Shown here: positions 1 through 64,000 of the stretch, piece after piece
Layout: the number at the start of each line of letters is the position of its first letter
How positions within the stretch are numbered: the first letter of the stretch is position 1
Assembly (NCBI RefSeq): GCF_018402495.1
Contig: NZ_JAGYIU010000002.1
Span: forward strand, 26,984 to 90,983
Direction of reading: 5' to 3'
DNA length: 64,000 nucleotides
Source: Pseudoalteromonas sp.
GTDB taxonomy: Bacteria > Pseudomonadota > Gammaproteobacteria > Enterobacterales > Alteromonadaceae
Translations under genes and position numbers: made by a program
The notes under the pieces: model-generated
Told to the model about the DNA's origin: nothing
The model's database searches: none
What the model saw: only the letters and a program-made list of their open reading frames with translations

Positions 1-279
1 TTTCCTGGCGTGGCCATGTTGACGATTAGTGCTGACCTACCTTTTGCACAAAAACGTTTTTGCAAAGCAGAAAATATCGATAAAGTTACGACACTTTCTG
101 ATTCTGTATGGCGTGATTTTGGCCAAAAGTATGGGTTAATAATTAAAGATATGGGGTTACTTACTCGCGCTGTTTTTATTCTCGATAAAAGCCATAAAGT
201 TATATATAAGCAATTAGTTAGTAGCTTATCAACCGAGCCTGAATACGATAGCGTTATTGAAAAGCTTAAAACGCTTTAA
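1..279 (+). CDS. tpx: thiol peroxidase Tpx, C-terminal part (5' end outside window)
   Basis: Frame 1 is open from base 1. The translation ...ISADLPFAQKRFCKAENI...TEPEYDSVIEKLK matches the conserved C-terminal half of Tpx, including the FAQxRFC motif. Confidence 0.85.
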   Translation, partial: FPGVAMLTISADLPFAQKRFCKAENIDKVTTLSDSVWRDFGQKYGLIIKDMGLLTRAVFILDKSHKVIYKQLVSSLSTEPEYDSVIEKLKTL

Positions 280-298
280 AGGTCGAATTTCAGATAAT

Positions 299-325
299 AA
301 AAAACCGCTATGAAGCGGTTTTTTT
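299..325. terminator. bidirectional rho-independent terminator between tpx and adk
   Basis: Hairpin accgc-tatgaa-gcggt, flanked by an A-run upstream and a T-run downstream. It sits between convergent genes. Confidence 0.7.
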
Positions 326-352
326 AATTATGCTTTTAATTTTAGATAAAAA

Positions 353-1021
<669 letters not shown>

Positions 1022-1100
1022 TTATTTTAAAGTCTGAATTCTTCCATAAGCGCTGCCGATACTCAAGTAACTTATACTAATTGCCTACGTAGCAGCGCAT

Positions 1101-1127
1101 AAAAAAGGGAACAAAGGTTCCCTTTTT
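1101..1127 (-). terminator. rho-independent terminator downstream of htpG
   Basis: Hairpin gggaac-aaag-gttccc. The A6 run on the plus strand reads as a T-run on the minus strand, 24 nt after the htpG stop. Confidence 0.7.
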
Positions 1128-1150
1128 ACTCAATCATTGATTTTTTGTGC

Positions 1151-3064
1151 TTATTTACTTAAATCAAGCATAAGTTTATTTAAGCGAGTGACAAATCCTG
1201 TTGGATCTTTTAAGGTACCGCGCTCAGCTAATAATGCTTGGTCTAGTAATACATGTGACCACTGCGCAAATTTATCTTCGTCTTGCTCATCATTTAAGTG
1301 CTTAACTAGCTGATGTTCAGGGTTTAGCTCAAACACAGGTTTAGCTTCTGGCACTGCTTGACCTACTGACTCCATCAGCTTTTGCATTTGCGAGCTCATG
1401 TCGTTGTCATCGCTCACCACACAGGCTGGCGAATCGGTTAGACGATGTGTAAAGCGTACTTCTTTAACATCATCACCTAGTGCGGTTTTTATACGCTCAA
1501 TAAGGCCTGCCACTTCTTTTTCAGACTCTTCTTGCGCCTTTTTAGTTTCTTCGTCGTCTAAAGCGCCTAAATCTAAATCACCACGAGTAATTGATTGAAA
1601 TTGCTTATCTGCAAATTCAGTTAAATGACTCATCATCCACTCATCAACACGGTCACTTAGTAGTAATACCTCAATGCCTTTTTTGCGGAAAATTTCTAAA
1701 TGCGGTGAATTTTTAGCAGCAATAAATGAGTCAGCAACAACATAGTAAATTTTATCTTGGCTGTCTTTCATTCGCTCAATGTATTGTTCAAGCGATACAT
1801 CTTGTGTTTGTGAATCTGTGTGTGTTGATGAAAAGCGCAATAATTTAGCAATGCTCTCTTTGTTAGCCGCATCTTCCGCTGGGCCTTCTTTCATCACTTG
1901 GCCAAATTCATTCCAAAACGTTTGGTAATCATCAGCTTTATTTTTAGCCATACGCTCAAGCATTTTAATAATACGTGACGTACACCCCTTGCGGATAGCT
2001 TGAGTTACTTTATTATCTTGAAGTATTTCACGTGATACGTTTAGTGGTAAATCATTTGAATCTAATAAACCTTTAACGAAGCGTAGGTAGCTTGGCATAA
2101 ACTGCTCAGCATCATCCATAATAAATACACGCTGCACGTAGAGTTTTAAGCCACTTTGGCGCTCACGGTTCCATAAATCAAACGGCGCCTTTTTAGGAAT
2201 GTATAACAAGCTAGTGTATTCCGTTTTACCTTCCACTTTGTTATGTCCCCAACTAAGTGGATCTTCCCAGTCATGGCTTACATGCTTGTAAAATTCTTTA
2301 TATTCATCTTCAGAGATTTCAGATTTATCACGTGTCCATAAAGCTGTAGCACGGTTAATGCTTTCCCACTCACCTGGAACTGCTGGGATTTTTTCACCGT
2401 CTTCACCTTCAGATTCAGGGACTTCTGGTTTGTACATTTGTACTGGTGTAGAAATATGATCCGAGTATTTAGTCACTATGCTACGAAGGCGCCATTCATC
2501 TGCGTACTCTTTTTCTTCTTCACGTAAGTGTAAAATAATGTCTGTGCCACGGCCTTCTTTTTCAATTTCTTGCAGCGTATATTCGCCTTCACCTTTTGAT
2601 TGCCATTCTACAGCTGTTGTTTCCCCAGCTTTACGGGTACGCACTGTCACTTCATCAGCAACGATAAATGCTGAGTAAAAGCCCACACCAAATTGACCAA
2701 TAAGTTGTGAATCTTTGCTTTGGTCGCCAGTTAAGTTTTTGAAAAACTCTGCGGTACCCGATTTTGCAATTGTACCTAAAGAGCTGATCACTTCATCACG
2801 TGTCATACCAATACCATTATCAGAAATGGTGACTGTGTTGGCTTCTTTATCAGCACTAATACGCACACGTAAATCAGCATCACCTTGATATAAATCGCCG
2901 TTTGATAACGCTAAAAAGCGTAATTTATCGGCTGCATCAGATGCGTTTGATACCAGCTCACGTAAGAATATTTCTTTATTAGAATAAAGCGAGTGAATCA
3001 TTAAGTTTAGTAGTTGTTTTACTTCTGTTTGAAAGCCTAATGTTTCTTTTTGTGCTGCAGTCAT
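1151..3064 (-). CDS. htpG: molecular chaperone HtpG (Hsp90)
   Basis: 637 aa. Contains the Hsp90 signature [36 protein letters not shown] and [11 protein letters not shown]. Confidence 0.97.
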
Positions 3065-3106
3065 TTATGTATCTCCAATTTGCAAAGTGTCTGCGTTATG
3101 CACTTA

Positions 3107-3134
3107 ATATGGGGGGAGGTGTGAGAACTTCAAG
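3107..3134 (-). promoter_or_regulatory. sigma-32 (heat-shock) promoter of htpG
   Basis: The minus strand reads CTTGAA-N14-CCCCATAT, a near-perfect match to the sigma-32 consensus (CTTGAA / CCCCATNT). The -10 element ends about 43 nt upstream of the htpG ATG. Confidence 0.6.
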
Positions 3135-3373
3135 AGGAAAATATAAAAAAGCGATGCACAGAGGAAATTAACTTAAATTGGCTAGCATGAGATAGTAAAA
3201 GTTTGTCGCTAACAAGACCGTTCTTTTGAGTACTATATTAATATTTAATGCGCGCGATCAATTTTACAAAACGCATAAATGTTAGTATGTTGAATGCATG
3301 TTTTAAAACATTTAAGTGCTCTGTAGGGTCTGTTGACCTTTGATAATGCGTATAGACTTTAAACGGGGAATTA

Positions 3374-3886
3374 ATGAATTATTTTGCTGCTCGTCTGCAT
3401 CTCCTTTATGCCTTTTTTTTACGTAACGCAACCGCAGGTGCAGTGTGGTGGATTTTAACTGAAGGTGACCTATCAAGTTGGCCTGTTGGTTTAACGAGTG
3501 TGTTATTTTGCAGTGTTTTAAGCCTTTATATATACCCACCAAAAAGCCACAACATCAATGTGGTCGCAATGATTAAGTTTATGGGTTATTTTTTATTTGC
3601 TTCTGTTGTAGCGGGTATCGACATAGCAAAAAAAACCGTTAGTAAGCAACTAACAATACGCTCTGTAATGATCGAGTTTAATACACCTTTTCAAGGGCTG
3701 CCATTATGGGTATTTATGATCTCAATGAGTTTGCTGCCTGGCACTCTCAGTATTAGCACCACTAAACATGGATTAAAAATACATTGCCTAGATACAGAGG
3801 AAAAGATCATCCCAGAATTAATCCGCTTAGAAACTTATATTGCATGTATGTTTTCTTTACAACCATCTAACAGGGTAAGTAAATGA
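3374..3886 (+). CDS. mrpE: Mrp/Mnh-type cation:proton antiporter subunit E
   Basis: 170-aa membrane protein with an MnhE-like SLLPGTLSI motif. It is the first gene of a translationally coupled operon. Confidence 0.7.
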   Translation: MNYFAARLHLLYAFFLRNATAGAVWWILTEGDLSSWPVGLTSVLFCSVLSLYIYPPKSHNINVVAMIKFMGYFLFASVVAGIDIAKKTVSKQLTIRSVMIEFNTPFQGLPLWVFMISMSLLPGTLSISTTKHGLKIHCLDTEEKIIPELIRLETYIACMFSLQPSNRVSK

Positions 3887-4155
3887 TCGTTATTTATATC
3901 ATCACACTAGTCATTTTATTTTTATCTTTATTATTTGGGCTTATTAGAATTTTGCGTGGCCCAACAATGGCTGATCGCATAATGGCAACACAATTAATAG
4001 GCACAACTGCTGTTGCCACTTTACTTATTTTTGCAGAGCTGCAAACCCTTCCCTCAGCACGCGATGTTGCACTTGTGCTTGCACTGTTAGCTATGATGTT
4101 AACAGTTGCTTTTATTGCAAAGGTATGGGGTAAAAGCATTAAGGAAAAAAAATGA
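3883..4155 (+). CDS. mrpF: Mrp/Mnh antiporter subunit F
   Basis: 90 aa with three predicted TM segments and an MnhF-like LRILRGPTMADRIMA motif. Its start overlaps the previous stop (ATGA). Confidence 0.8.
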   Translation: MIVIYIITLVILFLSLLFGLIRILRGPTMADRIMATQLIGTTAVATLLIFAELQTLPSARDVALVLALLAMMLTVAFIAKVWGKSIKEKK

Positions 4156-4487
4156 CAGCAGTTATGGTTGCACAAAGTATTTTACTTATCACTGGTGCAT
4201 TATTTTTTTGTATTGGCTCGCTTGGTTTACTTAGATTTCCAGATACATATAGTCGTATTCATGCCCTGACTAAAGCTGACAATTTAGGTTTAGGTCTCAT
4301 TGTATTAGCACTTATTCTTAATGTTGATTCGTTCGCATTGGCTTTAAAGCTATTGTTGATATGGGCGCTGGTTATGTTAGCTAGTGCCTTAAGTGGTCAT
4401 TTAGTCGCCTGGCAAGCTAATAATTTATCGCTTGCTGTGCGTCAACCTAATGAGTCTGAACAACAAGTGAGTTCGGCGCATGAATGA
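4152..4487 (+). CDS. mrpG: Mrp/Mnh antiporter subunit G
   Basis: 111 aa with an MnhG/PhaG-like GSLGLLRFPDTYSRIHALTKADNLG motif. The start overlaps the upstream stop. Confidence 0.8.
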   Translation: MTAVMVAQSILLITGALFFCIGSLGLLRFPDTYSRIHALTKADNLGLGLIVLALILNVDSFALALKLLLIWALVMLASALSGHLVAWQANNLSLAVRQPNESEQQVSSAHE

Positions 4488-5430
4488 GCTAATTGATCTC
4501 GCATTAATAGCTATTTTATTGTTTATGGCTTTGTTTAGTGTACTGTCAGCAGTGCTTTTTAAAGCAATTATTTTTTTCATTCTTTTAGGCCTGATGTTAG
4601 CAATTATATGGATACGCCTTGATGCGCCTGATATCGCCCTAGCAGAAGCGGCAATTGGTGCAGGTATTACCGGTATTTTATTTTTAAATGCACAAGCACA
4701 ATTGCCCCCCCAACACACTCAAGCTTATACGGTATCAATGTGTAAACAATCACGTTTTTGGTTTGCGCTTATTGCCAGCCTAAGCACTATGATAGTGTTA
4801 ACCCTTGCAGTAAACCAACCGCTAAATCCAACAATATCAATTAATCAGCCTATCATCGAGCAGCTAAATGCATCTGGTGTTGAACATCCAATCACAGCAA
4901 TACTGCTTAACTATCGCAGCTTTGATACCTTACTGGAAATTGCAGTATTAGTGCAAGTGGCTGTTATTGCTTTGAGTTTACGTCAGCACGAACATATCAA
5001 AATACACAGCCCTACCCTGCCAAACCCTTTATTGCATGCATGTTTAACACTTTTTCTTCCTATGCTGTTTTTAGTTAGTATGTATTTATTATGGGCAGGT
5101 GCTTCACAACCTGGCGGCGCTTTTCAAGCAGGATCAGTATTAGCAGCCGCTTTTATACTTTTTTATCTTGCGGGTTTTAATACACCTATAAATAACCATG
5201 AGCTATATCTAAAGTTTGGCTGGGTTTTTGGCTTAAGTGTATTTTTAATGGTAGGCATATTAACACTTTTTACAGGAGATGCTTTGCTTGCATACCCGCT
5301 TGAATTTGCAGGTGTGTCGATTTTTTTCATTGAGTTTGCTGTCACTTTGTCGATTGGCTGGATACTTTTTAGCTTATTTGTATTATCTCAAAATATATCT
5401 CTTTCGAATGTGAAGGAAAATAATGAATAG
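4480..5430 (+). CDS. mrpB: Mrp antiporter subunit B-like (DUF4040-like N-terminus fused to MnhB-like C-terminus)
   Basis: 316-aa polytopic membrane protein. Contains an MnhB-like stretch GVEHPITAILLNYRSFDTLLEIAVL. Translationally coupled on both sides. Confidence 0.7.
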   Translation: MNELIDLALIAILLFMALFSVLSAVLFKAIIFFILLGLMLAIIWIRLDAPDIALAEAAIGAGITGILFLNAQAQLPPQHTQAYTVSMCKQSRFWFALIASLSTMIVLTLAVNQPLNPTISINQPIIEQLNASGVEHPITAILLNYRSFDTLLEIAVLVQVAVIALSLRQHEHIKIHSPTLPNPLLHACLTLFLPMLFLVSMYLLWAGASQPGGAFQAGSVLAAAFILFYLAGFNTPINNHELYLKFGWVFGLSVFLMVGILTLFTGDALLAYPLEFAGVSIFFIEFAVTLSIGWILFSLFVLSQNISLSNVKENNE

Positions 5431-5731
5431 TTATTTAATTTTTTCCTATGCCGGTGTAGCACTGTGCGGTATTGGCGTATTTGGTTTTATTTTTCATAGC
5501 CACTTAATAAAGCGTCTTATTGCGTTTAACATATTAAGTAATGGGGTGTTTTTAATTTTAGTTGGATTAGCACAAAATGCGCAAAAGCAACCCGACCACC
5601 TGCCGCAAGCACTTGTGCTTACAGGCATTGTTGTTGCTGTTGCAGCAACGGCATTAGCATTGGTTTTAATTAAGCAATGGTATGCAATAAGTCAACAAAC
5701 CACCTTACCTGAAGATCAGGAGCACCAATAA
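5423..5731 (+). CDS. mrpC: Mrp antiporter subunit C (NuoK-like)
   Basis: 102 aa with three TM segments. NuoK/MnhC-like sequence and position. Confidence 0.75.
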   Translation: MNSYLIFSYAGVALCGIGVFGFIFHSHLIKRLIAFNILSNGVFLILVGLAQNAQKQPDHLPQALVLTGIVVAVAATALALVLIKQWYAISQQTTLPEDQEHQ

Positions 5732-7179
5732 TGATGGGAGTGGCGATCAGCATGCCTGTCATTCTACCGCTTTTGGGCGCCATTATTTCTTTACTGTTGC
5801 CTGCTCGCTATAATAACCGTATAGCATTTATTTTTATGCTTGGCTTAGTAGTAAACGCCGCATGGTTGTTAATGCATTTTTCTGCACAAGGTCCCTATCA
5901 GCAAGTAATGGGAGGGTGGACACTGCCCTTAGGAATTGCATTACGCATAGACGCACTTGCTATTATTTTTAGTATGATGAGCTGCGTTGTAGCGAGTGTT
6001 TGCGGTTTTTATGCGCGCTTTTACTTACGTGCTAAACAACTCAAACAATTTTGGCCTTTTTTTTGGTTTTTATTAACGGCACTCAATACGATTTGGCTCA
6101 GTGCTGATCTTTTTAATCTTTATGTTGGACTTGAGCTTTTAACATTTAGCGCAGTGGGACTTGTGGCGCTTGGTCAAAATAAACACGCTTTAGCTGCAGC
6201 TTTGCGTTATTTGTTTGCTGCATTACTAGGTTCTATGGGCTACTTACTCGGCATTGCTTTGCTTTATGCTCAGTTCGGTACGCTGTCTTTATCGCAGCTT
6301 AGCGACGCTTTTTCGCTTACCACCACATCCGCTGTTGCGCTTGGGTTTATGTTTATTGGTTTAATGATGAAAACCGCCGTATTCCCCTTACACACTTGGT
6401 TACCCCCCGCACATGGCGGCTCATTAACCCCCGTGAGTGCTTTACTTTCGGCATTAGTCATCAAAGCCTCATTTTATATTTTATTGCGATTATGGATGGC
6501 ACTCCCCTTTGGTGAAAATGCATTCGTTATCGGCTCTTTAATGGGAACTTTAGGCGGTACCGCAATTATTTGGGGCAGTTGGATGGCATTAAATCAAACG
6601 CAATTAAAGCAGATTGTTGCATATTCAACGCTTGCCCAGATAGGCTATTTTATGCTGATCTTCCCTTTGTTTTCATATTCAGACCCCACGGCCAATCAAT
6701 ATGCCTTACACGGGGGCGTGCTAATGCTATTGTCCCATGCATTAGCCAAAGCAGGGATGTTCTTAGCCGCAGGTAATTTGCTAATTTGCACTAATAAAAC
6801 CGATTTAACATCATTAGCGGGGTTAAGTCGCTACAGACCACTGAACATATTTGCTTTTGGTTTAGCCGGCGTCAGTATTATGGGGTTACCACCAAGTGGC
6901 GGCTTTAATGGTAAATGGCTACTCGTACAAAGCGCTTTAATGCAATCTAAATGGGTATGGCTAATTATAATATTGCTAGGGAGCCTGCTTAGTGCAGCGT
7001 ATATTTTTAAAGTTTTTTCATATACCTACTTAGAAACTAAGGCAGGCGATAAATTTGAGCAACCGTCTGCTATGCTCGAATGGTCAGCATTAAGCTTATC
7101 TGTGTTAAGTATTTTACTCGGTTTCTTCTCTGTATGGGTACTTGATCTCCTCACCTTAGCTGAAATGAGGATGCCATGA
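5731..7179 (+). CDS. mrpD: Mrp antiporter subunit D (NuoM/N-like proton-conducting subunit)
   Basis: 482 aa. Contains the Proton_antipo_M-type motif FPLHTWLPPAHGGSLTPVSALLSALVIKASFY. Confidence 0.8.
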   Translation: MMGVAISMPVILPLLGAIISLLLPARYNNRIAFIFMLGLVVNAAWLLMHFSAQGPYQQVMGGWTLPLGIALRIDALAIIFSMMSCVVASVCGFYARFYLRAKQLKQFWPFFWFLLTALNTIWLSADLFNLYVGLELLTFSAVGLVALGQNKHALAAALRYLFAALLGSMGYLLGIALLYAQFGTLSLSQLSDAFSLTTTSAVALGFMFIGLMMKTAVFPLHTWLPPAHGGSLTPVSALLSALVIKASFYILLRLWMALPFGENAFVIGSLMGTLGGTAIIWGSWMALNQTQLKQIVAYSTLAQIGYFMLIFPLFSYSDPTANQYALHGGVLMLLSHALAKAGMFLAAGNLLICTNKTDLTSLAGLSRYRPLNIFAFGLAGVSIMGLPPSGGFNGKWLLVQSALMQSKWVWLIIILLGSLLSAAYIFKVFSYTYLETKAGDKFEQPSAMLEWSALSLSVLSILLGFFSVWVLDLLTLAEMRMP

Positions 7180-8678
7180 GCTTTTTAACTATGTTACCCG
7201 TTTGGGTGCTAATGACCTCTTTTTTAGCCGCCATGATAATTTTCATGTTACCTGAACACCGCCATGGCTTACGAACAACGATTAATATCGTGGCAGCTTT
7301 AATAAAAATTGCCTTCATTATTTTGCTATTACGCCTAGTTGCACAGCAATACACGCCTGAAGTGTCCTTTGAGCTGCTCCCTGGTTTATATTTTGTGCTC
7401 AAAGCGGACGCGCTAGCTATGTTGTTTGCAGGGTTGTCATCTATTCTTTGGCTATGTACTACAATTTATGCCATTGGCTATCTAGAAAATTCTCCTAATC
7501 GTAGCCGTTTTTTTGGGTATTTTAGCTTGTGTGTTGCAAGTACCATGGGTATTTCACTGGCAGGCAATTTATTTACTTTTCTGATATTTTACGAATTACT
7601 AACGCTTTCCACCTACCCGCTTGTTGTTCACAGAGGCACACAGCAAGCACTCAACGCAGGCCGTATTTATTTAACATATACGCTGATTGGCGGGCTTGTA
7701 TTACTGCTAGGTGTAGCATGTGTGTACGCCTTTGTAGGCGATATAGCGTTTGGTGATACAACAAAAATGGCTGAATTTGTTGCCCGTGAACCAGTGAGTG
7801 CCGCTGTCATATTTTTACTTTTGATCAGTGGCATGGCAGTAAAAGCAGCATTATTTCCTGTACATGGCTGGCTCCCTAAAGCAATGGTCGCGCCTGCGCC
7901 AGTGAGCGCACTATTGCATGCGGTTGCGGTCGTTAAAGCCGGTGCATTTGGCGTTATTCGTGTGGTATATGATGTTTTTGGTGTGGCTTTATCATGGCAA
8001 CAAGGCTACTTATTTGTATTGAGTATATTTGCCAGCTTTACAATTTTATACGGCTCATGGCGCGCAATACAACAAATAGATATAAAAAAGCGTTTAGCGT
8101 TTTCAACCGTCAGTCAAGTGTCTTACATTTTATTAGGAGTTACTTTGCTCGGGCCTATTGGCACCATTGGCGGGTTAGTTCATTTGTTACACCAAGGATT
8201 AATGAAAGTCACATTGTTTTTTTGTGCTGGAAATTATGCTGAAACACTGGGCATTCATAAAATAACTGAACTAAACGGTACGGGTAAACGCATGCCCTAT
8301 ACAAGCATTGCATTCACCGTTGGTGCATTAGGAATGATAGGGCTGCCTCCTATTGCAGGCTTTATAAGCAAATGGTATTTAGGTACCGGTGCACTGGCTG
8401 CCAATATGCAATGGGTTATTTGGGTGTTACTGGCAAGTAGTTTATTAAATGCTACCTATTTTTTACCTCTTTTACATCGTATTTGGTTTTTACCACAAAA
8501 AGGCCCATGGCCTGACGAAGTGAGTAATCAAAAAAAATACCGCGACGCCATACCACTATTACTTATTCCAACCTTAATTACGGCTGGTTTAAGTATTACA
8601 GCGGGGTTATTTGCAGGCTCAGATTTTAGCCCGCTAAGCTGGGTGCAATTAATTGTTACACGGGAGTATCAACCATGA
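7176..8678 (+). CDS. second NuoM/MrpD-like proton-conducting membrane subunit
   Basis: 500 aa. Contains the motif FPVHGWLPKAMVAPAPVSALLHAVAVVKAGAFG. It is a paralogue of the preceding gene. Confidence 0.8.
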   Translation: MSFLTMLPVWVLMTSFLAAMIIFMLPEHRHGLRTTINIVAALIKIAFIILLLRLVAQQYTPEVSFELLPGLYFVLKADALAMLFAGLSSILWLCTTIYAIGYLENSPNRSRFFGYFSLCVASTMGISLAGNLFTFLIFYELLTLSTYPLVVHRGTQQALNAGRIYLTYTLIGGLVLLLGVACVYAFVGDIAFGDTTKMAEFVAREPVSAAVIFLLLISGMAVKAALFPVHGWLPKAMVAPAPVSALLHAVAVVKAGAFGVIRVVYDVFGVALSWQQGYLFVLSIFASFTILYGSWRAIQQIDIKKRLAFSTVSQVSYILLGVTLLGPIGTIGGLVHLLHQGLMKVTLFFCAGNYAETLGIHKITELNGTGKRMPYTSIAFTVGALGMIGLPPIAGFISKWYLGTGALAANMQWVIWVLLASSLLNATYFLPLLHRIWFLPQKGPWPDEVSNQKKYRDAIPLLLIPTLITAGLSITAGLFAGSDFSPLSWVQLIVTREYQP

Positions 8679-10360
8679 CATTCTTGCAGTTTTGGCTGCT
8701 TTTAACCCCTTGCGCTCCTTTTCTGGCAATAACCGCTTTTTTTCATCCTAACTGGCGTAAATATTTGCCGTATTTAAGTGTGCTTGCCCCTTTACCTGCG
8801 TTAATACTGAGCTTTATGCCAAGTCAATCACTCTCAGTACCCTGGTTATTTTTAGGCAGCGTTTGGATGGCTGATGAAATGCAACATATTTTCCTTCGTG
8901 TTAGCGCACTACTTTGGTTTTTTTCAGCTTGTTATGGAGTAGGGTATATAAATAATAGTACGAAAGCACCGCGCTTTTGGCTGCTATGGCTAATGACATT
9001 AAGTGGTAATCTTGGCCTAATCATTAGCCAAGACATTGTTAGCTTCTATGGCTTTTTTGCATTAATGACCTTTTCGGCTTATGGACTCGTGATCCACAAC
9101 CAAAACAAAGCAGCATTATTTGCAGGTAAAGTGTATTTGGTGATGGCTGTGATAGGTGAAATGTTTATTCTTGCAGGGTTATTTTTAACCAGTGAGGCAG
9201 CCTCACACTCCAGTGTGTTATTTACAGATCTACGCGCATCACTCATTCATGCAAACAATCTACCACTTATCATTAGCTGTCTATTAATTGGCTTTGGCGT
9301 TAAAGCGGGTTTACCTTTTTTACATATGTGGTTACCACTCGCTCATCCTGTTGCGCCCACACCAGCAAGCGCAGTGCTTAGTGGAGCAATGATAAAAGCA
9401 GGCCTGTTTGCTTGGTTAACACTCATTCCACTTGGCATTATAACGCTGCCAAATATAGGCTTTACAATGCTACTATTAGGGCTATTTGCAGCCTTTGGTG
9501 CTGCCATTATTGGTTTTTGCCAATCTGCTCCAAAAGCTATTTTAGCGTATTCAAGTATTAGCCAAATGGGATTAATAAGCTGCGCTATTGGTACCGCGCT
9601 TATTTTTCCACAAAGTTGGCAAACGTTATTTCCTGTGGTTTTATTGTTTACCTTTCATCACGGCATAACCAAAGGCGCGCTTTTTTTATCGGTAGGAATA
9701 AAAGAGCACTACAAAAGCATACCTATAATTATAATATGCACTGCAATGCTCATACCTGCTTTATCACTCATCGGAGTATTTAACAGTGGTATCCATGCAA
9801 AATTAGCACTCAAACACGCGTTATCAGCGCCATACTTACCAACTTGGTTGTTACCAAGTATAACGGCCACCGCAGCCACCACAACGTTACTGATGCTGCG
9901 CTTTTTATATTGTTTATGGCTTGAAAAAGCAGTGACACCAAAGAAATTACCCCCGAGTATGTTGATCGGATGGCTTAGCCTGGTTAGTTTATGTGCGCTT
10001 GGACCATCGCTGTTGTTAAGCGAATTAACACTACCGACTATTTTGCAGCAATGGCAGCAGGCTTTAAATTTAGTATGGCTACCTCTATTTACATTACTTG
10101 TTTGGTATTTTTTACGTCCTTATTGTACCTACTCATTTAAAGCTGGTGACATACTTTTTCCCTTATTAAAAATAAAGGTATTTCTAGATTACATACAATT
10201 ACATCGGCCTGTTTTCAAGACACCATTAAAGTTGTCATTGGTGCAGCATTTACCAGCAATACTCAACAGACTTAATTGTATTGAACATACTTTTTCTCGT
10301 TATATTGCCGCGTCATTCATTTTAATAATCGCATTATTTGTGGTCGCTGTATTATTTTAA
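8675..10360 (+). CDS. third NuoL/MrpA-like proton-conducting membrane subunit (no fused MrpB domain)
   Basis: 561 aa. Contains the motif LPFLHMWLPLAHPVAPTPASAVLSGAMIKAGL. It is the last gene of the operon. Confidence 0.7.
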   Translation: MTFLQFWLLLTPCAPFLAITAFFHPNWRKYLPYLSVLAPLPALILSFMPSQSLSVPWLFLGSVWMADEMQHIFLRVSALLWFFSACYGVGYINNSTKAPRFWLLWLMTLSGNLGLIISQDIVSFYGFFALMTFSAYGLVIHNQNKAALFAGKVYLVMAVIGEMFILAGLFLTSEAASHSSVLFTDLRASLIHANNLPLIISCLLIGFGVKAGLPFLHMWLPLAHPVAPTPASAVLSGAMIKAGLFAWLTLIPLGIITLPNIGFTMLLLGLFAAFGAAIIGFCQSAPKAILAYSSISQMGLISCAIGTALIFPQSWQTLFPVVLLFTFHHGITKGALFLSVGIKEHYKSIPIIIICTAMLIPALSLIGVFNSGIHAKLALKHALSAPYLPTWLLPSITATAATTTLLMLRFLYCLWLEKAVTPKKLPPSMLIGWLSLVSLCALGPSLLLSELTLPTILQQWQQALNLVWLPLFTLLVWYFLRPYCTYSFKAGDILFPLLKIKVFLDYIQLHRPVFKTPLKLSLVQHLPAILNRLNCIEHTFSRYIAASFILIIALFVVAVLF

Positions 10361-10384
10361 ATTCAGTGTTAACTCACTTAATTA

Positions 10385-10600
10385 TACCGAGCTGCTTGGA
10401 TATGGGATCTATTTTGACGATAAGAAAATTGCTCTATAACTAGGCAAAATTTTTGATATTTAGTTGTTCTAAATGAAAAAGTTTAACAACGTTATAGGGT
10501 GATTTAATTCGTTAAATTGCTCAAATATTTATGCAGGTTGGAATTAACACCAATTTGCTTGGGTATGGGGTCACTTTTAACGATAAGCATGCACGTACAA
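10385..10600. repeat. intergenic repeat element, copy A (32-bp direct repeats at 10393-10424 and 10556-10587 flanking a ~130-bp body)
   Basis: tgcttggatatgggatctattttgacgataag and tgcttgggtatggggtcacttttaacgataag flank a body that aligns by eye with 25425-25615. Confidence 0.5.
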
Positions 10601-10606
10601 AGCCAA

Positions 10607-10637
10607 TAAAAAAGCCTACATCATTTATGTAGGCTTT
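10607..10637. terminator. bidirectional terminator between the mrp operon and recR
   Basis: Hairpin gcctaca-tcatttat-gtaggc, with A7 upstream (a T-run for minus-strand recR) and TTT downstream. Confidence 0.65.
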
Positions 10638-10671
10638 AATTTAAAGTTCAAATAGTTAGACGTAATATAAA

Positions 10672-11280
10672 CTACTCATGGCTGACTAATCGCCTACCGC
10701 TAAACGCGTGCATAAGGGTCATTCCATCCACTAAATCAAGCTCACCACCCACAGGAATACCATGCGCAATACGAGATGCACCCACCTTATTTTTATGGCA
10801 AAGCTGGGCAATATAATGCGCCGTTGTTTCGCCTTCAACCGAAGGATTTGTGGCTAAAATGACTTCATTAATACCACCTTGCGCGAGTTTTTGCTCAAGT
10901 ACATCAAGGCCAATTTCTTTTGGTCCTATGCCATCAATGGGTGATAAGTGCCCCATTAATACAAAGTAAAGCCCTTGGTATTGGCCTGTTTGCTCAATTG
11001 CCAATACATCAGTGGGCGATTCAACAACGCATAAAATACCACTGTCTTGGCGTTTTGTACTCAAGCAAATATCACACTGCGCTTGCTCGGTAAATGTACG
11101 GCACGATTGGCAATGACCAACTGCTGCCATTGCTTTAATGAGTGCATTACCAAGTTGAGCACCACCTTTACGATCGCGCTCTAACAAATGAAACGCAATA
11201 CGCTGAGCAGACTTCGGACCAATGCCCGGCTGACAACGAAGTGCTTCTATCAGCGATGTTAAACTATCTGAAAGTTGCAT
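10672..11280 (-). CDS. recR: recombination protein RecR
   Basis: 202 aa. Contains a helix-hairpin-helix ([17 protein letters not shown]-like), a C4 zinc finger (CQSC...CDIC) and a Toprim region. Confidence 0.95.
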
Positions 11281-11286
11281 AGTTGC

Positions 11287-11613
11287 TTAGAACGGCATTT
11301 TCATACCAGGTGGTAATTGCATACCGCCTGTCACTTTACTCATACGTTCTTGCGTTTCATCGGCAACACGGCGAACAGCATCGTTACAAGCTGCTGCAAG
11401 TAAATCTTCAATCATGTCTTTATCGTCTTCCATTAAGCTTTCATCAAGCTCAACTCGGCGCACGTTATGATTACCAAGCATGGTTACTTTAACTAAACCG
11501 GCACCCGCTTCACCTACAACCTCCATCGTTGCGATTTCTTCTTGGGCTTTTTGCATGCGCTCTTGCATTTGTTGCGCTTGCTTCATCATGTTACCCATTC
11601 CACCTTTAAACAT
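11287..11613 (-). CDS. ybaB: nucleoid-associated protein YbaB/EbfC
   Basis: 108 aa. [26 protein letters not shown]... is typical of YbaB. The position between dnaX and recR is conserved. Confidence 0.95.
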
Positions 11614-11673
11614 AATCGTCTCTCTTTCTTTTAATACATTAACTGAAGTATAAATAGGGGCACTGATAGTTAA

Positions 11674-14007
11674 TTACAATGCCTGGATACTGTTTTCGTC
11701 AATTTCAGCGCTAAATAGCCGTTGAAATTGTACTACATTTTCATCACGTGTGATCACATCAATCGCTTGCTGGTGACGACCGGCATCAATTTTTTGTTGA
11801 ATCAAATAAGGCGAGTCAATTACCCCACTGGCAAAGTCGATATTTAGCTCAACGTTATGGCCATAAATAGTCGATAACGCTACATTTAACTTTTGGCGCA
11901 GCATAGGCGTATCTAAGTGCTTTTGCGATTCATCCACTTCAATATGAAAATGATTATCTTGCTTGGTAAAAATTGAATGTAAGGCAAACTGGCGCATACG
12001 CCCGCCAAGCCCCATCCGTTTTATTAAGTAAGCCCACTCATCTTGTTGATGGGCAAATCTAATTTCACTGATTGGACTTTGAAAATCATCAGGCACAGGA
12101 ATACTGGGCGCTTGTTCAACAACAGGAGCTGGTTTTTGCGGATTAATTTGCTCTAATAGCTCAGGCGCTAAATGTTCAGTAATTGTTTGGTGCTTAGCTT
12201 TAAAGTCAATGTTACTCGCTGGTTTTGTTGCAACTTGAGCTTGGCTCCCTTGCGTTGGGAGCAGGGGCTTTTTTAGTAACTCATCATCCCCTTCACTCTC
12301 CCAAGGAGGCCGCTCCTTTGCTGCAGTATGACTTGTATTGCTAATCGATTTACCAATTGGCTTAGCAGGATTAGATTTTGGTGCTCTAGGTTTTTCTGTT
12401 GCTGCGCCTGATAGTTTACCCGCACCGGAAATATTTCTATCACGTAAAATACGCGCTATCGCAGACTGTGCCCGCGCTTCTTGCTCACCCATTGTTGGCG
12501 CTGAACTCTCAGTGCTACTAGGTACGTTTGATAGTTCAGGATTAAACCCTTGGTCAAGCGCGCTACTCATTACATCATCGTATTGCGCTGCAATGGTTTG
12601 TTCTACATCGCTGTACTGCATGTAGGCATCATCTTCACTTAGACGCTGCGCTTGCTCAGTACTCACTGACGGTGTACCAGTCACATGAGGCTGACTTGGT
12701 ATTGAATTTTGTTCAGTGTGAGTGGCACTATTATCTGGTTGTGAAACCTCTGGTTCAGCGGCCTCTATTGACTGTGCATTCTCTATTAATGGCTGACTTT
12801 CAGCGTTATTACTCTGCGCTGGTTTATTTTTATTTAAAATCTCACGTAATGCATTGGTACGCTTTGCGGTATTTTGCTCTGGAGCAGGTTGCGAGCTAGG
12901 TGCTGAATGCGTCGTTTGTGACTGCTCAGGTTGAAATGCTAACAATCGTAGCATAATCATCTCAAACCCTAAGCGTGGCTCAGGCGCCCACTGTAAGTCT
13001 TTTTTGCCGTTAAGTAATAACTGATAATACACCTGAATTTGCTGAGCATGAGTGTGCGCAGCAACATGCTTAATGTAGTCAGCATTATTGCTATCAAGCG
13101 CTGCCGCTTCAGGCACCAACTGGCTTAATTGAATAATATGCGTAAGTGCGATTAGGTCGTCAAGCAGTGCAATATAATTAGGATTCCTGCTCGCTACTTG
13201 GGCAACTTCGGCCATTAAGGCGCCACCATCTTGTGCAAGCAACGCGGCGAGTAAACTCTGGCTATAATGGGTATCCATTAAACCAAGCATGGCTTGAACA
13301 GCTTGATTATTAATATCGCCATTTGTTTGGGCTATAGCCTGATCGGTCAGGCTTAAAGCATCTCGCATACTGCCATCAGCGGCTTTGGCAATTATACTTA
13401 AGGCATCATTGTCATAACTGAGCTGCTCTTGCGTAAGTACATGCTCAAGCTGATGTTTAATTTCAGCTTGCGATAGCGCATTTAAATTAAACTGTAAGCA
13501 GCGCGATAAAATAGTTACCGGTAATTTTTGCGGATCCGTGGTCGCTAATAAAAACTTTACATGCTCAGGTGGCTCCTCGAGCGTTTTTAATAAGGCATTA
13601 AAGCTATGTTTTGACAACATGTGTACTTCATCGATTAAGTACACTTTATAACGTCCGCGCGTTGGCGCATATTGAACGTTGTCAAGAATTTCGCGCGTAT
13701 CTTCAACTTTTGTTCGTGAAGCCGCATCTATTTCGAGTAAATCAATGTAGCGCCCTGCTTCTATATCAACACAGCTACTACATTGACCACATGGTGTGGC
13801 TGATATACCTTCATCACAATTTAAGCTTTTTGCAAAAATGCGCGCAATGGTTGTTTTACCAACACCACGGGTTCCAGTGAATAAATAAGCGTGATGCAGT
13901 CTATTTTGAGTCAGCGCGTTTACCAGCGCTTGTTTTACATGAGACTGCCCAACCAATTCATGAAAGGTTTGAGGACGCCATTTTCTCGCTAGAACCTGAT
14001 AACTCAT
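11674..14007 (-). CDS. dnaX: DNA polymerase III subunits tau/gamma
   Basis: MSYQVLARKWRPQTFHELVGQ... with Walker A GTRGVGKTT and a zinc module. I place the start at the ATG at 14007 (E. coli-like MSYQVLARKWRP) rather than the TTG at 14010 used by the ORF track. There is a long Q/S/P/A-rich linker before the C-terminal domain. Confidence 0.95.
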   Translation of the reverse strand: MSYQVLARKWRPQTFHELVGQSHVKQALVNALTQNRLHHAYLFTGTRGVGKTTIARIFAKSLNCDEGISATPCGQCSSCVDIEAGRYIDLLEIDAASRTKVEDTREILDNVQYAPTRGRYKVYLIDEVHMLSKHSFNALLKTLEEPPEHVKFLLATTDPQKLPVTILSRCLQFNLNALSQAEIKHQLEHVLTQEQLSYDNDALSIIAKAADGSMRDALSLTDQAIAQTNGDINNQAVQAMLGLMDTHYSQSLLAALLAQDGGALMAEVAQVASRNPNYIALLDDLIALTHIIQLSQLVPEAAALDSNNADYIKHVAAHTHAQQIQVYYQLLLNGKKDLQWAPEPRLGFEMIMLRLLAFQPEQSQTTHSAPSSQPAPEQNTAKRTNALREILNKNKPAQSNNAESQPLIENAQSIEAAEPEVSQPDNSATHTEQNSIPSQPHVTGTPSVSTEQAQRLSEDDAYMQYSDVEQTIAAQYDDVMSSALDQGFNPELSNVPSSTESSAPTMGEQEARAQSAIARILRDRNISGAGKLSGAATEKPRAPKSNPAKPIGKSISNTSHTAAKERPPWESEGDDELLKKPLLPTQGSQAQVATKPASNIDFKAKHQTITEHLAPELLEQINPQKPAPVVEQAPSIPVPDDFQSPISEIRFAHQQDEWAYLIKRMGLGGRMRQFALHSIFTKQDNHFHIEVDESQKHLDTPMLRQKLNVALSTIYGHNVELNIDFASGVIDSPYLIQQKIDAGRHQQAIDVITRDENVVQFQRLFSAEIDENSIQAL
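12244..12274 (-). other. candidate programmed -1 ribosomal frameshift site in dnaX (slippery heptamer plus hairpin)
   Basis: The minus strand reads cta AAA AAG ccc, so A AAA AAG lies in the zero frame at 12268-12274. Five nt later comes the hairpin GCTCCC-aacgcaa-GGGAGC (12244-12262). The -1 frame reaches TAA after 18 codons. Confidence 0.4.
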
Positions 14008-14010
14008 CAA

Positions 14011-14556
14011 TTATTCGCCTTCAAATTCAACCAATTTTAGGATTTTAATACCCATTTTTTCAACACGCTGCTCACCACCTAGTTCAGGTAACGATACGAC
14101 GAATGCTGCATCTGTAGCGTGGCCACCTAACTTGGCAACCAGCTTTGCTGTTGCTTCGATTGTACCACCGGTGGCCAACAAATCGTCAACAAGCAACACT
14201 TTATCTCCCGCTACAATAGCATCTGAGTGTAGCTCTAGAGTGTCTTCACCATATTCGAGTTGGTAATCTTGGCGAATAACTTCGCGCGGCAATTTACCTG
14301 GTTTACGAACTGGAATAAAAGGAACACCTAAGGCATAAGATAGTGGCGCACCAAAAATAAAACCACGCGATTCTGTGCCAATAATTTTAGTAAAACCTTG
14401 ATCTTTATAAGCGTTAATAAATGCGTCTATGGTTGCTTGAAACGCTGCAGGGTTAGCCATTAGGGTTGTTACATCGCGAAACATAATGCCCGCTTTAGGG
14501 TAATCAGCAATTGTAGTAATGCTGTTTTTGATAATTGCTGGTGTTACTTGAGTCAT
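14011..14556 (-). CDS. apt: adenine phosphoribosyltransferase
   Basis: 181 aa. Contains the PRPP-binding motif [13 protein letters not shown] and an Apt-like N-terminus. Confidence 0.95.
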
Positions 14557-14710
14557 AATTTTAACTGCTCAATGATTTATATTACAAAGCAGCAGATTAT
14601 AACCTTAAGTAGGTCTAAATTGCGAGTTCGGGATGATTAAAAACGTGGAACAAAAAAATCGTGTATAAGATGTAGGACTGAAGAAAAAACAACAGTCCTA
14701 AAAAACTAAA

Positions 14711-14833
14711 TTAAGCTAATTTAGCAATCCAACCTAGTATTGCATTCAAACAGCCTATTCCAGCAAATAAAGCTAAAAATGCAAAAAAATAAGCCGCATT
14801 AAACGGATCTTTGAACTCTTTATCGTTTGACAT
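14711..14833 (-). CDS. possible 40-aa single-TM mini-protein (not in the ORF track)
   Basis: My own translation is MSNDKEFKDPFNAAYFFAFLALFAGIGCLNAILGWIAKLA. There is a weak AAGG about 10 nt upstream. It lies 72 nt downstream of the DUF2063 gene on the same strand. Confidence 0.25.
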   Translation of the reverse strand: MSNDKEFKDPFNAAYFFAFLALFAGIGCLNAILGWIAKLA

Positions 14834-14905
14834 GGGTACAACCTTTTATTAAGCACAACAAATAAAGGCGCTATAATAGACGATGTGAAATAATCAATAA
14901 AGGGC

Positions 14906-15658
14906 TTAATCTTGATTTTTTGTCACGATAATTTGGCGCTCTGCCATGGCTGTGAGAGTACTTAATGCCCCTTGAGTTATTTGTTCAAAACTAAATTGTG
15001 GCGCCTGTTCGCTAACCTGCTGACAAATATACTCGAATGTACTCCCTGCATTATTGTCAATAATAGACAACAGCAACGCAGTCATCGCGTTGGTTGTTAA
15101 AAATTGCACCTCATCGTCTTGATCCCTGTACACAACAAAATAATGGGGTTCCTCTGAGGGCTGTTGCGGTTGAAACGTTTCGCTAATATGTTGCACGGGG
15201 TAATCATAGCTTAAGTTACGTGCCGTTTTTGATAAATAGATAGAGGATTGAGTAAGCTTATTAGCAGTCAGCGGGATCTGTTGAGGATCGGCCTGAATAA
15301 CGGAAATATCAAGTTCAATCCATTCATAATGGGCCAAGGCTAACATAAATAGAGGATCAAAATCTTTGGGCACATAGCTTGTGGCTAAATAGGTAACAAA
15401 CTCTTCGGCAATGTCTAAAAAATAAGGGGATTGACAATCATGTTCGCTGAAAAATTCACGAACCAATTGCTGCCACTGTTGATCATTATATAGCGTTTTT
15501 AAAACTGGAAATGCCGATGAGACAAACCCGTTTATATTATTAAAAAAGAGCTCCCGATAAATAGCCATGCGTCTATCTTCAACATCTGCTGGACAAGGGG
15601 CCCTGTTGGGCTGGCGAATATGAGCAATAAACTCATTTTGAATATCGGAAAATCTCAT
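14906..15658 (-). CDS. DUF2063-family protein (MbnC/HvfC/BufC-like RiPP maturation partner)
   Basis: 250 aa. The N-terminus MRFSDIQNEFIAHIRQP...RRMAIYRELFFNNINGFV is typical of DUF2063. It lies immediately downstream of a DUF692 gene. Confidence 0.8.
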   Translation of the reverse strand: MRFSDIQNEFIAHIRQPNRAPCPADVEDRRMAIYRELFFNNINGFVSSAFPVLKTLYNDQQWQQLVREFFSEHDCQSPYFLDIAEEFVTYLATSYVPKDFDPLFMLALAHYEWIELDISVIQADPQQIPLTANKLTQSSIYLSKTARNLSYDYPVQHISETFQPQQPSEEPHYFVVYRDQDDEVQFLTTNAMTALLLSIIDNNAGSTFEYICQQVSEQAPQFSFEQITQGALSTLTAMAERQIIVTKNQD

Positions 15659-15712
15659 AGTTTATACTCTTTTAAAACCATACTGTTGTTATTACTAGCT
15701 GCATAGGACTGT

Positions 15713-16570
15713 TTAAGCACTTTGCTCAGTGGATAACCGCTGCAGGTGCTTTGCTTGTAATTGATGAATTATATCCAGCTCTTTAGTTAATACATTAATA
15801 GGAGGAATATTGAAATCTCGCTCTAACAGCGTCGGAAATACACCATGCCTTTGATAAGCGCTATCGAGCAACTGCCATACAGGATCAATAACATCGGCAC
15901 CGTGAGTATCTATAATCAAGTCATCGGCTTCGTTGTAATGCCCTGCAACATGGGCATAAGCAATTCGGTTAGTTGGCAATGCAGCTAAAAAGGCATGTGC
16001 ATCGTAGCCATGATTAACTGAATTAACATAAATATTATTTACATCTAGTAGTAACTGGCAATCAGCATCTTTTAAAACAGCATTCGTGAACTCAAGCTCA
16101 GATAATTGCTGACCAGGTGCACCATAATAAGACACATTTTCCAGCACCAGTGGTCGCTCTAAAATATCTTGAACTTGTTTAACCCGAGAAACAACATGCT
16201 TAACCGCATCTTCAGTGAAAGGAATAGGCATTAAATCATACATGTGCCCTTTACCTGAGCAGTAGCTTAAATGTTCGCTATAGACTTTAATATCGTGGTT
16301 ATCAAAGAAAGATTTTAACGACTTTATAAATTCAATATCGAGCGGCTCAGGCGAGCCAATAGAAAGGGATAAACCATGGCAAACAAAATGATTATTATTA
16401 GTTAATTGCTTAAACTGCTTTTCAAAACGCCCACCTAACTTTAGCCAGTTTTCTGGTGCAACTTCCATAAACTCAATTTGTTTTGGGGTGTTAGCTACAA
16501 GCTCATGGAGCATTTCTCTTCGTAAGCCTAAACCAACCATGCCAAACTTAGGCGTTTGAATATAAGCCAT
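15713..16570 (-). CDS. DUF692/UPF0276 family enzyme (MNIO, MbnB-like RiPP maturase)
   Basis: 285 aa. Contains TIM-barrel type motifs GLGLRRE, HGLSLSIGS, SEHLSY, LENVSYY, LLDVNNIYVN, HVAGH and LLERD, characteristic of DUF692. Confidence 0.85.
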   Translation of the reverse strand: MAYIQTPKFGMVGLGLRREMLHELVANTPKQIEFMEVAPENWLKLGGRFEKQFKQLTNNNHFVCHGLSLSIGSPEPLDIEFIKSLKSFFDNHDIKVYSEHLSYCSGKGHMYDLMPIPFTEDAVKHVVSRVKQVQDILERPLVLENVSYYGAPGQQLSELEFTNAVLKDADCQLLLDVNNIYVNSVNHGYDAHAFLAALPTNRIAYAHVAGHYNEADDLIIDTHGADVIDPVWQLLDSAYQRHGVFPTLLERDFNIPPINVLTKELDIIHQLQAKHLQRLSTEQSA

Positions 16571-16585
16571 AATAAAACCTCTCGA

Positions 16586-16610
16586 TAAATAAAAAGGACC
16601 AGATTGGCCC
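16586..16610 (-). terminator. weak intrinsic terminator/attenuator between precursor and maturase genes
   Basis: The minus strand reads GGGCCA-atc-TGGTCC followed by TTTTTATTTAT. It lies in the 68-nt gap after the precursor stop and before the GAGAGG RBS of the DUF692 gene. Confidence 0.4.
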
Positions 16611-16638
16611 TACAGCTTAACTTATTTAAAAGAAAAGT

Positions 16639-17121
16639 TTAGTGGTGACCACCACATTTGCCTTCGCCGCATTTCCCTTCTTTTTCGGTCTTTTCATTGC
16701 CTTTAGTCATTGCGCCGCCACATTTACCTTCCTTTTTGGCCTTTTCATTGCCTTTAGCCATTGGGCCGCCACATTTACCTTCACCGCACTTACCTTCTTT
16801 TTTGGCCTTTTCATTACCTTTAGCCATTGCGCCGCCACATTTACCTTCACCGCACTTACCTTCTTTATTGGCCTTTTCATTACCTTTAGACATTGCGCCG
16901 CCACATTTACCTTCACCGCACTTACCTTCTTTTTTAGCTTTAGCGTCACCGCCACATTTGCCTTCGCCGCACTTGCCTTCACCAGCATCTAACTGATAAC
17001 CAGCTACCATTTGTTGAAACTCAAATGGATTAGCTTGTACACCAGTACTCGCCATACTTGCACTGCCAACAACGACTGCGCCTAATGTTAATGCAATTGA
17101 GTTTTTCTTTATTGTTTTCAT
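16639..17121 (-). CDS. secreted Cys-repeat RiPP precursor (EGKCG-repeat, HvfA/bufferin-like metallophore candidate)
   Basis: 160 aa. Sec-type signal MKTIKKNSIALTLGAVVVGSASMASTGVQA, then 11 EGKCG motifs containing all 11 Cys, and a C-terminal HH. It is the first gene of the DUF692-DUF2063 operon. Confidence 0.8.
   Translation of the reverse strand: MKTIKKNSIALTLGAVVVGSASMASTGVQANPFEFQQMVAGYQLDAGEGKCGEGKCGGDAKAKKEGKCGEGKCGGAMSKGNEKANKEGKCGEGKCGGAMAKGNEKAKKEGKCGEGKCGGPMAKGNEKAKKEGKCGGAMTKGNEKTEKEGKCGEGKCGGHH
16645..16983. repeat. 66-bp tandem coding repeats (22-aa modules EGKCGEGKCGGxMxKGNEKAxK)
   Basis: Near-identical 66-bp units are visible directly, for example ggccttttcattacctttagccattgcgccgccacatttaccttcaccgcacttaccttc. 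One module is shortened to a single EGKCG. Confidence 0.9.
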
Positions 17122-17308
17122 TTTTAATTACCTTTTAAACTTGTTGAACATCATTATACAAGTAGACCTGCATAAAGCTAAAAACTTTCAAATTATCTGT
17201 TTTTCAAAAATAAGTCACTAATCTTACTATGAGCCCTAATAAGCGTTTTATCAATTTATGATTTAAAGGTAAACTGACGCTCCTTTTAAGTAATCAATTA
17301 ACCACACT

Positions 17309-18289
17309 ATGAAACTTGTTTTAGCACCTATGGAAGGTGTCGTTGATTTTAAAATGCGCCAACTACTTACCAACATAGGTGGCTTTGATCTGTGTGTGAC
17401 TGAATTTATCCGTGTTGTCGATTCTTGCCTTCCAGATAAAGTATTCCACCGTTATTGCCCCGAGCTCAAAAACGCTGGGCTAACCCAATGCGGTACGCCA
17501 GTGCGAATTCAATTACTTGGCCAAGTAGCCGGCGTGCTTGCTGAGAATGCAGTAAAAGCTGTAGGGTTAGGTTCTCATGGTGTTGACTTAAACTTTGGCT
17601 GCCCAGCAAAAACAGTGAATAAAAGCAAAGGCGGCGCCGTTTTGCTCAAAGATCCAGAACATATGTACTCAATAATTAAAACGGTAAGAGACGCCGTAGA
17701 CAGTAAACACGAGGTAAGTGCTAAAATTCGCCTAGGTTTTGATGATGATAGCAATAGCCAAGAGATTGTCGATGCTGTTGTCAGTGCCGGTGCAAGCAGT
17801 ATCGCCATTCATGCGCGAACTAAACGCGATGGCTATAACCCGCCTGCCTACTGGGAAAAAATCCCTCCTTTAGTTAAAGATAAACAAATTGCGGTTGTTG
17901 CCAATGGCGAAATTTGGCAAGTAGAAGACGCCCTTTTATGCCAAAAACGCAGCGGTTGCACCAACTTAATGATTGGCCGTGGCGCCCTTTCACATCCTGA
18001 TTTAGCTCGAAAAATTAAAGCACACGTCAACAATGAAACGTATAGTGAGTTAACGTGGGAAAATATTTTGCACCATATCATTTACTCATCTATGCACCAA
18101 ACCGCCAGTAAAGATACTAAATACTTTGCTTCACGCACAAAACAGTGGCTGGGTTATTTAAAACGCCAGTACCCACAAGCAGGATTATTATTCGACGAAA
18201 TACGCCGTTTAAAAGCAAAAGATGAAGTGGCAGAGGTATTAAAAAAATATGCCAAAGCGCCACAATTTGATACAAATCATAACATCTAA
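17309..18289 (+). CDS. dusC: tRNA-dihydrouridine synthase C
   Basis: 326 aa. MKLVLAPMEGVVDFKMRQLLT... and LNFGCPAKTVNKSKGGA match the DusC family. Confidence 0.85.
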   Translation: MKLVLAPMEGVVDFKMRQLLTNIGGFDLCVTEFIRVVDSCLPDKVFHRYCPELKNAGLTQCGTPVRIQLLGQVAGVLAENAVKAVGLGSHGVDLNFGCPAKTVNKSKGGAVLLKDPEHMYSIIKTVRDAVDSKHEVSAKIRLGFDDDSNSQEIVDAVVSAGASSIAIHARTKRDGYNPPAYWEKIPPLVKDKQIAVVANGEIWQVEDALLCQKRSGCTNLMIGRGALSHPDLARKIKAHVNNETYSELTWENILHHIIYSSMHQTASKDTKYFASRTKQWLGYLKRQYPQAGLLFDEIRRLKAKDEVAEVLKKYAKAPQFDTNHNI

Positions 18290-18348
18290 AATAATCTAAC
18301 TAGATAATAGCAGTCTCACTGAGGATTAATTTAAGGGTTTTACTGCTA

Positions 18349-18675
18349 ATGCATCATCAGCAACGACTAAACGATGAGATAGAAAGTGTTAAAGCGACCA
18401 TACTAGGCCTGCTGTCACAATCTACTCACCCTACACATCAAAACTTGCTTTGTGTTCTGACCCAAACCGCTAATGAAGACTGGCTTGATATAGCAGCGCA
18501 GCAATTAGGCACCGAGTACAATCCGTTAATTGAACGAATGAACAAGCTTGAAGCAGCAATAAGCCAAATTGATATTGGCCAGTATGGTTATTGCTGTGAC
18601 TGTGAAGAAAAAATATCAGCGCAGCGATTAGAAAAAGACCCCGCCGCGCAGCGGTGTGAACAGTGCGCTAAATAA
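18349..18675 (+). CDS. DksA/TraR-family C4 zinc-finger protein
   Basis: 108 aa with a C-terminal CxxC-N17-CxxC (CDCEEKISAQRLEKDPAAQRCEQC). Confidence 0.75.
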   Translation: MHHQQRLNDEIESVKATILGLLSQSTHPTHQNLLCVLTQTANEDWLDIAAQQLGTEYNPLIERMNKLEAAISQIDIGQYGYCCDCEEKISAQRLEKDPAAQRCEQCAK

Positions 18676-18689
18676 TAGCGCACTAAAGT

Positions 18690-19733
18690 TTAATTTAATA
18701 ATTGTGGTGCAAAACTAAACGACTGCCCCGGATAAAAAATAATATCTTCAACTAATAAAGTCGCTTCCTCTGCGCTTATATTTAATCGTTTAAGTAAATT
18801 TAAACGTGCTTGTGATAATGTCCAAGCGTGATAATGCACCCCTAGATCAGTTTCCATCATAGCCATATAAAGTAGCGCATCTGCAGGGGCTAATTGTATA
18901 GCGTTTGCACGCTGAGGTAATAACGTATAACCCGTTGACCAATCTAAACCTGCTATTTGCGAATCAATTGAAAGTAATTTGGTAAGCTGTGAGACAGTAG
19001 AAGCATATACACTTATTTGCTGTTTTTGGCTCTGCATTGTTTTAAATTTACTATCAATACGGCTCAACCATTCAAGCGGTGAGAGCACATTATTAGCAAA
19101 ATAATTTAATTTACTTTGGTACCATTGACTGCCATTGGCAAGGCCTGATAAACCAATGCTGCCTCTTGGTTTGTAGTCTGTTAGGTACTTATTTAAATCA
19201 TTTAGAGAATCGTTAAGTTCAACAGGCGTATTTGTACTCTTCATTGCATGTTGTACATAGCCTTTTAAGTAATTAAGTTCTACCTTGTTAAGCTTTAAAT
19301 TACTCTGCTCAGCATCCTTTAGTTGAGCCTTTACAAACCTTAACCACTGTTCAACTTTTTTATACTGCGCATCATTTTTAACTATCGATAGCATGTTCGA
19401 TAACACATCAATGTGTGCAGGCCAAGCAAAATAACGCTCTGGAAACCGCTCAGCAATTACCAAATAATTTACCTGATTGGTTTGCTCTGCTGATAATTGC
19501 ATCTGCATTAGCTGCTGATAAATAACGTGGCGACGCGCTAAATAGGCATCGGTAAAAGGCAGTTGCTCATTACTAAGCACGGTAACGGCTGAGTTCTCTG
19601 GTGCACTTAGAGCCGAATTAAGTGAGATTAACGCGGTTTGCGCTTCTTCATAAGATGAAAATAAATCAGTAGGCTTAGAGCAAGACACTAAAAGCAAACA
19701 AAATAGCAATGAAAAAATAGGCGTTTTGTTCAT
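18690..19733 (-). CDS. hypothetical lipoprotein (distant DUF885-like C-terminus)
   Basis: I place the start at MNKTPIFSLLFCLLLVSC (lipobox LVSC), because the longer ORF-track start runs through the upstream terminator hairpin. METDLGVHYHAWTLSQA resembles the DUF885 C-terminal motif. Confidence 0.5.
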   Translation of the reverse strand: MNKTPIFSLLFCLLLVSCSKPTDLFSSYEEAQTALISLNSALSAPENSAVTVLSNEQLPFTDAYLARRHVIYQQLMQMQLSAEQTNQVNYLVIAERFPERYFAWPAHIDVLSNMLSIVKNDAQYKKVEQWLRFVKAQLKDAEQSNLKLNKVELNYLKGYVQHAMKSTNTPVELNDSLNDLNKYLTDYKPRGSIGLSGLANGSQWYQSKLNYFANNVLSPLEWLSRIDSKFKTMQSQKQQISVYASTVSQLTKLLSIDSQIAGLDWSTGYTLLPQRANAIQLAPADALLYMAMMETDLGVHYHAWTLSQARLNLLKRLNISAEEATLLVEDIIFYPGQSFSFAPQLLN

Positions 19734-19745
19734 ATTAATTCCAAT

Positions 19746-19770
19746 AAAAAAGCCCCCAAGGGGGCTTTTT
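19746..19770 (-). terminator. rho-independent terminator of the TonB2-type operon
   Basis: Perfect hairpin aaaaagccccc-aag-ggggcttttt, just after the stop of the TPR gene. Confidence 0.75.
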
Positions 19771-19793
19771 AAAATACTAGAGTACATTAGATA

Positions 19794-21053
19794 TTAAATT
19801 TTAACACCGTTGCGAGCGGCTTTATCTTTAATATATGTAGCCCAACCTTTAGCAAACCGACGTGTGCTTGGGTCGTCCATAGCTTTAGTAATAGCAGCAT
19901 ATGCTTGCTTATACTTGCCTTGGTAGTAAAACGCTTCAGCTAAATCTGAATAAATGGTGCCTTTTTTGTCAGAGCCAAGCTCTAATGCTTTGTTCAAACG
20001 AACAACAGCAGCGCTGAATTTTTCAGATTGTAAAAGTAATGAACCTGCTTTGCGGTAAAGCTCAGCGTCGTCATCAAATTTGGCAGCTTCTTCGTAGTAC
20101 TTAGCCGCTTTCTCTATATCTTTAGAACGATGATAGTTACTCGCAATTGCACTAATATTTTGCTTGTCGCGTTTAACTTTCTGTTCTTTAATTGCCTTTT
20201 CAAGCGTTACGGCTGCTTTGTAAGGAATTTCGTTTAAAGAATAAAAGTTAGCCAAGACTTTATAGTCAACTTCGTTTTCAAAATAACCATTTTTGTACGC
20301 AACTTCCATTGTTGCTAAGCCCTTTTTGTAGTCTTCGGTTTGTAAGTAATACTTACCTAAGCCTACCCAAGATTTACTGTCTTCAGGCCATACACGAACG
20401 ATTTCCTCTGCAACTTTTACCATATTTTGATATTGCTTTTGCTCAAAATAGGCAGCCAACTTTAATTGGAAAGGCGCTTTTACCGGTGCTTTTTCAAGCT
20501 TAATCGCTTTATTCGCAGGTACGATAACGTCCTTAAATTGTTTAAGTTCGAAATTTGCTTGCGCAATACGCGTATAAACTTTCGGATCCTCCTCACCAGT
20601 GAAGTCCATCCAATCGGTATATGCTTGCTTTGCAGCACTGTATTGTTCAGTACCTGCATACAAGTCACCCAGCGTTTTTAGTCCTTGGGCATGATCGGCA
20701 AAGTTTAATACATCAGGTGCAACCGCTGCTTTCATATACTTAATGGCGTCATTATATTGCTCTTTTTGAGCATACATGCTGCCTAAGTAACGATTTACAG
20801 TTGCTTTATCAAAATCATTAGACGGATCTAACTCTCGTAATATTGCAATTGCACCGTCAACATCGTCTTCGTTATACAAGTCAAACGCTTTTATAACTCT
20901 TTTACCAATTCGCTCGCCCATGATTTTAGTTTTTGCATTTTTACGCTCTTCAATCTTTGCGTAATCAGGCTCTGCTAAAACGGGTGCAGTAAACACTGCA
21001 CCTGACATAGACATAAGAATTGCAAGCGCAGTTACTTTAGAAAAACTTCTCAT
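19794..21053 (-). CDS. TPR-repeat periplasmic protein (TtpD-like component of TonB2 system)
   Basis: 419 aa with a signal peptide and multiple TPR-like repeats. It is the last gene of the exbB-exbD-tonB cluster, as in the Vibrio TonB2 locus. Confidence 0.6.
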   Translation of the reverse strand: MRSFSKVTALAILMSMSGAVFTAPVLAEPDYAKIEERKNAKTKIMGERIGKRVIKAFDLYNEDDVDGAIAILRELDPSNDFDKATVNRYLGSMYAQKEQYNDAIKYMKAAVAPDVLNFADHAQGLKTLGDLYAGTEQYSAAKQAYTDWMDFTGEEDPKVYTRIAQANFELKQFKDVIVPANKAIKLEKAPVKAPFQLKLAAYFEQKQYQNMVKVAEEIVRVWPEDSKSWVGLGKYYLQTEDYKKGLATMEVAYKNGYFENEVDYKVLANFYSLNEIPYKAAVTLEKAIKEQKVKRDKQNISAIASNYHRSKDIEKAAKYYEEAAKFDDDAELYRKAGSLLLQSEKFSAAVVRLNKALELGSDKKGTIYSDLAEAFYYQGKYKQAYAAITKAMDDPSTRRFAKGWATYIKDKAARNGVKI

Positions 21054-21064
21054 TACTCGCCTCC

Positions 21065-21679
21065 TTAGTTGCCTTGGTTAAGTTTAAAGTCTAGTTGAAC
21101 TTGTAAACCAACTTGCTTTTGTGGTTTTCCGTCAATGATTTTAGGACGGTACTTCCACTTACGCAATGCACGTTTAGCTTCACGGTCAAAGATACGCTTT
21201 GGATCTGCGTCAATTACATCAACGTCTATCACACCACCTAACTCATCAATTGTGAATGAAAGTTGAACCCAACCTTCTCTACCATCACGTGCTGCTTGTG
21301 TTGGATATTTTGGTTCAATACGAACGATAGGTGTCGCATCACCATCTCGTCCAAATGCACCTGGACCACTTAGTCCACCTGCCGTGCTTCCCACATCGAT
21401 ACTTGGCATATTAAAAGACATGCTTGTATTTGGGTTGCTGTTTTCCGGCTGTGGCGGCTGCGGTTTAGGCGGCTGCTTTGGCGGTGGTGGAGGCGGAGGC
21501 GGTACACGCTTCCTCTCCTGCACCTTAGATTCAGGCGGATTCGTCATAATTTCGACTATGATCTGCTCTTTTTGTTCCGTATTACGGTCAGCCCCACCAG
21601 AGATGAGGTATGCCATGAAGTAGAACAAGCCGAAAGTAACTGCCCCACCTGCAATCAGTGAAAACAGAAAACGAATCAT
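21065..21679 (-). CDS. tonB: energy transducer TonB
   Basis: 204 aa. N-terminal TM, a Pro-rich spacer (PPPPPPPPKQPPKPQPPQPE), and a C-terminal TonB domain (EPKYPTQAARDGREGWVQLSFTI). Confidence 0.85.
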   Translation of the reverse strand: MIRFLFSLIAGGAVTFGLFYFMAYLISGGADRNTEQKEQIIVEIMTNPPESKVQERKRVPPPPPPPPKQPPKPQPPQPENSNPNTSMSFNMPSIDVGSTAGGLSGPGAFGRDGDATPIVRIEPKYPTQAARDGREGWVQLSFTIDELGGVIDVDVIDADPKRIFDREAKRALRKWKYRPKIIDGKPQKQVGLQVQLDFKLNQGN

Positions 21680-22083
21680 TACTGATCTCCAGCTATTGAA
21701 ATTCTCAGGTTATCACCCGTCGCTTTAATCTGGTCCATTACTTTAACCACTGTGCCGTGTTTTGCTTCTTTGTCAGCTTGCAAAATGACAACTTCAGTAG
21801 GTTGCTCTGCTAATAAGCTTTCAATTTTTGCTGAAACACGTTCAACATCAATTTGTTGCTTATCAATCCAGATTTCACCGTTGTTACGGATAGCAATAAA
21901 AATGTTAGCATTTTTTTGCTTCGTAGCTTGGGCCGCTTTTGGTTTATTGACCTCGATACCAGCCTCTTTAACGAACGATGTAGTTACGATAAAGAAAATA
22001 AGCATGATAAATACGATGTCAAGCATTGGTGTCATATCTACCGCTGCTTCTTCTTCTTCACGAAAACGTTGTTTACGTGCCAT
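21679..22083 (-). CDS. exbD: biopolymer transporter ExbD
   Basis: 134 aa. MTPMLDIVFIMLIFFIV is a typical ExbD/TolR N-terminus. Confidence 0.9.
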   Translation of the reverse strand: MARKQRFREEEEAAVDMTPMLDIVFIMLIFFIVTTSFVKEAGIEVNKPKAAQATKQKNANIFIAIRNNGEIWIDKQQIDVERVSAKIESLLAEQPTEVVILQADKEAKHGTVVKVMDQIKATGDNLRISIAGDQ

Positions 22084-22097
22084 ATTTAATTCTCTCT

Positions 22098-22622
22098 CTA
22101 GTGATGAGGCATACTATCTACAAGCTTGGCTTTCACCATTCTCGCTCTTGCCTCAAGGCGTGAGCTAAAGAATACTCCAGATAGTGCCGCAACCATTCCA
22201 GCCATTGTTGGGATTGTTGCCATTGATATGCCTGATGCCATTAAACGTGCGTTACCGGTACCTTGGGTTGCCATGGTTTCAAAAACCGCGATCATTCCCG
22301 TTACCGTACCTAACAAACCGATTAAAGGGCATATAGCTACTAATGTTTTAATCAACAACATACGCTGATCTAATTTTTCAGACGCTTCAGAAATCCATGC
22401 TTCACGGATTCTGTGTGCGTACCAAGACGTAGTGTCCTGGCGGGCATCCCACTTTGCTACAATTTCCTTCGTCATGCGAGGAAACTCAGCAAGTAAGAAC
22501 CAATAGCGCTCAATCATTAAAACCCACATCAGAAAGAGTGCTATCGCGACCACGTATAAAACCTGGCCGCCTGTGCCAACAAAATCCCTGATAGATTCCC
22601 AGATCTCCATCAGGACTAACAT
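22098..22622 (-). CDS. exbB: MotA/TolQ/ExbB proton channel protein ExbB
   Basis: 174 aa. Contains the ExbB C-terminal motif PLIGLLGTVTGMIAVF...ISMATIPTMAGM. Confidence 0.9.
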   Translation of the reverse strand: MLVLMEIWESIRDFVGTGGQVLYVVAIALFLMWVLMIERYWFLLAEFPRMTKEIVAKWDARQDTTSWYAHRIREAWISEASEKLDQRMLLIKTLVAICPLIGLLGTVTGMIAVFETMATQGTGNARLMASGISMATIPTMAGMVAALSGVFFSSRLEARARMVKAKLVDSMPHH

Positions 22623-23986
22623 TAGGCTTTCTCCTTCTCCGCGTGAGTAGCAACGATACCCGCGCTTTGCTCATCAAGGATGTGTAATACCGACTTACTA
22701 CGACCTGCAACAATAGCGTGAAGTAAAATAAGTGGTAATGCAGCAATTAGACCTAGCGCTGTAGTTACAAGTGCTAGAGAGATATTACCAGCCATAATCT
22801 TAGGATCGCCCGTACCGAACAATGTGATTGTTTGGAATGTTAAGATCATACCGATTACCGTACCTAATAAACCAAGTAATGGTGCGATAGCAGCCAAGAT
22901 CTTGATAATGTTGATACCGGCTTCAATGCGTGGTGTTTCACGTAAAATCGCTTCATCTAATTTAAGCTCAAGGTTTTCAACGTCTTGATTCTTGTTGTCA
23001 TGGTAAACTTTTAATATGCGACCCAGTGGGTTATTAGCGTTTGGCGTACCCGCATTTTTTAGTTGGCTATTAATTTTACTCTTAGTTAGAGTAAGGTCAA
23101 CAAAACGAACTAGGAAAATTAATAGACCTAAGCCTAATAATGCAGTGATGATATAGCCTACTACATCACCTTGATGATAGTACTCTGAAAGCGTTGCTTT
23201 TTGCGTGTTAATACGCAATATCGCGCCACGTGTGGGGTCTATAAAAACACCCGCGTAGTTATCAGAAGACGTATTTTCAAGATCTGAAATACCCTTTAAT
23301 ATGTAACCATCCGGTTGCTTACCTAAAGGCTGAATAGACTTAGTTTCAGCTGAATAAATCAGGTAACCGTCATCGGTAACGAGGTTAAAATTACCAATAC
23401 GCGTTACTTTTTTCATAGATGGGTTACCATCAAGGCCTGCAACTTCAGTTTCAAATGTTGAAACTTTAGCTGACTCAGTCATTTCTGTTTGAAGTGAAAT
23501 CCAAAGTTCTTCTAACTCACGAACCGTTGGAAGTTCTTTAGCCGCAGCTAATGAACGAAGTACTTCAGCACGACCTGGTTTTTCAGCACTTACTAAAGAA
23601 GCTTCAATTGAACCAATTGCATCAGCTGCTGCACGACGAACAACACCAAACATTTCACCTAACGTACCTTGAGCATTTTGAAGCGCTTGCTCTTTTTCTG
23701 CTAAGGTATTTTCGTTTTGTGCATATTCTTTACTAAGGCGATCACCACGTGCTTTTTCGGCAGCTAATTGGCTTTTTGCTTTATTAAGTAACGCTTGTTT
23801 ATCAGCACGATCTGATAAGAACTCTTGTTCACGTTGCTTGTTAAGTTTTCCTTCAGAAATACGCTCTTGCTTTACTTGCTCAAGAATTTTATCTAAAGCA
23901 TCAGTATTTGCATGTGCATTAAGCGCGGTACCGGCAGAAACAGACAGTACTGCTGCAATAGCAAAACCTTTAAATAGTTTCTTCAT
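22622..23986 (-). CDS. large MotA/TolQ/ExbB-family protein (TtpC-like)
   Basis: 454 aa. Signal peptide plus a coiled-coil periplasmic region, and a C-terminal ExbB-like channel motif APLLGLLGTVIGMILTF. Confidence 0.75.
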   Translation of the reverse strand: MKKLFKGFAIAAVLSVSAGTALNAHANTDALDKILEQVKQERISEGKLNKQREQEFLSDRADKQALLNKAKSQLAAEKARGDRLSKEYAQNENTLAEKEQALQNAQGTLGEMFGVVRRAAADAIGSIEASLVSAEKPGRAEVLRSLAAAKELPTVRELEELWISLQTEMTESAKVSTFETEVAGLDGNPSMKKVTRIGNFNLVTDDGYLIYSAETKSIQPLGKQPDGYILKGISDLENTSSDNYAGVFIDPTRGAILRINTQKATLSEYYHQGDVVGYIITALLGLGLLIFLVRFVDLTLTKSKINSQLKNAGTPNANNPLGRILKVYHDNKNQDVENLELKLDEAILRETPRIEAGINIIKILAAIAPLLGLLGTVIGMILTFQTITLFGTGDPKIMAGNISLALVTTALGLIAALPLILLHAIVAGRSKSVLHILDEQSAGIVATHAEKEKA

Positions 23987-23992
23987 TATTGA

Positions 23993-24763
23993 TTACTCCG
24001 CGCCAAAAATTGGTAGTTTAACAAGTTCTAGTGTGGCTTGCTTACGTGCCATACGGATCACTTCTTTAACAGGTTTTAGGTATTCTTCACCTAATTCTTT
24101 CCACTGTTTAGTGTTGTTATCCCACACCCAAGCGTGTTTCAGATCGAATGATTGAGCAACGTAAGTAATACGACCTAAACGACCGATATCAACGTTAATG
24201 CTACGACCATCAACTTCTAAAGTACCTTGAGAAGCATTTACAGCTGAGCTGTATGATGTTTCAACAGTGTACGCTTCAAGAACCTGGCGGAATTTCTCAG
24301 ACGTTGTTACAGATGAAGATGCCATGATCTCACGTAATCTTTCAACGCGTCCAAGACGAGTTTCAAGGCTAAATGGAACGTCCGCTTTGATGAATTGCTC
24401 GAGCGTATCGATCATGCGATACATCAAAGGCACAACGTTTTGTTTTGTGTTGTCGATAGTCGCGATTTGACGATCGAACGATGCAATAGACGCATTTTGG
24501 TCAGCGACCAAACGTGCTACGTGATCGTTGTACACTTTCATAAGTTCAGTCTCATCAACGATGCTACGGTACTCAGCAATTAGCTCCTGAGTTTGACCAT
24601 ATACATTGTCAATTTTAGTTTGAGACTTAACTGCAGCCTTTTGAATTGTTTGACCTGCTTTTTGCACGTCATTCAAAGGATCTGCAATCACATTGCTGCT
24701 TGCAAATGCAAAAGCGCCAACCAACGCAGTTGCTACAAGACTCTTTCTGATTTTAACAGACAT
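23993..24763 (-). CDS. DUF3450-like periplasmic coiled-coil protein (TtpB-like), first gene of TonB2 cluster
   Basis: Signal peptide MSVKIRKSLVATALVGAFAFA. I prefer the ATG at 24763 over the TTG at 24772. The gene position is as in Vibrio TonB2 loci. Confidence 0.6.
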   Translation of the reverse strand: MSVKIRKSLVATALVGAFAFASSNVIADPLNDVQKAGQTIQKAAVKSQTKIDNVYGQTQELIAEYRSIVDETELMKVYNDHVARLVADQNASIASFDRQIATIDNTKQNVVPLMYRMIDTLEQFIKADVPFSLETRLGRVERLREIMASSSVTTSEKFRQVLEAYTVETSYSSAVNASQGTLEVDGRSINVDIGRLGRITYVAQSFDLKHAWVWDNNTKQWKELGEEYLKPVKEVIRMARKQATLELVKLPIFGAE

Positions 24764-25424
24764 AGTTCCCAACCAATTAAGTAATGTTACTTTTATAATT
24801 TAATTATCAACCCGCAAAGGGAAGACAACCCTGATATCTTTTAATAGATATCAACTTATCAATAATGCTAAATGCATTAAGTCATGTCAACTTCATGTTT
24901 CGCATAACCTATAAATAAATCAGCTTGTTTGTAATTTATTTAAAAGGCAAACACAATTTAATTAACAATATTGCAACCTAGGTGACAAATATAATTTCAG
25001 CAAAGCCCGATATACTAAGAATATAGATAACCCCCTTGGTTAAAGTAAACAAAAAAATAACATTTAAAATTAACTTAATCTTGGCTAAAAAAAAATTAAA
25101 AATAAGCTAATTTTCTGTTCCGAATATTCCTTTTTAGTGGTTTTTAAAACTTTTTAACACAAAAATACAGCTAATCGTTATTATTCGCCCACTCATCGCA
25201 TAACAATAAAGACGTGTTGAATACTCAAAAAGCAATACAAAGGTGAAAAATAAAGTTACAAAAAGCCATTTTTATTAACACATAAATTTTTTGTTTACTA
25301 TTGAGCATATAGACTCAGCTCATCGTTTATGCTTTTCATGTAGGGATGTTAATCCTACTCACTTTAATAAACTTAATACTGAAACGGGTAGATTAAATTT
25401 ATAAAGGTAAATAGTGAGAAGTAA

Positions 25425-25615
25425 TACCAATTGCATTAAGTTAGTGATCGATTATAGCGACAAGGAAATAACCCGATAACAAGGCGAAATTATGATAGTT
25501 AGTTATTCTATATAAATAATTTTTAACGCAGGTAGCGGGTTCTTTAAATACGCTGGATTGATCATATTTTTTAATAAAATTGGTGTGGTTAGCTAATAAC
25601 GTACTTAACGCACAA
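25425..25615. repeat. intergenic repeat element, copy B (homologous to 10385-10600)
   Basis: By-eye alignment of ...cgacaaggaaataacccgataacaaggcgaaattatgatagttagttattcta... with copy A gives about two-thirds to three-quarters identity over the first ~55 nt. Confidence 0.45.
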
Positions 25616-25767
25616 AAAGTTATAGTTAAGCAACGATAAAGAAGTTAAAACTTAGTAAATGGATATTTAAAGATGAAAGGCAGTACAGAAGGTTAAAACA
25701 GTTTTTGGTTAATTATGGTGAAACAGGTTAGTGTTTCACCACGATGAACTTAGGTCCACATAATAAA

Positions 25768-25971
25768 TTATGCTACTTCTACGTTCTCAGCTTCAGGGCC
25801 TTTTTGACCTTGCTTGATGCTGAAAGTCACTGCTTGACCTTCGCTAAGAGTGCGAAAACCAGAACCAGTGATTGCGCTGAAATGTACAAACACGTCAGGA
25901 CCATTTTCTTGTTCAATGAAACCAAAGCCTTTAGCTTCGTTGAAAAATTTTACTTTACCAGTAACCGACAT
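25768..25971 (-). CDS. cold-shock protein (CspA family)
   Basis: 67 aa. Contains [14 protein letters not shown] (RNP1) and VFVHFSAI (RNP2). Confidence 0.95.
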
Positions 25972-26341
25972 ACTAAATTTTCCTGTAAGTCAATAATTAA
26001 AATTCAGCCATATATTTATGGCAATATCCTCCCTGAGTCAATGCCCAAAAAACTGGAGGTGATAGTACAGGAACAAGTAATAACCTAACCGGTAACCTTA
26101 AACGCAGCACAATACCGTAATTCAATACGCAAAAACTCAAAGCAATTTAAGGTTAACACATTAATATTTTTTTAGCTCTATTAATTGGGATTTATTTTTC
26201 AAGATGTGTTGTTTTAGTAACGACTGCGTAACCTTTTAATTTTTATAGAAAATAACATGCAAAAAATTGTATTTTTTATATACAGAACATAATTGTTTTA
26301 AAATATGGCGTGTATTTATGTTTTTTGATTTAATTTAAAAT

Positions 26342-26371
26342 AAAAAGCCACCTTAAGAGTAAGATGGCTTT
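26342..26371 (-). terminator. rho-independent terminator downstream of pyrC
   Basis: The minus strand reads aaagccatcttactcttaaggtggc followed by TTTTTATTTT. Confidence 0.6.
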
Positions 26372-26395
26372 AAAGGGTAATGTTATAAATATCAA

Positions 26396-27436
26396 CTATT
26401 TAACTTGCCAGTCAATAACAGCATCGGCTTTAATAGGAACGACTTCAGAGCCACCTAATGAGTAGCTTGCTGGGACTGTCCAAGGCGTTTTTTCTAGGGT
26501 AATAGTATCTTTATTACGCGCTAAGCCATAAAAATCTGGACCAAAGTGGCTTGCAAAACCTTCTAACTTATCAAGCGCCCCCGCCTCTTCAAACGCCTCT
26601 GCGTATAATTCTATAGCAGCATGCGCGGTGTAAGCACCAGCACAACCACATGCAGCTTCTTTTTTATTTTTATAATGTGGCGCTGAATCAGTGCCTAAGA
26701 AGAATTTTTTATTGCCACTGGTTGCTGCAGCCATGAGTGCTTGCTGATGAATGTTACGCTTTAATATAGGTAAGCAGTAATAATGTGGGCGAATGCCCCC
26801 CGCTAACATATGGTTACGATTATAGAGCAAGTGATGCGCAGTAATGGTGGCCGCGACATTATCAGACGCATTTTCGACAAATTCTACAGCATCTTTTGTT
26901 GTTATGTGTTCAAGAACAATTTTAAGTTCAGGAAAGTCAGCAACAACGTCGCCTAAAATAGTGTCTAAAAATACTTTTTCACGGTCAAATATATCAATGG
27001 ACGAGTCAGTTACTTCGCCATGGACAAGTAAAAGCATGCCAACTTCTTCCATTGCTTTTAATACAGGGTAAATATTTTTAACCGATGTTACGCCTGAATC
27101 TGAATTTGTGGTTGCACCCGCAGGGTAGAGTTTGGCTGCAAATATTTTACCGGTCGCTTTTGCTTTTTTTATTTCGTCAGGTGTTGTTTTATCTGTGAGA
27201 TAAAGCACCATTAAAGGTTCAAACTGACCTTGCGGTTTAGCAGCTATAATTCGCTCTCTATAAGCCAATGCAGTTTCTGTACAGGTAGCTGGCGGTACTA
27301 AATTTGGCATAATAATCGCGCGACCCATGTAACGGCTGATATCACGTACCGTGTCTTTTAGCTGATCGCCATCGCGTAAATGTACATGCCAATCATCTGG
27401 TCTGGTAATCGTTAGAGTTGTCTTTTTGCTCGTCAT
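26396..27436 (-). CDS. pyrC: dihydroorotase
   Basis: 346 aa. Contains [12 protein letters not shown] and other class II PyrC motifs. Confidence 0.95.
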
Positions 27437-27637
27437 CGTAAAGTCCTAATGCTTAAGTTAACTGATCATAGGCATATGGTGTTTTCGAGTAAAGGGCTTA
27501 TTAAAAATAATCCTTACCGGTTTCATATAAAGTATACTTTACAGCTGATGTAGGCTTATTGAGTCTTTTATTTTGTGAAAAGGTTAATATTAGGTTAACG
27601 TATGATCCTTTAATAAATAAAATAAGGCTTAACTTCG

Positions 27638-30013
27638 TTGCTTATGTCGAACAGTATCGATACTTCCAAAGCGCTCGAAACTAAAACGGATCAATTGAGC
27701 ATTATTAATCAGTTTTCCTCAAGTTTACTTCAGCTCAATACACTAGAAGCGCTTTTTAGTTACGTCACTACACACGTTGTTAACCGGCTTGGGTTTGTTG
27801 ACTGTGTTATTTATTTAGCAGATGACAGCCAGTCTACGCTAAATCAAGTGGCCTCTATGGGGGTTGAAAGTGAACACACCCGTTATCAGTCCCAGCGAAA
27901 GGTAATCCGCTTTAATGAGGGAATAACGGGCTATGCAGCATCAACAGGGCAGGCTTTAATAATAGGCGATGTAACTAAAGACAGCCGTTATATTGCTGAT
28001 GAACGCCCTGCACAGTCAGAGCTATGTGTGCCTTTAATATATAAAGATAAAGTACTCGGTGTTATTGACTGCGAACATCCAATAAAAAATTACTTTACCA
28101 GTTCTCATTTAGAAATTTTAACCACCGTAGCTCACTTATTAAGCGCAAAAATAAACCAAGTTAACACCGTCAATAGCTTACAAGATACCGTTCGACAGCT
28201 TAATAATGCGCAAAAACTAGAAAGCAGCCTATTACAAATAGCCAACTTAACTTATAAAGCACAGAATTTAGATACCTTTTTTAAATCGCTGCATGTAATT
28301 ATCGATAGCCTTCTTAATGCGAGTAACTTTTTTATTGCTTTGTATGATAAAAAAGGCGATATCCTGGATTTTGTTTATACCGTTGAAGGCGGTGTACAAA
28401 CAAATACACATAAAATCATCTCAAAAGCTCAATTAAAAGAAACAGCCTCTTATTACTTATTGCTTAACGAGCGGCCACTACTTCTCAACAAAGCGCAATA
28501 TTCGCAGCACATAGCTCAAGGCCACTTTAAATTAGTCGGCGAGCAGGCAGAATCGTGGCTTGGTGTGCCCTATAAAGTCAATGAGCACATCAGTGGCGTT
28601 ATTGTTGTACAAAGTTATAACAAACAACACTACTACAATGAACATGATAGCTCATTATTAACGTATGTGAGCCGACAAATAAGTATGGTAATAGACAGGC
28701 ATCTAGCTCGCCAAGCGCTCGAACATAAAGCACTACATGATGAATTAACGGGTCTTGCTAATCGCTCGCTACTAATAGAGAGAATGAAGCATGCGATATT
28801 ACGCTTAAACCGCGCTAAAAAAGGTACTTTTCATGCCCTGCTCTACCTCGATTTTGATCGTTTCAAAAGTATTAATGATTCTTTAGGCCACGAAGTAGGC
28901 GATCACTTTTTAATTGCTATATGTAAACTAATAACCCAAACAGTTCGCAATACCGATACTTTTTCTCGTTTAGGCGGCGATGAGTTTGCTATTTTTATGG
29001 AAAATCTTAGCCATAAAGAGCAAGTAAATGATGCCTTAGCACGGATTAAAGCCACCCTTTCTAAACCTGTTAATATTGATGGTCATCTACTGCAACCCTC
29101 TACCAGCATTGGTGTTGCATTTAGTGATAACGCAAATGACGAAGCATTTGTTTTATTACAACAATCGGATGCAGCTATGTATGAAGCAAAGTCATCAGGG
29201 CGCGGTCAGGTTAAATTTTTTAATAATGTCATGCGTAATAAATTAAAAACACATGCCGAATTTGAAAACGATTTACAACACGGTATTGAGCACAATGAAT
29301 TTGAACTTTATTTCCAGCCTATTTTTAGCATTAACAGCGCAGAAATAATGGGGTTTGAAGCATTAGTGCGCTGGCATCACCCACGAAAAGGGTTCGTATC
29401 GCCAGGTGACTTTATCCCTATTGCAGAAAAAACGGGGCAAATTATCAACTTAGACTTGCATTTGCTAGACCTTGCAGCTGGCCATATTGCTTTATGGCAA
29501 CAACAAGGGCATCGTTTTTTACGTGTTACAGTTAACGTTTCATCTCGCCACTTTGCAAGTTTAGAATTTGTTAATCAGCTTCATGCAATCTATAAAAAGC
29601 ACCAACTGCCCTTGGGCTCATTGTGCTTAGAAATAACCGAGTCGGGATTAATTGAAAATTTAGAATTGGCCACACAAATTATCCAAGGACTATCACCTTT
29701 AAAAGTATTGCTCTGTTTAGATGACTTTGGTACCGGTTACTCTGCCCTAGGTTACTTACATCAACTACCCATTCATGTCCTTAAAATTGATAAAAGCTTT
29801 ATCGATAACATAAAAACCACAGCCAACCCAGTGATTGATGCCATCTTAACGTTAGCTATTTCATTGGATCTTATTGTTATCGCAGAAGGCATAGAAAGTC
29901 CTGAGCAACTCGCTATTTTGCAAAAAACGCAATGCAATTATGGCCAAGGTTTTTTAAAGTCTAAGCCAGTGAGAGCAAAAGACGCTATTTTATTAATAAA
30001 TAGCCCTCTTTAA
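27638..30013 (+). CDS. GAF-GGDEF-EAL c-di-GMP signalling protein
   Basis: 791 aa. GAF-like N-terminal region, an intact GGDEF (RLGGDEFAIF) and EAL (FEALVRWHHP...DDFGTGYS). The ORF-track start is TTG; an ATG at 27644 is an alternative. Confidence 0.9.
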   Translation: MLMSNSIDTSKALETKTDQLSIINQFSSSLLQLNTLEALFSYVTTHVVNRLGFVDCVIYLADDSQSTLNQVASMGVESEHTRYQSQRKVIRFNEGITGYAASTGQALIIGDVTKDSRYIADERPAQSELCVPLIYKDKVLGVIDCEHPIKNYFTSSHLEILTTVAHLLSAKINQVNTVNSLQDTVRQLNNAQKLESSLLQIANLTYKAQNLDTFFKSLHVIIDSLLNASNFFIALYDKKGDILDFVYTVEGGVQTNTHKIISKAQLKETASYYLLLNERPLLLNKAQYSQHIAQGHFKLVGEQAESWLGVPYKVNEHISGVIVVQSYNKQHYYNEHDSSLLTYVSRQISMVIDRHLARQALEHKALHDELTGLANRSLLIERMKHAILRLNRAKKGTFHALLYLDFDRFKSINDSLGHEVGDHFLIAICKLITQTVRNTDTFSRLGGDEFAIFMENLSHKEQVNDALARIKATLSKPVNIDGHLLQPSTSIGVAFSDNANDEAFVLLQQSDAAMYEAKSSGRGQVKFFNNVMRNKLKTHAEFENDLQHGIEHNEFELYFQPIFSINSAEIMGFEALVRWHHPRKGFVSPGDFIPIAEKTGQIINLDLHLLDLAAGHIALWQQQGHRFLRVTVNVSSRHFASLEFVNQLHAIYKKHQLPLGSLCLEITESGLIENLELATQIIQGLSPLKVLLCLDDFGTGYSALGYLHQLPIHVLKIDKSFIDNIKTTANPVIDAILTLAISLDLIVIAEGIESPEQLAILQKTQCNYGQGFLKSKPVRAKDAILLINSPL

Positions 30014-30256
30014 TTACTTTCCAAGAGAACGGCCAATAAAATTGTTATAAGATTATAAACAACATGAGTTAAATTCAACAACAAACAAGCAACCAGTTGT
30101 AATTTGACCATACAAAGTTAAAAAACTTAATGTTTATAGTAAAAAATAGATTAAATTGTATTTTCATAGCCATCCAGACGTTGAAACGGTTTTTGTATAA
30201 GCGTAGTATGTAATGAGTCTAAGCAATACTCACCATACTCATGAGATTTATTAAAG

Positions 30257-31144
30257 ATGATTGACATTAAACACCTCAAAACTATAGCCACCCTTAAAGA
30301 GACGGGTTCTTTAGTTAATACAGCTCGCGAGCTATTTTTAACTCAGTCAGCTTTATCACATCAGATCAAGGATTTAGAAAACAAATTAGACTGCCAATTA
30401 TTTGAGCGTAAAACTCAACCAGTGCGATTTACCCCCCAAGGAATGTTATTACTTGAATTAGCACACGAAATATTACCTAAATTAGAAGCCACCAAGTGTC
30501 GACTCAAAGAAAGTTTAAACCAGCCAATCTCACAGCTGCGTTTAAGCGTTGAATGCCATGCTTGTTTTCATTGGTTATTACCAACCATAAAAGAATTTAA
30601 TAACTTTTGGCCTGATATAAAAATTGATTACGAACGTGGCTTTAGTTATGACGCCATTCCAGACTTATTAAATGATGAATTAGATCTCGTGCTTACATCG
30701 GATGTACGTGACCCTGACAAACTAGAATACGCCCATTTATTTGACTTCAAACTTAAGCTTATTGTGGCACCGGATCACGATTTAGCAAAAAAAGCCTATG
30801 TCACCGCACTTGATTTAAAAAGCGAAACAATTATTTCTTACCCGATCCCACGTGAGCGCCAAGATATATTCAAGTACTTTATTCAAAATGCACGCTTTGA
30901 CGGCACGCTTAAAACGGTTGACCAAGGTTTACTTATATTTCAATTAGTCAGTGCAGGCATGGGTGTGGCGGCTTTACCCGATTGGCTGGTTACCCCGTAC
31001 GAAAGCCAAGGATTAATTAAGTCAATTCCACTTGGCGCGCTTGGTTTAACTCGTCCAATGTACTTAGCGATGAAAAAAGATATGAAAGACAACCCGGTTT
31101 ATCGCCACTTTTTAAATACTTGTAAATTAAATAACGGTCGATAA
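30257..31144 (+). CDS. metR: LysR-family transcriptional regulator, MetR-like
   Basis: 295 aa. The N-terminus MIDIKHLKTIATLKETGSL...TQSALSHQIKDLE...QPVRFTPQG closely parallels E. coli MetR. Confidence 0.8.
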   Translation: MIDIKHLKTIATLKETGSLVNTARELFLTQSALSHQIKDLENKLDCQLFERKTQPVRFTPQGMLLLELAHEILPKLEATKCRLKESLNQPISQLRLSVECHACFHWLLPTIKEFNNFWPDIKIDYERGFSYDAIPDLLNDELDLVLTSDVRDPDKLEYAHLFDFKLKLIVAPDHDLAKKAYVTALDLKSETIISYPIPRERQDIFKYFIQNARFDGTLKTVDQGLLIFQLVSAGMGVAALPDWLVTPYESQGLIKSIPLGALGLTRPMYLAMKKDMKDNPVYRHFLNTCKLNNGR

Positions 31145-31198
31145 ACCTTAAACTTATGAGTAACATGCTAATAAATATACTTAACCATGTTGCTCATT

Positions 31199-31963
31199 AT
31201 GTTTGAACTAAAAAAAATACTGGGCGGCTTGCTCATGCCGTTACCTTTGTTGGGTTTAGTAAGCCTAATATTACTTATTTTTGCGCTCAAACAACGAAAG
31301 GTCACAATCGCTTTATCTTTAATGAGCCTTGTAACCTTGCTACTTGCCAGCACCCCTTTGGTGGCCAACTTACTGATTAAAAATAGCCAACCAACCTCAT
31401 TGGCATTTAATTATCTTAAACACCCCAATATAGATAAAATTGTGGTGCTTGGCTGTGACATAAACCCCAACCCTGCTTTAAGTGCTAACAGCCAGTTAGG
31501 TAGTTGTGCGTTAACCCGTTTGGTGGAAGGAATGAGACTTGCTAACATTTATCCCCATGCGCAACTGATTGTTTCAGGTGGGGGGTATGAAAAAGTCATC
31601 AACAGTGCGTTAATGTATAAAACCGCGATTAGCTTAGGTATTAATAAAAATCGTATTGTGCAAAATCCAAACGCAATGGATACCGCCCAAGAGGCAAAAC
31701 TTTTAGCCTCAAAACTCGTTGATTACAAGGTCGCTTTAGTCACCTCAGTAAGCCATATGCCCAGAGCAAAAAATTTATTTAATGCGCAAGGCATTAACGT
31801 TATCCCTGCCGCAACCGACTACCACAACTTTGCCGCTTTCCCTTGGTATAAACAACTCATACCCAATGCAAAAGCATTACTAGTAGTCACCCAGTATGCT
31901 CATGAAGTTATTGGCAATGCGTGGATAAATGTACGCCGTACAATTAACCCTGAAGCACTCTAA
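31199..31963 (+). CDS. ElyC/YdcF (DUF218) family protein
   Basis: MFELKKILGGLLMPLPLLGL resembles the ElyC N-terminus, followed by a DUF218-type body. An upstream ATG at 31187 is also possible. Confidence 0.7.
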   Translation: MFELKKILGGLLMPLPLLGLVSLILLIFALKQRKVTIALSLMSLVTLLLASTPLVANLLIKNSQPTSLAFNYLKHPNIDKIVVLGCDINPNPALSANSQLGSCALTRLVEGMRLANIYPHAQLIVSGGGYEKVINSALMYKTAISLGINKNRIVQNPNAMDTAQEAKLLASKLVDYKVALVTSVSHMPRAKNLFNAQGINVIPAATDYHNFAAFPWYKQLIPNAKALLVVTQYAHEVIGNAWINVRRTINPEAL

Positions 31964-32117
31964 TTAAGTTAACGCTTATTACGCTGCGTAAATTCCCCCT
32001 AAAAAACCGCAATTATTTGCGTTTTACACAGGGGGTTGTTATGAAAAAATCAAACTGAATATTCGTTTATTTGGCTAATATGACATCTTTAACTAAAAAA
32101 TAGCGTTGGTTGTTTTG

Positions 32118-32693
32118 TTATTCTTGGTGGGTTTTTGCCTCAGCTGTTTTATTCCAAAGCCGATACAGTGTTACTAAAAATATGCACAGAAATAATAGAC
32201 TCAGTGCTGTTAAATTCTCAATACCCAAAGCATCAAAAGTAGCACCGAAAGTGTAGCCTCCACCGACTAAAACAATAACCCATAACAATGCAGAGCATCC
32301 ATTTAACAAACTAAAAAAACGCCAACTAATTGTTGTAAGCCCTACGGGAAGAGCGCCAATAGTGCGTAATCCTTTGGGATAACGATATAAAAAAATGTAG
32401 GCTATGCCGTAACGATCAGCAAGCTCACTGGCTGTTTTAAATAATCGACCAAGGCGGCCTGGTTTTTCAAGCCATGAAACCCCATATGTTCTTGCTAAGG
32501 CAAAACGTAATTCATCGCCTAAATATCCCCCCATAAAAGCAACCAAAGCAACAAAACCAACATCAAGTGCGCCAGTATGTGCAGCATAGCCTGCGAACAA
32601 GGGGAGCCAACCACTTTTTAAGGCACAATAACCAAAAAGTAACAGATAAACCAACAACCCGTACTGCTGAATTAAAGCTAATACCCCTTCCAT
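32118..32693 (-). CDS. DedA-family (VTT domain) membrane protein
   Basis: 191-aa polytopic membrane protein with DedA-like GYLGDELRF and RYPKGLRT motifs. Confidence 0.7.
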   Translation of the reverse strand: MEGVLALIQQYGLLVYLLLFGYCALKSGWLPLFAGYAAHTGALDVGFVALVAFMGGYLGDELRFALARTYGVSWLEKPGRLGRLFKTASELADRYGIAYIFLYRYPKGLRTIGALPVGLTTISWRFFSLLNGCSALLWVIVLVGGGYTFGATFDALGIENLTALSLLFLCIFLVTLYRLWNKTAEAKTHQE

Positions 32694-33037
32694 TTTATTC
32701 CTTTAAAGTAACTACCTTGGTAGCGAACAAACTAACATTGTAATTTAAACGAGATAAGTACAGTGAAGGATCTGTGTTTTTTGCAATATAAGAATGGATG
32801 TAATCGTGGCTTTAAGCGTAAATTGACACCTATTATGCTTACTCAATTTTTTGAATGTATAAAGCCAAAAAATAATTAATTCACAAAATGAATAAAAGTG
32901 TATGCGGATATATAGAAAATCAACATACTGGCTTACCATAGTTTGCTAAATTAGCTATTTAGAACCCTAGATTAAAATAACCTACCCGAAATAAGTTACA
33001 AATAGGTTATTTATAATATTATTTTTAAGTTAGGTGG

Positions 33038-33790
33038 TTACACTGGATTGTCTATGTCTATAAATGTCACATCAAAGCTATGTTTATCGGCTAGGTATTC
33101 ACCCAACGCTTTGATACCGTAGCGCTCGGTGGCGTGATGACCTGCGGCAAAAAAGTCGATATTTTGCTCACGTGAACTATGAATGGTTTGCTCTGATGCT
33201 TCACCGGTTAAGTAAGCATCAATACCTTGCTCGGCAGCTAAATCAATATACCCTTGCCCGCCTCCGGTACATAAGGCAATGGTTTCTATTTTATCTTTGC
33301 GTACTAAACTCGTTAGCGGCTTGCGATTAAGCACTTGGTGGATTTTATCTGCAAATTCCTGCCCTGATAGTGGCACTTTTAATCGCCCTTTCATCGCTAC
33401 ACTATTATTAACAGGCTCTAAACCCGCTTCAATTTGAATATCGAGTAATTTTGCAAGCTGCGCATTATTACCCATTTCAGGATGAATATCTAAAGGTAAA
33501 TGGTATGCAAATAAGTTAATATTATTAGCAAGGAGTGCCGCCACACGGCGTTTTTTCATGCCAGTGATAGGCTGTGATTCGCCTTTCCAAAAATAACCAT
33601 GGTGTACTAGAATTGCATCGGCATTTTTTTCAATTGCAGCATCAATAAGTGCTTGGCTTGCCGTTACACCGGTTACGATAGTGTGTATCTTATTTTTGCC
33701 TTCCACCTGAAGTCCATTTGGACAAAAATCGTTAATCGTCTCTGGTTTTAGCAGAGTGTTCAATAGTTGGCTAAATTCTCTACGTTGCAT
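33038..33790 (-). CDS. ybgI: Nif3-like dinuclear metal centre protein YbgI
   Basis: Contains PNGLQVEG, ILVHHGYFW and AGHHATERYG motifs. I place the start at MQRREFSQLL (33790); the ORF track extends to 33811. Confidence 0.85.
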   Translation of the reverse strand: MQRREFSQLLNTLLKPETINDFCPNGLQVEGKNKIHTIVTGVTASQALIDAAIEKNADAILVHHGYFWKGESQPITGMKKRRVAALLANNINLFAYHLPLDIHPEMGNNAQLAKLLDIQIEAGLEPVNNSVAMKGRLKVPLSGQEFADKIHQVLNRKPLTSLVRKDKIETIALCTGGGQGYIDLAAEQGIDAYLTGEASEQTIHSSREQNIDFFAAGHHATERYGIKALGEYLADKHSFDVTFIDIDNPV

Positions 33791-33940
33791 AACACTTACC
33801 TTACTTTGCACTGAATTTTGTGCAAATTTTGGCGGTTATAAGCTAAAAATGAAAGGAAAATCGCAAAAAATTGAAAAAACATTCTAAAATAGGTATAAAT
33901 ACCTCTTCTTTATCTGTGAAAACAACGTATAGGGTCTCTG

Positions 33941-34294
33941 ATGAGCAAACTAGACAAAACAGAAGTGTTATCTGCCTTTGAAGCTGCATATGAAGCTGCC
34001 AACGGTAAAAAACCTGAAATAACGACTAAACCTGGCTGGTACAGCATTGATGGCGGCAAGAATATACGCCTAGCTGATGTAGCAGAGCTGACTAAAGAAT
34101 TAAGCTCTGGCAAGTCTACAAAAAAAGCGGCAATAAAAGCGCCTGCTAAAAAAGCAGCTCCTGTAAAAGCACAGAAAAAAGCGCCTTTCACCGTGATCAC
34201 ACAAAACGAAGAAGGCTATACAGCAGAAGAGCTTTGGATTGTTGAGCTTGCTCGTAAAGATCACGATTGTCGCCTACCGCGCGGTGTTGTGTAA
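33941..34294 (+). CDS. hypothetical protein with Lys/Ala-rich (histone H1-like) central linker
   Basis: 117-aa ORF followed by a clean terminator. Central KKAAIKAPAKKAAPVKAQKKAP. I do not recognise a family. Confidence 0.5.
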   Translation: MSKLDKTEVLSAFEAAYEAANGKKPEITTKPGWYSIDGGKNIRLADVAELTKELSSGKSTKKAAIKAPAKKAAPVKAQKKAPFTVITQNEEGYTAEELWIVELARKDHDCRLPRGVV

Positions 34295-34318
34295 CTTGCC
34301 CAGTGCTTTGCATAAAAG

Positions 34319-34342
34319 AAACCGCGTTAAGCGGTTTTTTTT
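34319..34342 (+). terminator. rho-independent terminator
   Basis: Hairpin accgc-gttaa-gcggt followed by T8. Confidence 0.75.
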
Positions 34343-34395
34343 ATGTCTTATAACTTAACTTAGTTAACCACAAAATAATAAGGCAAATACAGTAT

Positions 34396-34419
34396 AAAAA
34401 AGCGGCTAAATAGCCGCTT
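34396..34419 (-). terminator. rho-independent terminator downstream of the amidohydrolase gene
   Basis: The minus strand reads aagcggcta-tt-tagccgctt followed by TTTTTAT. Confidence 0.7.
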
Positions 34420-34438
34420 GTTACTAAAAACAAACACA

Positions 34439-37400
34439 TTATTCAAAAAATAATGTTTCACGTTGCTTTTTGCCCACTTCGTTCATGGTTGCTGCGTCGA
34501 ACAAACGGCCGTTGATCATGGTGTAATCAATTTTGTCGGAGTCGCGAATGTTTTTCAGTGGGTCGCCATCAATTACAATTAAATCGGCCAGCTTACCGAC
34601 TTCTAATGAACCCACATTTTTATCTAGGCCTAAATATTTAGCTGGATCGAGCGTCGACGCTCTAATTGCTTCCAATGAGGTCATACCACCTTGGGCAAAC
34701 ATCCACATTTCCCAATGCGCAGCTAATCCCTCACGCTGACCATGCGCCCCTAGATTAACTAATACACCTAAATCTTGGAGCTCTGCAGCAACACGAGCAT
34801 TATTAAAATGATTATAATGATGATCGGGCGCTTTAACACGACGCATTGAGCGTGGCAGTAATTGGTTTTTAGGTACAAACTTACTTAAGCGCGGATGATT
34901 CCATACATCCGTTTTATCATACCAGTAGTTTTCACCCCAAATACCGCCATAAGCAACGCCTAATGTCGGTGTATAACCCACATCACTTTGTGACCATAAT
35001 TGTTTAATATCGTCATAAATATTTGCCACAGGAAGCGAGTGTTCAATGCCCGTGTGCCCATCCACCAACATAGTTAAGTTATGCTGTAATAATGAGCCCC
35101 CTTCAGGGACTACCATCATTTCAAGCATTCGCCCTGCTTCTATAACTTGCTGACGCTGCTCTCTGCGCGGTTGGTTATAAGATTTAACACTAAACGCACC
35201 CACTTTTTTAAGACGCTCTAAATGAAATTTAGCATCATCTAATGAGTCAATATGCGAGGTATACCCAGGCATATTCGCGCCGTATAAAATAGTACCGGTA
35301 GAGAAAATACGCGGACCAACGATCATCCCTGCTTTTTGCATTTCACTCGCGGTAAATATTTCAGTGGTATCGTTTGATGGGTCGTGAATAGTAGTAACAC
35401 CCAGCGCAAGACCTGCTAAGTTTTTCCAGTTTTGCTGCGGGATAATTTCATCACTGGCTTGTGAGCCATGAGCATGGGCATCTACAATGCCAGGCATAAT
35501 TGTTTTACCTGTTACATCAATGACCTTAGCATTTTTTGGAATACTAATATCTGCAACAGAGCCAATGGCTTTGATATGTTTACCATCGGTAATGATCACG
35601 CCATTTTCAATAACCTTTTCACCCTCCATAGTAATAATTTTAGCACCAGTTAATGCAATCATGCCCTCTGGTTCAGCCATTTTCTTACTAAAGCCAATGT
35701 TAGTACCACTTTTTACTTTAACGTCTTTATCATCGGCTTTATTAATCGCAAACATACCCTCTAAACTGGCATGGTAAAGCTCAGGCCCCAGTGTCCAATA
35801 CAGTTTATTGCTGTTGGCACTCCAGCTAATGTTTTCACCGGCGCGTACAGATAGCTGCTCAATTGGAAATTGGCTATCTTTAGGCCCAATACTTATCGTT
35901 TTGCCGCGCTCTACAAACGGCGTAACAAATACTTTAAAACGCTCGGCGAAAGCTAAATACTTACCATCAGGAGAGACTCTAAATTCAGTGGCGTGCTCAG
36001 ACTCATACAGTTTACGTACTTTTTTACTTTCAAGTTCTACCACACTCAATGTCGGCTTAGGCCAAGGGCTCATAATATAAACACGATCGTTGGCACTGCC
36101 AAACTGAGGCTGATAGCCACTTTTAGAAATAAGCTCACTTTTTCCGCCTTTAGCACTAACACTGTATACCCCAGGATGCAGTGACCACTTAGGGTTTAAA
36201 ATACTGCCACCACTGGCCTTGCGATACACCACAGTTTTACCATCTGGGCTAAAAGTAGGTTCTACGTATTTGCCCGGCTCTTGTGTAATAGTGTCGCCAC
36301 GACCACTGCGTGCAGAGACGACACGCACGGTGCCTTGTTCGTTATCATCCCACGTGGTGTAAACAATGCTTTTGCCATCACGAGAATACTGCGGGAATAA
36401 CTCATAATGATCGGTTTGCTTAGTTAAGCGCTTTATTTTTCCTGATTCTAAGTCGCGCTTGTAAATATAGCCTAATGCTTCAAAAAGTGCGGTTTCACCG
36501 TCAGGGCTAATTTGCACATTACGCAGCATTTTTACATCAAACTCATCAGTGTCGATATTTTGAGTAAAACGCACTGCTTTTTGAATTTTTTTCGTGGTGT
36601 CTACTTTAAATGCAATATCGCTGACTGATTTATTATCTACATTAAGTTTATGAAGGGTGCCACCAGCCCAAAATACCAGCTCTTCGTTATCTGGGGTCCA
36701 CGCAATAGTCGGATATACGCCATGAATCGCCCACGTTTCTTGCATATCGCGCTCTAGCTTGTCGTATAGCTTAGTATGCTCACCACTGGTTAAATCATAT
36801 AAGTACAGGCTGGTTTGAAAGTCATCACGCTTTATGTACGCTAGTTTTTTACCATCTGGCGACGGCGTCGGTCTTATTGCCCCGCCCATGCCACTTATAA
36901 TGGTTTCTATGTCGCCTGTTTCACGGTCATAACGCTTAATTTTATAAATACCGGCAACCGAGTCTTTTGAATAGTGAAAGGTTTTACCTGGGGTTGCATC
37001 GTGAGAAAAATAAACATAACGACCATCCGGTGAAAACATGGGTTCACCTAAATCTTTTTGATCGTTTTCACGTTTAGTCAGTTGCACCCCTTTACCGCCG
37101 GCTTTGTGATAAAGCCAAACTTCACCCGCGCCTAGCGAGCGACTGGCGGTAAAATGCTTACGTGCAACTAAATAATCGCCATCAGGGCTCCACGCAGGGC
37201 TATTGAGTAATCTAAATGTTTCGTCAGTGACGGCGGTTTGGTTTTCGCCGTTAACATCCATTATCCAAATATTGTCACCACCGTCTTGATCTGATGTAAA
37301 AGCAATGTGCTTGCCATCTGGGCTAAAGCGCGGCTGCATTTGCCATGCAATGTCGGAGGTTATTTTAGTCGCTTTACCACCACTCATTGGCATGGTGTAA

Positions 37401-37612
37401 ATATCGCCCAGTAAATCAAATACGATACTTTTTCCGTCGGGACTTATATCGACATTCATCCATGTGCCTTGCTCTACATTAATTGATGCGTCTACAAATT
37501 GTCCTTTAGGTGAATCAACCTGCCATTTGTTTTCATCCGTTTTCTCTGCGTGTGCGTAGCCTAATGCCAATGAAACCGATAACGCAAGCGCTGTTTGCAG
37601 CATTTTCTTCAT
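34439..37612 (-). CDS. secreted TolB-like beta-propeller / amidohydrolase fusion protein
   Basis: 1057 aa. Signal peptide, many PD40/WD40-like repeats (SPDGK..., FSPDGR...), and a C-terminal metal-dependent amidohydrolase domain (PGIVDAHAH...). Confidence 0.8.
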   Translation of the reverse strand: MKKMLQTALALSVSLALGYAHAEKTDENKWQVDSPKGQFVDASINVEQGTWMNVDISPDGKSIVFDLLGDIYTMPMSGGKATKITSDIAWQMQPRFSPDGKHIAFTSDQDGGDNIWIMDVNGENQTAVTDETFRLLNSPAWSPDGDYLVARKHFTASRSLGAGEVWLYHKAGGKGVQLTKRENDQKDLGEPMFSPDGRYVYFSHDATPGKTFHYSKDSVAGIYKIKRYDRETGDIETIISGMGGAIRPTPSPDGKKLAYIKRDDFQTSLYLYDLTSGEHTKLYDKLERDMQETWAIHGVYPTIAWTPDNEELVFWAGGTLHKLNVDNKSVSDIAFKVDTTKKIQKAVRFTQNIDTDEFDVKMLRNVQISPDGETALFEALGYIYKRDLESGKIKRLTKQTDHYELFPQYSRDGKSIVYTTWDDNEQGTVRVVSARSGRGDTITQEPGKYVEPTFSPDGKTVVYRKASGGSILNPKWSLHPGVYSVSAKGGKSELISKSGYQPQFGSANDRVYIMSPWPKPTLSVVELESKKVRKLYESEHATEFRVSPDGKYLAFAERFKVFVTPFVERGKTISIGPKDSQFPIEQLSVRAGENISWSANSNKLYWTLGPELYHASLEGMFAINKADDKDVKVKSGTNIGFSKKMAEPEGMIALTGAKIITMEGEKVIENGVIITDGKHIKAIGSVADISIPKNAKVIDVTGKTIMPGIVDAHAHGSQASDEIIPQQNWKNLAGLALGVTTIHDPSNDTTEIFTASEMQKAGMIVGPRIFSTGTILYGANMPGYTSHIDSLDDAKFHLERLKKVGAFSVKSYNQPRREQRQQVIEAGRMLEMMVVPEGGSLLQHNLTMLVDGHTGIEHSLPVANIYDDIKQLWSQSDVGYTPTLGVAYGGIWGENYWYDKTDVWNHPRLSKFVPKNQLLPRSMRRVKAPDHHYNHFNNARVAAELQDLGVLVNLGAHGQREGLAAHWEMWMFAQGGMTSLEAIRASTLDPAKYLGLDKNVGSLEVGKLADLIVIDGDPLKNIRDSDKIDYTMINGRLFDAATMNEVGKKQRETLFFE

Positions 37613-37712
37613 GCTTATCTCACTTATTATTGTTGCTGTGTATTGCTCTTATTTCATGATTGCAACAAAAACGCTGGCAACTTACCAGCGTAATAGGATG
37701 AAGTGCATAAAA

Positions 37713-38537
37713 TTAGTGCCAAACGATAGGATCAAATTGATAAAAATCAACTAGCAAACGGTAAATTTCGGGGTCTTCACGACGTAAATCGGCAGGCTTT
37801 TCTAAAAATGTTTCGGTGATCACCGCAAAAAACTCCGCCTCATTAGTGGCACCATAGCTATGAATAACATGGGGCATACCATAAGCAACCTGAGTTTTTA
37901 ACTGCGAAAACGCACGGCTAAATACCCTGCCCCATTGTTGGTATTTTGCTTTCGTTGAAAGTAGTGGCGTACCTGTGGTTTTACCGGTTTCTTGATCAAG
38001 TTGATGTGCAAATTCATGAAACACCAAGTTATGCCCATCACTGGGTAAGCGGTTACCTTCAAGCACATCATGCCAGCTAAGCACCAATGTTCCACCCGGC
38101 CACGATTCACCTTGCCTAACGGTATTATGAAAACTGACTAGTCCGGCGTTGTCGCGGCTTGATTGAGGAGCATAATAGGCGCTGGGGTAAAGTAAGATTT
38201 CTTTCACGTTTTTATACAAAGGCCAAGGCTTATTAAGTACCAACAGGCAGGCATCGGCGGCAATAATAAGCTTCATTGCCTCAGTTAATTGCAAACCATC
38301 GCAGGCAACAAAACGCTTTTCATTTAAAAACCACACAATATGGGATGCTAACTTGGCTCGCTCTGCATCGGTCATTTTGTTGTATATGGGCATAGCACGC
38401 AGTAACAATGTATGTTGTTGCTCGCTTAACAAGCGAGCACTATATTTACGTTGCCACACGGCATTTTGAATGTCAGGCCAGCGCCAAAATGTCACAATAA
38501 ATACAATTAAAACAAAAATTAATAGCCCATTTATCAT
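37713..38537 (-). CDS. mtfA: zinc metallopeptidase of the MtfA/M90 family
   Basis: 274 aa. N-terminal TM and an HEFAHQLD zinc motif in an MtfA-like context. Confidence 0.7.
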   Translation of the reverse strand: MINGLLIFVLIVFIVTFWRWPDIQNAVWQRKYSARLLSEQQHTLLLRAMPIYNKMTDAERAKLASHIVWFLNEKRFVACDGLQLTEAMKLIIAADACLLVLNKPWPLYKNVKEILLYPSAYYAPQSSRDNAGLVSFHNTVRQGESWPGGTLVLSWHDVLEGNRLPSDGHNLVFHEFAHQLDQETGKTTGTPLLSTKAKYQQWGRVFSRAFSQLKTQVAYGMPHVIHSYGATNEAEFFAVITETFLEKPADLRREDPEIYRLLVDFYQFDPIVWH

Positions 38538-38632
38538 TGGGTCGTCCTAAATCAAACCATTTAGCGTTAACGCCAAAATACTGCGCTCTGTATTACTAAA
38601 TTTATAATGGGTGCACAGAGGCTGTTTTTCAA

Positions 38633-41515
38633 TCACATTACTTCGGTTCGATTTCGGCCTTTGTTTTTTGCCTTATACAAAGCTTGGTCGGCACGCGATA
38701 ATAACCTATCGTAATCATCAACATTACTTGAATCAGACACACCAAAACTTACGGTTACACTGAGACCTTCTGCAATATTTGAAAAGTTTTTGTTTTCAAT
38801 ACATTTACGCAATTTCTCGCACACTTCTAGTGCTTGTAACGCGGTGGTGTTAGGAAACACAAAGGTAAATTCTTCGCCCCCCCAACGAGCCACCTCTTGC
38901 CCACCTTCACGGTGCGCTTTAAGCATGTCCGCGACTTCACATATAACCTGATCACCTATGAGGTGCGACCAACCATCGTTAATACGTTTAAAGTGATCAA
39001 TATCCATAATAGCGATAGCAAGCGATTTATTACATGCTTTAAAGTCTGAAAAGTTATCCGCCAGCCAGCCATCAAATGCACGGCGATTCGGTAAATCAGT
39101 AAGCTGATCGTGTGTAGCTTGATATGCAAAGGCACTGGCTTGTTCTTGTAGTGCTTGCGTTTGCTGAACCACTCGGCTGGTTAATTCTTTTTCTACTTGT
39201 TTATAACGGTATAAACGATAACGATAAGCACTCCAAAAAAGTACAACAAAAGTAAAGAATGCAAATAGCTTGAAACTGGTTTTTTGCCAAAAATACGATT
39301 GGATTTCAAAATGAACAATTTTATGATTTTGTTGCCAATCAGTATTTGGATAGGCTGCACGTACTGCAAATGAATACTTACCTGCTGGTAAGTTCGTGTA
39401 TTCAGCGGTCGCAATATGCTGGCGGTTTATCCACTCGTTATTAAAACCTTTCAATTTTGTCTGAAAGTTTAATCGCTGCGGCATAATAAAGCTCAGTCCA
39501 GCATAATGAAATGATAACCGCTTAACCCCTGGTGGTAAAATAATTGTCTTCCCCTCTGCGGGTAATAACGTTGGTTTGCCATCAACAGAAAAACTTTCAA
39601 TAATCGTTGGCAGCGAAGTTTTAGTGGCTTCTTTTAAGCGCTCAGGTTTTACTGTACTCACCCCTTTTGCGGTAGCAAACCAAATAGTGCCATCTGAATG
39701 AGCCGTTGCAGAGGGAGTTGAGCCGCCATTCGCTTGCGCACTGAGCATACCATCACCCTCATCGTATAATTGAAAGGCTAACGAACTAGGGTTTTTGCGC
39801 GTTGAGTCAAGCAGCTCATTTACCTGCTTATAATTGACTTCAATAATGCCACGATTACTTGATAACCAAAGTGAATCTTTGAACGGTACAATTTGAAAGA
39901 GCTTATCGACCGGTAAACCTAATTCACGCCCTAAAATAGCCATCTTTGCGTTTGAATGATCATAACGAACTAAGCCTCGGTCGGTGGCCATCCATGTGTA
40001 TTTATCGTCAATGAAAAAGCCAAACGCATATTGAGCCTCAAACTCAGTAGGAAATACAACAGGATCAAAGACGTCAGTTTGCGTATTATAAACCACCACC
40101 CCATTACCTGTTCCTATCCAGATATTACCCGAATTATCTTCATTTAACGCCAAAATAAAGCCACTAGGTAGCTCTTTTTTGTTAGTAAACTGAACTAAAC
40201 TACCATCACTATTAACGCGAGTAAGCCCCATAGCAGAGCCTATCCATAAGCGATTTTTTGAATCAAAATGCATGGATCTTACTTCATTACTGCCTAAACC
40301 CTTATTACGATTTAAATAAGGGACGAGCTCGTTATCAACCACTTTTAAAACACCAGAGGTATAAGTGCCTACCCAAACATCTCCTTGATTTTGCTCTAGT
40401 AAACTTAATACTGAGTAAGGCGAGCCTTGTTTAGTGCCTTTAATATGGGTGATTTTATTATTTTGCAGCCGGTCTAAGCCTGTACTCCCGCCTATCCATA
40501 AACTGCCATCAGAATGTGACATGACCGCTCGAACATAATCGCTAGATAAACCTCGCTTTTTACCCCATGACGAAAACGGCGCTTCCCTTAACCTAAATAC
40601 ACCTGCGTTAGTCCCCACCCATATGCTGTTTTCTCTGTCTTGTAATAACGACAAGATACGATTAGCAGGTAAGCCATTTTGAGCATCTAATTGCTCCAAA
40701 CCATCTACGCTAAGCCTAAAAACACCTTTATTAATGGTGCCAAACCACAGATCGCCATGGTTATCCTCTAGTAGACTAGAAATGGATTCTGTATCAAGCT
40801 GTGGGTGAGGTGATTCAAATACATCATCATTTAATACTCGTGCACCTTTTTCACTGCCTATAACAAGGCGGCCATCACGGGTAATTAATAAGGTATAAAC
40901 AGGCGCATCAGGTAGACCCTGTTGTGGAGTCATCAGCGTCGGCTTATAGTTAACTATTTTATATAAGCCATCACTGGTTGCAGCCCAAATAACTCCTTTA
41001 GTGTCTTCAATTATTCGATACGCACTAACGTTTTGTATAATTGGCGTGTCTTTACTGCTATTAGCAGAGCGGTAAAACACGCCGTCACTTTCAAGTGCCA
41101 GCCACAGGTCATCATTTTTACTTTTAAATATATGATTAACCATAGCTTGGGCATTTGGTTGCGTATCCCATTGCCGGTGTTGATATACACTAATACCGCC
41201 GCGGGAGCCCGCTATAAGTAGGCCACCCTCTGATGTAGGAGTAAGTGCTCGAATTCCCGAGTCAGGCAAGTCGGTAATCTCTGAGCGAGTAAATAGCTTA
41301 AACTCTTGCCCATTAAAACGGGCAAGCCCTTCCCAGGTACCAACCCATAAATAGCCATCTTGTGTTTGTGCAAGGCTATTAATACTATTATGAGGAAGAC
41401 CCGAGCGTGTATTCCAGGTTTCAAAAAAATAATCACGTAAAGGCAAACGCGTCTGTTGCTGTGCGTCAACAGTAAAAATCACCAACAAAATACATAAAAC
41501 CACTAAGCGATTCAT
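38633..41515 (-). CDS. periplasmic two-component-regulator-propeller/Y_Y_Y sensor fused to diguanylate cyclase
   Basis: 960 aa. Signal peptide, repeated propeller motifs (LWIGT, GLxxF), a TM segment, and a C-terminal GGDEF domain with GGEEF. Confidence 0.85.
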   Translation of the reverse strand: MNRLVVLCILLVIFTVDAQQQTRLPLRDYFFETWNTRSGLPHNSINSLAQTQDGYLWVGTWEGLARFNGQEFKLFTRSEITDLPDSGIRALTPTSEGGLLIAGSRGGISVYQHRQWDTQPNAQAMVNHIFKSKNDDLWLALESDGVFYRSANSSKDTPIIQNVSAYRIIEDTKGVIWAATSDGLYKIVNYKPTLMTPQQGLPDAPVYTLLITRDGRLVIGSEKGARVLNDDVFESPHPQLDTESISSLLEDNHGDLWFGTINKGVFRLSVDGLEQLDAQNGLPANRILSLLQDRENSIWVGTNAGVFRLREAPFSSWGKKRGLSSDYVRAVMSHSDGSLWIGGSTGLDRLQNNKITHIKGTKQGSPYSVLSLLEQNQGDVWVGTYTSGVLKVVDNELVPYLNRNKGLGSNEVRSMHFDSKNRLWIGSAMGLTRVNSDGSLVQFTNKKELPSGFILALNEDNSGNIWIGTGNGVVVYNTQTDVFDPVVFPTEFEAQYAFGFFIDDKYTWMATDRGLVRYDHSNAKMAILGRELGLPVDKLFQIVPFKDSLWLSSNRGIIEVNYKQVNELLDSTRKNPSSLAFQLYDEGDGMLSAQANGGSTPSATAHSDGTIWFATAKGVSTVKPERLKEATKTSLPTIIESFSVDGKPTLLPAEGKTIILPPGVKRLSFHYAGLSFIMPQRLNFQTKLKGFNNEWINRQHIATAEYTNLPAGKYSFAVRAAYPNTDWQQNHKIVHFEIQSYFWQKTSFKLFAFFTFVVLFWSAYRYRLYRYKQVEKELTSRVVQQTQALQEQASAFAYQATHDQLTDLPNRRAFDGWLADNFSDFKACNKSLAIAIMDIDHFKRINDGWSHLIGDQVICEVADMLKAHREGGQEVARWGGEEFTFVFPNTTALQALEVCEKLRKCIENKNFSNIAEGLSVTVSFGVSDSSNVDDYDRLLSRADQALYKAKNKGRNRTEVM

Positions 41516-41628
41516 TTGTTATTGCCTTTATATTTATAATTATTTAATTTTTAGTATATTTGGATAGAGTGAAAATTAAGTAAAAAACACCTGCGGCGAA
41601 TGATAACATAACATTTACAACTTTTTCA

Positions 41629-42291
41629 TTAATTATTATCGCTCAAATTATCAAATGTACACTGTAATTGTTGGATAAACTTAGCCACATGAAGCCCATC
41701 CAATAGCGCATGATGAACATCAATGGATAGTGGCATTTCGCCCGTATTAAGATTGTATTGACCAAACACAAACTTAGGAATGCCAAAACTTTGACCATGA
41801 GTAAACGCATGCGAGAAACTACTAAAATTTAACCAAGGAAGAACCGACACATGAATTAAATCAGCTTGGCCTTCAGTTGCTGTAAACGCATCACAAAACA
41901 GTGGATTTAATTTTGCTTTATGGCTAATGACTTTCGCCTCATTGGCAAATTCATTTAACGACTCGTGCAGTTTAAAATAACTAAAGCGAAACGAGTCATC
42001 ATCGGCAAGCTCAACTACACTGGCTCGCGTAGTATTTAAGTAATGGGGTTTTTGATTAATAATGCGCAGCATCATCGGCTCATAATCATGACATGCTTTT
42101 AATAAGCAATAAACATAGCCATGAAAAAAAGCAATATTAGCTTGTTTACACACGGTATACAGGTTTTTCGCATTAAGTTGTACGCACACGTTAAAATAAG
42201 GCTGCGTGAAATTTTTAAATAATTCGAAATGCTGCGCGCGCGACCATTGCTCAAAATCAATAGGGGTAATAGAAAAATCAGTATAAGTCAT
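41629..42291 (-). CDS. chloramphenicol acetyltransferase-family (CatA-like) O-acetyltransferase
   Basis: 220 aa. W-x-R-x-x-HF near the N-terminus and a catalytic-His motif VHHALLDGLHVAKF, parallel to CAT VHHAVCDGFHV. Confidence 0.8.
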   Translation of the reverse strand: MTYTDFSITPIDFEQWSRAQHFELFKNFTQPYFNVCVQLNAKNLYTVCKQANIAFFHGYVYCLLKACHDYEPMMLRIINQKPHYLNTTRASVVELADDDSFRFSYFKLHESLNEFANEAKVISHKAKLNPLFCDAFTATEGQADLIHVSVLPWLNFSSFSHAFTHGQSFGIPKFVFGQYNLNTGEMPLSIDVHHALLDGLHVAKFIQQLQCTFDNLSDNN

Positions 42292-42441
42292 AAAATATAA
42301 GCATAGTGTAAAAGTAAATTTTACCGTGCTTTGCCTATATTCGCATTAACTAAAATGACGCTTTGAGTGTAGTTATACCAAAGTCTTACACTAGGTATAA
42401 AAAGGAGCGTATTTCGCTCCTATTTTAAACCGCCTGAAAAC

Positions 42442-43482
42442 TTAAAGTCCGTTTTCAATAATTTCTTGTGCCAGTTCATCGGCAATTAAATGCGTTGATT
42501 TTTGCTCTTTTTCACCACGGGTAAAAATTTCACTTAGTGTATCGTAAATTCTTTCTACGTGTTTATTCGAAGCCTCTTCACTGTAACCCTCTGGCGCAGT
42601 TTCGTAATAAACGTTAATAATACCGCCCGCATTTATTACATAATCAGGTGCGTATAATATGCCCTTTTCACGTAAAACTTCACCATGGCGTGATTCCGCA
42701 AGTTGATTGTTCGCACAACCTGCTACTATGGTTGCTTTTAAACGAGGGATCGTTATGTCATTAATAGTGGCACCTAATGCACAGGGTGCATAAACATCAA
42801 CATCTAAGTCATATATTTCATCAATACCAACCGCGGTTGCGCCAAAATCATTTACGACACGCTCTACTGCAGCTTGATTAATATCTGTAACAAATAACTC
42901 AGCACCTGCTTGTGCTAAATGTTTACATAATCCATAAGCCACCGCGCCTAAACCTTGCACAGCTACTTTGATGCCAGAAAAGTCTTGAATGCCACGTTGA
43001 TGGTTAAGCGCCGCTTTTATACCTAAAAAAGTACCATAGGCTGTAAATGGTGACGGGTTACCACTTTTGCCTTCAAGGCCTAATACATAGTTGGTTTCTT
43101 TGTTCATTAACGCCACATCGTCACAGGTAATGTTTACGTCTTCGGCTGAATAGTAGCTACCATTTAGTCGCTCTAGCTGGCGGCCAAACGCGCGAAATAA
43201 CTGCTCAGATTTGATTTCTTTTGCATTACCAATAATCACTGACTTGCCACCACCAAATGGCAAACGTGCTACGGCATTTTTATAGGTCATCCCTTTTGAT
43301 AAGCGAAGGACATCATACACTGCATCCTCATCATTGGCATAATCCCACATTCTACAACCACCTACCGCTGGGCCTAAGTTTGTATTATGTACCGCAATGA
43401 TGGCCTTTAAACCAGACGCTTTGTCTGAACAAAAAACCACTTGTTCATGGTTATCAAATTCAACTTGATTAAATACAACCAC
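42442..43482 (-). CDS. Leu/Phe/Val (Glu/Leu/Phe/Val family) amino-acid dehydrogenase
   Basis: 346 aa. Contains GGCRMW, KGMTYKNA..PFGGGKSVI (catalytic Lys region) and an NAD-binding GLGAVAYGL. GTG start with a GGAG RBS 8 nt upstream. Confidence 0.8.
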   Translation of the reverse strand: MVVFNQVEFDNHEQVVFCSDKASGLKAIIAVHNTNLGPAVGGCRMWDYANDEDAVYDVLRLSKGMTYKNAVARLPFGGGKSVIIGNAKEIKSEQLFRAFGRQLERLNGSYYSAEDVNITCDDVALMNKETNYVLGLEGKSGNPSPFTAYGTFLGIKAALNHQRGIQDFSGIKVAVQGLGAVAYGLCKHLAQAGAELFVTDINQAAVERVVNDFGATAVGIDEIYDLDVDVYAPCALGATINDITIPRLKATIVAGCANNQLAESRHGEVLREKGILYAPDYVINAGGIINVYYETAPEGYSEEASNKHVERIYDTLSEIFTRGEKEQKSTHLIADELAQEIIENGL

Positions 43483-43869
43483 TTTAAATACTCCGAAAAT
43501 AATGAGCCCTAATGGGCAAGCACGCTACAAATTGTTGAGACTTTATCACTTCAGTTAGTGCTTCGCCATACTATGAGTAGATAAACCACACAAGCCTGAC
43601 TCAACAGAAGAATAAAACGGCTTATTGCAAAATGTGGGTATAAAAAATTTAATGAAATCCAATTTATTGGAATTAAAAACTAAAAATACCACCCTCACCA
43701 ATCTTTACGCTTACGTGAACGTCAATTTAAAAAACTATGTAAACTTAATTGCACACCCTGAAAAAGCACACTACCTGATAAAATACAAAGACTTATATAA
43801 TAATTTATCTATGTAACACAAACTGGTCTGAGGTGTACAAGTCTCTACAAATTTAAAAGTAAATATCGA

Positions 43870-44456
43870 GTAGGGTGAGATTTTGTCTTACCCCTCTCAC
43901 AGTGCCGTACCTACGGGCCCTATATACGGCTCCTGTATTCTTCTATATCTTTGGCTTATTTTCTAAACCTTGATTGAGCAAGCCATCCTATACATATAAA
44001 CCTTGCTCTTCAAAGCATTGGTTTGGCATCACTATACTCGATAATGGGCTTAGAGAATTTCGCCATGAGTTCATTTTGATGAATTAAATGGCAGCTTTTC
44101 CCTAATTGTTTTAGTCTTTTATGCAACCTCACTGAATTTTTCCACAACCTTAACTCAATTGCCCTTAATCGTCGTCTCACCCACCTCGTCAACGCCTCTA
44201 GTACCCGTTTACAATTGGCTATACTGAAATAATTTACAAAACCTCGCGCCACTGGGTTTGGTCTTTTTATTACTTCAACTAAGTTCATGCCGCTATTTAG
44301 TTTTGTTAATCGTTTAACTGTTTGTTTGAAGCCCTTGAGTTTTGAGCCTTGGATCCGTGTCCAATTACTGCCTATCTCCACCCCCAAGAACTTTACCCTT
44401 TCACTACTATGCGCTGTATGCGTTTTCTTTTGGTTGACTGTTAACTTCAGGAGCAA
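43870..44456 (-). mobile_element. 3' remnant of a group II intron (maturase C-terminus, domain V, domain VI)
   Basis: On the minus strand, GAGCCGTATATAGGGCCCGTAGGTACGGCAC (43902-43932) resembles domain V with an AGC triad. It is followed by a GTGAGA...TCTCAC hairpin (domain VI-like) ending ...CCCTAC. The 5' two-thirds of the intron is absent, so the upstream boundary is uncertain. Confidence 0.6.
44010..44456 (-). pseudogene. truncated group II intron reverse transcriptase/maturase (C-terminal ~145 aa only)
   Basis: KFLGVEI..., ARGFVNYFSIA, LTRWVRRRLRAIELRLWK are typical RT-domain-7/thumb (domain X) motifs. No RT domains 1-6 lie upstream. Confidence 0.75.
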
Positions 44457-44586
44457 GTATGTAGTTGGCTACGGCAACACTGTCTATCAAATCGTGTATT
44501 TAGTGGTTATGAAGAAATAGTAAAACAAGTATCGCAATCGTGGAATAAATTCATCTCAGTTCCTGATACGGTTAAAAGCATATGCT

Positions 44587-44613
44587 TGCATATTCTCCCC
44601 AGCTTTGATCACC
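44587..44613. repeat. IS21-family left terminal inverted repeat
   Basis: tgcatattctccccagctttgatcacc. Further ctttgatc repeats lie about 44630-44720. Confidence 0.8.
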
Positions 44614-44803
44614 CAATGGCATTAACTTTGATCGCTTATTCTCATTAAGCTTTGATCACGAAAATTACTCGATAATGATCACTTTTGTGCTCTTAATAAT
44701 TTTGCCGATCAAAGCTTAATGCCACTCGTCACCGAGTTCACGTTTTATCATTTTTGTAGGTATGTTAAACCGTTATCTAAATCATTTGATGAGGATAACA
44801 ATA

Positions 44804-46354
44804 ATGTCAACAAGACCTATATCTATGAGTAAATTACATGCTATTTTACGGCTGAAATATTCAGCAAAATTATCCCATCGAAAGATTGCCAGAAGCTTAA
44901 ATATTTCACCTGGCACTGTGGCTAATTACGTTAAAAAGGCCAATGAGTTAGGCTTAAACCAATGGCCGTTACCTGAAGATAAACAACACGGTACGTTTCT
45001 TAATACAAAAATCAGGGACTTCTCACCCCGTCAAAAAAGATACCCAACACCTGACTGGCTCACCATCAATAAGGATTTAAAGCAGCACAAACATTTGACG
45101 TTGCAGTTAGTATTCGATGAATTGCGTGAGAAAGTCGGTGAGCCATATTACAGTTATAGCCACTTTTGCCGAGCCTATCGGGAATGGGTGGGCAAACAAC
45201 GATTGTCGATACGTCAGCATCATAAAGGCGGTGAAAAATTGTTTGTGGATTATTGTGGCCCCACGCTGACCATCACGTGCCCTACAACACAGGAGACACG
45301 CACTGCTCAAGTGTTTGTTGCCGTGCTCGGCGCATCAAATTATACCTATGCTGAGGCAACGTATAGCCAGCAACTTGAAGATTGGGTGATGAGTCATGCC
45401 CGTTGCTTTACGTTTTTAGGCGGTGTGCCTGAGCTTGTTATTCCCGACAACTTAAAAAGCGCCGTTAGTAAACCCTGTCGCTACGAGCCTGATTTAAATC
45501 CGACGTACCACCAGTTAGCCGAGTACTTTAACGTGGCTGTCATTCCGGCTAGACCTTATAAACCCAAAGATAAATCGAAGGCTGAAGTCGGTGTACAAAT
45601 TGTTGAGCGTTGGATCATGGCACGCTTGCGTAACCAAACCTTCTACAGCTTAGCGCACCTAAATCAAGAAATAGCAAAGCTACTTGATGTAATGAACAAT
45701 AAGGTGATGAAGCAATATCAACAGTCACGTAAACAGCTCTTTGATATAGTGGATAAAAGCGCATTAAAGCCATTGCCTGAAAAGCCCTATCACTATACAC
45801 AAATCAAAACGGTGCGAGTACACATTGATTATCATGTTGAAATAGAGAAACATTATTACAGTGTGCCGTATCAGTGGGTTAAGAAACAATTACGCGCACA
45901 CATAACCAATCAGCTAGTACAGCTTTATCATGACGATACCTTAATCGCACAGCATCCGCGTTCACATCGTTTAGGTGGGCATACAACACAGTCTCATCAT
46001 ATGCCTCTGGCGCATCAAAAACAGCATGAGCAGTCACCGATAAATTTACGCTCATGGGCATTAAGTATCGGGGAGTATACCCATCAAGTTATTGAGTTAC
46101 AGCTTAGTGGACGGCGTCACCCCGAGCACGCTTATCGCGCCTGTTTAGGGGTGTTAAGTTTAGCTAAAATCTATTCAAAAGAGCGGCTTGAGCAGGCCTG
46201 TTATCGCGCAATCGTGATGAATACGGCAACACTCAAATCAATTAAGCAGATGCTGAAAAAAGGATTAGATCAACAACCGTTACCCACACAGCAAACAGAG
46301 CCAGAAAAGCCAGTTACACATAGCAACATACGTGGCACAGATTATTACCATTAA
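44804..46354 (+). CDS. istA: IS21-family transposase IstA
   Basis: The HTH N-terminus (LSHRKIARSLNISPGTVANYV) and DDE region are typical of IstA. I prefer the ATG at 44804 with a GAGGA RBS; the ORF track starts at 44762. Confidence 0.9.
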   Translation: MSTRPISMSKLHAILRLKYSAKLSHRKIARSLNISPGTVANYVKKANELGLNQWPLPEDKQHGTFLNTKIRDFSPRQKRYPTPDWLTINKDLKQHKHLTLQLVFDELREKVGEPYYSYSHFCRAYREWVGKQRLSIRQHHKGGEKLFVDYCGPTLTITCPTTQETRTAQVFVAVLGASNYTYAEATYSQQLEDWVMSHARCFTFLGGVPELVIPDNLKSAVSKPCRYEPDLNPTYHQLAEYFNVAVIPARPYKPKDKSKAEVGVQIVERWIMARLRNQTFYSLAHLNQEIAKLLDVMNNKVMKQYQQSRKQLFDIVDKSALKPLPEKPYHYTQIKTVRVHIDYHVEIEKHYYSVPYQWVKKQLRAHITNQLVQLYHDDTLIAQHPRSHRLGGHTTQSHHMPLAHQKQHEQSPINLRSWALSIGEYTHQVIELQLSGRRHPEHAYRACLGVLSLAKIYSKERLEQACYRAIVMNTATLKSIKQMLKKGLDQQPLPTQQTEPEKPVTHSNIRGTDYYH

Positions 46355-46365
46355 GGAAACGAATC

Positions 46366-47121
46366 ATGATAGACACCATTAACCAACAACTTCAACTACT
46401 TAAGTTATCGGGTATAAAGCAGGCACTCAAGCAGCAGCTTGAACAGCCTAACTTATATCAAGAACAAAGCTTTATAGAGCGCGTTAGTTTATTGCTAACA
46501 CATGAAATTGACACGCGTGAGCAAAGAAAAATTGACCGGCTCGTGCGACAGGCTAAATTCCGCTTACCGGCTCAGTTAAATCAACTGATTTACTCGCCGA
46601 CACGCAATATAGAAAAAGCACAGATACGCAACTTAAGCCAAAATAGCTGGCTGAACTTACATCAAAATATCTTAATCACTGGCGCAACAGGCTGTGGCAA
46701 AACATACCTCGCATGTGCTTTAGGGCATGAGCACTGCCTAAAAGGAAAAAGTGTTTACTATGTTCGATTAAAAGAACTACTTGAAAGCCTGTTTCTAGCA
46801 CAAGCAGATGGTAGTTACCGAAAATTACTAGCGAAGTTAATAAAGTATGATCTACTGATCTTAGACGATTGGGGGCTTGAACCACTGAGTGCACAGCAAC
46901 GAGGTGACTTACTCGAATTAATCGATTCACGGTATGGGTATAAATCACACATAATAATAAGTCAGCTCCCGCAGGAAAACTGGCATGAGATGATAGGAGA
47001 ATCAACCCATGCTGACGCCATTTTAGATAGGCTAATTCATGGTTCGATTAAGTTGAACTTAAAAGGAGAATCGATACGAAAACAGTTAAATAAATTGACT
47101 GATGATGATCAGTTAAGCTAA
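46366..47121 (+). CDS. istB: IS21-family helper ATPase IstB
   Basis: 251 aa. Walker A GATGCGKTYLACALG and Walker B LLILDDWG. Confidence 0.9.
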   Translation: MIDTINQQLQLLKLSGIKQALKQQLEQPNLYQEQSFIERVSLLLTHEIDTREQRKIDRLVRQAKFRLPAQLNQLIYSPTRNIEKAQIRNLSQNSWLNLHQNILITGATGCGKTYLACALGHEHCLKGKSVYYVRLKELLESLFLAQADGSYRKLLAKLIKYDLLILDDWGLEPLSAQQRGDLLELIDSRYGYKSHIIISQLPQENWHEMIGESTHADAILDRLIHGSIKLNLKGESIRKQLNKLTDDDQLS

Positions 47122-47175
47122 TTTAAAAATGGCTCTACAAAATGATAAATCAGGTGATCAAAGCTGATGAGAATC

Positions 47176-47201
47176 GGTGATCAAAGTCATGAGAATACGC
47201 A
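47176..47201. repeat. IS21-family right terminal inverted repeat
   Basis: The reverse complement tgcgtattctcatgactttgatcacc matches the left end. A second ggtgatcaaagc copy lies just inside. Confidence 0.8.
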
Positions 47202-47303
47202 ATGCTCTAGAGACTGGATAAAATTGACTTAATCTTTATGCAGATTGGTATTAGTATAAAACATCTTTCAGCCTATCAAGTTTGCCAGCTTAGCTGGGCA
47301 AAC

Positions 47304-47328
47304 AAAAAAAGCGATACTGAGTATCGCC
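47304..47328 (-). terminator. rho-independent terminator downstream of nadA
   Basis: The minus strand reads gcgatactcagtatcgc followed by T8. Confidence 0.75.
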
Positions 47329-47356
47329 TTTGAATAATACTTTATTGTGTAATTTA

Positions 47357-48397
47357 TTATTTTGCCATGTTGGCTGTAAAGTCGAGCATGCGATTGAGTG
47401 ATTTGAGCGCGCCTTCACGTAACTCCATATCAACAAACACTTCTTTACCCGTTGCATCAATCAGTGCTTCCTCAATCGCTTGTAAGCCATTCATTGCCAT
47501 CCATGGGCAGTGAGCGCAAGTTTTACACGTAGCGCCGCTACCGGCCGTTGGAGCTTCGAAAAACTCTTTCTCTGGGCATAGTTGCTGCATTTTATAAAAA
47601 ATACCGCGATCGGTGGCTACAATAAACTTTTTATTGCTCATTGTTTGAGCGGCTTTAATTAGCTGGCTAGTAGAGCCAACTGCATCAGCGAGTTCAACAA
47701 TTTCAGCCGGTGATTCTGGATGCACAAGTACGCCCGCATCTGGGTGCAATGCCTTCATGTCTTTTAAGGCTTTGGTTTTAAATTCGTCATGTACGATACA
47801 TGCGCCGTTCCACATGATCATATCGGCACCGGTATTCTTTTGAATATAGCTGCCTAAATGCTTATCTGGGCCCCAAATAATTTTTTCGCCTTGCTCATCT
47901 AAGTGCTCTACTATTTCAAGTGCACACGATGAGGTAACTATCCAATCAGCACGCGCTTTAACCGCGGTAGACGTATTAGCATACACCACTACTTTTCGAT
48001 CAGGGTGCTGATCGCAAAACGCTGAAAATTCATCAATAGGGCAACCAATGTCTAATGAACAGGTTGCTTCAAGCGTTGGCATTACAACCGTTTTATTGGG
48101 CGTTAAAATTTTAGCGGTTTCACCCATAAAACGTACACCCGCGACGATGATCATATCGGCATCATGGCGAGCGCCAAAGCGTGCCATTTCCAGCGAATCG
48201 GCTACACAGCCACCGGTTTCCTCAGCAAGCGCTTGAATTTCAGGATCAGTGTAATAATGAGCAACAAGTACGGCATTTTTCTGTTGCAGTAACTGCTTTA
48301 TTCGCGCTTTATATTCGCCTTTTTCGTCTTGTGTTAACGGAGCTGGCTTAGGAGGAAAAATATAGCCTTCTGGCATAATAGTTTGAGCTAAACTCAT
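47357..48397 (-). CDS. nadA: quinolinate synthase
   Basis: 346 aa. Contains the NadA motifs [11 protein letters not shown] and CxxC...C cluster ligands ([11 protein letters not shown]). Confidence 0.95.
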
Positions 48398-48547
48398 TGT
48401 TCTCGACCACTTTATTTACAGTGTAATTAATAGCGCAAATTATACGAGAAACTAACACTAAATAATAGCGATCTAACAATGCAGTTTATAAATAAAGATT
48501 AGGGAGATATTAGGGAATATTTTACATCGGATAAGGTGTAACAGAAG

Positions 48548-48623
48548 TGGTGGGTCATGATGGACTTGAACCATCGACCAATGGATTAAAAGTCCACTGC
48601 TCTACCAACTGAGCTAATGACCC
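48548..48623 (-). tRNA. tRNA-Lys (anticodon UUU), copy 1
   Basis: The reverse complement GGGTCATTAGCTCAGTTGGTAGAGCAGTGGACTTTTAATCCATTGGTCGATGGTTCAAGTCCATCATGACCCACCA folds as a canonical cloverleaf. Anticodon loop CTTTTAA, encoded CCA. Confidence 0.95.
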
Positions 48624-48724
48624 GCTCTATGTCTAACTGCCATTAATTCATTCTGAAGCATGGGACCGGCTCGTCGTCCTGACTCGCGTTCATAAGACTG
48701 CGAAACGTCGTTTCGGTTCTTATT

Positions 48725-48746
48725 CACCCAACTGAGCTAATGACTC
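48725..48746 (-). pseudogene. tRNA-Lys 5' remnant (acceptor/D-arm part only)
   Basis: cacccaactgagctaatgactc matches the 5' ~20 nt of the tRNA gene and is followed by the usual spacer. The rest of the tRNA is replaced by about 100 nt of unrelated sequence. Confidence 0.5.
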
Positions 48747-48809
48747 GCTCTGGTTTACTTGTAGAAAAAAATACGCGTAAATCCGCCGATTATAACCATT
48801 CAATAAGAA

Positions 48810-48885
48810 TGGTGGGTCATGATGGACTTGAACCATCGACCAATGGATTAAAAGTCCACTGCTCTACCAACTGAGCTAATGACCC
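48810..48885 (-). tRNA. tRNA-Lys (UUU), copy 2
   Basis: Identical by eye to copy 1. Confidence 0.95.
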
Positions 48886-48956
48886 GCTCTGGTTTACTTA
48901 TAAAAAGTAAGGCTGCGTAAATCCGCCGATTAGACCATTCTAAATATAAAAAAGAA

Positions 48957-49032
48957 TGGTGGGTCATGATGGACTTGAACCATCGACCAATGGATTAAAA
49001 GTCCACTGCTCTACCAACTGAGCTAATGACCC
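48957..49032 (-). tRNA. tRNA-Lys (UUU), copy 3
   Basis: Identical by eye to copy 1. Confidence 0.95.
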
Positions 49033-49102
49033 GCTCTGGTTTACTTATAAAAAGTAAGGCTTCGTAAATCCGCCGATTAGACCATTCTAATATAAAAAAG
49101 AA

Positions 49103-49178
49103 TGGTGGGTCATGATGGACTTGAACCATCGACCAATGGATTAAAAGTCCACTGCTCTACCAACTGAGCTAATGACCC
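49103..49178 (-). tRNA. tRNA-Lys (UUU), copy 4
   Basis: Identical by eye to copy 1. Confidence 0.95.
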
Positions 49179-49247
49179 GCTCTGGTTTACTTATAAAAAG
49201 TAAGTACGCGTAAATCCGCCGATTAGACCATTCTAATATAAAAAGAA

Positions 49248-49323
49248 TGGTGGGTCATGATGGACTTGAACCATCGACCAATGGATTAAAAGTCCACTGC
49301 TCTACCAACTGAGCTAATGACCC
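49248..49323 (-). tRNA. tRNA-Lys (UUU), copy 5
   Basis: Identical by eye to copy 1. Confidence 0.95.
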
Positions 49324-49388
49324 GCTCTGGTTTACTTATAAAAAGTAAGGCTGCGTAAATCCGCCGATTCTAACCATTCGATAGAGAA

Positions 49389-49464
49389 TGGTGGGTCATG
49401 ATGGACTTGAACCATCGACCAATGGATTAAAAGTCCACTGCTCTACCAACTGAGCTAATGACCC
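49389..49464 (-). tRNA. tRNA-Lys (UUU), copy 6
   Basis: Identical by eye to copy 1. Confidence 0.95.
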
Positions 49465-49533
49465 GCTCACTGTGTTTGTTAACACATTGCGTAAATCCGC
49501 CGATTAAGACCAAACTTTATTAACAATAAAGAA

Positions 49534-49609
49534 TGGTGGGTCATGATGGACTTGAACCATCGACCAATGGATTAAAAGTCCACTGCTCTACCAACTGAGC
49601 TAATGACCC
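49534..49609 (-). tRNA. tRNA-Lys (UUU), copy 7 (promoter-proximal)
   Basis: Identical by eye to copy 1. Confidence 0.95.
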
Positions 49610-49780
49610 GCTCTTTTTGTCGCATTTCGAGTGGGGTTACCATTCGTTTGCTGCGGGCGCTTATAATACTTATTTATAAAATGAGTGCAACCGAAATTGT
49701 CTCTTTTTTTAAGTTTTTATGTCTAGTTGAGCAAATTTAGACCGCTTATGACAAAAAGCAGTCTAATCAGGCATCAACAT

Positions 49781-50527
49781 TTATTTTGATAAGCGTTCTG
49801 TGGCTAATTTAGCAGCAGTGGTACTTGGGTACTGATTGATGAGCTCATTCAGTATTTTTTGTGCTTGAGCTTTTAAATCTTGCTCTTGTAAAAGTGTACC
49901 AAGCTTTAACATGGCATCTGGGCGTTTATTTGAATTAGGAAATTCGTTTACAACTATTTTAAAGTGCTCAGCGGCTTTCACGCCGTCATTTTTAATCGTT
50001 AATAGTTGCCCTAGCCAATAATGTGCATTTGAGGTATACACAGAATCTGGATACGTTGTTAAGAAGGCTTGAAATTCTGGAATAGCTTGATCGTAGCGTT
50101 TATCTTTCATTATAAGCGCAACAGCACGTTCATACGCTTCGTTTTCAGATAAATCGCTACTGAAGCTTTGCTCAGAGGACGAAGTATCTGATGATGGTGG
50201 AGTAGCAGCCGGTGCAGCATACGCTTGGCTAACACGGTTCTCAATTTCTTGATAAAGCTCACGTTGGCGCTGCAGTACTTTTTCAAGCTTATAGCTTTGC
50301 TCTTCGGTAACACCACGAATTTGGCTCACTTCATCCTGAAGTGAATTAAGCTGTTGCTGTAACTCTGCTTGTAAAAAATTACGCTGTTGCATCATGTTCT
50401 CAAGCGTAGCTAAACGCTTTTCAATGCTCGACTGTGAACTTGCAGCTTCTGAAACAGGAGCGGGAGCAGCCAAAACTTGGGTGCTCCCGCTCAATATCAT
50501 GGCTGCCAAAATAATTTTCGGCTTCAT
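49781..50527 (-). CDS. cpoB: cell division coordinator CpoB (YbgF), TPR protein
   Basis: 248 aa. Signal peptide, coiled-coil, and C-terminal TPR repeats. Last gene of the tol-pal cluster. Confidence 0.85.
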   Translation of the reverse strand: MKPKIILAAMILSGSTQVLAAPAPVSEAASSQSSIEKRLATLENMMQQRNFLQAELQQQLNSLQDEVSQIRGVTEEQSYKLEKVLQRQRELYQEIENRVSQAYAAPAATPPSSDTSSSEQSFSSDLSENEAYERAVALIMKDKRYDQAIPEFQAFLTTYPDSVYTSNAHYWLGQLLTIKNDGVKAAEHFKIVVNEFPNSNKRPDAMLKLGTLLQEQDLKAQAQKILNELINQYPSTTAAKLATERLSK

Positions 50528-50540
50528 AATATCTCTTATC

Positions 50541-51077
50541 TTAGTAAACTAATACCGCACGGCGGTTTTTAGCGAAAGCTTCTTCTGTGCGAGTCTTAAC
50601 CATTGGCTTTTCTTCGCCGTAGCTAACTACTGACATTTGGCTTGCTGAAACACCCAAGCTTTGTAGGTATTTTTCAACTGCCTGTCCACGATGCTCACCC
50701 AGTGCAATGTTGTACTCTGGTGTACCGCGCTCATCGGCGTGGCCTTCAATTAATACTTTAACCGACGGATTTTTAACTAAAAACTCAGCGTGTGCACGTA
50801 ATAATTCTGCATATTTGCTTTCAACATTTGCTTTATCAAAGTCAAAGTAGATAATTTGTTCTTGACGAAGCGCTTCGTACTTTTGGCGAAGTTGCTCTTC
50901 TGCTTGTTGCTCTGGCGTCATTGTTGCTACTTCAACTGTGTCAGTTGTTTGCTCAACAGTTGCTTGGTTAGACTGGTTAGCTGCATTTTCGTCGATATCA
51001 GAAGATGAGCTACAAGCTGCTAGTGTCATTACTGGCACAGCAATTAGCAGGCCTTTAAGTATTTTGTTAAGTTGCAT
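50541..51077 (-). CDS. pal: peptidoglycan-associated lipoprotein Pal
   Basis: I place the start at [22 protein letters not shown] (lipobox LAAC). Contains an OmpA-like domain ([21 protein letters not shown]). The ORF-track start at 51134 would overlap tolB. Confidence 0.9.
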
Positions 51078-51112
51078 TGAGTAGATTCCTATTTTGAGTA
51101 AACCAGCAATTA

Positions 51113-52471
51113 TTACTGTAAATATGGCGACCAAGCCGGTGCCTTTACTTGTCCATCAAGCACAGGTAAACGTGCTTTAAAACGGCCGTCCATCGATACT
51201 AGCGCAAGTACCTGTTTATTATTATGGAGCGTGCTGTATATAATCATCGAGCCATTTGGCGCTATGCTCGGTGATTCATCAAGGCGAGTTCGTGTTAAAA
51301 CTTGGAACGCACCTGTAGCCAACTCTTTCTTAGCAAGATGATACTGCCCGTGAGTACGGTTTACCATCACTAATTCTTTTCCATCTGGCGAAATAGAGCC
51401 CGCTAGATTCATATCACCATCAAAGGTTAATCTTTGAGTTCTGCCAGTTTTTAAATTTAACTTATAAATCTGAGCATTACCACCCCTTTCCGAGGTAAAT
51501 ACTATATCTTCGCCATTTGGATACCACGAGGGCTCGGTATCTATACTGCGATGGCGTGTTAATCGAGTTTCTTTACGTGTTAGTAAGTCTAATAAATAAA
51601 CCTCAGTAGCGCCCGTTTTATCCTTTGAAAGTACTAGTAATAGCTTTTTACCATCTGGCGAGAATTGGGGGGCACCGTTAATGCCTGGGTAACTGGTGAT
51701 CAACTCGCGTTTACCAGTATAGATGTCTTGAATAAAAATCTGGCTCTGGCGATTTTCAAAAGTGACATAAGCTAACTTTGTGCCGTCAGGTGACCAATTT
51801 GGTGACATTAATGGTTCTTTTGAGCGTAGTAGTACTTGCTCATCAAATCCATCGTAGTCAGCAACCACTAACTGATAAGGCTTTTCTTGGTCATTGCGAA
51901 CAATAACGTAGGCTATTTTAGTTAAAAACGCGCCTTTTTCACCAGTTAATTTTTCATAAATCACATCACTAATACGGTGCGAATAACGGCGAAACCCGTT
52001 TTCACTGATCACGCTTTGCCGTGCTTCAAGTATGTGATCTTGGCTTTGCACTAACTTACCATTGCTCATCATTTGTGTTTCACCACCGGTGATTTGCCCA
52101 CGTATAACATCGACAAGCTCATAACGCACTAGGTAGCGGCCATTTGTTTGTTGTTCTACCTCACCCACTAATACAGCTTCTACACCTTTGTTGACCCAAG
52201 CAGCATAGTCAATATCAGCATCTTTATGAGGCTGTTGCGGCATTTGCGCAACATTAACAGGCTTAAATTTACCACTGCGCATTAAATCAGCCGAAATAAC
52301 ATCACTGAGTTGCTGAGGAATAGGGCCAATGCCTTGGTATTTAAATGGCACAATTGCAATAGGCCTTGCACCATCGATACCCTCGGTAATAACAATTTCA
52401 AGTGCCGCATGAGCTATACCTTGAAATCCTAAGATTAAAACTAAACAAGCTATTTTAATTTTGTTAAACAT
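51113..52471 (-). CDS. tolB: Tol-Pal system beta-propeller protein TolB
   Basis: 452 aa. Signal peptide, TolB N-domain, and PD40 repeats (WSPDG, FSPDGK). Confidence 0.95.
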
Positions 52472-52479
52472 GTTTTCCC

Positions 52480-53406
52480 TTAAAACTCTGGCGCAATAGT
52501 TAAGTTAATGTTCTTTAATTTTTCAAATACATCTTTATCTTTAGAAACGGGCAATGTGTCGGCCATACGGACAGCCCTTAAAGCAGCTTCACAGACTAAC
52601 TTGTCACCCCCTAACGACTTAACCTGAGTAACTAACCCATTAAACCCAAGACGAATATTAATTCGGCATTGTTGGTTTTTCATTTTTTCGTCAATTAATA
52701 AGTTTTGTTGAATACGCGCCATAATTAATGCACGGTATTTATCAACTTCACTGGCTACTTGTCGTTGACGTATTTTGTTACGTGCAGCCTGCTCTTTGGC
52801 GAGTTGCTCTTGTAACATTTGCTCTTGTAATGCCTGCTGGCGTTTACGCTCTGCTTCTGCAGCACGCTTTTTACGCTCTTCTTCTGCTTTTTTGCGCTCT
52901 TCTTCTGCTTTTTTAAGCTCAGCTTCTTCTGCTTTGCGTTTCTCAGCAGCCACTTTAGCAGCATTTTCAGCTTCTTGTTTTTGTTTCTCAGCTTGCTTGG
53001 CTTTCGCTCGCTCACGCTGCTCTATTTGACGGGCTTTTTTAGCTTGAGCTTCTGCTTCGGCTCTTTCTTTTTCTTTCGCTCTGCGTTGCTGCTCTAGCTT
53101 TTTAATACGTCTTGCTTCGGCTTCACTTTGCTTTCGCGCTTCTGCTGCTCGGCGTTCTAAATCACGAATGCGTTTATCTTCGGCGCGCTTTTTGTCTTCT
53201 TCTTTTTTGCGTAACTCAGCTATTTTTTGCTCAACCTGCTGCTGATCGACAGTCACCGCAGATACGGCTTTTTCTGGTTCAGGAATCGCTTCATTAAGCG
53301 TTACTTCCATCACTTTAGGTTTAGGTGGATGAATATTTGCAGATGCGTACAAAAATCCCCCTAAGGCTAAATGCAGTAATACTGATTTAATTAACGACGT
53401 ATTCAT
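52480..53406 (-). CDS. tolA: Tol-Pal system protein TolA
   Basis: N-terminal TM ([19 protein letters not shown]), a long K/E/A-rich helix and a C-terminal TolA domain. I prefer the ATG at 53406, 4 nt after the tolR stop. Confidence 0.8.
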
Positions 53407-53410
53407 ATGA

Positions 53411-53842
53411 CTACTTGGTCCCCTCAAAGGATTCGGTCATTAAGCCTACCGATGGTACACCTGCATTCTTTAAAAAATCCATGAGCAGTAACACTTCTTG
53501 ATACGACACTTTGCCTGAACCTTTGATCATTACCGGCGTATTGGGCTTTTTCATTAGTTGGAGTTTAATTACCGCAGCGACATCTAATGCTTCCATTGGC
53601 TCTTCCGGATCTGTACCTATGCTCACATAATACTTACCTTGCGAATCAATAGAGGCAATAATGGGCGGCGTGTCTTTGGTATCAACTAAATCTGACTCTT
53701 CCATTTTTGGTAAGTCAACTTTGACCCCGTGGGTAATTAATGGCGCAGTGGCCATAAATATAATAAGCAACACCAACATTACATCAATGTATGGTACTAC
53801 ATTAATTTCTGCGACTGGGCGACGCTTTTTACGCTGGTACAT
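53411..53842 (-). CDS. tolR: Tol-Pal system protein TolR
   Basis: 143 aa. [19 protein letters not shown] is a typical TolR/ExbD N-terminus. Confidence 0.9.
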
Positions 53843-54533
53843 TCGCTTGAGCCTCTATTTGGGTAGCTGCTTGACGGTGTAAGATATTGGCAAATTCTTC
53901 CATAAAGTTAATATAGTGAGATTCTAACTTTTCAACTTTATTTGAAAATCGGTTATAGGCAATAACCGCTGGAATAGCCGCAAATAAACCCATTGCTGTT
54001 GCAATCAAGGCTTCTGCTATACCGGGTGCTACCATTTGTAGAGTAGCTTGTTTTACTTCGCCTAAAGCAATAAAGGCGTTCATAATACCCCAAACAGTTC
54101 CAAATAAACCAACATAAGGGCTAATTGAGCCAACCGTTGCTAAAAACGATAAACTTGATTCTAATTTTTCTATTTCACGAGAAAGCGCAACACGCATTGA
54201 GCGATGTGTACCTTCCATAACAATGCCTGCACTTTGAAAGGTATTTTTTTTATGGCGTGCAAACTCTTTAAAACCTGAAGTAAATAAAGCTTCGATACCG
54301 GTGGGTTGGCCACCGCGAGATGAAATTTCGTTATATAACTTACTTAGGTCAACACCAGACCAAAAACGTTGCTCAAATTTCTTGGCATTTGCTAAGGCGT
54401 CAGAAATGGCTTTTTTACGTTGAAAAATAATAGCCCACGACATAACCGACATAGCAACCAACGCTAGCATTACTAATTGTACAAGCAAACTGGCTTCTAG
54501 AATTAGATCTAAAAAATTAAGCCCTGATCCCAC
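53829..54533 (-). CDS. tolQ: Tol-Pal system protein TolQ
   Basis: 234 aa. Contains the motif [27 protein letters not shown] start with an AGGAG RBS. Confidence 0.9.
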
Positions 54534-55039
54534 GTTAAACTCCTAAATAATTAAAAACATCAAATTGGTTTATTTGAGTAAGGTAACTGCGTAACACGTT
54601 AACCACCATTAAAGTCGGCTAGTGTATCTAGTGTATTTCCTGCTGACAACGATATTGCCATGAATAGCCAACAAAAAACGTTAAAAAAGTAGTTTTATTA
54701 CTTAACGTTAATTTTACTGTATAAATATATAACAATAACGCCTTTATAAACGCGCTGTTCTACCCACTAAAAAGTCGCTAAAACACACTGTTTATTCAAA
54801 ATTAATGCATAAGCACTCACAAACACCTCAAATTTACCTTAACGTAATAGTAAAACTAATACTGAACATTAATATGTTAATACACATAAACAAAGCATTT
54901 CATTAACTTATAGAGCTAATGGCTAATTAACATGCAGCATTAGGTAAAAATAAGGAATGCTTGCTATTAGTTTTTTTTATCTGAAAAATATAAATTTTCT
55001 AGTTTGAACAAATTATGCCTTTTCGGTATTATTCTCCTA

Positions 55040-55213
55040 TACCGAGCTAGCGCATTAAATGAAAGCTATTTCATTAAATCCAGTTCCTCGTAATATGATT
55101 TATTTCGTATTACTTTTTTACTTCTTGGGGTATGACCTCAATAAGTAAACGTAGTTCCCTAGATTACTTCCTTAAACTTGTTGTTTGCCCGCATTTTTTG
55201 CGGGCTTTTTTTT
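55040..55213 (+). ncRNA. candidate small RNA or 29-aa mini-ORF transcript ending at an orphan terminator
   Basis: TTGAAC (55004-55009), 17 nt, TATTAT (55027-55032). Internal hairpins tcggtat...ataccga and aatgaaa-gct-atttcatt. A strong terminator gcccgca-ttttt-tgcgggc plus T8 at 55187-55213. No plus-strand gene lies nearby. Confidence 0.3.
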
Positions 55214-55367
55214 ACCTGCAATTTATCAAATCAGCTAAGCTGGCCTAAATACCGTTACAGCAGGCGCACAATAGCCAGATATGTCTTAACGTTCAGTGAA
55301 TTATTGTTCAGAGGGTGTTTACCTTTGCGGATTTAAAAGTCACACCCCTAATGCATTTTAGTAGGCG

Positions 55368-56375
55368 TTATTCTTGCTTGGGTAGCAAGCCAAAATGATG
55401 ATATGCATTATCAGAGACGATTCGCCCACGCGGCGTGCGCTGAATAAACCCTTGTTGAATTAAAAATGGCTCAATCACATCCTCTATGGTTTCTTTTTCT
55501 TCGCCTATTGCTGCGGCAAGGTTATCGAGACCTACAGGGCCACCCATAAATTTTTCAATAATGGCGAGTAAATATTTACGGTCCATATAATCAAACCCGC
55601 TTTTATCAACGTCAATCATATCAAGCGCTTGTTGCGCAACCTCAGTATTTACCGTACCGTCCGACTTTACTTGCGTATAATCGCGCACACGACGCAATAA
55701 ACGGTTTGCTATACGTGGCGTACCGCGTGAACGCTTAGCTATTTCAGTGGCGCCATCGTCGCACATTTCTAAATCAAGATAATGCGCTGAACGTCCTACT
55801 ATGTAGGATAAGTCCTCAACTGAGTAAAATTCTAAGCGCTGCACTATGCCAAACCGATCGCGCAGTGGTGAAGTTAATGACCCCGCCCGGGTCGTTGCGC
55901 CAATGAGTGTAAATGCGGGTAAATCAAGCTTAATAGAGCGTGCCGCGGGCCCCTCACCTATCATAATGTCTAGCTGGTAGTCTTCCATTGCGGGGTAGAG
56001 TATTTCTTCTACTTGCGGGCTCAGGCGATGGATTTCATCAATAAATAGTACATCACCTTCTTCAAGGTTAGTAAGCAATGCGGCTAAATCGCCCGCTTTT
56101 TCCAGTACAGGGCCCGATGTGGTTTTAATATTTACATTTAATTCGTTAGCCACAATATTAGCAAGCGTGGTTTTACCTAAGCCTGGTGGGCCAAATATTA
56201 ATAAGTGATCAAGTGCTTCGTTACGACTGCGCGCAGCTTCAATAAATATTTCCATTTGTTGCTTAACATGCGGCTGACCACGATAGTCAGCAAGCAGTTT
56301 GGGCCTTATAGCACGGTCTATGGTGTCTTCGTTAGTTTTTTCAGCAGCATCTATTAAGCGATCAGCTTCGATCAT
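55368..56375 (-). CDS. ruvB: Holliday junction branch migration ATPase RuvB
   Basis: 335 aa. Walker [10 protein letters not shown] and an overall RuvB pattern. Confidence 0.97.
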
Positions 56376-56382
56376 AATTTAC

Positions 56383-57000
56383 TCACAGCATTGATTTTAA
56401 AGATTCTTTAATTAGAACCTCAGTCGACATATCGGGTTTGCTCACTGATTTTACTGCTTTTTGCGCTTGTGGCAATTTATAACCAAGTGCCACCAGCGCA
56501 GAAACGGCATCATCGGCTGCATTATTGGTTATCGTTGTATCACTTGCGGGCGCTATTACAGCACTATCGCTAAATGGGGTAAATAAATCGTTGCCCCAAT
56601 TTTTTAATCTGTCTTTCATTTCTAGCACTAAGCGCTCTGCGGTTTTTTTACCCACACCCGGTAATTTAACTAAGGCAGTGGCATCTTCGTTATTTACACA
56701 ATTTACAAACTGCTGTGCCGACATGCCCGACAAAATAGCTAAACCTAGTTTAGGCCCTACCCCATTGGCTTTTAATAGCTCTCTAAATAACGCTCTTTCA
56801 GTTTTATTATTAAAACCAAACAATAACTGTACATCTTCGCGTACTACAAAATGGGTGTAAACAATAGCGTTGTCGCCCACTTTGGGTAAATCGTAAAAAC
56901 AGGTCATTGGCATTTGTACTTCGTAGCCAACGCCGCTCACTTCTAATAGTATTTCTGGCGGCTGTTTTTCAACTAACACGCCGTTTAAGCGACCTATCAT
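56383..57000 (-). CDS. ruvA: Holliday junction DNA helicase RuvA
   Basis: 205 aa. [28 protein letters not shown] is a typical RuvA N-terminus, followed by HhH motifs. Confidence 0.97.
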
Positions 57001-57002
57001 TA

Positions 57003-57527
57003 TTATTTCCTTAGACGTCCTCTAACGGTTTTGCTTGCGCTTCCCGCTAGTTTAATTAAGTTTTGTTCAGAATGAGCATGACAAATGGCAATTGCAAGTG
57101 CATCGGCAGCATCAGCCTGCGGTGTACTAGATAATTTAAGAATATTTTTAACCATATGCTGTACTTGCGATTTATCTGCACCACCATTACCTACCACGGC
57201 TTGCTTTATTTGCCGTGCTGAATATTCAAATACGGGTAAATTAGCCATAGATGCGCCTACAATTGCAGCACCACGCGCTTGCCCTAGCTTTAAAGCAGAA
57301 TCAGGATTGTGCGCCATAAATACTTTTTCTATCGCAAAGGTTTCAGGCGAAAATTGCTCAATTAATTGTGTTATACCTTGATAGATCATTTTAAGCCGAA
57401 TAGGAAATTCGTGATCAGCTAATTTAATGCAACCACTCCCTAAATAAGTAAACTTAGCACCCTGATGCGCAACCACACCATACCCCGTTAAACGCGAGCC
57501 CGGATCGATCCCTAAAATTATGGCCAA
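57003..57527 (-). CDS. ruvC: crossover junction endodeoxyribonuclease RuvC
   Basis: 174 aa. Contains [14 protein letters not shown] and conserved acidic residues. Confidence 0.97.
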
Positions 57528-57657
57528 ACAGCACTCTCATTATTGTACTTTGTAAATGATGCTAATAATGCCAGAGCACTGTATAAATTACCAGTGCAAA
57601 GCCAAAACAAAAATGCCCACTAAAAATGTGGGCATTTAAACTCCTTGGCTTCAACGT

Positions 57658-60159
57658 TTAAGCCAATGCGCGTACTAATCCTTGGGTGTTTTGCTTAAGT
57701 GTACGGGCAATCATAAAATAACCTAACCCCGCGACAAACAGCCCCCCCGCAACAGGGCCTATAAACCAAATATTAGGATGCAACTTACCGGCTAAATCAA
57801 ACATTTGCTGTTGTACAATTAATAGCGCAATGTCACTAAAAAATGCAGCGACTAGTCCAGCCAAACCACCTAGTAATAAAAACTCATACAAGGTAGCATT
57901 TTTTATTAACCGACCTTTAGCACCTAACGTTCGCAGTATTACAATTTCTTGCATACGCTCACCTAAGCTTGCTTGCACCTGCGATATTAATACCAGTGCG
58001 CCACACAGCACCACAATAGCCAATACAAAGCCAATAGCTAATGATACTTGCTCAATAGTTGATTGAATTTGCTTAACAAAATTATCAACATCAATCGCTG
58101 TTAGCGTCGGGTATGTGCGTAACAACTGACTAAAGTCGCGTTTTTGCTCAGGCTCAATACGCACGGACGAAATATAGGTCGCCGGAAAGTCACTGAGCAC
58201 ATCAGGGCTTAAAATAATAAAGAAGTTCGGCTTGAGTGTCGCCCAGTTGACTTTGCGAACACTGGTTATTTTAGCGTCGAACGACTGCGCACCAATTAAA
58301 AATGTCAGAGTATCACCAAGTTTAACATCAAGACGCTCAAGCATTGATTCTTCAAGTGAGGCTTCGGCAACGGCATCATCAGCAAACCATTTTCCATCAA
58401 TAATGTCATTTTGAGCGGGCACCTCTTCAAGCCAGGTTAAGTTTAACTCGCGGCCAATGCCTGAGCGGGCTTCTTCGTCTTTTTTCTCGTTGTCTTGCAG
58501 TGACACTTCACGTGCTACTGCCTCGCCGTTTACAGCATTTACACGACCACGAATCGTAGGGTAAAACTCCGATACCTGAATACCTTTTTGCGCTAAATAC
58601 TCATTAACCGGCTCCAGTTCATTTTCAGTAATGTTAACTAAAAATGCATTTGGCGCATCGCTTGGCAATTGTGATTGCCAATCCGATATAATATCGTTTT
58701 TAAGTACAATCAAAAATAACAACAATTTAATCGCTAACGAGAAACTAATTAACTGCACCGCATTCACATTGGCACGCTTTTGAATAGACGCAATAGCCAA
58801 AGACCAGCTGTTACCTGGTTTTAAACCTAGTTTTCGGCCACCGCCAAATATTAGTTTAGAAATTAAAAATAACACTAAAATAAGTGCGAGTGTTGAGGCA
58901 AATAAAATGAGGGTTATTTTAATATTGTTGCTAAATAACCACATTAATAAAAATACCGTTAAAGCGCTAAGTCCTATATGAATTTTACTTACCGCGAGGC
59001 GGTCGCCCAAGTTACGACGAAGCACTCTAAGCGGCGGAATATCAAATAAATCTAGCAATGGCTTAATAGAAAACATAACCGCACAAATAACCCCGGTGCT
59101 AATCGCCACCAACCAAGGTTTAAAACCGGCCATAGGTAACTCGGTACCCATGCTTTTTGCAAGGTAACTAGTTGCAATTTCTTGTAAGCCATAGCCAATA
59201 GCAAGGCCAACAATTACCGACATAGCGCACACCATTAATAAGTGTGTCAGGTAAATTTTGCGGATCATGTCCCGGCTGCCACCTAACGTTTTCATCATGG
59301 CAACGGGGTCGTATTGGCGCTCACAATAACGTTTGGCTGATACAGCAATAGCAACCGCCGCTAAAATAATACCGAGTAAACCCGCCAATAATAAAAAGCT
59401 TTCTGCTCTGTTTAAGCTATTTGAAATAGGAGACTGGCGATCTTTTACGCCATACCAGTTTTGATTTTCTTTTAGCTGCGGTTTTAACCAATCGTAAAAA
59501 CTATTTATATCAGCTTCATCGCCTGCATATAACTGGCGATAAAACACCCGGCTACCTGGCTGTATTACTTCGGTTTTTGCTAAATCGTCAATATTAATAA
59601 GTACCCTGCGGCTGCTAGAGAACACATTAAACGGCGCATCGGGTTCTTCTACAATCACTTTTTCAACATTAAACAATGCAGCACCTAGCTCTACTTGGTC
59701 ACCTACGTTTATGTTTAAGCTATAAAAAACCGATTCACTTAACCACACATTACCTGGGCTGGGCGCACCGGGGGCAACCTCAGTTTGAGCATCTAAGGCC
59801 GACTTCACTTTTAACTCACCTTTGAGCGGGTAGCTGTTTGATGCCGCTTTTACCGAACTAAACTGCATTTCATCGTTTGCAAACAGCATAGTGTCAAAGT
59901 AGAGCATTTGTGCTGTTTTAAGGTTTTGTTGTTCGGCTTGAGTAATAAAGGCAGTATCAATTGCATGATTACTGGCCAGCACTCTATCAGCAGCAATAAA
60001 CGCACTACTTTTTTGCGCAATACTTTGTGCAATGCGCTCAGTCACCATCGATAGAGTTAAAACCGTCAATACTGCCAAAGCAATCGCAGCGCTTATAACG
60101 GTTAGCTCACCCCGGCGAAACTCTCGAGAAAACAGTTTAAGCGCTAATTTAGCCCACAT
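57658..60159 (-). CDS. ybbP: FtsX-like ABC transporter permease (YbbP family)
   Basis: 833 aa with two FtsX-type permease modules. It overlaps the upstream ATPase gene. tesA-ybbA-ybbP synteny is as in E. coli. Confidence 0.8.
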   Translation of the reverse strand: MWAKLALKLFSREFRRGELTVISAAIALAVLTVLTLSMVTERIAQSIAQKSSAFIAADRVLASNHAIDTAFITQAEQQNLKTAQMLYFDTMLFANDEMQFSSVKAASNSYPLKGELKVKSALDAQTEVAPGAPSPGNVWLSESVFYSLNINVGDQVELGAALFNVEKVIVEEPDAPFNVFSSSRRVLINIDDLAKTEVIQPGSRVFYRQLYAGDEADINSFYDWLKPQLKENQNWYGVKDRQSPISNSLNRAESFLLLAGLLGIILAAVAIAVSAKRYCERQYDPVAMMKTLGGSRDMIRKIYLTHLLMVCAMSVIVGLAIGYGLQEIATSYLAKSMGTELPMAGFKPWLVAISTGVICAVMFSIKPLLDLFDIPPLRVLRRNLGDRLAVSKIHIGLSALTVFLLMWLFSNNIKITLILFASTLALILVLFLISKLIFGGGRKLGLKPGNSWSLAIASIQKRANVNAVQLISFSLAIKLLLFLIVLKNDIISDWQSQLPSDAPNAFLVNITENELEPVNEYLAQKGIQVSEFYPTIRGRVNAVNGEAVAREVSLQDNEKKDEEARSGIGRELNLTWLEEVPAQNDIIDGKWFADDAVAEASLEESMLERLDVKLGDTLTFLIGAQSFDAKITSVRKVNWATLKPNFFIILSPDVLSDFPATYISSVRIEPEQKRDFSQLLRTYPTLTAIDVDNFVKQIQSTIEQVSLAIGFVLAIVVLCGALVLISQVQASLGERMQEIVILRTLGAKGRLIKNATLYEFLLLGGLAGLVAAFFSDIALLIVQQQMFDLAGKLHPNIWFIGPVAGGLFVAGLGYFMIARTLKQNTQGLVRALA

Positions 60160-60871
60160 TTGCCATTTCCTCTGTTGAATTTTGTACCAGCTCCCCCGCC
60201 TCTATTTGAATAATGCGCTCACATTTTTGTGCTAATGCTTCATCATGGGTCACTAAAATAAGCGTAGTACCATTTTGTTTGTTTAGATCGAATAATAACG
60301 ATTCGATCATATGGCCATTTTTACTGTCTAGGTTAGCTGATGGCTCATCGGCAAACAATATTTTGGGTGAGCCGACAAATGCTCGAGCAATCGCAACGCG
60401 CTGTTGCTCACCACCAGATAACTGCGACGGGTAATGATCAACACGATGGCTTAAGCCTACTTTTTCAAGTAAAGCAAATGCCTGCTCTTTAGCATCTCCT
60501 TTACCTGCAAGCTCTGCCGGTAGCATCACATTTTCAAGTGCAGTTAAGCTTTGCACCAGCATAAAAGACTGAAACACAAACCCAACTTTTGCAGCTCTCA
60601 GAGCGGCCCGCGCTTCTTCGTCTAATGTGTGTAGTGGCTCACCATCTAACACTATTTCGCCACGACTAGCAGTATCAAGCCCAGCTAATAAACTTAACAA
60701 CGTTGATTTACCAGAGCCTGAAGTGCCAACAACAGCCACAGACTCTCCATGCTTGACATTGAAGCTGATGTCGCTGAGGATGGTTAACTCACCTTCAAAG
60801 GTGGAAACCACTTTAGACAAACTATTTACTTGAATTATATTTAATTGAGAAAGCGCTGACATATGACTCAT
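60149..60871 (-). CDS. ybbA: ABC transporter ATP-binding protein (YbbA family)
   Basis: Walker A GTSGSGKST, signature LSGGEQQR, Walker B ILFADEP. An alternative ATG lies at 60862. Confidence 0.85.
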   Translation of the reverse strand: MSHMSALSQLNIIQVNSLSKVVSTFEGELTILSDISFNVKHGESVAVVGTSGSGKSTLLSLLAGLDTASRGEIVLDGEPLHTLDEEARAALRAAKVGFVFQSFMLVQSLTALENVMLPAELAGKGDAKEQAFALLEKVGLSHRVDHYPSQLSGGEQQRVAIARAFVGSPKILFADEPSANLDSKNGHMIESLLFDLNKQNGTTLILVTHDEALAQKCERIIQIEAGELVQNSTEEMANVG

Positions 60872-61486
60872 TCAATCCTACGTTGTGTATTTATTTTATT
60901 TTTAGTTATTAACCCACTACACGCAGCAGCTAACAACACGATTTTAATACTTGGTGACAGTTTAAGCGCAGCCTATGGCTTAAAACAAGAACAAGGCTGG
61001 GTACAATTGTTACAAGATAAATACGATGCCGAGCAACGCAATATCAACTTAGTTAATGCCAGTATTAGCGGCGAAACTACTGGTGGTGCCCTGCGCAGAC
61101 TTGATTCACTGCTTGAGCAATACCAACCGACTCATGTACTTATAGAGCTTGGCGCCAATGACGGACTTCGCGGTTTTCCTGTTACTAAAATGCAAGAAAA
61201 CTTAACCGCTCTGATTGAAAAAAGCCAAGCCATGGATGCACAAACCGCGCTAATGGAAATATATATTCCGCCTAATTATGGCCCGCGCTACAGTAAAATG
61301 TTTACTGATAGTTTTGCTAGCGTAAGCCAAGCTACCGGCTCGTATTTAATGCCATTTTTTGTACTTAAAGTAGCAGGCAAAAGCGAGCTGATGCAAAACG
61401 ATAACTTACACCCTAACAAAACTGCCCAAACAATACTACGAGATGAAATGTATAACACGATCAAACAGTGGTTAAATAAAGAGTAA
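60863..61486 (+). CDS. tesA: GDSL-family thioesterase I/lysophospholipase L1 (TesA)
   Basis: 207 aa. Signal peptide, GDSLS block I, GANDG block, and C-terminal DNLHPN (DxxH). Confidence 0.85.
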   Translation: MTHSILRCVFILFLVINPLHAAANNTILILGDSLSAAYGLKQEQGWVQLLQDKYDAEQRNINLVNASISGETTGGALRRLDSLLEQYQPTHVLIELGANDGLRGFPVTKMQENLTALIEKSQAMDAQTALMEIYIPPNYGPRYSKMFTDSFASVSQATGSYLMPFFVLKVAGKSELMQNDNLHPNKTAQTILRDEMYNTIKQWLNKE

Positions 61487-61602
61487 GGTCGTATAAAACC
61501 TCTTGCGCGAGCATATATTTTTATAAGCTTGCGCAATAAACATCCAAACAAACAAATGCTTATTGATTTTTTTTAAAATACACGTACTATTGCAGTCGAA
61601 GT

Positions 61603-61679
61603 CGGTATGTGGCGCAGCTTGGTAGCGCACTGTCATGGGGTGGCAGGGGTCGAGAGTTCGAATCTCTCCATACCGACCA
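61603..61679 (+). tRNA. tRNA-Pro (anticodon GGG)
   Basis: CGGTATGTGGCGCAGCTTGGTAGCGCACTGTCATGGGGTGGCAGGGGTCGAGAGTTCGAATCTCTCCATACCGACCA folds as a cloverleaf. Anticodon loop ATGGGGT with G37, encoded CCA. Confidence 0.9.
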
Positions 61680-61916
61680 TTTAACTCCTTTCAAAATTCT
61701 ATTTATTAAATAAAAACGGCTTTTCGTACCACCTAATTTTAATAACATAAAATATCGCACACTTATCCACTTCTAGTTCTTAACGTATTTGTTTTAATTT
61801 ATTGCAGCTGTGAGCACCTCTTCGGTGATTTAGTGCACCAGTAAAAGTTGCAGGTTGTGATCACACACCGCGATAAAGCAGCCACTGTTTATATTAATAC
61901 TTCACAAAACCAAAAT

Positions 61917-62468
61917 TTACTTTGCTTGCCAGTGGTATACGTAAATAGGTGTTTGGTAAAAATCTTTAAGCTTGATCACTTTAGTTGGTTTATATGATGG
62001 TAAAGCGAAGGTGTTACTTACAATGGTGATGTTTTTAAGCACGTTTTGTTTTAACTTTTCTTCAAGCGCTACCATACCACTAGGAAACAAGTAACACACA
62101 AGAGTAGACGCTGTACTAAAATCGGCATTTTTAAAGTCTTCACGATAGAGGGTAAGATTATCTAAACCCAAACTATATTTAAAAAGCACTGAAACCATCC
62201 AAGGAAACCACGATAACTCATAGCCAATAACCTGTTTATTAGGCTGCTTTTTGGCAACCGGTATAACAAGCGTTCCCCAACCTGAACCTAAATCAATTAA
62301 TGCGCCTTTTTCATCCATGCTTATTGCATTAAGCATAGTTTGGCGTGCCTTACTTGAACTCATCATTGGTGAAATTCCCGTTTTTAGCGTGCTCCAAACA
62401 ATAGATAAAGCGATTAGAAGAACTAAAAAGAAAAATGCGGTAGCAATAAAGTCCATACTAACTAACAC
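61917..62468 (-). CDS. membrane-anchored class I SAM-dependent methyltransferase (predicted)
   Basis: 183 aa. N-terminal TM and a motif I-like LIDLGSGWGTLV. Confidence 0.55.
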   Translation of the reverse strand: MLVSMDFIATAFFFLVLLIALSIVWSTLKTGISPMMSSSKARQTMLNAISMDEKGALIDLGSGWGTLVIPVAKKQPNKQVIGYELSWFPWMVSVLFKYSLGLDNLTLYREDFKNADFSTASTLVCYLFPSGMVALEEKLKQNVLKNITIVSNTFALPSYKPTKVIKLKDFYQTPIYVYHWQAK

Positions 62469-62593
62469 CTAATAACGGTTGAATCATCATAATCTCACCT
62501 TATCGATTATTTGTTTCTATATAGTAAAACCATTACAAAGAGCACCGTTAGTATAAATTTATTTTATATTTAACACCTGTTTAAAATAAACCA

Positions 62594-62620
62594 CAAAAAA
62601 AGCGCCATTTGGCGCTTTTT
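62594..62620. terminator. bidirectional rho-independent terminator
   Basis: A7-agcgcc-attt-ggcgct-T5. Confidence 0.7.
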
Positions 62621-62637
62621 AGATTAGTAGCAAGGAA

Positions 62638-62886
62638 TTAATGCTTACGCCCTACGCCGTTGCGCACCATGTCTTGGCCGCTTTGGAAAATTTCTTCGGT
62701 AATTTCGCGTGCTAATAAAAGTTGTTGCTTGTCATCAAACACCGCGACAAAACGGCTGCCGTCAGCATTGTTAGTTGCCATGCCCACGCCTGCTACGCCG
62801 GTTAAACCTAAGCCGCCGTTTTCAACTTGCAGTAAAAAGCTTTCAAGTTCAGCGAGGGTGTCGATTGCAGTTAGTTTATTTTCCAT
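62638..62886 (-). CDS. hypothetical 82-aa protein
   Basis: The ORF is followed by a terminator. I do not recognise a family. Confidence 0.4.
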   Translation of the reverse strand: MENKLTAIDTLAELESFLLQVENGGLGLTGVAGVGMATNNADGSRFVAVFDDKQQLLLAREITEEIFQSGQDMVRNGVGRKH

Positions 62887-63053
62887 TGTGGTTGCTCTAT
62901 GTATTGCTCGCCATGGCGAGACTGTAAATAATATTCGGTTATTTTACAGCACACAGTAAAAACTTAAACCACCTTTTAGGTAAAGTCAGAACAGCACCCC
63001 ATAAAGCATGGGCGTTGTAAACTAAAAACCCAGCGAGTGCTGGGTATTAAGTA

Positions 63054-64000
63054 TTAGCTTTGCTTCATTGTGCCTTGTTGTTCAAGGCGGGTATGCCAGC
63101 TGAATGCTTCTTCTAAAATATGAGGCGTATGGCCGCCACGTACACAAGCACGCTCGTAGTAATCAAGCATAGCGTTGCGATAATCTGGGTGTACACAGTG
63201 TTTAATTACTTCAACTGCCCGTTCGCGCGGTGCTAAACCGCGTAAATCAGCAAGGCCTTGCTCGGTCACTAAAATATCAACATCATGCTCGGTATGATCG
63301 ACGTGGCTTACCATAGGTACCACGCTTGAAATAGCGCCGCCTTTAGCAATTGATTTAGTTACAAACACCGATACATGGGCATTACGTGCAAAATCGCCTG
63401 AACCACCAATACCGTTCATCATTTTAGTACCACACACATGAGTTGAGTTAACGTTGCCATATATATCAAACTCAAGTGCCGTGTTAATTGCAATAATACC
63501 TAAACGACGCACAATTTCAGGGTGATTCGACATTTCTTGTGGGCGAAGTACTAGCTTATCGCGGTACTTTTCAAGGTTATTAAATACTTGTGCGTTACAA
63601 CGCTCTGATAAAATAATTGAACATCCAGATGCAAAATTAAGTTTACCCGCATCAATTAAATCAAAGGTAGAATCTTGTAGTACCTCTGAGTACATAGTGA
63701 GGTCTTTAAAATCTGAGTCTAATAAACCCATCATGACTGCATTGGCTATGTTACCAATACCCGCTTGTAATGGGCCTAAGTTTGCAGGCATGCGCTGTTG
63801 CGCTACTTCTTCTTTAAAAAAGTTAACTAAATGGCGTGCAATAGAGGCGGTATCGGCATCTGGGTCGGTTACTGTTGAAAATGAGTCACTTTGATTGGTA
63901 AATACAATACCCACAATTTTAGCCGGATCGATTGGAATAGCGGTGCTACCAATGCGGTCGTCTACTTTTACCAGCGGCACGGGTGTACGCGTAGGACGAT
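63054..64000 (-). CDS. acetyl-CoA hydrolase/transferase family protein (succinate/propionate CoA-transferase-like), C-terminal part; 5' end outside window
   Basis: The frame stays open to the window edge. Contains the motifs MNGIGGSGDFARNA and DILVTEQGLADLRGL, typical of this CoA-transferase family. Confidence 0.8.
   Translation of the reverse strand, partial: RPTRTPVPLVKVDDRIGSTAIPIDPAKIVGIVFTNQSDSFSTVTDPDADTASIARHLVNFFKEEVAQQRMPANLGPLQAGIGNIANAVMMGLLDSDFKDLTMYSEVLQDSTFDLIDAGKLNFASGCSIILSERCNAQVFNNLEKYRDKLVLRPQEMSNHPEIVRRLGIIAINTALEFDIYGNVNSTHVCGTKMMNGIGGSGDFARNAHVSVFVTKSIAKGGAISSVVPMVSHVDHTEHDVDILVTEQGLADLRGLAPRERAVEVIKHCVHPDYRNAMLDYYERACVRGGHTPHILEEAFSWHTRLEQQGTMKQS

What the first reader, a model, noticed from the sequence alone, without database searches (positions are those of the whole stretch)
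14711..17121. Compact RiPP metallophore locus: secreted Cys-repeat peptide + DUF692 (MNIO) + DUF2063, embedded between apt and dusC
Seen in the sequence: a minus-strand operon with three genes.
- 17121 to 16639: a 160-aa signal-peptide protein whose only Cys residues sit in 11 EGKCG motifs.
- 16570 to 15713: a 285-aa DUF692/UPF0276 TIM-barrel protein.
- 15658 to 14906: a 250-aa DUF2063 protein.

Established knowledge: DUF692 enzymes are multinuclear non-heme iron oxidases (MNIO). With a partner protein they carry out four-electron oxidations of Cys in ribosomal peptides. Examples are MbnBC in methanobactin and TglHI. As far as I recall, HvfBC of Haemophilus and BufBC of the bufferins act on EGKCG-type precursors to give copper-binding heterocycles.

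Inference: this locus makes a periplasmic, heavily modified, multivalent Cu (or other soft-metal) chelating peptide. It has no regulator, transporter or protease of its own, and it sits in otherwise housekeeping DNA.
Basis: partly seen in the sequence, partly recalled or inferred. Interest (0 to 1): 0.9.

Follow-up and report, generated by a model that had tools for sequence, protein, structure and literature searches.

The report
Known HvfABC copper-binding peptide operon
This is a correctly spotted but ordinary member of the already described HvfABC ("oxazolin") family, in which an iron enzyme turns the cysteines of a secreted repeat peptide into copper-binding rings; here it sits at a fixed, anciently conserved chromosomal spot in a marine Pseudoalteromonas.

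Summary
Three minus-strand genes encode a 160-aa Sec-signal peptide whose 11 Cys all lie in EGKCG motifs, a 285-aa MNIO and a 250-aa DUF2063 partner.

Curated NCBIfam models place them above cut-off in the HvfA-family domain, HvfB and HvfC families. They fall below cut-off for bufferin (BufB) and methanobactin (MbnB).

The family is well studied: H. influenzae oxazolin, fontiphorin, gonophorin and bulbicupramide, with Pseudoalteromonas members already cited. The modification has since been reassigned from oxazolone/thioamide to 5-thiooxazole.

This is a new member of a known kind, not a discovery.

New details found here:
- The dusC | hvfABC | apt-dnaX arrangement is conserved across Alteromonadales, so the locus is not an island.
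- An ECF-sigma-like promoter motif, TGAAA(T/G)-N17-GGTCTa, lies upstream of hvfA in 44 of 60 loci.
- A terminator-like hairpin follows hvfA in 48 of 71 loci.
- No DoxX/HvfX gene is present.
- An unannotated but strongly conserved 40-aa membrane-protein gene follows hvfC. It also occurs in Vibrio next to ybaN-apt without hvf, so its link to the pathway is unproven.

The parts
17163..17189 (-). Candidate ECF-sigma-type promoter of hvfA: GAAAGTTTT, 12 nt, GGTCTACT. The -10-like element lies about 40 nt upstream of the start codon.
   Evidence: TGAAA(T/G)-N17-GGTCTa.T with fixed spacing lies upstream of hvfA in 44 of 60 related loci, against 2% of random 260-nt windows. It is the only match in the window. 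It resembles the Neisseria sigma-E consensus GTMAGBWTT-N12-13-CGTCTAAH, which drives the homologous NMB2140 operon (PMC2893595), and Shewanella RpoE promoters GAACTT-N16/17-GTCTAC (PMC4336711). That it functions as a promoter is inferred, not shown.
16639..17121 (-). hvfA: 160-aa precursor peptide. Signal peptide is residues 1-30 (nt 17121-17032, predicted cleavage after VQA). Conserved N-terminal motif NPFEFQQMVAGYQLD is residues 31-45 (nt 17031-16987). The Gly/Lys/Glu-rich repeat region with 11 EGKCG is residues 48-157 (nt 16980-16651).
   Evidence: NF050137 scores 66.8 bits against a cut-off of 19.5, in 4 stretches. 1846 related protein clusters, many named HvfA family. [x][PS]F-x(4-10)-GY is present in 59 of 62 full-length relatives. 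F33 is invariant and N31, P32, G41 and Y42 are at least 90% conserved. Signal peptide and cleavage site come from sequence inspection.
16595..16611 (-). Terminator-like hairpin (AGGGCCA-AUC-UGGUCCU followed by UUUUUAUUUAU) between hvfA and hvfB. Probably an attenuator that gives more precursor transcript than enzyme transcript.
   Evidence: -11.2 kcal/mol, z = -2.2. A GC-rich hairpin plus T-run lies at the same place in 48 of 71 related loci, although the sequence differs. The attenuator role is inferred.
15713..16570 (-). hvfB: multinuclear non-heme iron oxidase (MNIO, formerly DUF692) with a TIM-barrel fold.
   Evidence: NF003818 HvfB family scores 445 bits against a cut-off of 360; PF05114 scores 357 bits. 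Match to PDB 3BWW at E = 4.8e-76. Histidine-, aspartate- and glutamate-containing motifs shared with 3BWW, the likely iron-binding positions, are all present: HGLSLS 65-70, SEHLS 98-102, LENVSYY 143-149, LDVNNIYVN 175-183, AHVAGH 206-211, IDTHG 220-224, LLERDF 248-253. By motif, these appear to include the equivalents of H. influenzae site-3 residues N175, D242 and H244 (bioRxiv 10.64898/2026.07.17.739211). No signal peptide.
14906..15658 (-). hvfC: DUF2063 / PME-type-1 partner protein with a RiPP recognition element.
   Evidence: NF050145 HvfC scores 306 bits against a cut-off of 142. PF09836 and PF22106 also hit. Match to PDB 3DEE (NGO1945) at E = 6.7e-11.
14711..14833 (-). Conserved 40-aa single-helix membrane protein (MSNDKEFKDPFNAAYFFAFLALFAGIGCLNAILGWIAKLA). 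Probably co-transcribed with hvfABC here, but membership of the pathway is uncertain.
   Evidence: A family HMM finds it directly after hvfC in 57 of 80 loci, at 54 bits or more against noise of 8.9 bits or less. pN/pS is 0.135 to 0.32. 259 clusters, all 'hypothetical', no Pfam or NCBIfam model. Terminator-like hairpins lie after it in 41 of 53 loci but in the hvfC-to-small-gene gap in only 4 of 53. Against pathway membership: in Vibrio and Grimontia it precedes ybaN-apt with no hvf nearby.
14673..14700 (-). Stable hairpin (UAGGACUG...CAGUCCUA) just after the small ORF. Possible end of the transcription unit, before apt.
   Evidence: -13 kcal/mol, z = -3.75, 0 of 200 shuffles as stable. It lacks an immediate U-tract and so is not a canonical terminator. 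Most relatives have a canonical terminator at this position.

Best explanation
This is an hvfABC-type biosynthetic operon of a Pseudoalteromonas species. The family is variously called oxazolin, Buf_EGKCG or captophorin.

Proposed mechanism:
1. HvfA is made in the cytoplasm with a Sec signal peptide.
2. HvfC binds HvfA through its RiPP-recognition domain, probably at the conserved NPF...GYQ segment. HvfC also enables the mixed-valent diiron state of HvfB.
3. HvfB uses O2 to oxidise each of up to 11 EGKCG cysteines by four electrons (-4 Da each) to a 5-thiooxazole.
4. The modified, largely unstructured Gly/Lys-rich peptide is exported by Sec, and its signal peptide is cleaved after VQA30.
5. 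In the periplasm the thiooxazole sulfur and nitrogen donors bind several Cu(I) ions, buffering copper and possibly oxidant stress.

Expression is probably driven by an ECF-type sigma promoter. A hairpin after hvfA keeps precursor transcript in excess over enzyme transcript.

Shown here: gene content, family membership, conserved motifs (including likely iron-ligand motifs), synteny and conserved non-coding signals. Inferred from characterised homologues: the chemistry, the export order, copper binding and the regulation.
For: - Curated family models are above cut-off for all three proteins. Pfam agrees.
- Structural homologues are 3BWW and 3DEE.
- All conserved His/Asp/Glu motifs shared with 3BWW (likely iron ligands) are retained in HvfB.
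- All 11 Cys lie in EGKCG. This is the motif shown experimentally to be converted at every Cys in HvfA, FonA and NgoA (PMC11252979; PMC12668002; bioRxiv 10.64898/2026.06.05.730506).
- The hvfA-hvfB-hvfC order is conserved. All 80 loci fetched with HvfB also encode an HvfC match, and an HvfA-like EGKCG/KCG-repeat gene lies upstream of hvfB in 71 of them (5 to 24 Cys in the full-length copies).
- HvfB and HvfC have no signal peptides, whereas HvfA does (sequence inspection).
- The promoter motif is conserved, as is the attenuator hairpin.
- Homologous operons are ECF-controlled in Neisseria (PMC2893595).
Against: - Nothing was measured on this organism. The modification, its stoichiometry (11 or fewer sites) and metal binding are extrapolated.
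- HvfA scores below the strict H. influenzae equivalog cut-off (NF050188: 68 against 95). It lacks the two N-terminal disulfide Cys of H. influenzae HvfA.
- Its repeat unit is 22 residues, not the 17 described as typical.
- No DoxX/HvfX gene is in the locus or the window.
- The physiological role of EGKCG peptides (copper detoxification or oxidative-stress defence) is unsettled in the literature.
- The sigma factor is unidentified, and none is encoded in the window.
- The AlphaFold model was uninformative (pLDDT 44).
Confidence: 0.88

Rival explanations
1. Same biosynthesis, different role. The peptide's main job is not copper buffering but protection of the envelope against oxidants (HOCl, H2O2) or general envelope stress, as part of an ECF-sigma regulon. 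Copper binding would be incidental to its mercaptan-like groups.
For: The conserved promoter resembles sigma-E-type ECF promoters (PMC2893595; PMC4336711). Homologous operons lie in oxidative-stress ECF regulons in Neisseria and are linked to oxidative stress in H. influenzae (PMC11252979; PMC7907618 is cited for this by PMC12668002). No copper gene (copA, cueR, cusRS) is adjacent in the window.
Against: Every characterised family member binds Cu(I). Bufferins raise copper tolerance in vivo (PMC11626156). The two roles are not mutually exclusive.
Confidence: 0.3
2. The locus is a bufferin (BufABC) system in the strict sense. That would mean a folded DUF2282 or 6/12-Cys precursor with few, ordered copper sites.
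For: HvfB is closely related to BufB (273 bits). The MNIOs of both groups fall in one sequence cluster (PMC12452194).
Against: The BufB score is below its cut-off (273 against 310), while HvfB is above its own (445 against 360). The precursor has no DUF2282 hit and is an EGKCG repeat. There are no sigma/NrsF or DoxX genes.
Confidence: 0.03
3. The product is a methanobactin-like secreted chalkophore used to acquire copper. It would carry oxazolone/thioamide groups, be cleaved from a leader and be exported by a dedicated transporter.
For: The enzyme superfamily is the same. The original 2024 assignment for HvfA was oxazolone/thioamide (PMC11252979).
Against: MbnB model scores 39.7 bits against a cut-off of 325. 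The partner is DUF2063, not MbnC. The precursor has a Sec signal peptide. There is no MATE or TonB-type mbn transporter in the operon. The modification in EGKCG peptides has been reassigned to 5-thiooxazole (bioRxiv 10.64898/2026.06.05.730506; PMC12668002).
Confidence: 0.03
4. HvfA is an unmodified Cys-rich low-complexity periplasmic protein, for example a thiolate metal sponge, and its position next to the MNIO and DUF2063 genes is coincidental.
For: Some databases label relatives merely 'low-complexity protein'. The AlphaFold model is disordered.
Against: The A-B-C gene order is kept across dozens of genera. Very few EGKCG genes occur without MNIO and PME1 genes in the same genome (PMC12452194). 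Three homologues have been shown to be modified.
Confidence: 0.02

Closest known systems
HvfABC(X) / oxazolin of nontypeable Haemophilus influenzae (PMC11252979; bioRxiv 10.64898/2026.06.05.730506 and 10.64898/2026.07.17.739211)
   Same: Sec-signal precursor with repeated EGKCGEGKCG. HvfB-family MNIO and HvfC partner, both above the NCBIfam cut-offs. Gene order A-B-C. Predicted 5-thiooxazole at every motif Cys, with Cu(I) binding.
   Different: 11 motif Cys instead of 6. 160 aa instead of 95. No N-terminal disulfide Cys pair. 22-residue repeat unit with long Lys/Ala/Asn spacers. No DoxX/HvfX gene. Free-living marine host. HvfA scores below the strict equivalog cut-off (68 against 95 bits).
FonABC (fontiphorin, Fontimonas thermophila) and NgoABC (gonophorin, Neisseria gonorrhoeae), both 'captophorins' (PMC12668002)
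   Same: fon is a minimal three-gene cluster of precursor, MNIO and PME1 with EGKCG repeats. The 5-thiooxazole chemistry is the same. The Neisseria operon is ECF-sigma driven, and its promoter resembles the motif found here.
   Different: The Neisseria operon encodes its own sigma and anti-sigma factors. No such genes are in this window.
MmrABC / bulbicupramide of marine Microbulbifer (PMC12538549)
   Same: Three-gene EGKCG cluster obligately conserved across a marine gammaproteobacterial genus. Variable Cys number (5-8). Conserved N-terminal region with a variable repeat core.
   Different: Different order (Cellvibrionales) and genomic position. Fewer repeats.
Buf_EGKCG/oxazolin proteins of Pseudoalteromonas described by Leprevost et al. 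(PMC12452194: P. byunsanensis WP_070991527; P. piscicida, 58 Cys)
   Same: Same genus and same precursor family. This window is simply another species' copy.
   Different: That survey describes 17-residue repeats, a predicted beta-helix and frequent DoxX. Here the unit is 22 residues, AlphaFold gives no confident fold and DoxX is absent.
Bufferins BufABC(D) (PMC11626156) and methanobactin MbnABC
   Same: MNIO-catalysed four-electron Cys oxidation that yields copper ligands. Bufferins also use a DUF2063 partner and a Sec signal.
   Different: Precursor families differ. The family models score below cut-off (BufB 273 against 310; MbnB 40 against 325).

Membership tests
HvfABC / oxazolin (Buf_EGKCG, captophorin) RiPP system | Precursor carries repeated (E)GKCG / KCGExKCG motifs | tested here: met
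   11 EGKCG motifs holding all 11 Cys. NF050137 scores 66.8 bits against a cut-off of 19.5.
HvfABC / oxazolin (Buf_EGKCG, captophorin) RiPP system | Precursor has an N-terminal Sec signal peptide | tested here: met
   Sequence inspection only, as no SignalP tool was available. MKTIKK n-region, IALTLGAVVVG h-region, VQA-N cleavage motif. Relatives show the same layout.
HvfABC / oxazolin (Buf_EGKCG, captophorin) RiPP system | Precursor is an equivalog of H. influenzae HvfA (NF050188) | tested here: not met
   68.2 bits against a cut-off of 95. It is a family member by the domain model, not a one-to-one equivalog of the 95-aa Haemophilus protein.
HvfABC / oxazolin (Buf_EGKCG, captophorin) RiPP system | Adjacent HvfB-family MNIO with intact iron ligands | tested here: met
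   NF003818 scores 445 bits against a cut-off of 360. 3BWW match at E = 4.8e-76. All conserved His/Asp/Glu (likely iron-ligand) motifs are present.
HvfABC / oxazolin (Buf_EGKCG, captophorin) RiPP system | Adjacent HvfC (DUF2063 / PME-type-1, RRE) partner | tested here: met
   NF050145 scores 306 bits against a cut-off of 142. PF09836 and PF22106 hit. 3DEE match.
HvfABC / oxazolin (Buf_EGKCG, captophorin) RiPP system | DoxX-like HvfX gene in the cluster (frequent but not universal; absent from fon and mmr) | tested here: not met
   No HvfX in the locus or the window (tblastn E > 0.1). HvfX (NF050144, 202-244 bits) is present in 14 more distant loci.
HvfABC / oxazolin (Buf_EGKCG, captophorin) RiPP system | -4 Da per motif Cys, 302-305 nm chromophore, 5-thiooxazole by alkylation and HMBC | not testable with these tools
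   Requires expression, mass spectrometry and NMR.
HvfABC / oxazolin (Buf_EGKCG, captophorin) RiPP system | Cu(I) binding by the modified peptide | not testable with these tools
   Requires metal titration.
Bufferins (BufABC, Buf1/Buf2) | DUF2282 or 6/12-Cys precursor, and a BufB equivalog enzyme | tested here: not met
   No DUF2282 hit. NF050167 BufB scores 273 bits against a cut-off of 310.
Methanobactin (MbnABC) | MbnB equivalog, MbnC partner, and a short leader-core MbnA without a signal peptide | tested here: not met
   TIGR04159 scores 39.7 bits against a cut-off of 325. The partner is DUF2063. The precursor has a signal peptide.

The most novel reading that the evidence does not exclude
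The unannotated 40-aa membrane protein encoded directly after hvfC (FKDPFN motif, one helix, conserved Trp) may be a working fourth component of the Alteromonadales hvf operon. It would take the place of DoxX/HvfX, for example by coupling modified HvfA to the membrane or Sec, or by handling copper at the inner membrane. The whole unit would be driven by a dedicated ECF sigma factor through the conserved TGAAA-N17-GGTCTa promoter.
Probability: 0.2. Interest if true: 0.5.

Novelty: new member of a known kind. Interest (0 to 1): 0.25.

Why it matters
As a locus it matters little. It adds one more Pseudoalteromonas copy to a family with more than 20,000 catalogued clusters and curated annotation models.

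The comparative by-products are of modest use to the field:
1. In Alteromonadales the operon is core-genome and fixed next to apt-dnaX, which argues for a housekeeping stress role rather than an accessory trait.
2. The conserved ECF-like promoter and the post-precursor attenuator give testable handles on regulation, which is an acknowledged gap for EGKCG peptides.
3. Repeat-number variation (5 to 24 Cys) and frequent assembly breaks inside hvfA mean that precursor genes are under-called in draft genomes.
4. A widespread unnamed small membrane protein sits where DoxX lies in other lineages.

Tried and rejected
1. Small protein as a remnant of the last DoxX/HvfX helix. By eye, FN-AAYF...GW aligns with EFAATYF...YW. 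hhalign gave E = 0.049 and probability 1% over 14 columns, and the small-protein HMM does not rank HvfX above noise. Rejected as unsupported.

2. Small protein as an hvf-specific fourth gene. This was supported at first by its presence in 57 of 80 HvfB-anchored loci, by mutual exclusion with HvfX and by its retention with hvfC where apt is absent (L010, L011, L025). It was then weakened: look-ups anchored on the small protein itself showed that in four Vibrio lineages and in Grimontia it precedes ybaN-apt without hvf. It is kept only as a minority reading.

3. Shared promoter for the Vibrio small gene. TGAAA-N17-GGTCT is absent there.

4. Shewanella RpoE2/ChrR as the regulator. Its motif, TGATCC...CGTAAT (PMC4336711), does not match.

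5. AlphaFold2 of HvfA with 21 sequences. pLDDT 44, no secondary structure, so no support here for the beta-helix reported for 17-residue-repeat relatives.

6. Rfam scans. Nothing in the locus at E <= 1.

7. Exact-sequence look-up of HvfA. Not on record. The identical public contig breaks inside the repeats.

8. Metagenome scan anchored on the small-protein alignment.

9. ECF sigma gene in the window. None found among the ORFs scanned against Pfam.
Full report
**Observation**

They are 17121..16639 (160 aa), 16570..15713 (285 aa) and 15658..14906 (250 aa).

The 160-aa product starts with a typical Sec signal: MKTIKK, a hydrophobic core, and VQA followed by NPF. It contains 11 cysteines, and every one lies inside an EGKCG motif.

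The repeats are real at DNA level. They form a 66-bp unit present in 3.2 copies at 95% identity, plus a 51-bp variant that has lost one EGKCG.

The flanks are apt and dnaX downstream, and upstream a divergently transcribed Dus-family gene that best matches DusC, though below that model's cut-off (341 bits against 395).

**What it is**

Pfam gives MbnB_TglH_ChrH (357 bits) for the second protein, and DUF2063 plus NGO1945_C for the third. NCBIfam is more specific:
- The precursor matches the HvfA-family KCGExKCG domain: 66.8 bits against a cut-off of 19.5.
- The enzyme matches the HvfB-family MNIO maturase: 445 against 360.
- The partner matches HvfC: 306 against 142.
- The bufferin enzyme model (273 against 310) and the methanobactin MbnB model (40 against 325) are not reached.

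The enzyme is a close homologue of the diiron-containing structure 3BWW (E = 4.8e-76). It keeps every conserved His/Asp/Glu motif shared with 3BWW, the likely iron-binding positions. By motif, these appear to include the counterparts of the H. influenzae residues N175, D242 and H244, shown by mutagenesis to be essential (bioRxiv 10.64898/2026.07.17.739211).

The partner matches NGO1945 (3DEE).

A search of the large protein collection finds 1846 related precursor clusters. Many are already named 'HvfA family oxazolone/thioamide-modified RiPP metallophore'.

**Organism and context**

The nearest HvfB relatives are from Pseudoalteromonas (79% identity). Apt is 93-94% identical to Pseudoalteromonas proteins. 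A public 'Pseudoalteromonas sp.' record encodes an identical 40-aa protein.

A Logan contig from run SRR14300309 is 100% identical to window 10711-16794 and ends inside the hvfA repeats.

Among the 80 loci fetched with HvfB, the order dusC | hvfA-hvfB-hvfC | (ybaN) apt-dnaX recurs in part or in full. It is seen in Pseudoalteromonas, Shewanella, Rheinheimera, Paraglaciecola, Ferrimonas, Neiella and others.

It reflects an old, vertically inherited core-genome position, not a recent insertion.

The rest of the window is also housekeeping: adk, mnh antiporter, recR, a TonB/ExbBD/TPR cluster, tol-pal and ruvABC.

**How it most likely works**

The chemistry is taken from characterised homologues. 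In H. influenzae, HvfB and HvfC together oxidise all six EGKCG cysteines of HvfA, with -4 Da each and a 302 nm chromophore. The product binds copper (PMC11252979).

The modification was first called oxazolone/thioamide. It has since been reassigned to 5-thiooxazole, both by the original authors and independently (bioRxiv 10.64898/2026.06.05.730506; PMC12668002). PMC12668002 also showed the same chemistry for fontiphorin and gonophorin.

Here HvfB and HvfC lack signal peptides and HvfA has one. Modification should therefore precede Sec export, and the mature peptide of about 130 residues should sit in the periplasm with up to 11 thiooxazoles. That mature part contains 34 Gly, 28 Lys and 17 Glu.

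The best-conserved non-repeat part of the precursor is NPF-x-F...GYQ, directly after the signal peptide. It is present in 59 of 62 full-length relatives, and F33 is invariant. It is a reasonable candidate for the segment bound by HvfC, but that is inference.

Cysteine number among relatives ranges from 5 to 24, so 11 is unremarkable.

**Non-coding signals found here**

Upstream of hvfA, the alignment of Pseudoalteromonas intergenic regions is poorly conserved except for two blocks. Extending to all loci, TGAAA(T/G)-N17-GGTCTa.T with fixed spacing lies upstream of hvfA in 44 of 60 loci. It occurs in only 2% of random 260-nt windows from the same DNA.

The window copy is GAAAGTTTT, 12 nt, GGTCTACT at 17189..17163. 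It is the only match in 64 kb.

The architecture resembles two known promoter types:
- The Neisseria sigma-E consensus GTMAGBWTT-N12-13-CGTCTAAH, which drives the homologous NMB2140 operon (PMC2893595).
- Shewanella RpoE promoters GAACTT-N16/17-GTCTAC (PMC4336711).

It does not match the Shewanella RpoE2 motif. I read it as an ECF-type promoter whose sigma factor is unidentified. No sigma gene is in the window.

Between hvfA and hvfB there is a GC-rich hairpin followed by a U-run (16611..16595; -11.2 kcal/mol, z = -2.2). An equivalent hairpin, different in sequence, occupies the same gap in 48 of 71 loci. This fits partial termination that keeps the precursor in excess over its enzymes.

Rfam finds nothing in the locus.

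**The fourth ORF**

The 40-aa ORF (14833..14711) is a real gene:
- A profile of it finds a homologue immediately after hvfC in 57 of 80 loci, at 54 bits or more against 8.9 bits or less for everything else.
- Substitutions are mostly synonymous, with pN/pS of 0.135, 0.19 and 0.32 in three genera.
- 259 clusters exist in public data, all 'hypothetical' and without any family model.

In the more distant loci that lack it, a DoxX/HvfX gene (NF050144) often follows hvfC instead. The two never co-occur in the sample.

Terminator-like hairpins follow the small gene in 41 of 53 loci. They lie between hvfC and the small gene in only 4 of 53. In Alteromonadales it therefore looks like the last gene of the hvf transcript.

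This suggested a DoxX substitute. However, look-ups anchored on the small protein itself show that in Vibrio (four lineages) and Grimontia it sits directly upstream of ybaN-apt-dnaX with no hvf genes nearby. In one case it overlaps the ybaN start.

The family is therefore tied to the apt neighbourhood at least as much as to hvf, and the exclusion with DoxX is confounded by phylogeny. I give a functional link about one chance in five.

**Comparison and novelty**

The locus meets the sequence-testable defining features of the HvfABC/oxazolin (Buf_EGKCG, captophorin) family that I could test. Two exceptions:
- It misses the strict H. influenzae HvfA equivalog score.
- It lacks DoxX, which is also absent from the characterised fon and mmr clusters.

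It differs from the type system in repeat number, repeat length (22 residues, against the 17 described as typical in PMC12452194) and the absence of the N-terminal Cys pair.

Pseudoalteromonas members of the family have already been discussed in print (PMC12452194). The finding is thus a correct identification of a new member of a known kind.

- BufBC do not act on EGKCG precursors.
- The heterocycle is a 5-thiooxazole.
- The interest score was far too high.

**Limits**

No experiment was possible. The modification, copper binding, promoter activity and attenuation are all inferred. AlphaFold2 gave no confident model (pLDDT 44). The complete genome could not be searched for the sigma factor or for a DoxX gene elsewhere.

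Noticed in passing
window 14711-14833 (-): Unannotated-family 40-aa membrane protein (FKDPFN motif, one helix, conserved Trp) under purifying selection. 259 public clusters, all 'hypothetical', across Alteromonadales and Vibrionaceae. It follows hvfC in Alteromonadales and precedes ybaN-apt in Vibrio.
   Followed up: yes
window 17163-17189 (-); 44 of 60 related loci: Conserved bipartite motif TGAAA(T/G)-N17-GGTCTa upstream of hvfA. It resembles ECF sigma-E-type promoters. The sigma factor is unknown.
   Followed up: partly
window 16595-16611 (-); 48 of 71 related loci: Position-conserved terminator-like hairpin between the precursor gene and the enzyme genes. Probably a transcriptional attenuator.
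   Followed up: partly
L001, L002, L015, L022, L025, L032, L041, L059, L068, L071, L072, L081: Public draft contigs frequently end inside or just next to hvfA: 11 of the 80 HvfB-anchored loci, plus the contig identical to this window. The 66-bp repeats break short-read assemblies, so precursor genes are truncated or missed in annotations.
   Followed up: partly
window 48548-49609 (-): Seven tandem tRNA-Lys(UUU) genes with identical Rfam scores (about 145-bp spacing, with one 262-bp gap), just downstream of the tol-pal-cpoB cluster.
   Followed up: no
window 44010-47121: Small patch of mobile-element genes in otherwise housekeeping DNA. It holds a 148-aa ORF with only a group II intron maturase domain (a fragment; no intron RNA found by Rfam), then an IS21-like transposase (rve plus Mu-transposase C domain, 530 aa) and a 251-aa ORF.
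   Followed up: no
window 19794-24772 (-); L087: A DUF3450-ExbB-ExbB-ExbD-TonB-TPR cluster lies on the same strand a few genes upstream of hvf. In Bowmanella the ExbB-ExbD-TonB-TPR genes abut hvfA, with only a 322-nt non-coding gap and no dusC between them. This is positional only; no functional link was tested.
   Followed up: no
window 18349-18675 (+): 108-aa DksA/TraR-type C4 zinc-finger protein next to dusC. It is conserved beside the locus in Pseudoalteromonas and, in part, in Shewanella.
   Followed up: no

What the first reader, a model, noticed from the sequence alone, without database searches (positions are those of the whole stretch)
16639..17121. Precursor peptide is built from 22-aa/66-bp tandem modules: 11 EGKCG sites and a C-terminal HH
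Seen: after a Sec-type signal (likely cleavage VQA|NP) and a short linker, the protein is almost entirely EGKCGEGKCGG doublets. These are separated by basic spacers AM(S/A/T)KGNEKA(N/K)K. There are five doublets and one singlet, giving 11 Cys.

The modules are near-identical at the DNA level (66-bp period). This implies recent expansion by slippage or unequal recombination. The singlet module looks like an internal 33-bp deletion.

Inference: the number of metal-binding sites is evolvable through repeat copy number, so the peptide could act as a high-capacity periplasmic metal sponge rather than a 1:1 chalkophore. The repeats also generate three long spurious ORFs on other frames and strands.
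Basis: partly seen in the sequence, partly recalled or inferred. Interest (0 to 1): 0.8.

Follow-up and report, generated by a model that had tools for sequence, protein, structure and literature searches.

The report
Repeat-built copper-binding peptide precursor HvfA
This gene encodes a secreted, cysteine-rich repeat peptide of the already described HvfA/oxazolin family, which neighbouring enzymes are expected to convert into a multi-copper binder; its repeat number does vary between relatives, but that was already known for the family.

Summary
The ORF at 16639..17121 (-) is real. It encodes a 160-aa protein with a signal peptide, 11 Cys (all in EGKCG), five doublets plus one singlet, and a C-terminal HH.

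- Only three modules are 22 aa/66 bp (92-97% identical DNA). The first module has the family's usual 17-aa form (spacer DAKAKK).
- The singlet lacks 15 bp (one EGKCG unit), not 33 bp.

It is a member of the known HvfA family, also called oxazolin, Buf_EGKCG or captophorin. The HvfB maturase and HvfC partner genes lie directly downstream, and both score above their curated cut-offs. Published work shows that HvfBC converts each such Cys to a 5-thiooxazole and proposes about one Cu(I) bound per pair. That predicts roughly 5-6 Cu, not 11.

Module number varies widely:
- 2-24 Cys across 68 orthologues.
- 7, 8 or 9 Cys in the closest relatives.
- A different 17-aa-module allele in conspecific strains.

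The 11-residue spacer is unique to this allele. Variable repeat number and a copper-storage role are already published, so this is a new member of a known kind.

Side results:
- The hvf operon is a local divergence island within the species.
- Short-read assemblies break inside hvfA.
- A conserved bipartite promoter-like motif precedes hvfA.

The parts
16639..17121 (-). hvfA: 160-aa precursor of the HvfA (oxazolin / Buf_EGKCG / captophorin) family
   Evidence: ORF. NCBIfam NF050137 'KCGExKCG_twice' scores 66.8 bits against a cut-off of 19.5. 4533 homologues at E<=1e-5.
17032..17121 (-). Codons 1-30: Sec-type signal peptide (MKTIKKNSIALTLGAVVVGSASMASTGVQA), likely also the recognition 'leader' for HvfC
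   Evidence: Read from the sequence. The x-x-A|NPF junction is conserved. Leader-like role of the signal peptide is reported for NTHi HvfA in bioRxiv 10.64898/2026.07.17.739211.
16981..17031 (-). Codons 31-47: conserved linker NPFEFQQMVAGYQLDAG
   Evidence: N31, P32, F33, G41 and Y42 are invariant or nearly invariant in a 39-sequence alignment. The segment is near-identical in close relatives.
16930..16980 (-). Module 1: doublet plus DAKAKK (17 aa/51 bp). This form is shared with the closest relatives.
16732..16929 (-). Modules 2-4: three 22-aa/66-bp units (doublet plus an 11-residue spacer (A/P)M(S/A)KGNEKA(N/K)K). The spacer type is specific to this allele.
   Evidence: TRF: period 66, 95% matches. 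Pairwise identity 92-97%, with the 33-nt doublet-coding part 100% identical. No GNEK, KGNE or AM.KG spacer in the 120 best homologues. No relative laid out has such a spacer.
16681..16731 (-). Module 5: singlet EGKCGG plus AMTKGNEKTEK (51 bp). It equals a 66-bp unit minus its first 15-bp EGKCG.
16639..16680 (-). Module 6: terminal doublet, then HH and the stop codon
   Evidence: His occurs in the tail of 19 of 68 orthologues.
17162..17189 (-). Conserved bipartite promoter-like motif GAAAG-N16-GGTCTAC, starting 68 nt upstream of the hvfA ATG
   Evidence: Exact match. GAAA-N17-19-G(G/T)TCTA lies within 160 nt upstream of hvfA in 32 of 65 loci. Background rate is 0.0009 per 160 nt.
16585..16611 (-). 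Terminator-like hairpin (AGGGCCAATCTGGTCCT) plus a T-run between hvfA and hvfB. Probable attenuator that sets the precursor:enzyme ratio.
   Evidence: A GC-rich hairpin, often followed by a T-run, sits at the same position with different stem sequences in most Alteromonadales loci inspected.
15713..16570 (-). hvfB: MNIO (DUF692) maturase
   Evidence: NF003818 scores 445.1 bits against a cut-off of 360. PF05114 E = 8e-107.
14906..15658 (-). hvfC: RRE-containing partner protein (DUF2063 plus NGO1945_C domains)
   Evidence: NF050145 scores 305.8 bits against a cut-off of 142. PF09836 and PF22106 both hit.
16642..16996 (+). Two off-frame ORFs on the opposite strand (116 and 112 aa), plus a 93-aa ORF at 16707..16988 (-). 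These are by-products of the repeat, not genes.
   Evidence: Their translations are low-complexity mirror images of the repeat. The coding frame is fixed by the NCBIfam hit and the homologues.

Best explanation
hvfA encodes the precursor of an oxazolin-type (Buf_EGKCG, 'captophorin') metallophore. It forms an hvfA-hvfB-hvfC operon in a Pseudoalteromonas chromosome.

**Inferred by homology to characterised systems**
1. In the cytoplasm HvfC binds the precursor, with the N-terminal signal peptide acting as a leader.
2. The iron enzyme HvfB oxidises each EGKCG cysteine to a 5-thiooxazole.
3. The Sec system exports the peptide and the signal is cut after VQA.
4. The Gly/Lys-rich mature chain of about 130 residues binds Cu(I) through pairs of heterocycles. 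That gives about one Cu per doublet, so about 5-6 Cu per molecule. It then buffers or sequesters copper in the periplasm.

**Shown here**
- The core is a tandem array whose unit number and spacer type change quickly, by gain or loss of 15-bp and 51-66-bp units.
- This allele amplified a private 22-aa unit three to four times and lost one 15-bp unit.
- Within the species, the whole operon also exists as diverged alleles. The pattern fits exchange by homologous recombination.
For: **Family assignment**
- HvfA-family domain, HvfB equivalog and HvfC equivalog all score above their curated cut-offs.
- Pfam hits MbnB_TglH_ChrH, DUF2063 and NGO1945_C.
- The same hvfA-hvfB-hvfC order holds in the closest relatives. 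In most of the 80 loci a GKCG-rich ORF lies just upstream of hvfB.

**Chemistry and metal binding (literature)**
- Six EGKCG Cys are modified, and the data were judged consistent with 1 Cu(I) per pair (PMC11252979).
- The modification was reassigned as 5-thiooxazole (bioRxiv 10.64898/2026.06.05.730506 and 10.1101/2025.11.18.689057).
- The signal peptide is needed for efficient modification (bioRxiv 10.64898/2026.07.17.739211).
- Repeat number is variable, up to 58 Cys (PMC12452194).

**Array dynamics**
- Module layouts across relatives.
- DNA identity between units within a gene is 83-98%.
- Modules 2-4 are 92-97% identical, with 100% identical doublet-coding parts. Edge modules differ at 4-6 synonymous sites.
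- The private spacer is absent from the 120 best homologues.

**Conspecific alleles**
- Flanks are 99-100% identical, while hvfABC is 86-96% identical.
- dS is 0.14-0.32 inside the operon against 0.015-0.033 in the flanks. dN/dS is 0.04-0.24.
Against: - No experiment on this protein: modification, export, cleavage site and Cu stoichiometry are all inferred.
- The strict HvfA equivalog model NF050188 scores 68 bits against a cut-off of 95. The protein also lacks the N-terminal Cys pair of NTHi HvfA.
- No DoxX (HvfX) gene is in the operon or anywhere in the 64-kb window.
- AlphaFold2 gave no confident fold (mean pLDDT 43.8). The published beta-helix idea is therefore not supported for this variant.
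- A single-repeat minimal substrate was not modified by FonBC, so the singlet's fate is uncertain.
- The number of 66-bp units rests on one assembly. Independent short-read contigs identical to the window stop inside the array and leave 16795..16905 uncovered.
Confidence: 0.85

Rival explanations
1. The peptide is a secreted or outer-membrane-crossing copper-acquisition chalkophore, or a host-interaction factor. It would work like methanobactin or like the NTHi 'virulence factor' role, rather than as a periplasmic buffer.
For: - Oxazolin was first described as a secreted virulence factor that binds Cu(I) (PMC11252979).
- A TonB-ExbB-ExbD cluster lies 3-7 kb away at 21065..23986.
Against: - HvfB scores 39.7 bits against a cut-off of 325 for MbnB.
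- The ORF list for 12000..23000 shows no gene between hvfA and the TonB-ExbBD cluster that looks like a TonB-dependent receptor or exporter. The neighbours that were scanned gave no such hit.
- The TonB cluster is simply conserved synteny in relatives.
- A 13-kDa multi-site chain with a Sec signal fits sequestration. The related bufferins protect against copper excess (PMC11626156 abstract).
Confidence: 0.1
2. It acts as an unmodified, metallothionein-like Cys-rich periplasmic protein. The thiolates themselves would bind metal, or the Cys would form disulfides, and hvfBC would be irrelevant to it.
For: - Unmodified NTHi HvfA retains 2-3 Cu.
- The terminator-like hairpin between hvfA and hvfB could partly uncouple their expression.
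Against: - Unmodified HvfA does not compete with BCA for Cu(I), whereas the modified form does.
- hvfA is fixed immediately upstream of hvfB and hvfC in most of the 80 loci recovered.
- Every Cys lies in the exact enzyme recognition motif EGKCG.
Confidence: 0.04
3. The array as it stands in the window is partly an assembly artefact. The true number of 66-bp units would differ, or the singlet would be a collapse.
For: - 8 of 10 conspecific short-read contigs end inside hvfA, as do 7 of 80 GTDB loci.
- The two contigs that are 100% identical to the window leave 16795..16905 uncovered.
Against: - Modules 2, 3 and 4 each carry private substitutions, so reads of 150 nt or more can order them.
- The source contig is 961,942 bp.
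- The singlet is covered by an independent identical contig, L086.
- Singlets occur in many orthologues, including the 3.34-Mb Scap03 contig.
Confidence: 0.12
4. The region is non-coding low-complexity DNA, or the real gene is one of the other-frame ORFs.
For: - Three other ORFs of 93-116 aa overlap it.
- The exact 160-aa product is absent from the 15-billion protein collection, although hvfB, hvfC and the 40-aa neighbour from the same contig are present.
Against: - Only this frame has a signal peptide, an NCBIfam hit and thousands of homologues with a conserved N-terminal half.
- Differences between repeat units in the doublet-coding parts are all synonymous in this frame.
Confidence: 0.01

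Closest known systems
Oxazolin precursor HvfA of nontypeable Haemophilus influenzae (hvfABC plus hvfX; PMC11252979)
   Same: - Sec signal peptide and repeated (A)EGKCGEGKCG doublets.
- Adjacent HvfB (MNIO) and HvfC (RRE partner).
- Expected Cys-to-5-thiooxazole conversion and Cu(I) binding by pairs.
   Different: - NTHi HvfA is 95 aa with three doublets (6 modified Cys) plus an N-terminal disulfide pair. The window protein is 160 aa with 11 Cys and no extra Cys.
- The window has 22-aa modules and no DoxX/HvfX gene.
- It scores below the strict HvfA equivalog cut-off (68 against 95 bits).
Buf_EGKCG/oxazolin family of Leprevost et al. (PMC12452194), including Pseudoalteromonas members (P. byunsanensis WP_070991527; P. 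piscicida ATD05916.1 with 58 Cys)
   Same: Same genus, same operon type, a variable number of two-EGKCG repeats, and a proposed copper-storage-like role.
   Different: - The published repeat is 17 residues. Three units here are 22 residues, with an 11-residue spacer not seen in the 120 best homologues.
- AlphaFold2 gave no beta-helix for this variant.
Fontiphorin (FonA/FonBC), gonophorin and the lipoprotein NedA: other EGKCG 'captophorins' (bioRxiv 10.1101/2025.11.18.689057; PMC13056109)
   Same: EGKCG 5-mer motif, a loss of 4 Da per Cys, 5-thiooxazole chemistry, and an MNIO plus a DUF2063-type partner.
   Different: - The architectures differ: FonA has 7 sites, and NedA has 3 sites plus a lipobox.
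- The window protein has no lipobox; its first Cys is residue 51.
Bufferins Buf1 (DUF2282) and Buf2 (PMC11626156)
   Same: Sec-exported, MNIO-modified, 5-thiooxazole-bearing periplasmic copper buffers. Their MNIOs fall in the same sequence cluster.
   Different: - No DUF2282 hit for the window protein.
- The BufB model scores 273 bits against a cut-off of 310.
- Bufferins are small folded domains with few sites, not tandem arrays.
Methanobactin (MbnA/MbnBC)
   Same: A ribosomal peptide whose Cys are oxidised by a DUF692 enzyme into Cu(I)-binding heterocycles.
   Different: - The chemistry is oxazolone-thioamide, with one Cu per small peptide.
- Methanobactin has leader-peptide export and TonB-dependent re-uptake.
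- The MbnB model scores 39.7 bits against a cut-off of 325.
Csp copper storage proteins
   Same: Many Cys-derived Cu(I) sites in one polypeptide. A storage or sequestration role is proposed.
   Different: Csp proteins are four-helix bundles with unmodified thiolates. There is no sequence or predicted-fold similarity.

Membership tests
HvfA family (NCBIfam NF050137; Buf_EGKCG/oxazolin) | Repeated KCGExKCG / EGKCGEGKCG motifs scoring above the curated domain cut-off | tested here: met
   66.8 bits against a cut-off of 19.5, four stretches. 11 exact EGKCG motifs.
HvfA family (NCBIfam NF050137; Buf_EGKCG/oxazolin) | N-terminal Sec signal peptide | tested here: inconclusive
   The sequence has the n/h/c regions and VQA|NPF, and the junction is conserved in orthologues. 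No signal-peptide predictor was available.
HvfA family (NCBIfam NF050137; Buf_EGKCG/oxazolin) | Encoded next to an HvfB-type MNIO and an HvfC-type (DUF2063) partner | tested here: met
   HvfB scores 445 against 360 bits and HvfC scores 306 against 142 bits. Both lie directly downstream on the same strand.
HvfA family (NCBIfam NF050137; Buf_EGKCG/oxazolin) | Cys of EGKCG converted to 5-thiooxazole (-4 Da, absorbance near 302-305 nm) | not testable with these tools
   Needs co-expression plus MS, UV and NMR.
HvfA family (NCBIfam NF050137; Buf_EGKCG/oxazolin) | High-affinity Cu(I) binding by the modified peptide | not testable with these tools
   Needs BCA competition, native MS or ICP-MS.
HvfA family (NCBIfam NF050137; Buf_EGKCG/oxazolin) | DoxX (HvfX) gene in the cluster. 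This is frequent in the family but not universal ('various combinations', PMC12452194). | tested here: not met
   An HMM built from DoxX proteins of related loci finds no hit in any window ORF of 60 aa or more. Closest relatives also lack it.
HvfA sensu stricto (NCBIfam equivalog NF050188, NTHi-type) | Full-length match above the equivalog cut-off | tested here: not met
   68.2 bits against a cut-off of 95. No N-terminal Cys pair.
Methanobactin system | MbnB-type enzyme | tested here: not met
   The MbnB model TIGR04159 scores 39.7 bits against a cut-off of 325.
Bufferin Buf1/Buf2 | DUF2282 or Buf_6/12Cys precursor with a BufB-equivalog enzyme | tested here: not met
   No Pfam hit for the precursor. 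BufB scores 273 bits against a cut-off of 310. The Buf_6/12Cys profile was not available.

The most novel reading that the evidence does not exclude
Copper-buffer capacity is a strain-level polymorphic trait in this Pseudoalteromonas species. The 2.5-kb orf40-hvfC-hvfB-hvfA segment appears to be swapped between conspecific strains by homologous recombination: its dS is 10-20 times that of the flanks and the edges are sharp. On top of that, the hvfA array is remodelled by gain and loss of 15-bp and 51-66-bp units. The remodelling is fast enough that conspecific alleles carry non-homologous spacer types, 22-aa AMxKGNEKxxK here against 17-aa (D/N)AK(A/G)KK elsewhere. Expression would come from a conserved, possibly ECF-sigma-type, promoter (GAAA-N17-19-GGTCTA) shared across Alteromonadales.
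Probability: 0.4. Interest if true: 0.45.

Novelty: new member of a known kind. Interest (0 to 1): 0.27.

Why it matters
- **Annotation.** The locus can be annotated with confidence as hvfABC. The exact 160-aa precursor sequence is missing from a 15-billion-protein collection that does hold its three neighbours.
- **A natural test series.** Close relatives and conspecific strains form an allelic series: 7, 8, 9 and 11 Cys, 17-aa against 22-aa modules, and singlets at different positions. This could be used to test whether Cu(I) capacity scales with the number of doublets, and whether singlets are modified at all. Both questions are left open in the oxazolin and fontiphorin papers.
- **A practical warning.** Short-read assemblies break or may collapse inside hvfA. 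Published Cys counts for this family are partly lower bounds.

Tried and rejected
1. **Structure.** AlphaFold2 on a 39-sequence alignment gave mean pLDDT 43.8 and pTM 0.13, with the repeat region unstructured. No fold search was attempted.
2. **RNA elements.** An Rfam scan of 14000..17400 at E<=1 found nothing.
3. **The 40-aa ORF after hvfC as a fourth hvf component replacing DoxX.**
   - It is present after hvfC in about 55 of the 83 hvf loci then in hand.
   - hhalign against DoxX gives probability 1.6%.
   - In Vibrio and Grimontia the same mini-ORF lies upstream of DUF454-apt-dnaX with no hvf genes nearby.
   - It is therefore an apt-locus gene, and the idea is rejected.
4. **Off-frame ORFs in the protein collection.** My references for the two + strand ORFs were mis-trimmed and have non-ATG starts, so that part is void. 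The - strand 93-aa ORF and an alternative Met23 start of HvfA are absent from the collection.
5. **Which conspecific hvfB allele is the import.** Both are equally distant from the outgroups, so this is undecided.
6. **Second match of the promoter-like motif at 59376..59403.** It lies inside an ABC-permease gene and has one mismatch, so it is treated as chance.
7. **sigma-70 promoter scan.** The number of hits did not exceed shuffled expectation: 8 against 9.3.

Full report
**What is in the sequence**

The minus-strand ORF 16639..17121 encodes 160 aa: MKTIKKNSIALTLGAVVVGSASMASTGVQA|NPFEFQQMVAGYQLDAG, followed by a repeat core. Writing D for EGKCGEGKCGG and S for EGKCGG, the core reads:

D-DAKAKK-D-AMSKGNEKANK-D-AMAKGNEKAKK-D-PMAKGNEKAKK-S-AMTKGNEKTEK-D-HH

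- All 11 Cys lie in exact EGKCG motifs.
- The predicted mature chain is 130 residues: 34 Gly, 28 Lys, 17 Glu, 11 Cys.
- Tandem Repeats Finder reports period 66 at 16724..16935 (3.2 copies, 95% matches, score 389) and period 51 at 16665..16782.
- Three further ORFs of 93-116 aa overlap in other frames and on the other strand.

- Only modules 2-4 are 22 aa/66 bp. Their pairwise identity is 64/66, 63/66 and 61/66, and their 33-nt doublet-coding parts are 100% identical.
- Module 1 is a 17-aa/51-bp unit with spacer DAKAKK.
- The singlet module is 51 bp, so it lacks 15 bp (one EGKCG), not 33 bp. Its codons (GAAGGTAAATGTGGC) are those of the second half of a doublet, so the first 15-bp unit is the one missing.

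**What it is**

The precursor passes the curated cut-off of the NCBIfam HvfA-family domain NF050137 (66.8 against 19.5 bits). It does not pass the strict NTHi-type equivalog NF050188 (68 against 95 bits).

The next two genes on the same strand are:
- hvfB at 15713..16570: HvfB-family MNIO maturase, 445 against 360 bits, and Pfam MbnB_TglH_ChrH.
- hvfC at 14906..15658: HvfC-family maturation protein, 306 against 142 bits, with DUF2063 and NGO1945_C domains.

The MbnB, BufB, ApyH and ChrH models all score below their cut-offs.

The window's exact HvfB sequence is WP_213608514.1 from a Pseudoalteromonas sp. contig of 961,942 bp. Its 90% cluster includes P. haloplanktis, P. tetraodonis and other Pseudoalteromonas strains.

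**How it most likely works (inferred from the characterised family)**

- In NTHi, HvfBC modifies the six Cys of three AEGKCGEGKCG motifs, with a loss of 4 Da each. The authors judged their data consistent with 1 Cu(I) per pair of modified residues. The unmodified peptide does not compete with BCA for Cu(I) (PMC11252979).
- The modification has since been reassigned from oxazolone/thioamide to 5-thiooxazole. The group is now collectively called captophorins (bioRxiv 10.64898/2026.06.05.730506 and 10.1101/2025.11.18.689057).
- HvfBC prefers the precursor with its Sec signal peptide attached, so the signal acts like a leader (bioRxiv 10.64898/2026.07.17.739211). This fits the strong conservation of the N-terminal half here: N31, P32, F33, G41 and Y42 are invariant or nearly so in 39 sequences.
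- By homology I expect cytoplasmic modification, Sec export, cleavage after VQA, and about 5-6 Cu(I) per chain (five doublets plus an odd heterocycle).
- A sequestration role has already been proposed for EGKCG peptides. The family has been described as 'reminiscent of copper storage proteins' (PMC12452194).

**Other anatomy of the locus**

- A GC-rich hairpin plus T-run lies between hvfA and hvfB at 16585..16611. A comparable hairpin, with different stem sequences, recurs at that position in most Alteromonadales loci examined. I read it as an attenuator that raises the precursor:enzyme ratio. This is inference.
- A bipartite motif GAAAG-N16-GGTCTAC begins 68 nt upstream of the ATG, at 17162..17189. 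The degenerate form GAAA-N17-19-G(G/T)TCTA lies within 160 nt upstream of hvfA in 32 of 65 loci, spanning Pseudoalteromonas, Shewanella, Rheinheimera, Paraglaciecola, Lacimicrobium and Neptunicella. The background rate is 0.0009 per 160 nt.
- From memory, this motif resembles ECF-sigma promoters such as sigma-E type GAACTT-N16-TCTGA. That is a lead only and was not tested.
- There is no DoxX gene in the operon or in the window.

**Is module number evolvable?**

Across species (80 hvfB-anchored loci from GTDB species representatives):
- The 68 full-length hvfA genes, counting the window and L081-L083, carry 2-24 Cys, most often 12.
- Modules range from 10 to 26 or more residues, and singlets recur.
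- Units within one gene are usually 83-98% identical in DNA while spacers differ between species. That is the signature of ongoing unit turnover or concerted evolution.

In the closest relatives (N-terminal 47 codons 90-95% identical; neighbouring genes 80-88% identical; same synteny exbBD-tonB-TPR-dksA-like-dusC | hvfABC-orf40-apt-dnaX):
- They have 7, 9 and 8 Cys, built only from 17-aa DAKAKK modules.
- The window's first spacer is that shared DAKAKK. Its 11-residue spacer appears in none of the 120 best homologues.
- The 22-aa unit is therefore specific to this allele and was amplified here.
- The edge doublets differ from the internal ones at 4-6 synonymous sites, as expected if the internal units are younger.

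**Within the species**

Proteins identical to the window's Apt and DksA-like products led to ten Logan/ENA contigs.
- Two contigs from SRR14300309 are 100% identical to the window but stop inside the array. They leave 16795..16905 uncovered.
- The other contigs are 99-100% identical to the window in apt, dnaX, dusC, the dksA-like gene, the TPR gene and tonB. Identity drops to 86-96% between about 14600 and 17150, with sharp edges.
- dS values are: hvfB 0.28, hvfC 0.14, orf40 0.29 and the hvfA N-terminus 0.32. The flanks give apt 0.015 and dusC 0.033. dN/dS is 0.04-0.24.
- Those contigs carry a different hvfA allele: S-NAKGKK-D-DAKAKK-D-NAKAKK-D-N..., ending ...AKK-D-HH or ...D-DH.
- High synonymous divergence under purifying selection, confined to the operon, points to allele replacement by homologous recombination rather than in-situ positive selection. 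Which allele is the import could not be decided.
- 8 of these 10 contigs end inside hvfA, as do 7 of the 80 GTDB loci. The repeat breaks short-read assemblies. Copy numbers from such assemblies, including the middle of this window's array, need long-read confirmation.

**Comparison with what is known, and novelty**

- The gene is a member of the published Buf_EGKCG/oxazolin family.
- Variable repeat number (31-506 aa, up to 58 Cys in P. piscicida) and a copper-storage analogy are already in print (PMC12452194). That paper does not mention slippage or recombination.
- The following appear to be new here but are modest:
  - the 22-aa module variant;
  - the DNA-level evidence for unit turnover;
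  - the conspecific divergence island;
  - the conserved upstream motif.
- AlphaFold2 gave no confident model (mean pLDDT 43.8). The published beta-helix could be neither supported nor excluded for this variant.

**Side lead followed and closed**

- The conserved 40-aa ORF after hvfC (14711..14833) recurs after hvfC in about 55 of the 83 hvf loci then in hand. Its family comprises 264 clusters, all annotated as hypothetical.
- It is unrelated to DoxX.
- In Vibrio and Grimontia it sits upstream of DUF454-apt-dnaX without any hvf genes. It therefore belongs to the apt neighbourhood, not to the hvf system.

**Verdict**

- This is a new member of a known kind. Interest is low to moderate.

Noticed in passing
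window 14711..14833 (-): A 40-aa single-TM mini-protein (MSNDKEFKDPFN..., WP_301003320.1, 'hypothetical') is conserved across Pseudoalteromonas, Shewanella, Rheinheimera, Vibrio and Grimontia. The family has 264 clusters, with no Pfam or NCBIfam model. It is linked to the apt-dnaX locus, not to hvf, and is unrelated to DoxX.
   Followed up: yes
window 14834..14905: The 72-bp intergenic region between hvfC and the 40-aa ORF is 94-99% identical to other species (L081, L082), whose flanking genes are only 80-88% identical. This may be a promoter or regulatory element for orf40/apt. No Rfam hit.
   Followed up: partly
window ~14600..17150: Relative to conspecific contigs, the orf40-hvfC-hvfB-hvfA segment is a divergence island. 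It is 86-96% identical against 99-100% in the flanks, and dS is 10-20 times higher with low dN/dS. This suggests recombinational allele replacement.
   Followed up: yes
L001, L002, L015, L022, L025, L071, L072; L084-L091: Short-read contigs end inside hvfA: 7 of 80 GTDB loci and 8 of 10 conspecific Logan/ENA contigs. The repeat is a systematic assembly breakpoint, so database copy numbers may be truncated or collapsed.
   Followed up: yes
window 17162..17189 (-) and the region upstream of hvfA in 32 of 65 loci: A conserved bipartite motif GAAA-N17-19-G(G/T)TCTA lies upstream of hvfA across several Alteromonadales genera. From memory it resembles ECF-sigma promoters. The sigma factor is not identified.
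   Followed up: partly
window 16639..17121 (-): The exact 160-aa HvfA sequence is absent from the 15-billion-protein collection. HvfB, HvfC and the 40-aa ORF of the same 961,942-bp contig are present with NCBI accessions. The precursor was probably not called in the source annotation.
   Followed up: partly
window 1..64000: No DoxX/HvfX homologue is found anywhere in the window. More distant hvf loci (L026, L057, L070, L071, L079) do carry a DoxX gene next to hvfABC.
   Followed up: yes
window 19794..23986 (-): A TPR protein-TonB-ExbD-ExbB-ExbB-like cluster lies a few kb from hvfA and is syntenic in relatives. No functional link to hvf was examined.
   Followed up: no
window 18349..18675 (+): A 108-aa DksA/TraR-type zinc-finger protein scores well below the DksA equivalog cut-offs (39 against 115 bits). 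It is conserved next to dusC in relatives. Its function is unknown.
   Followed up: no
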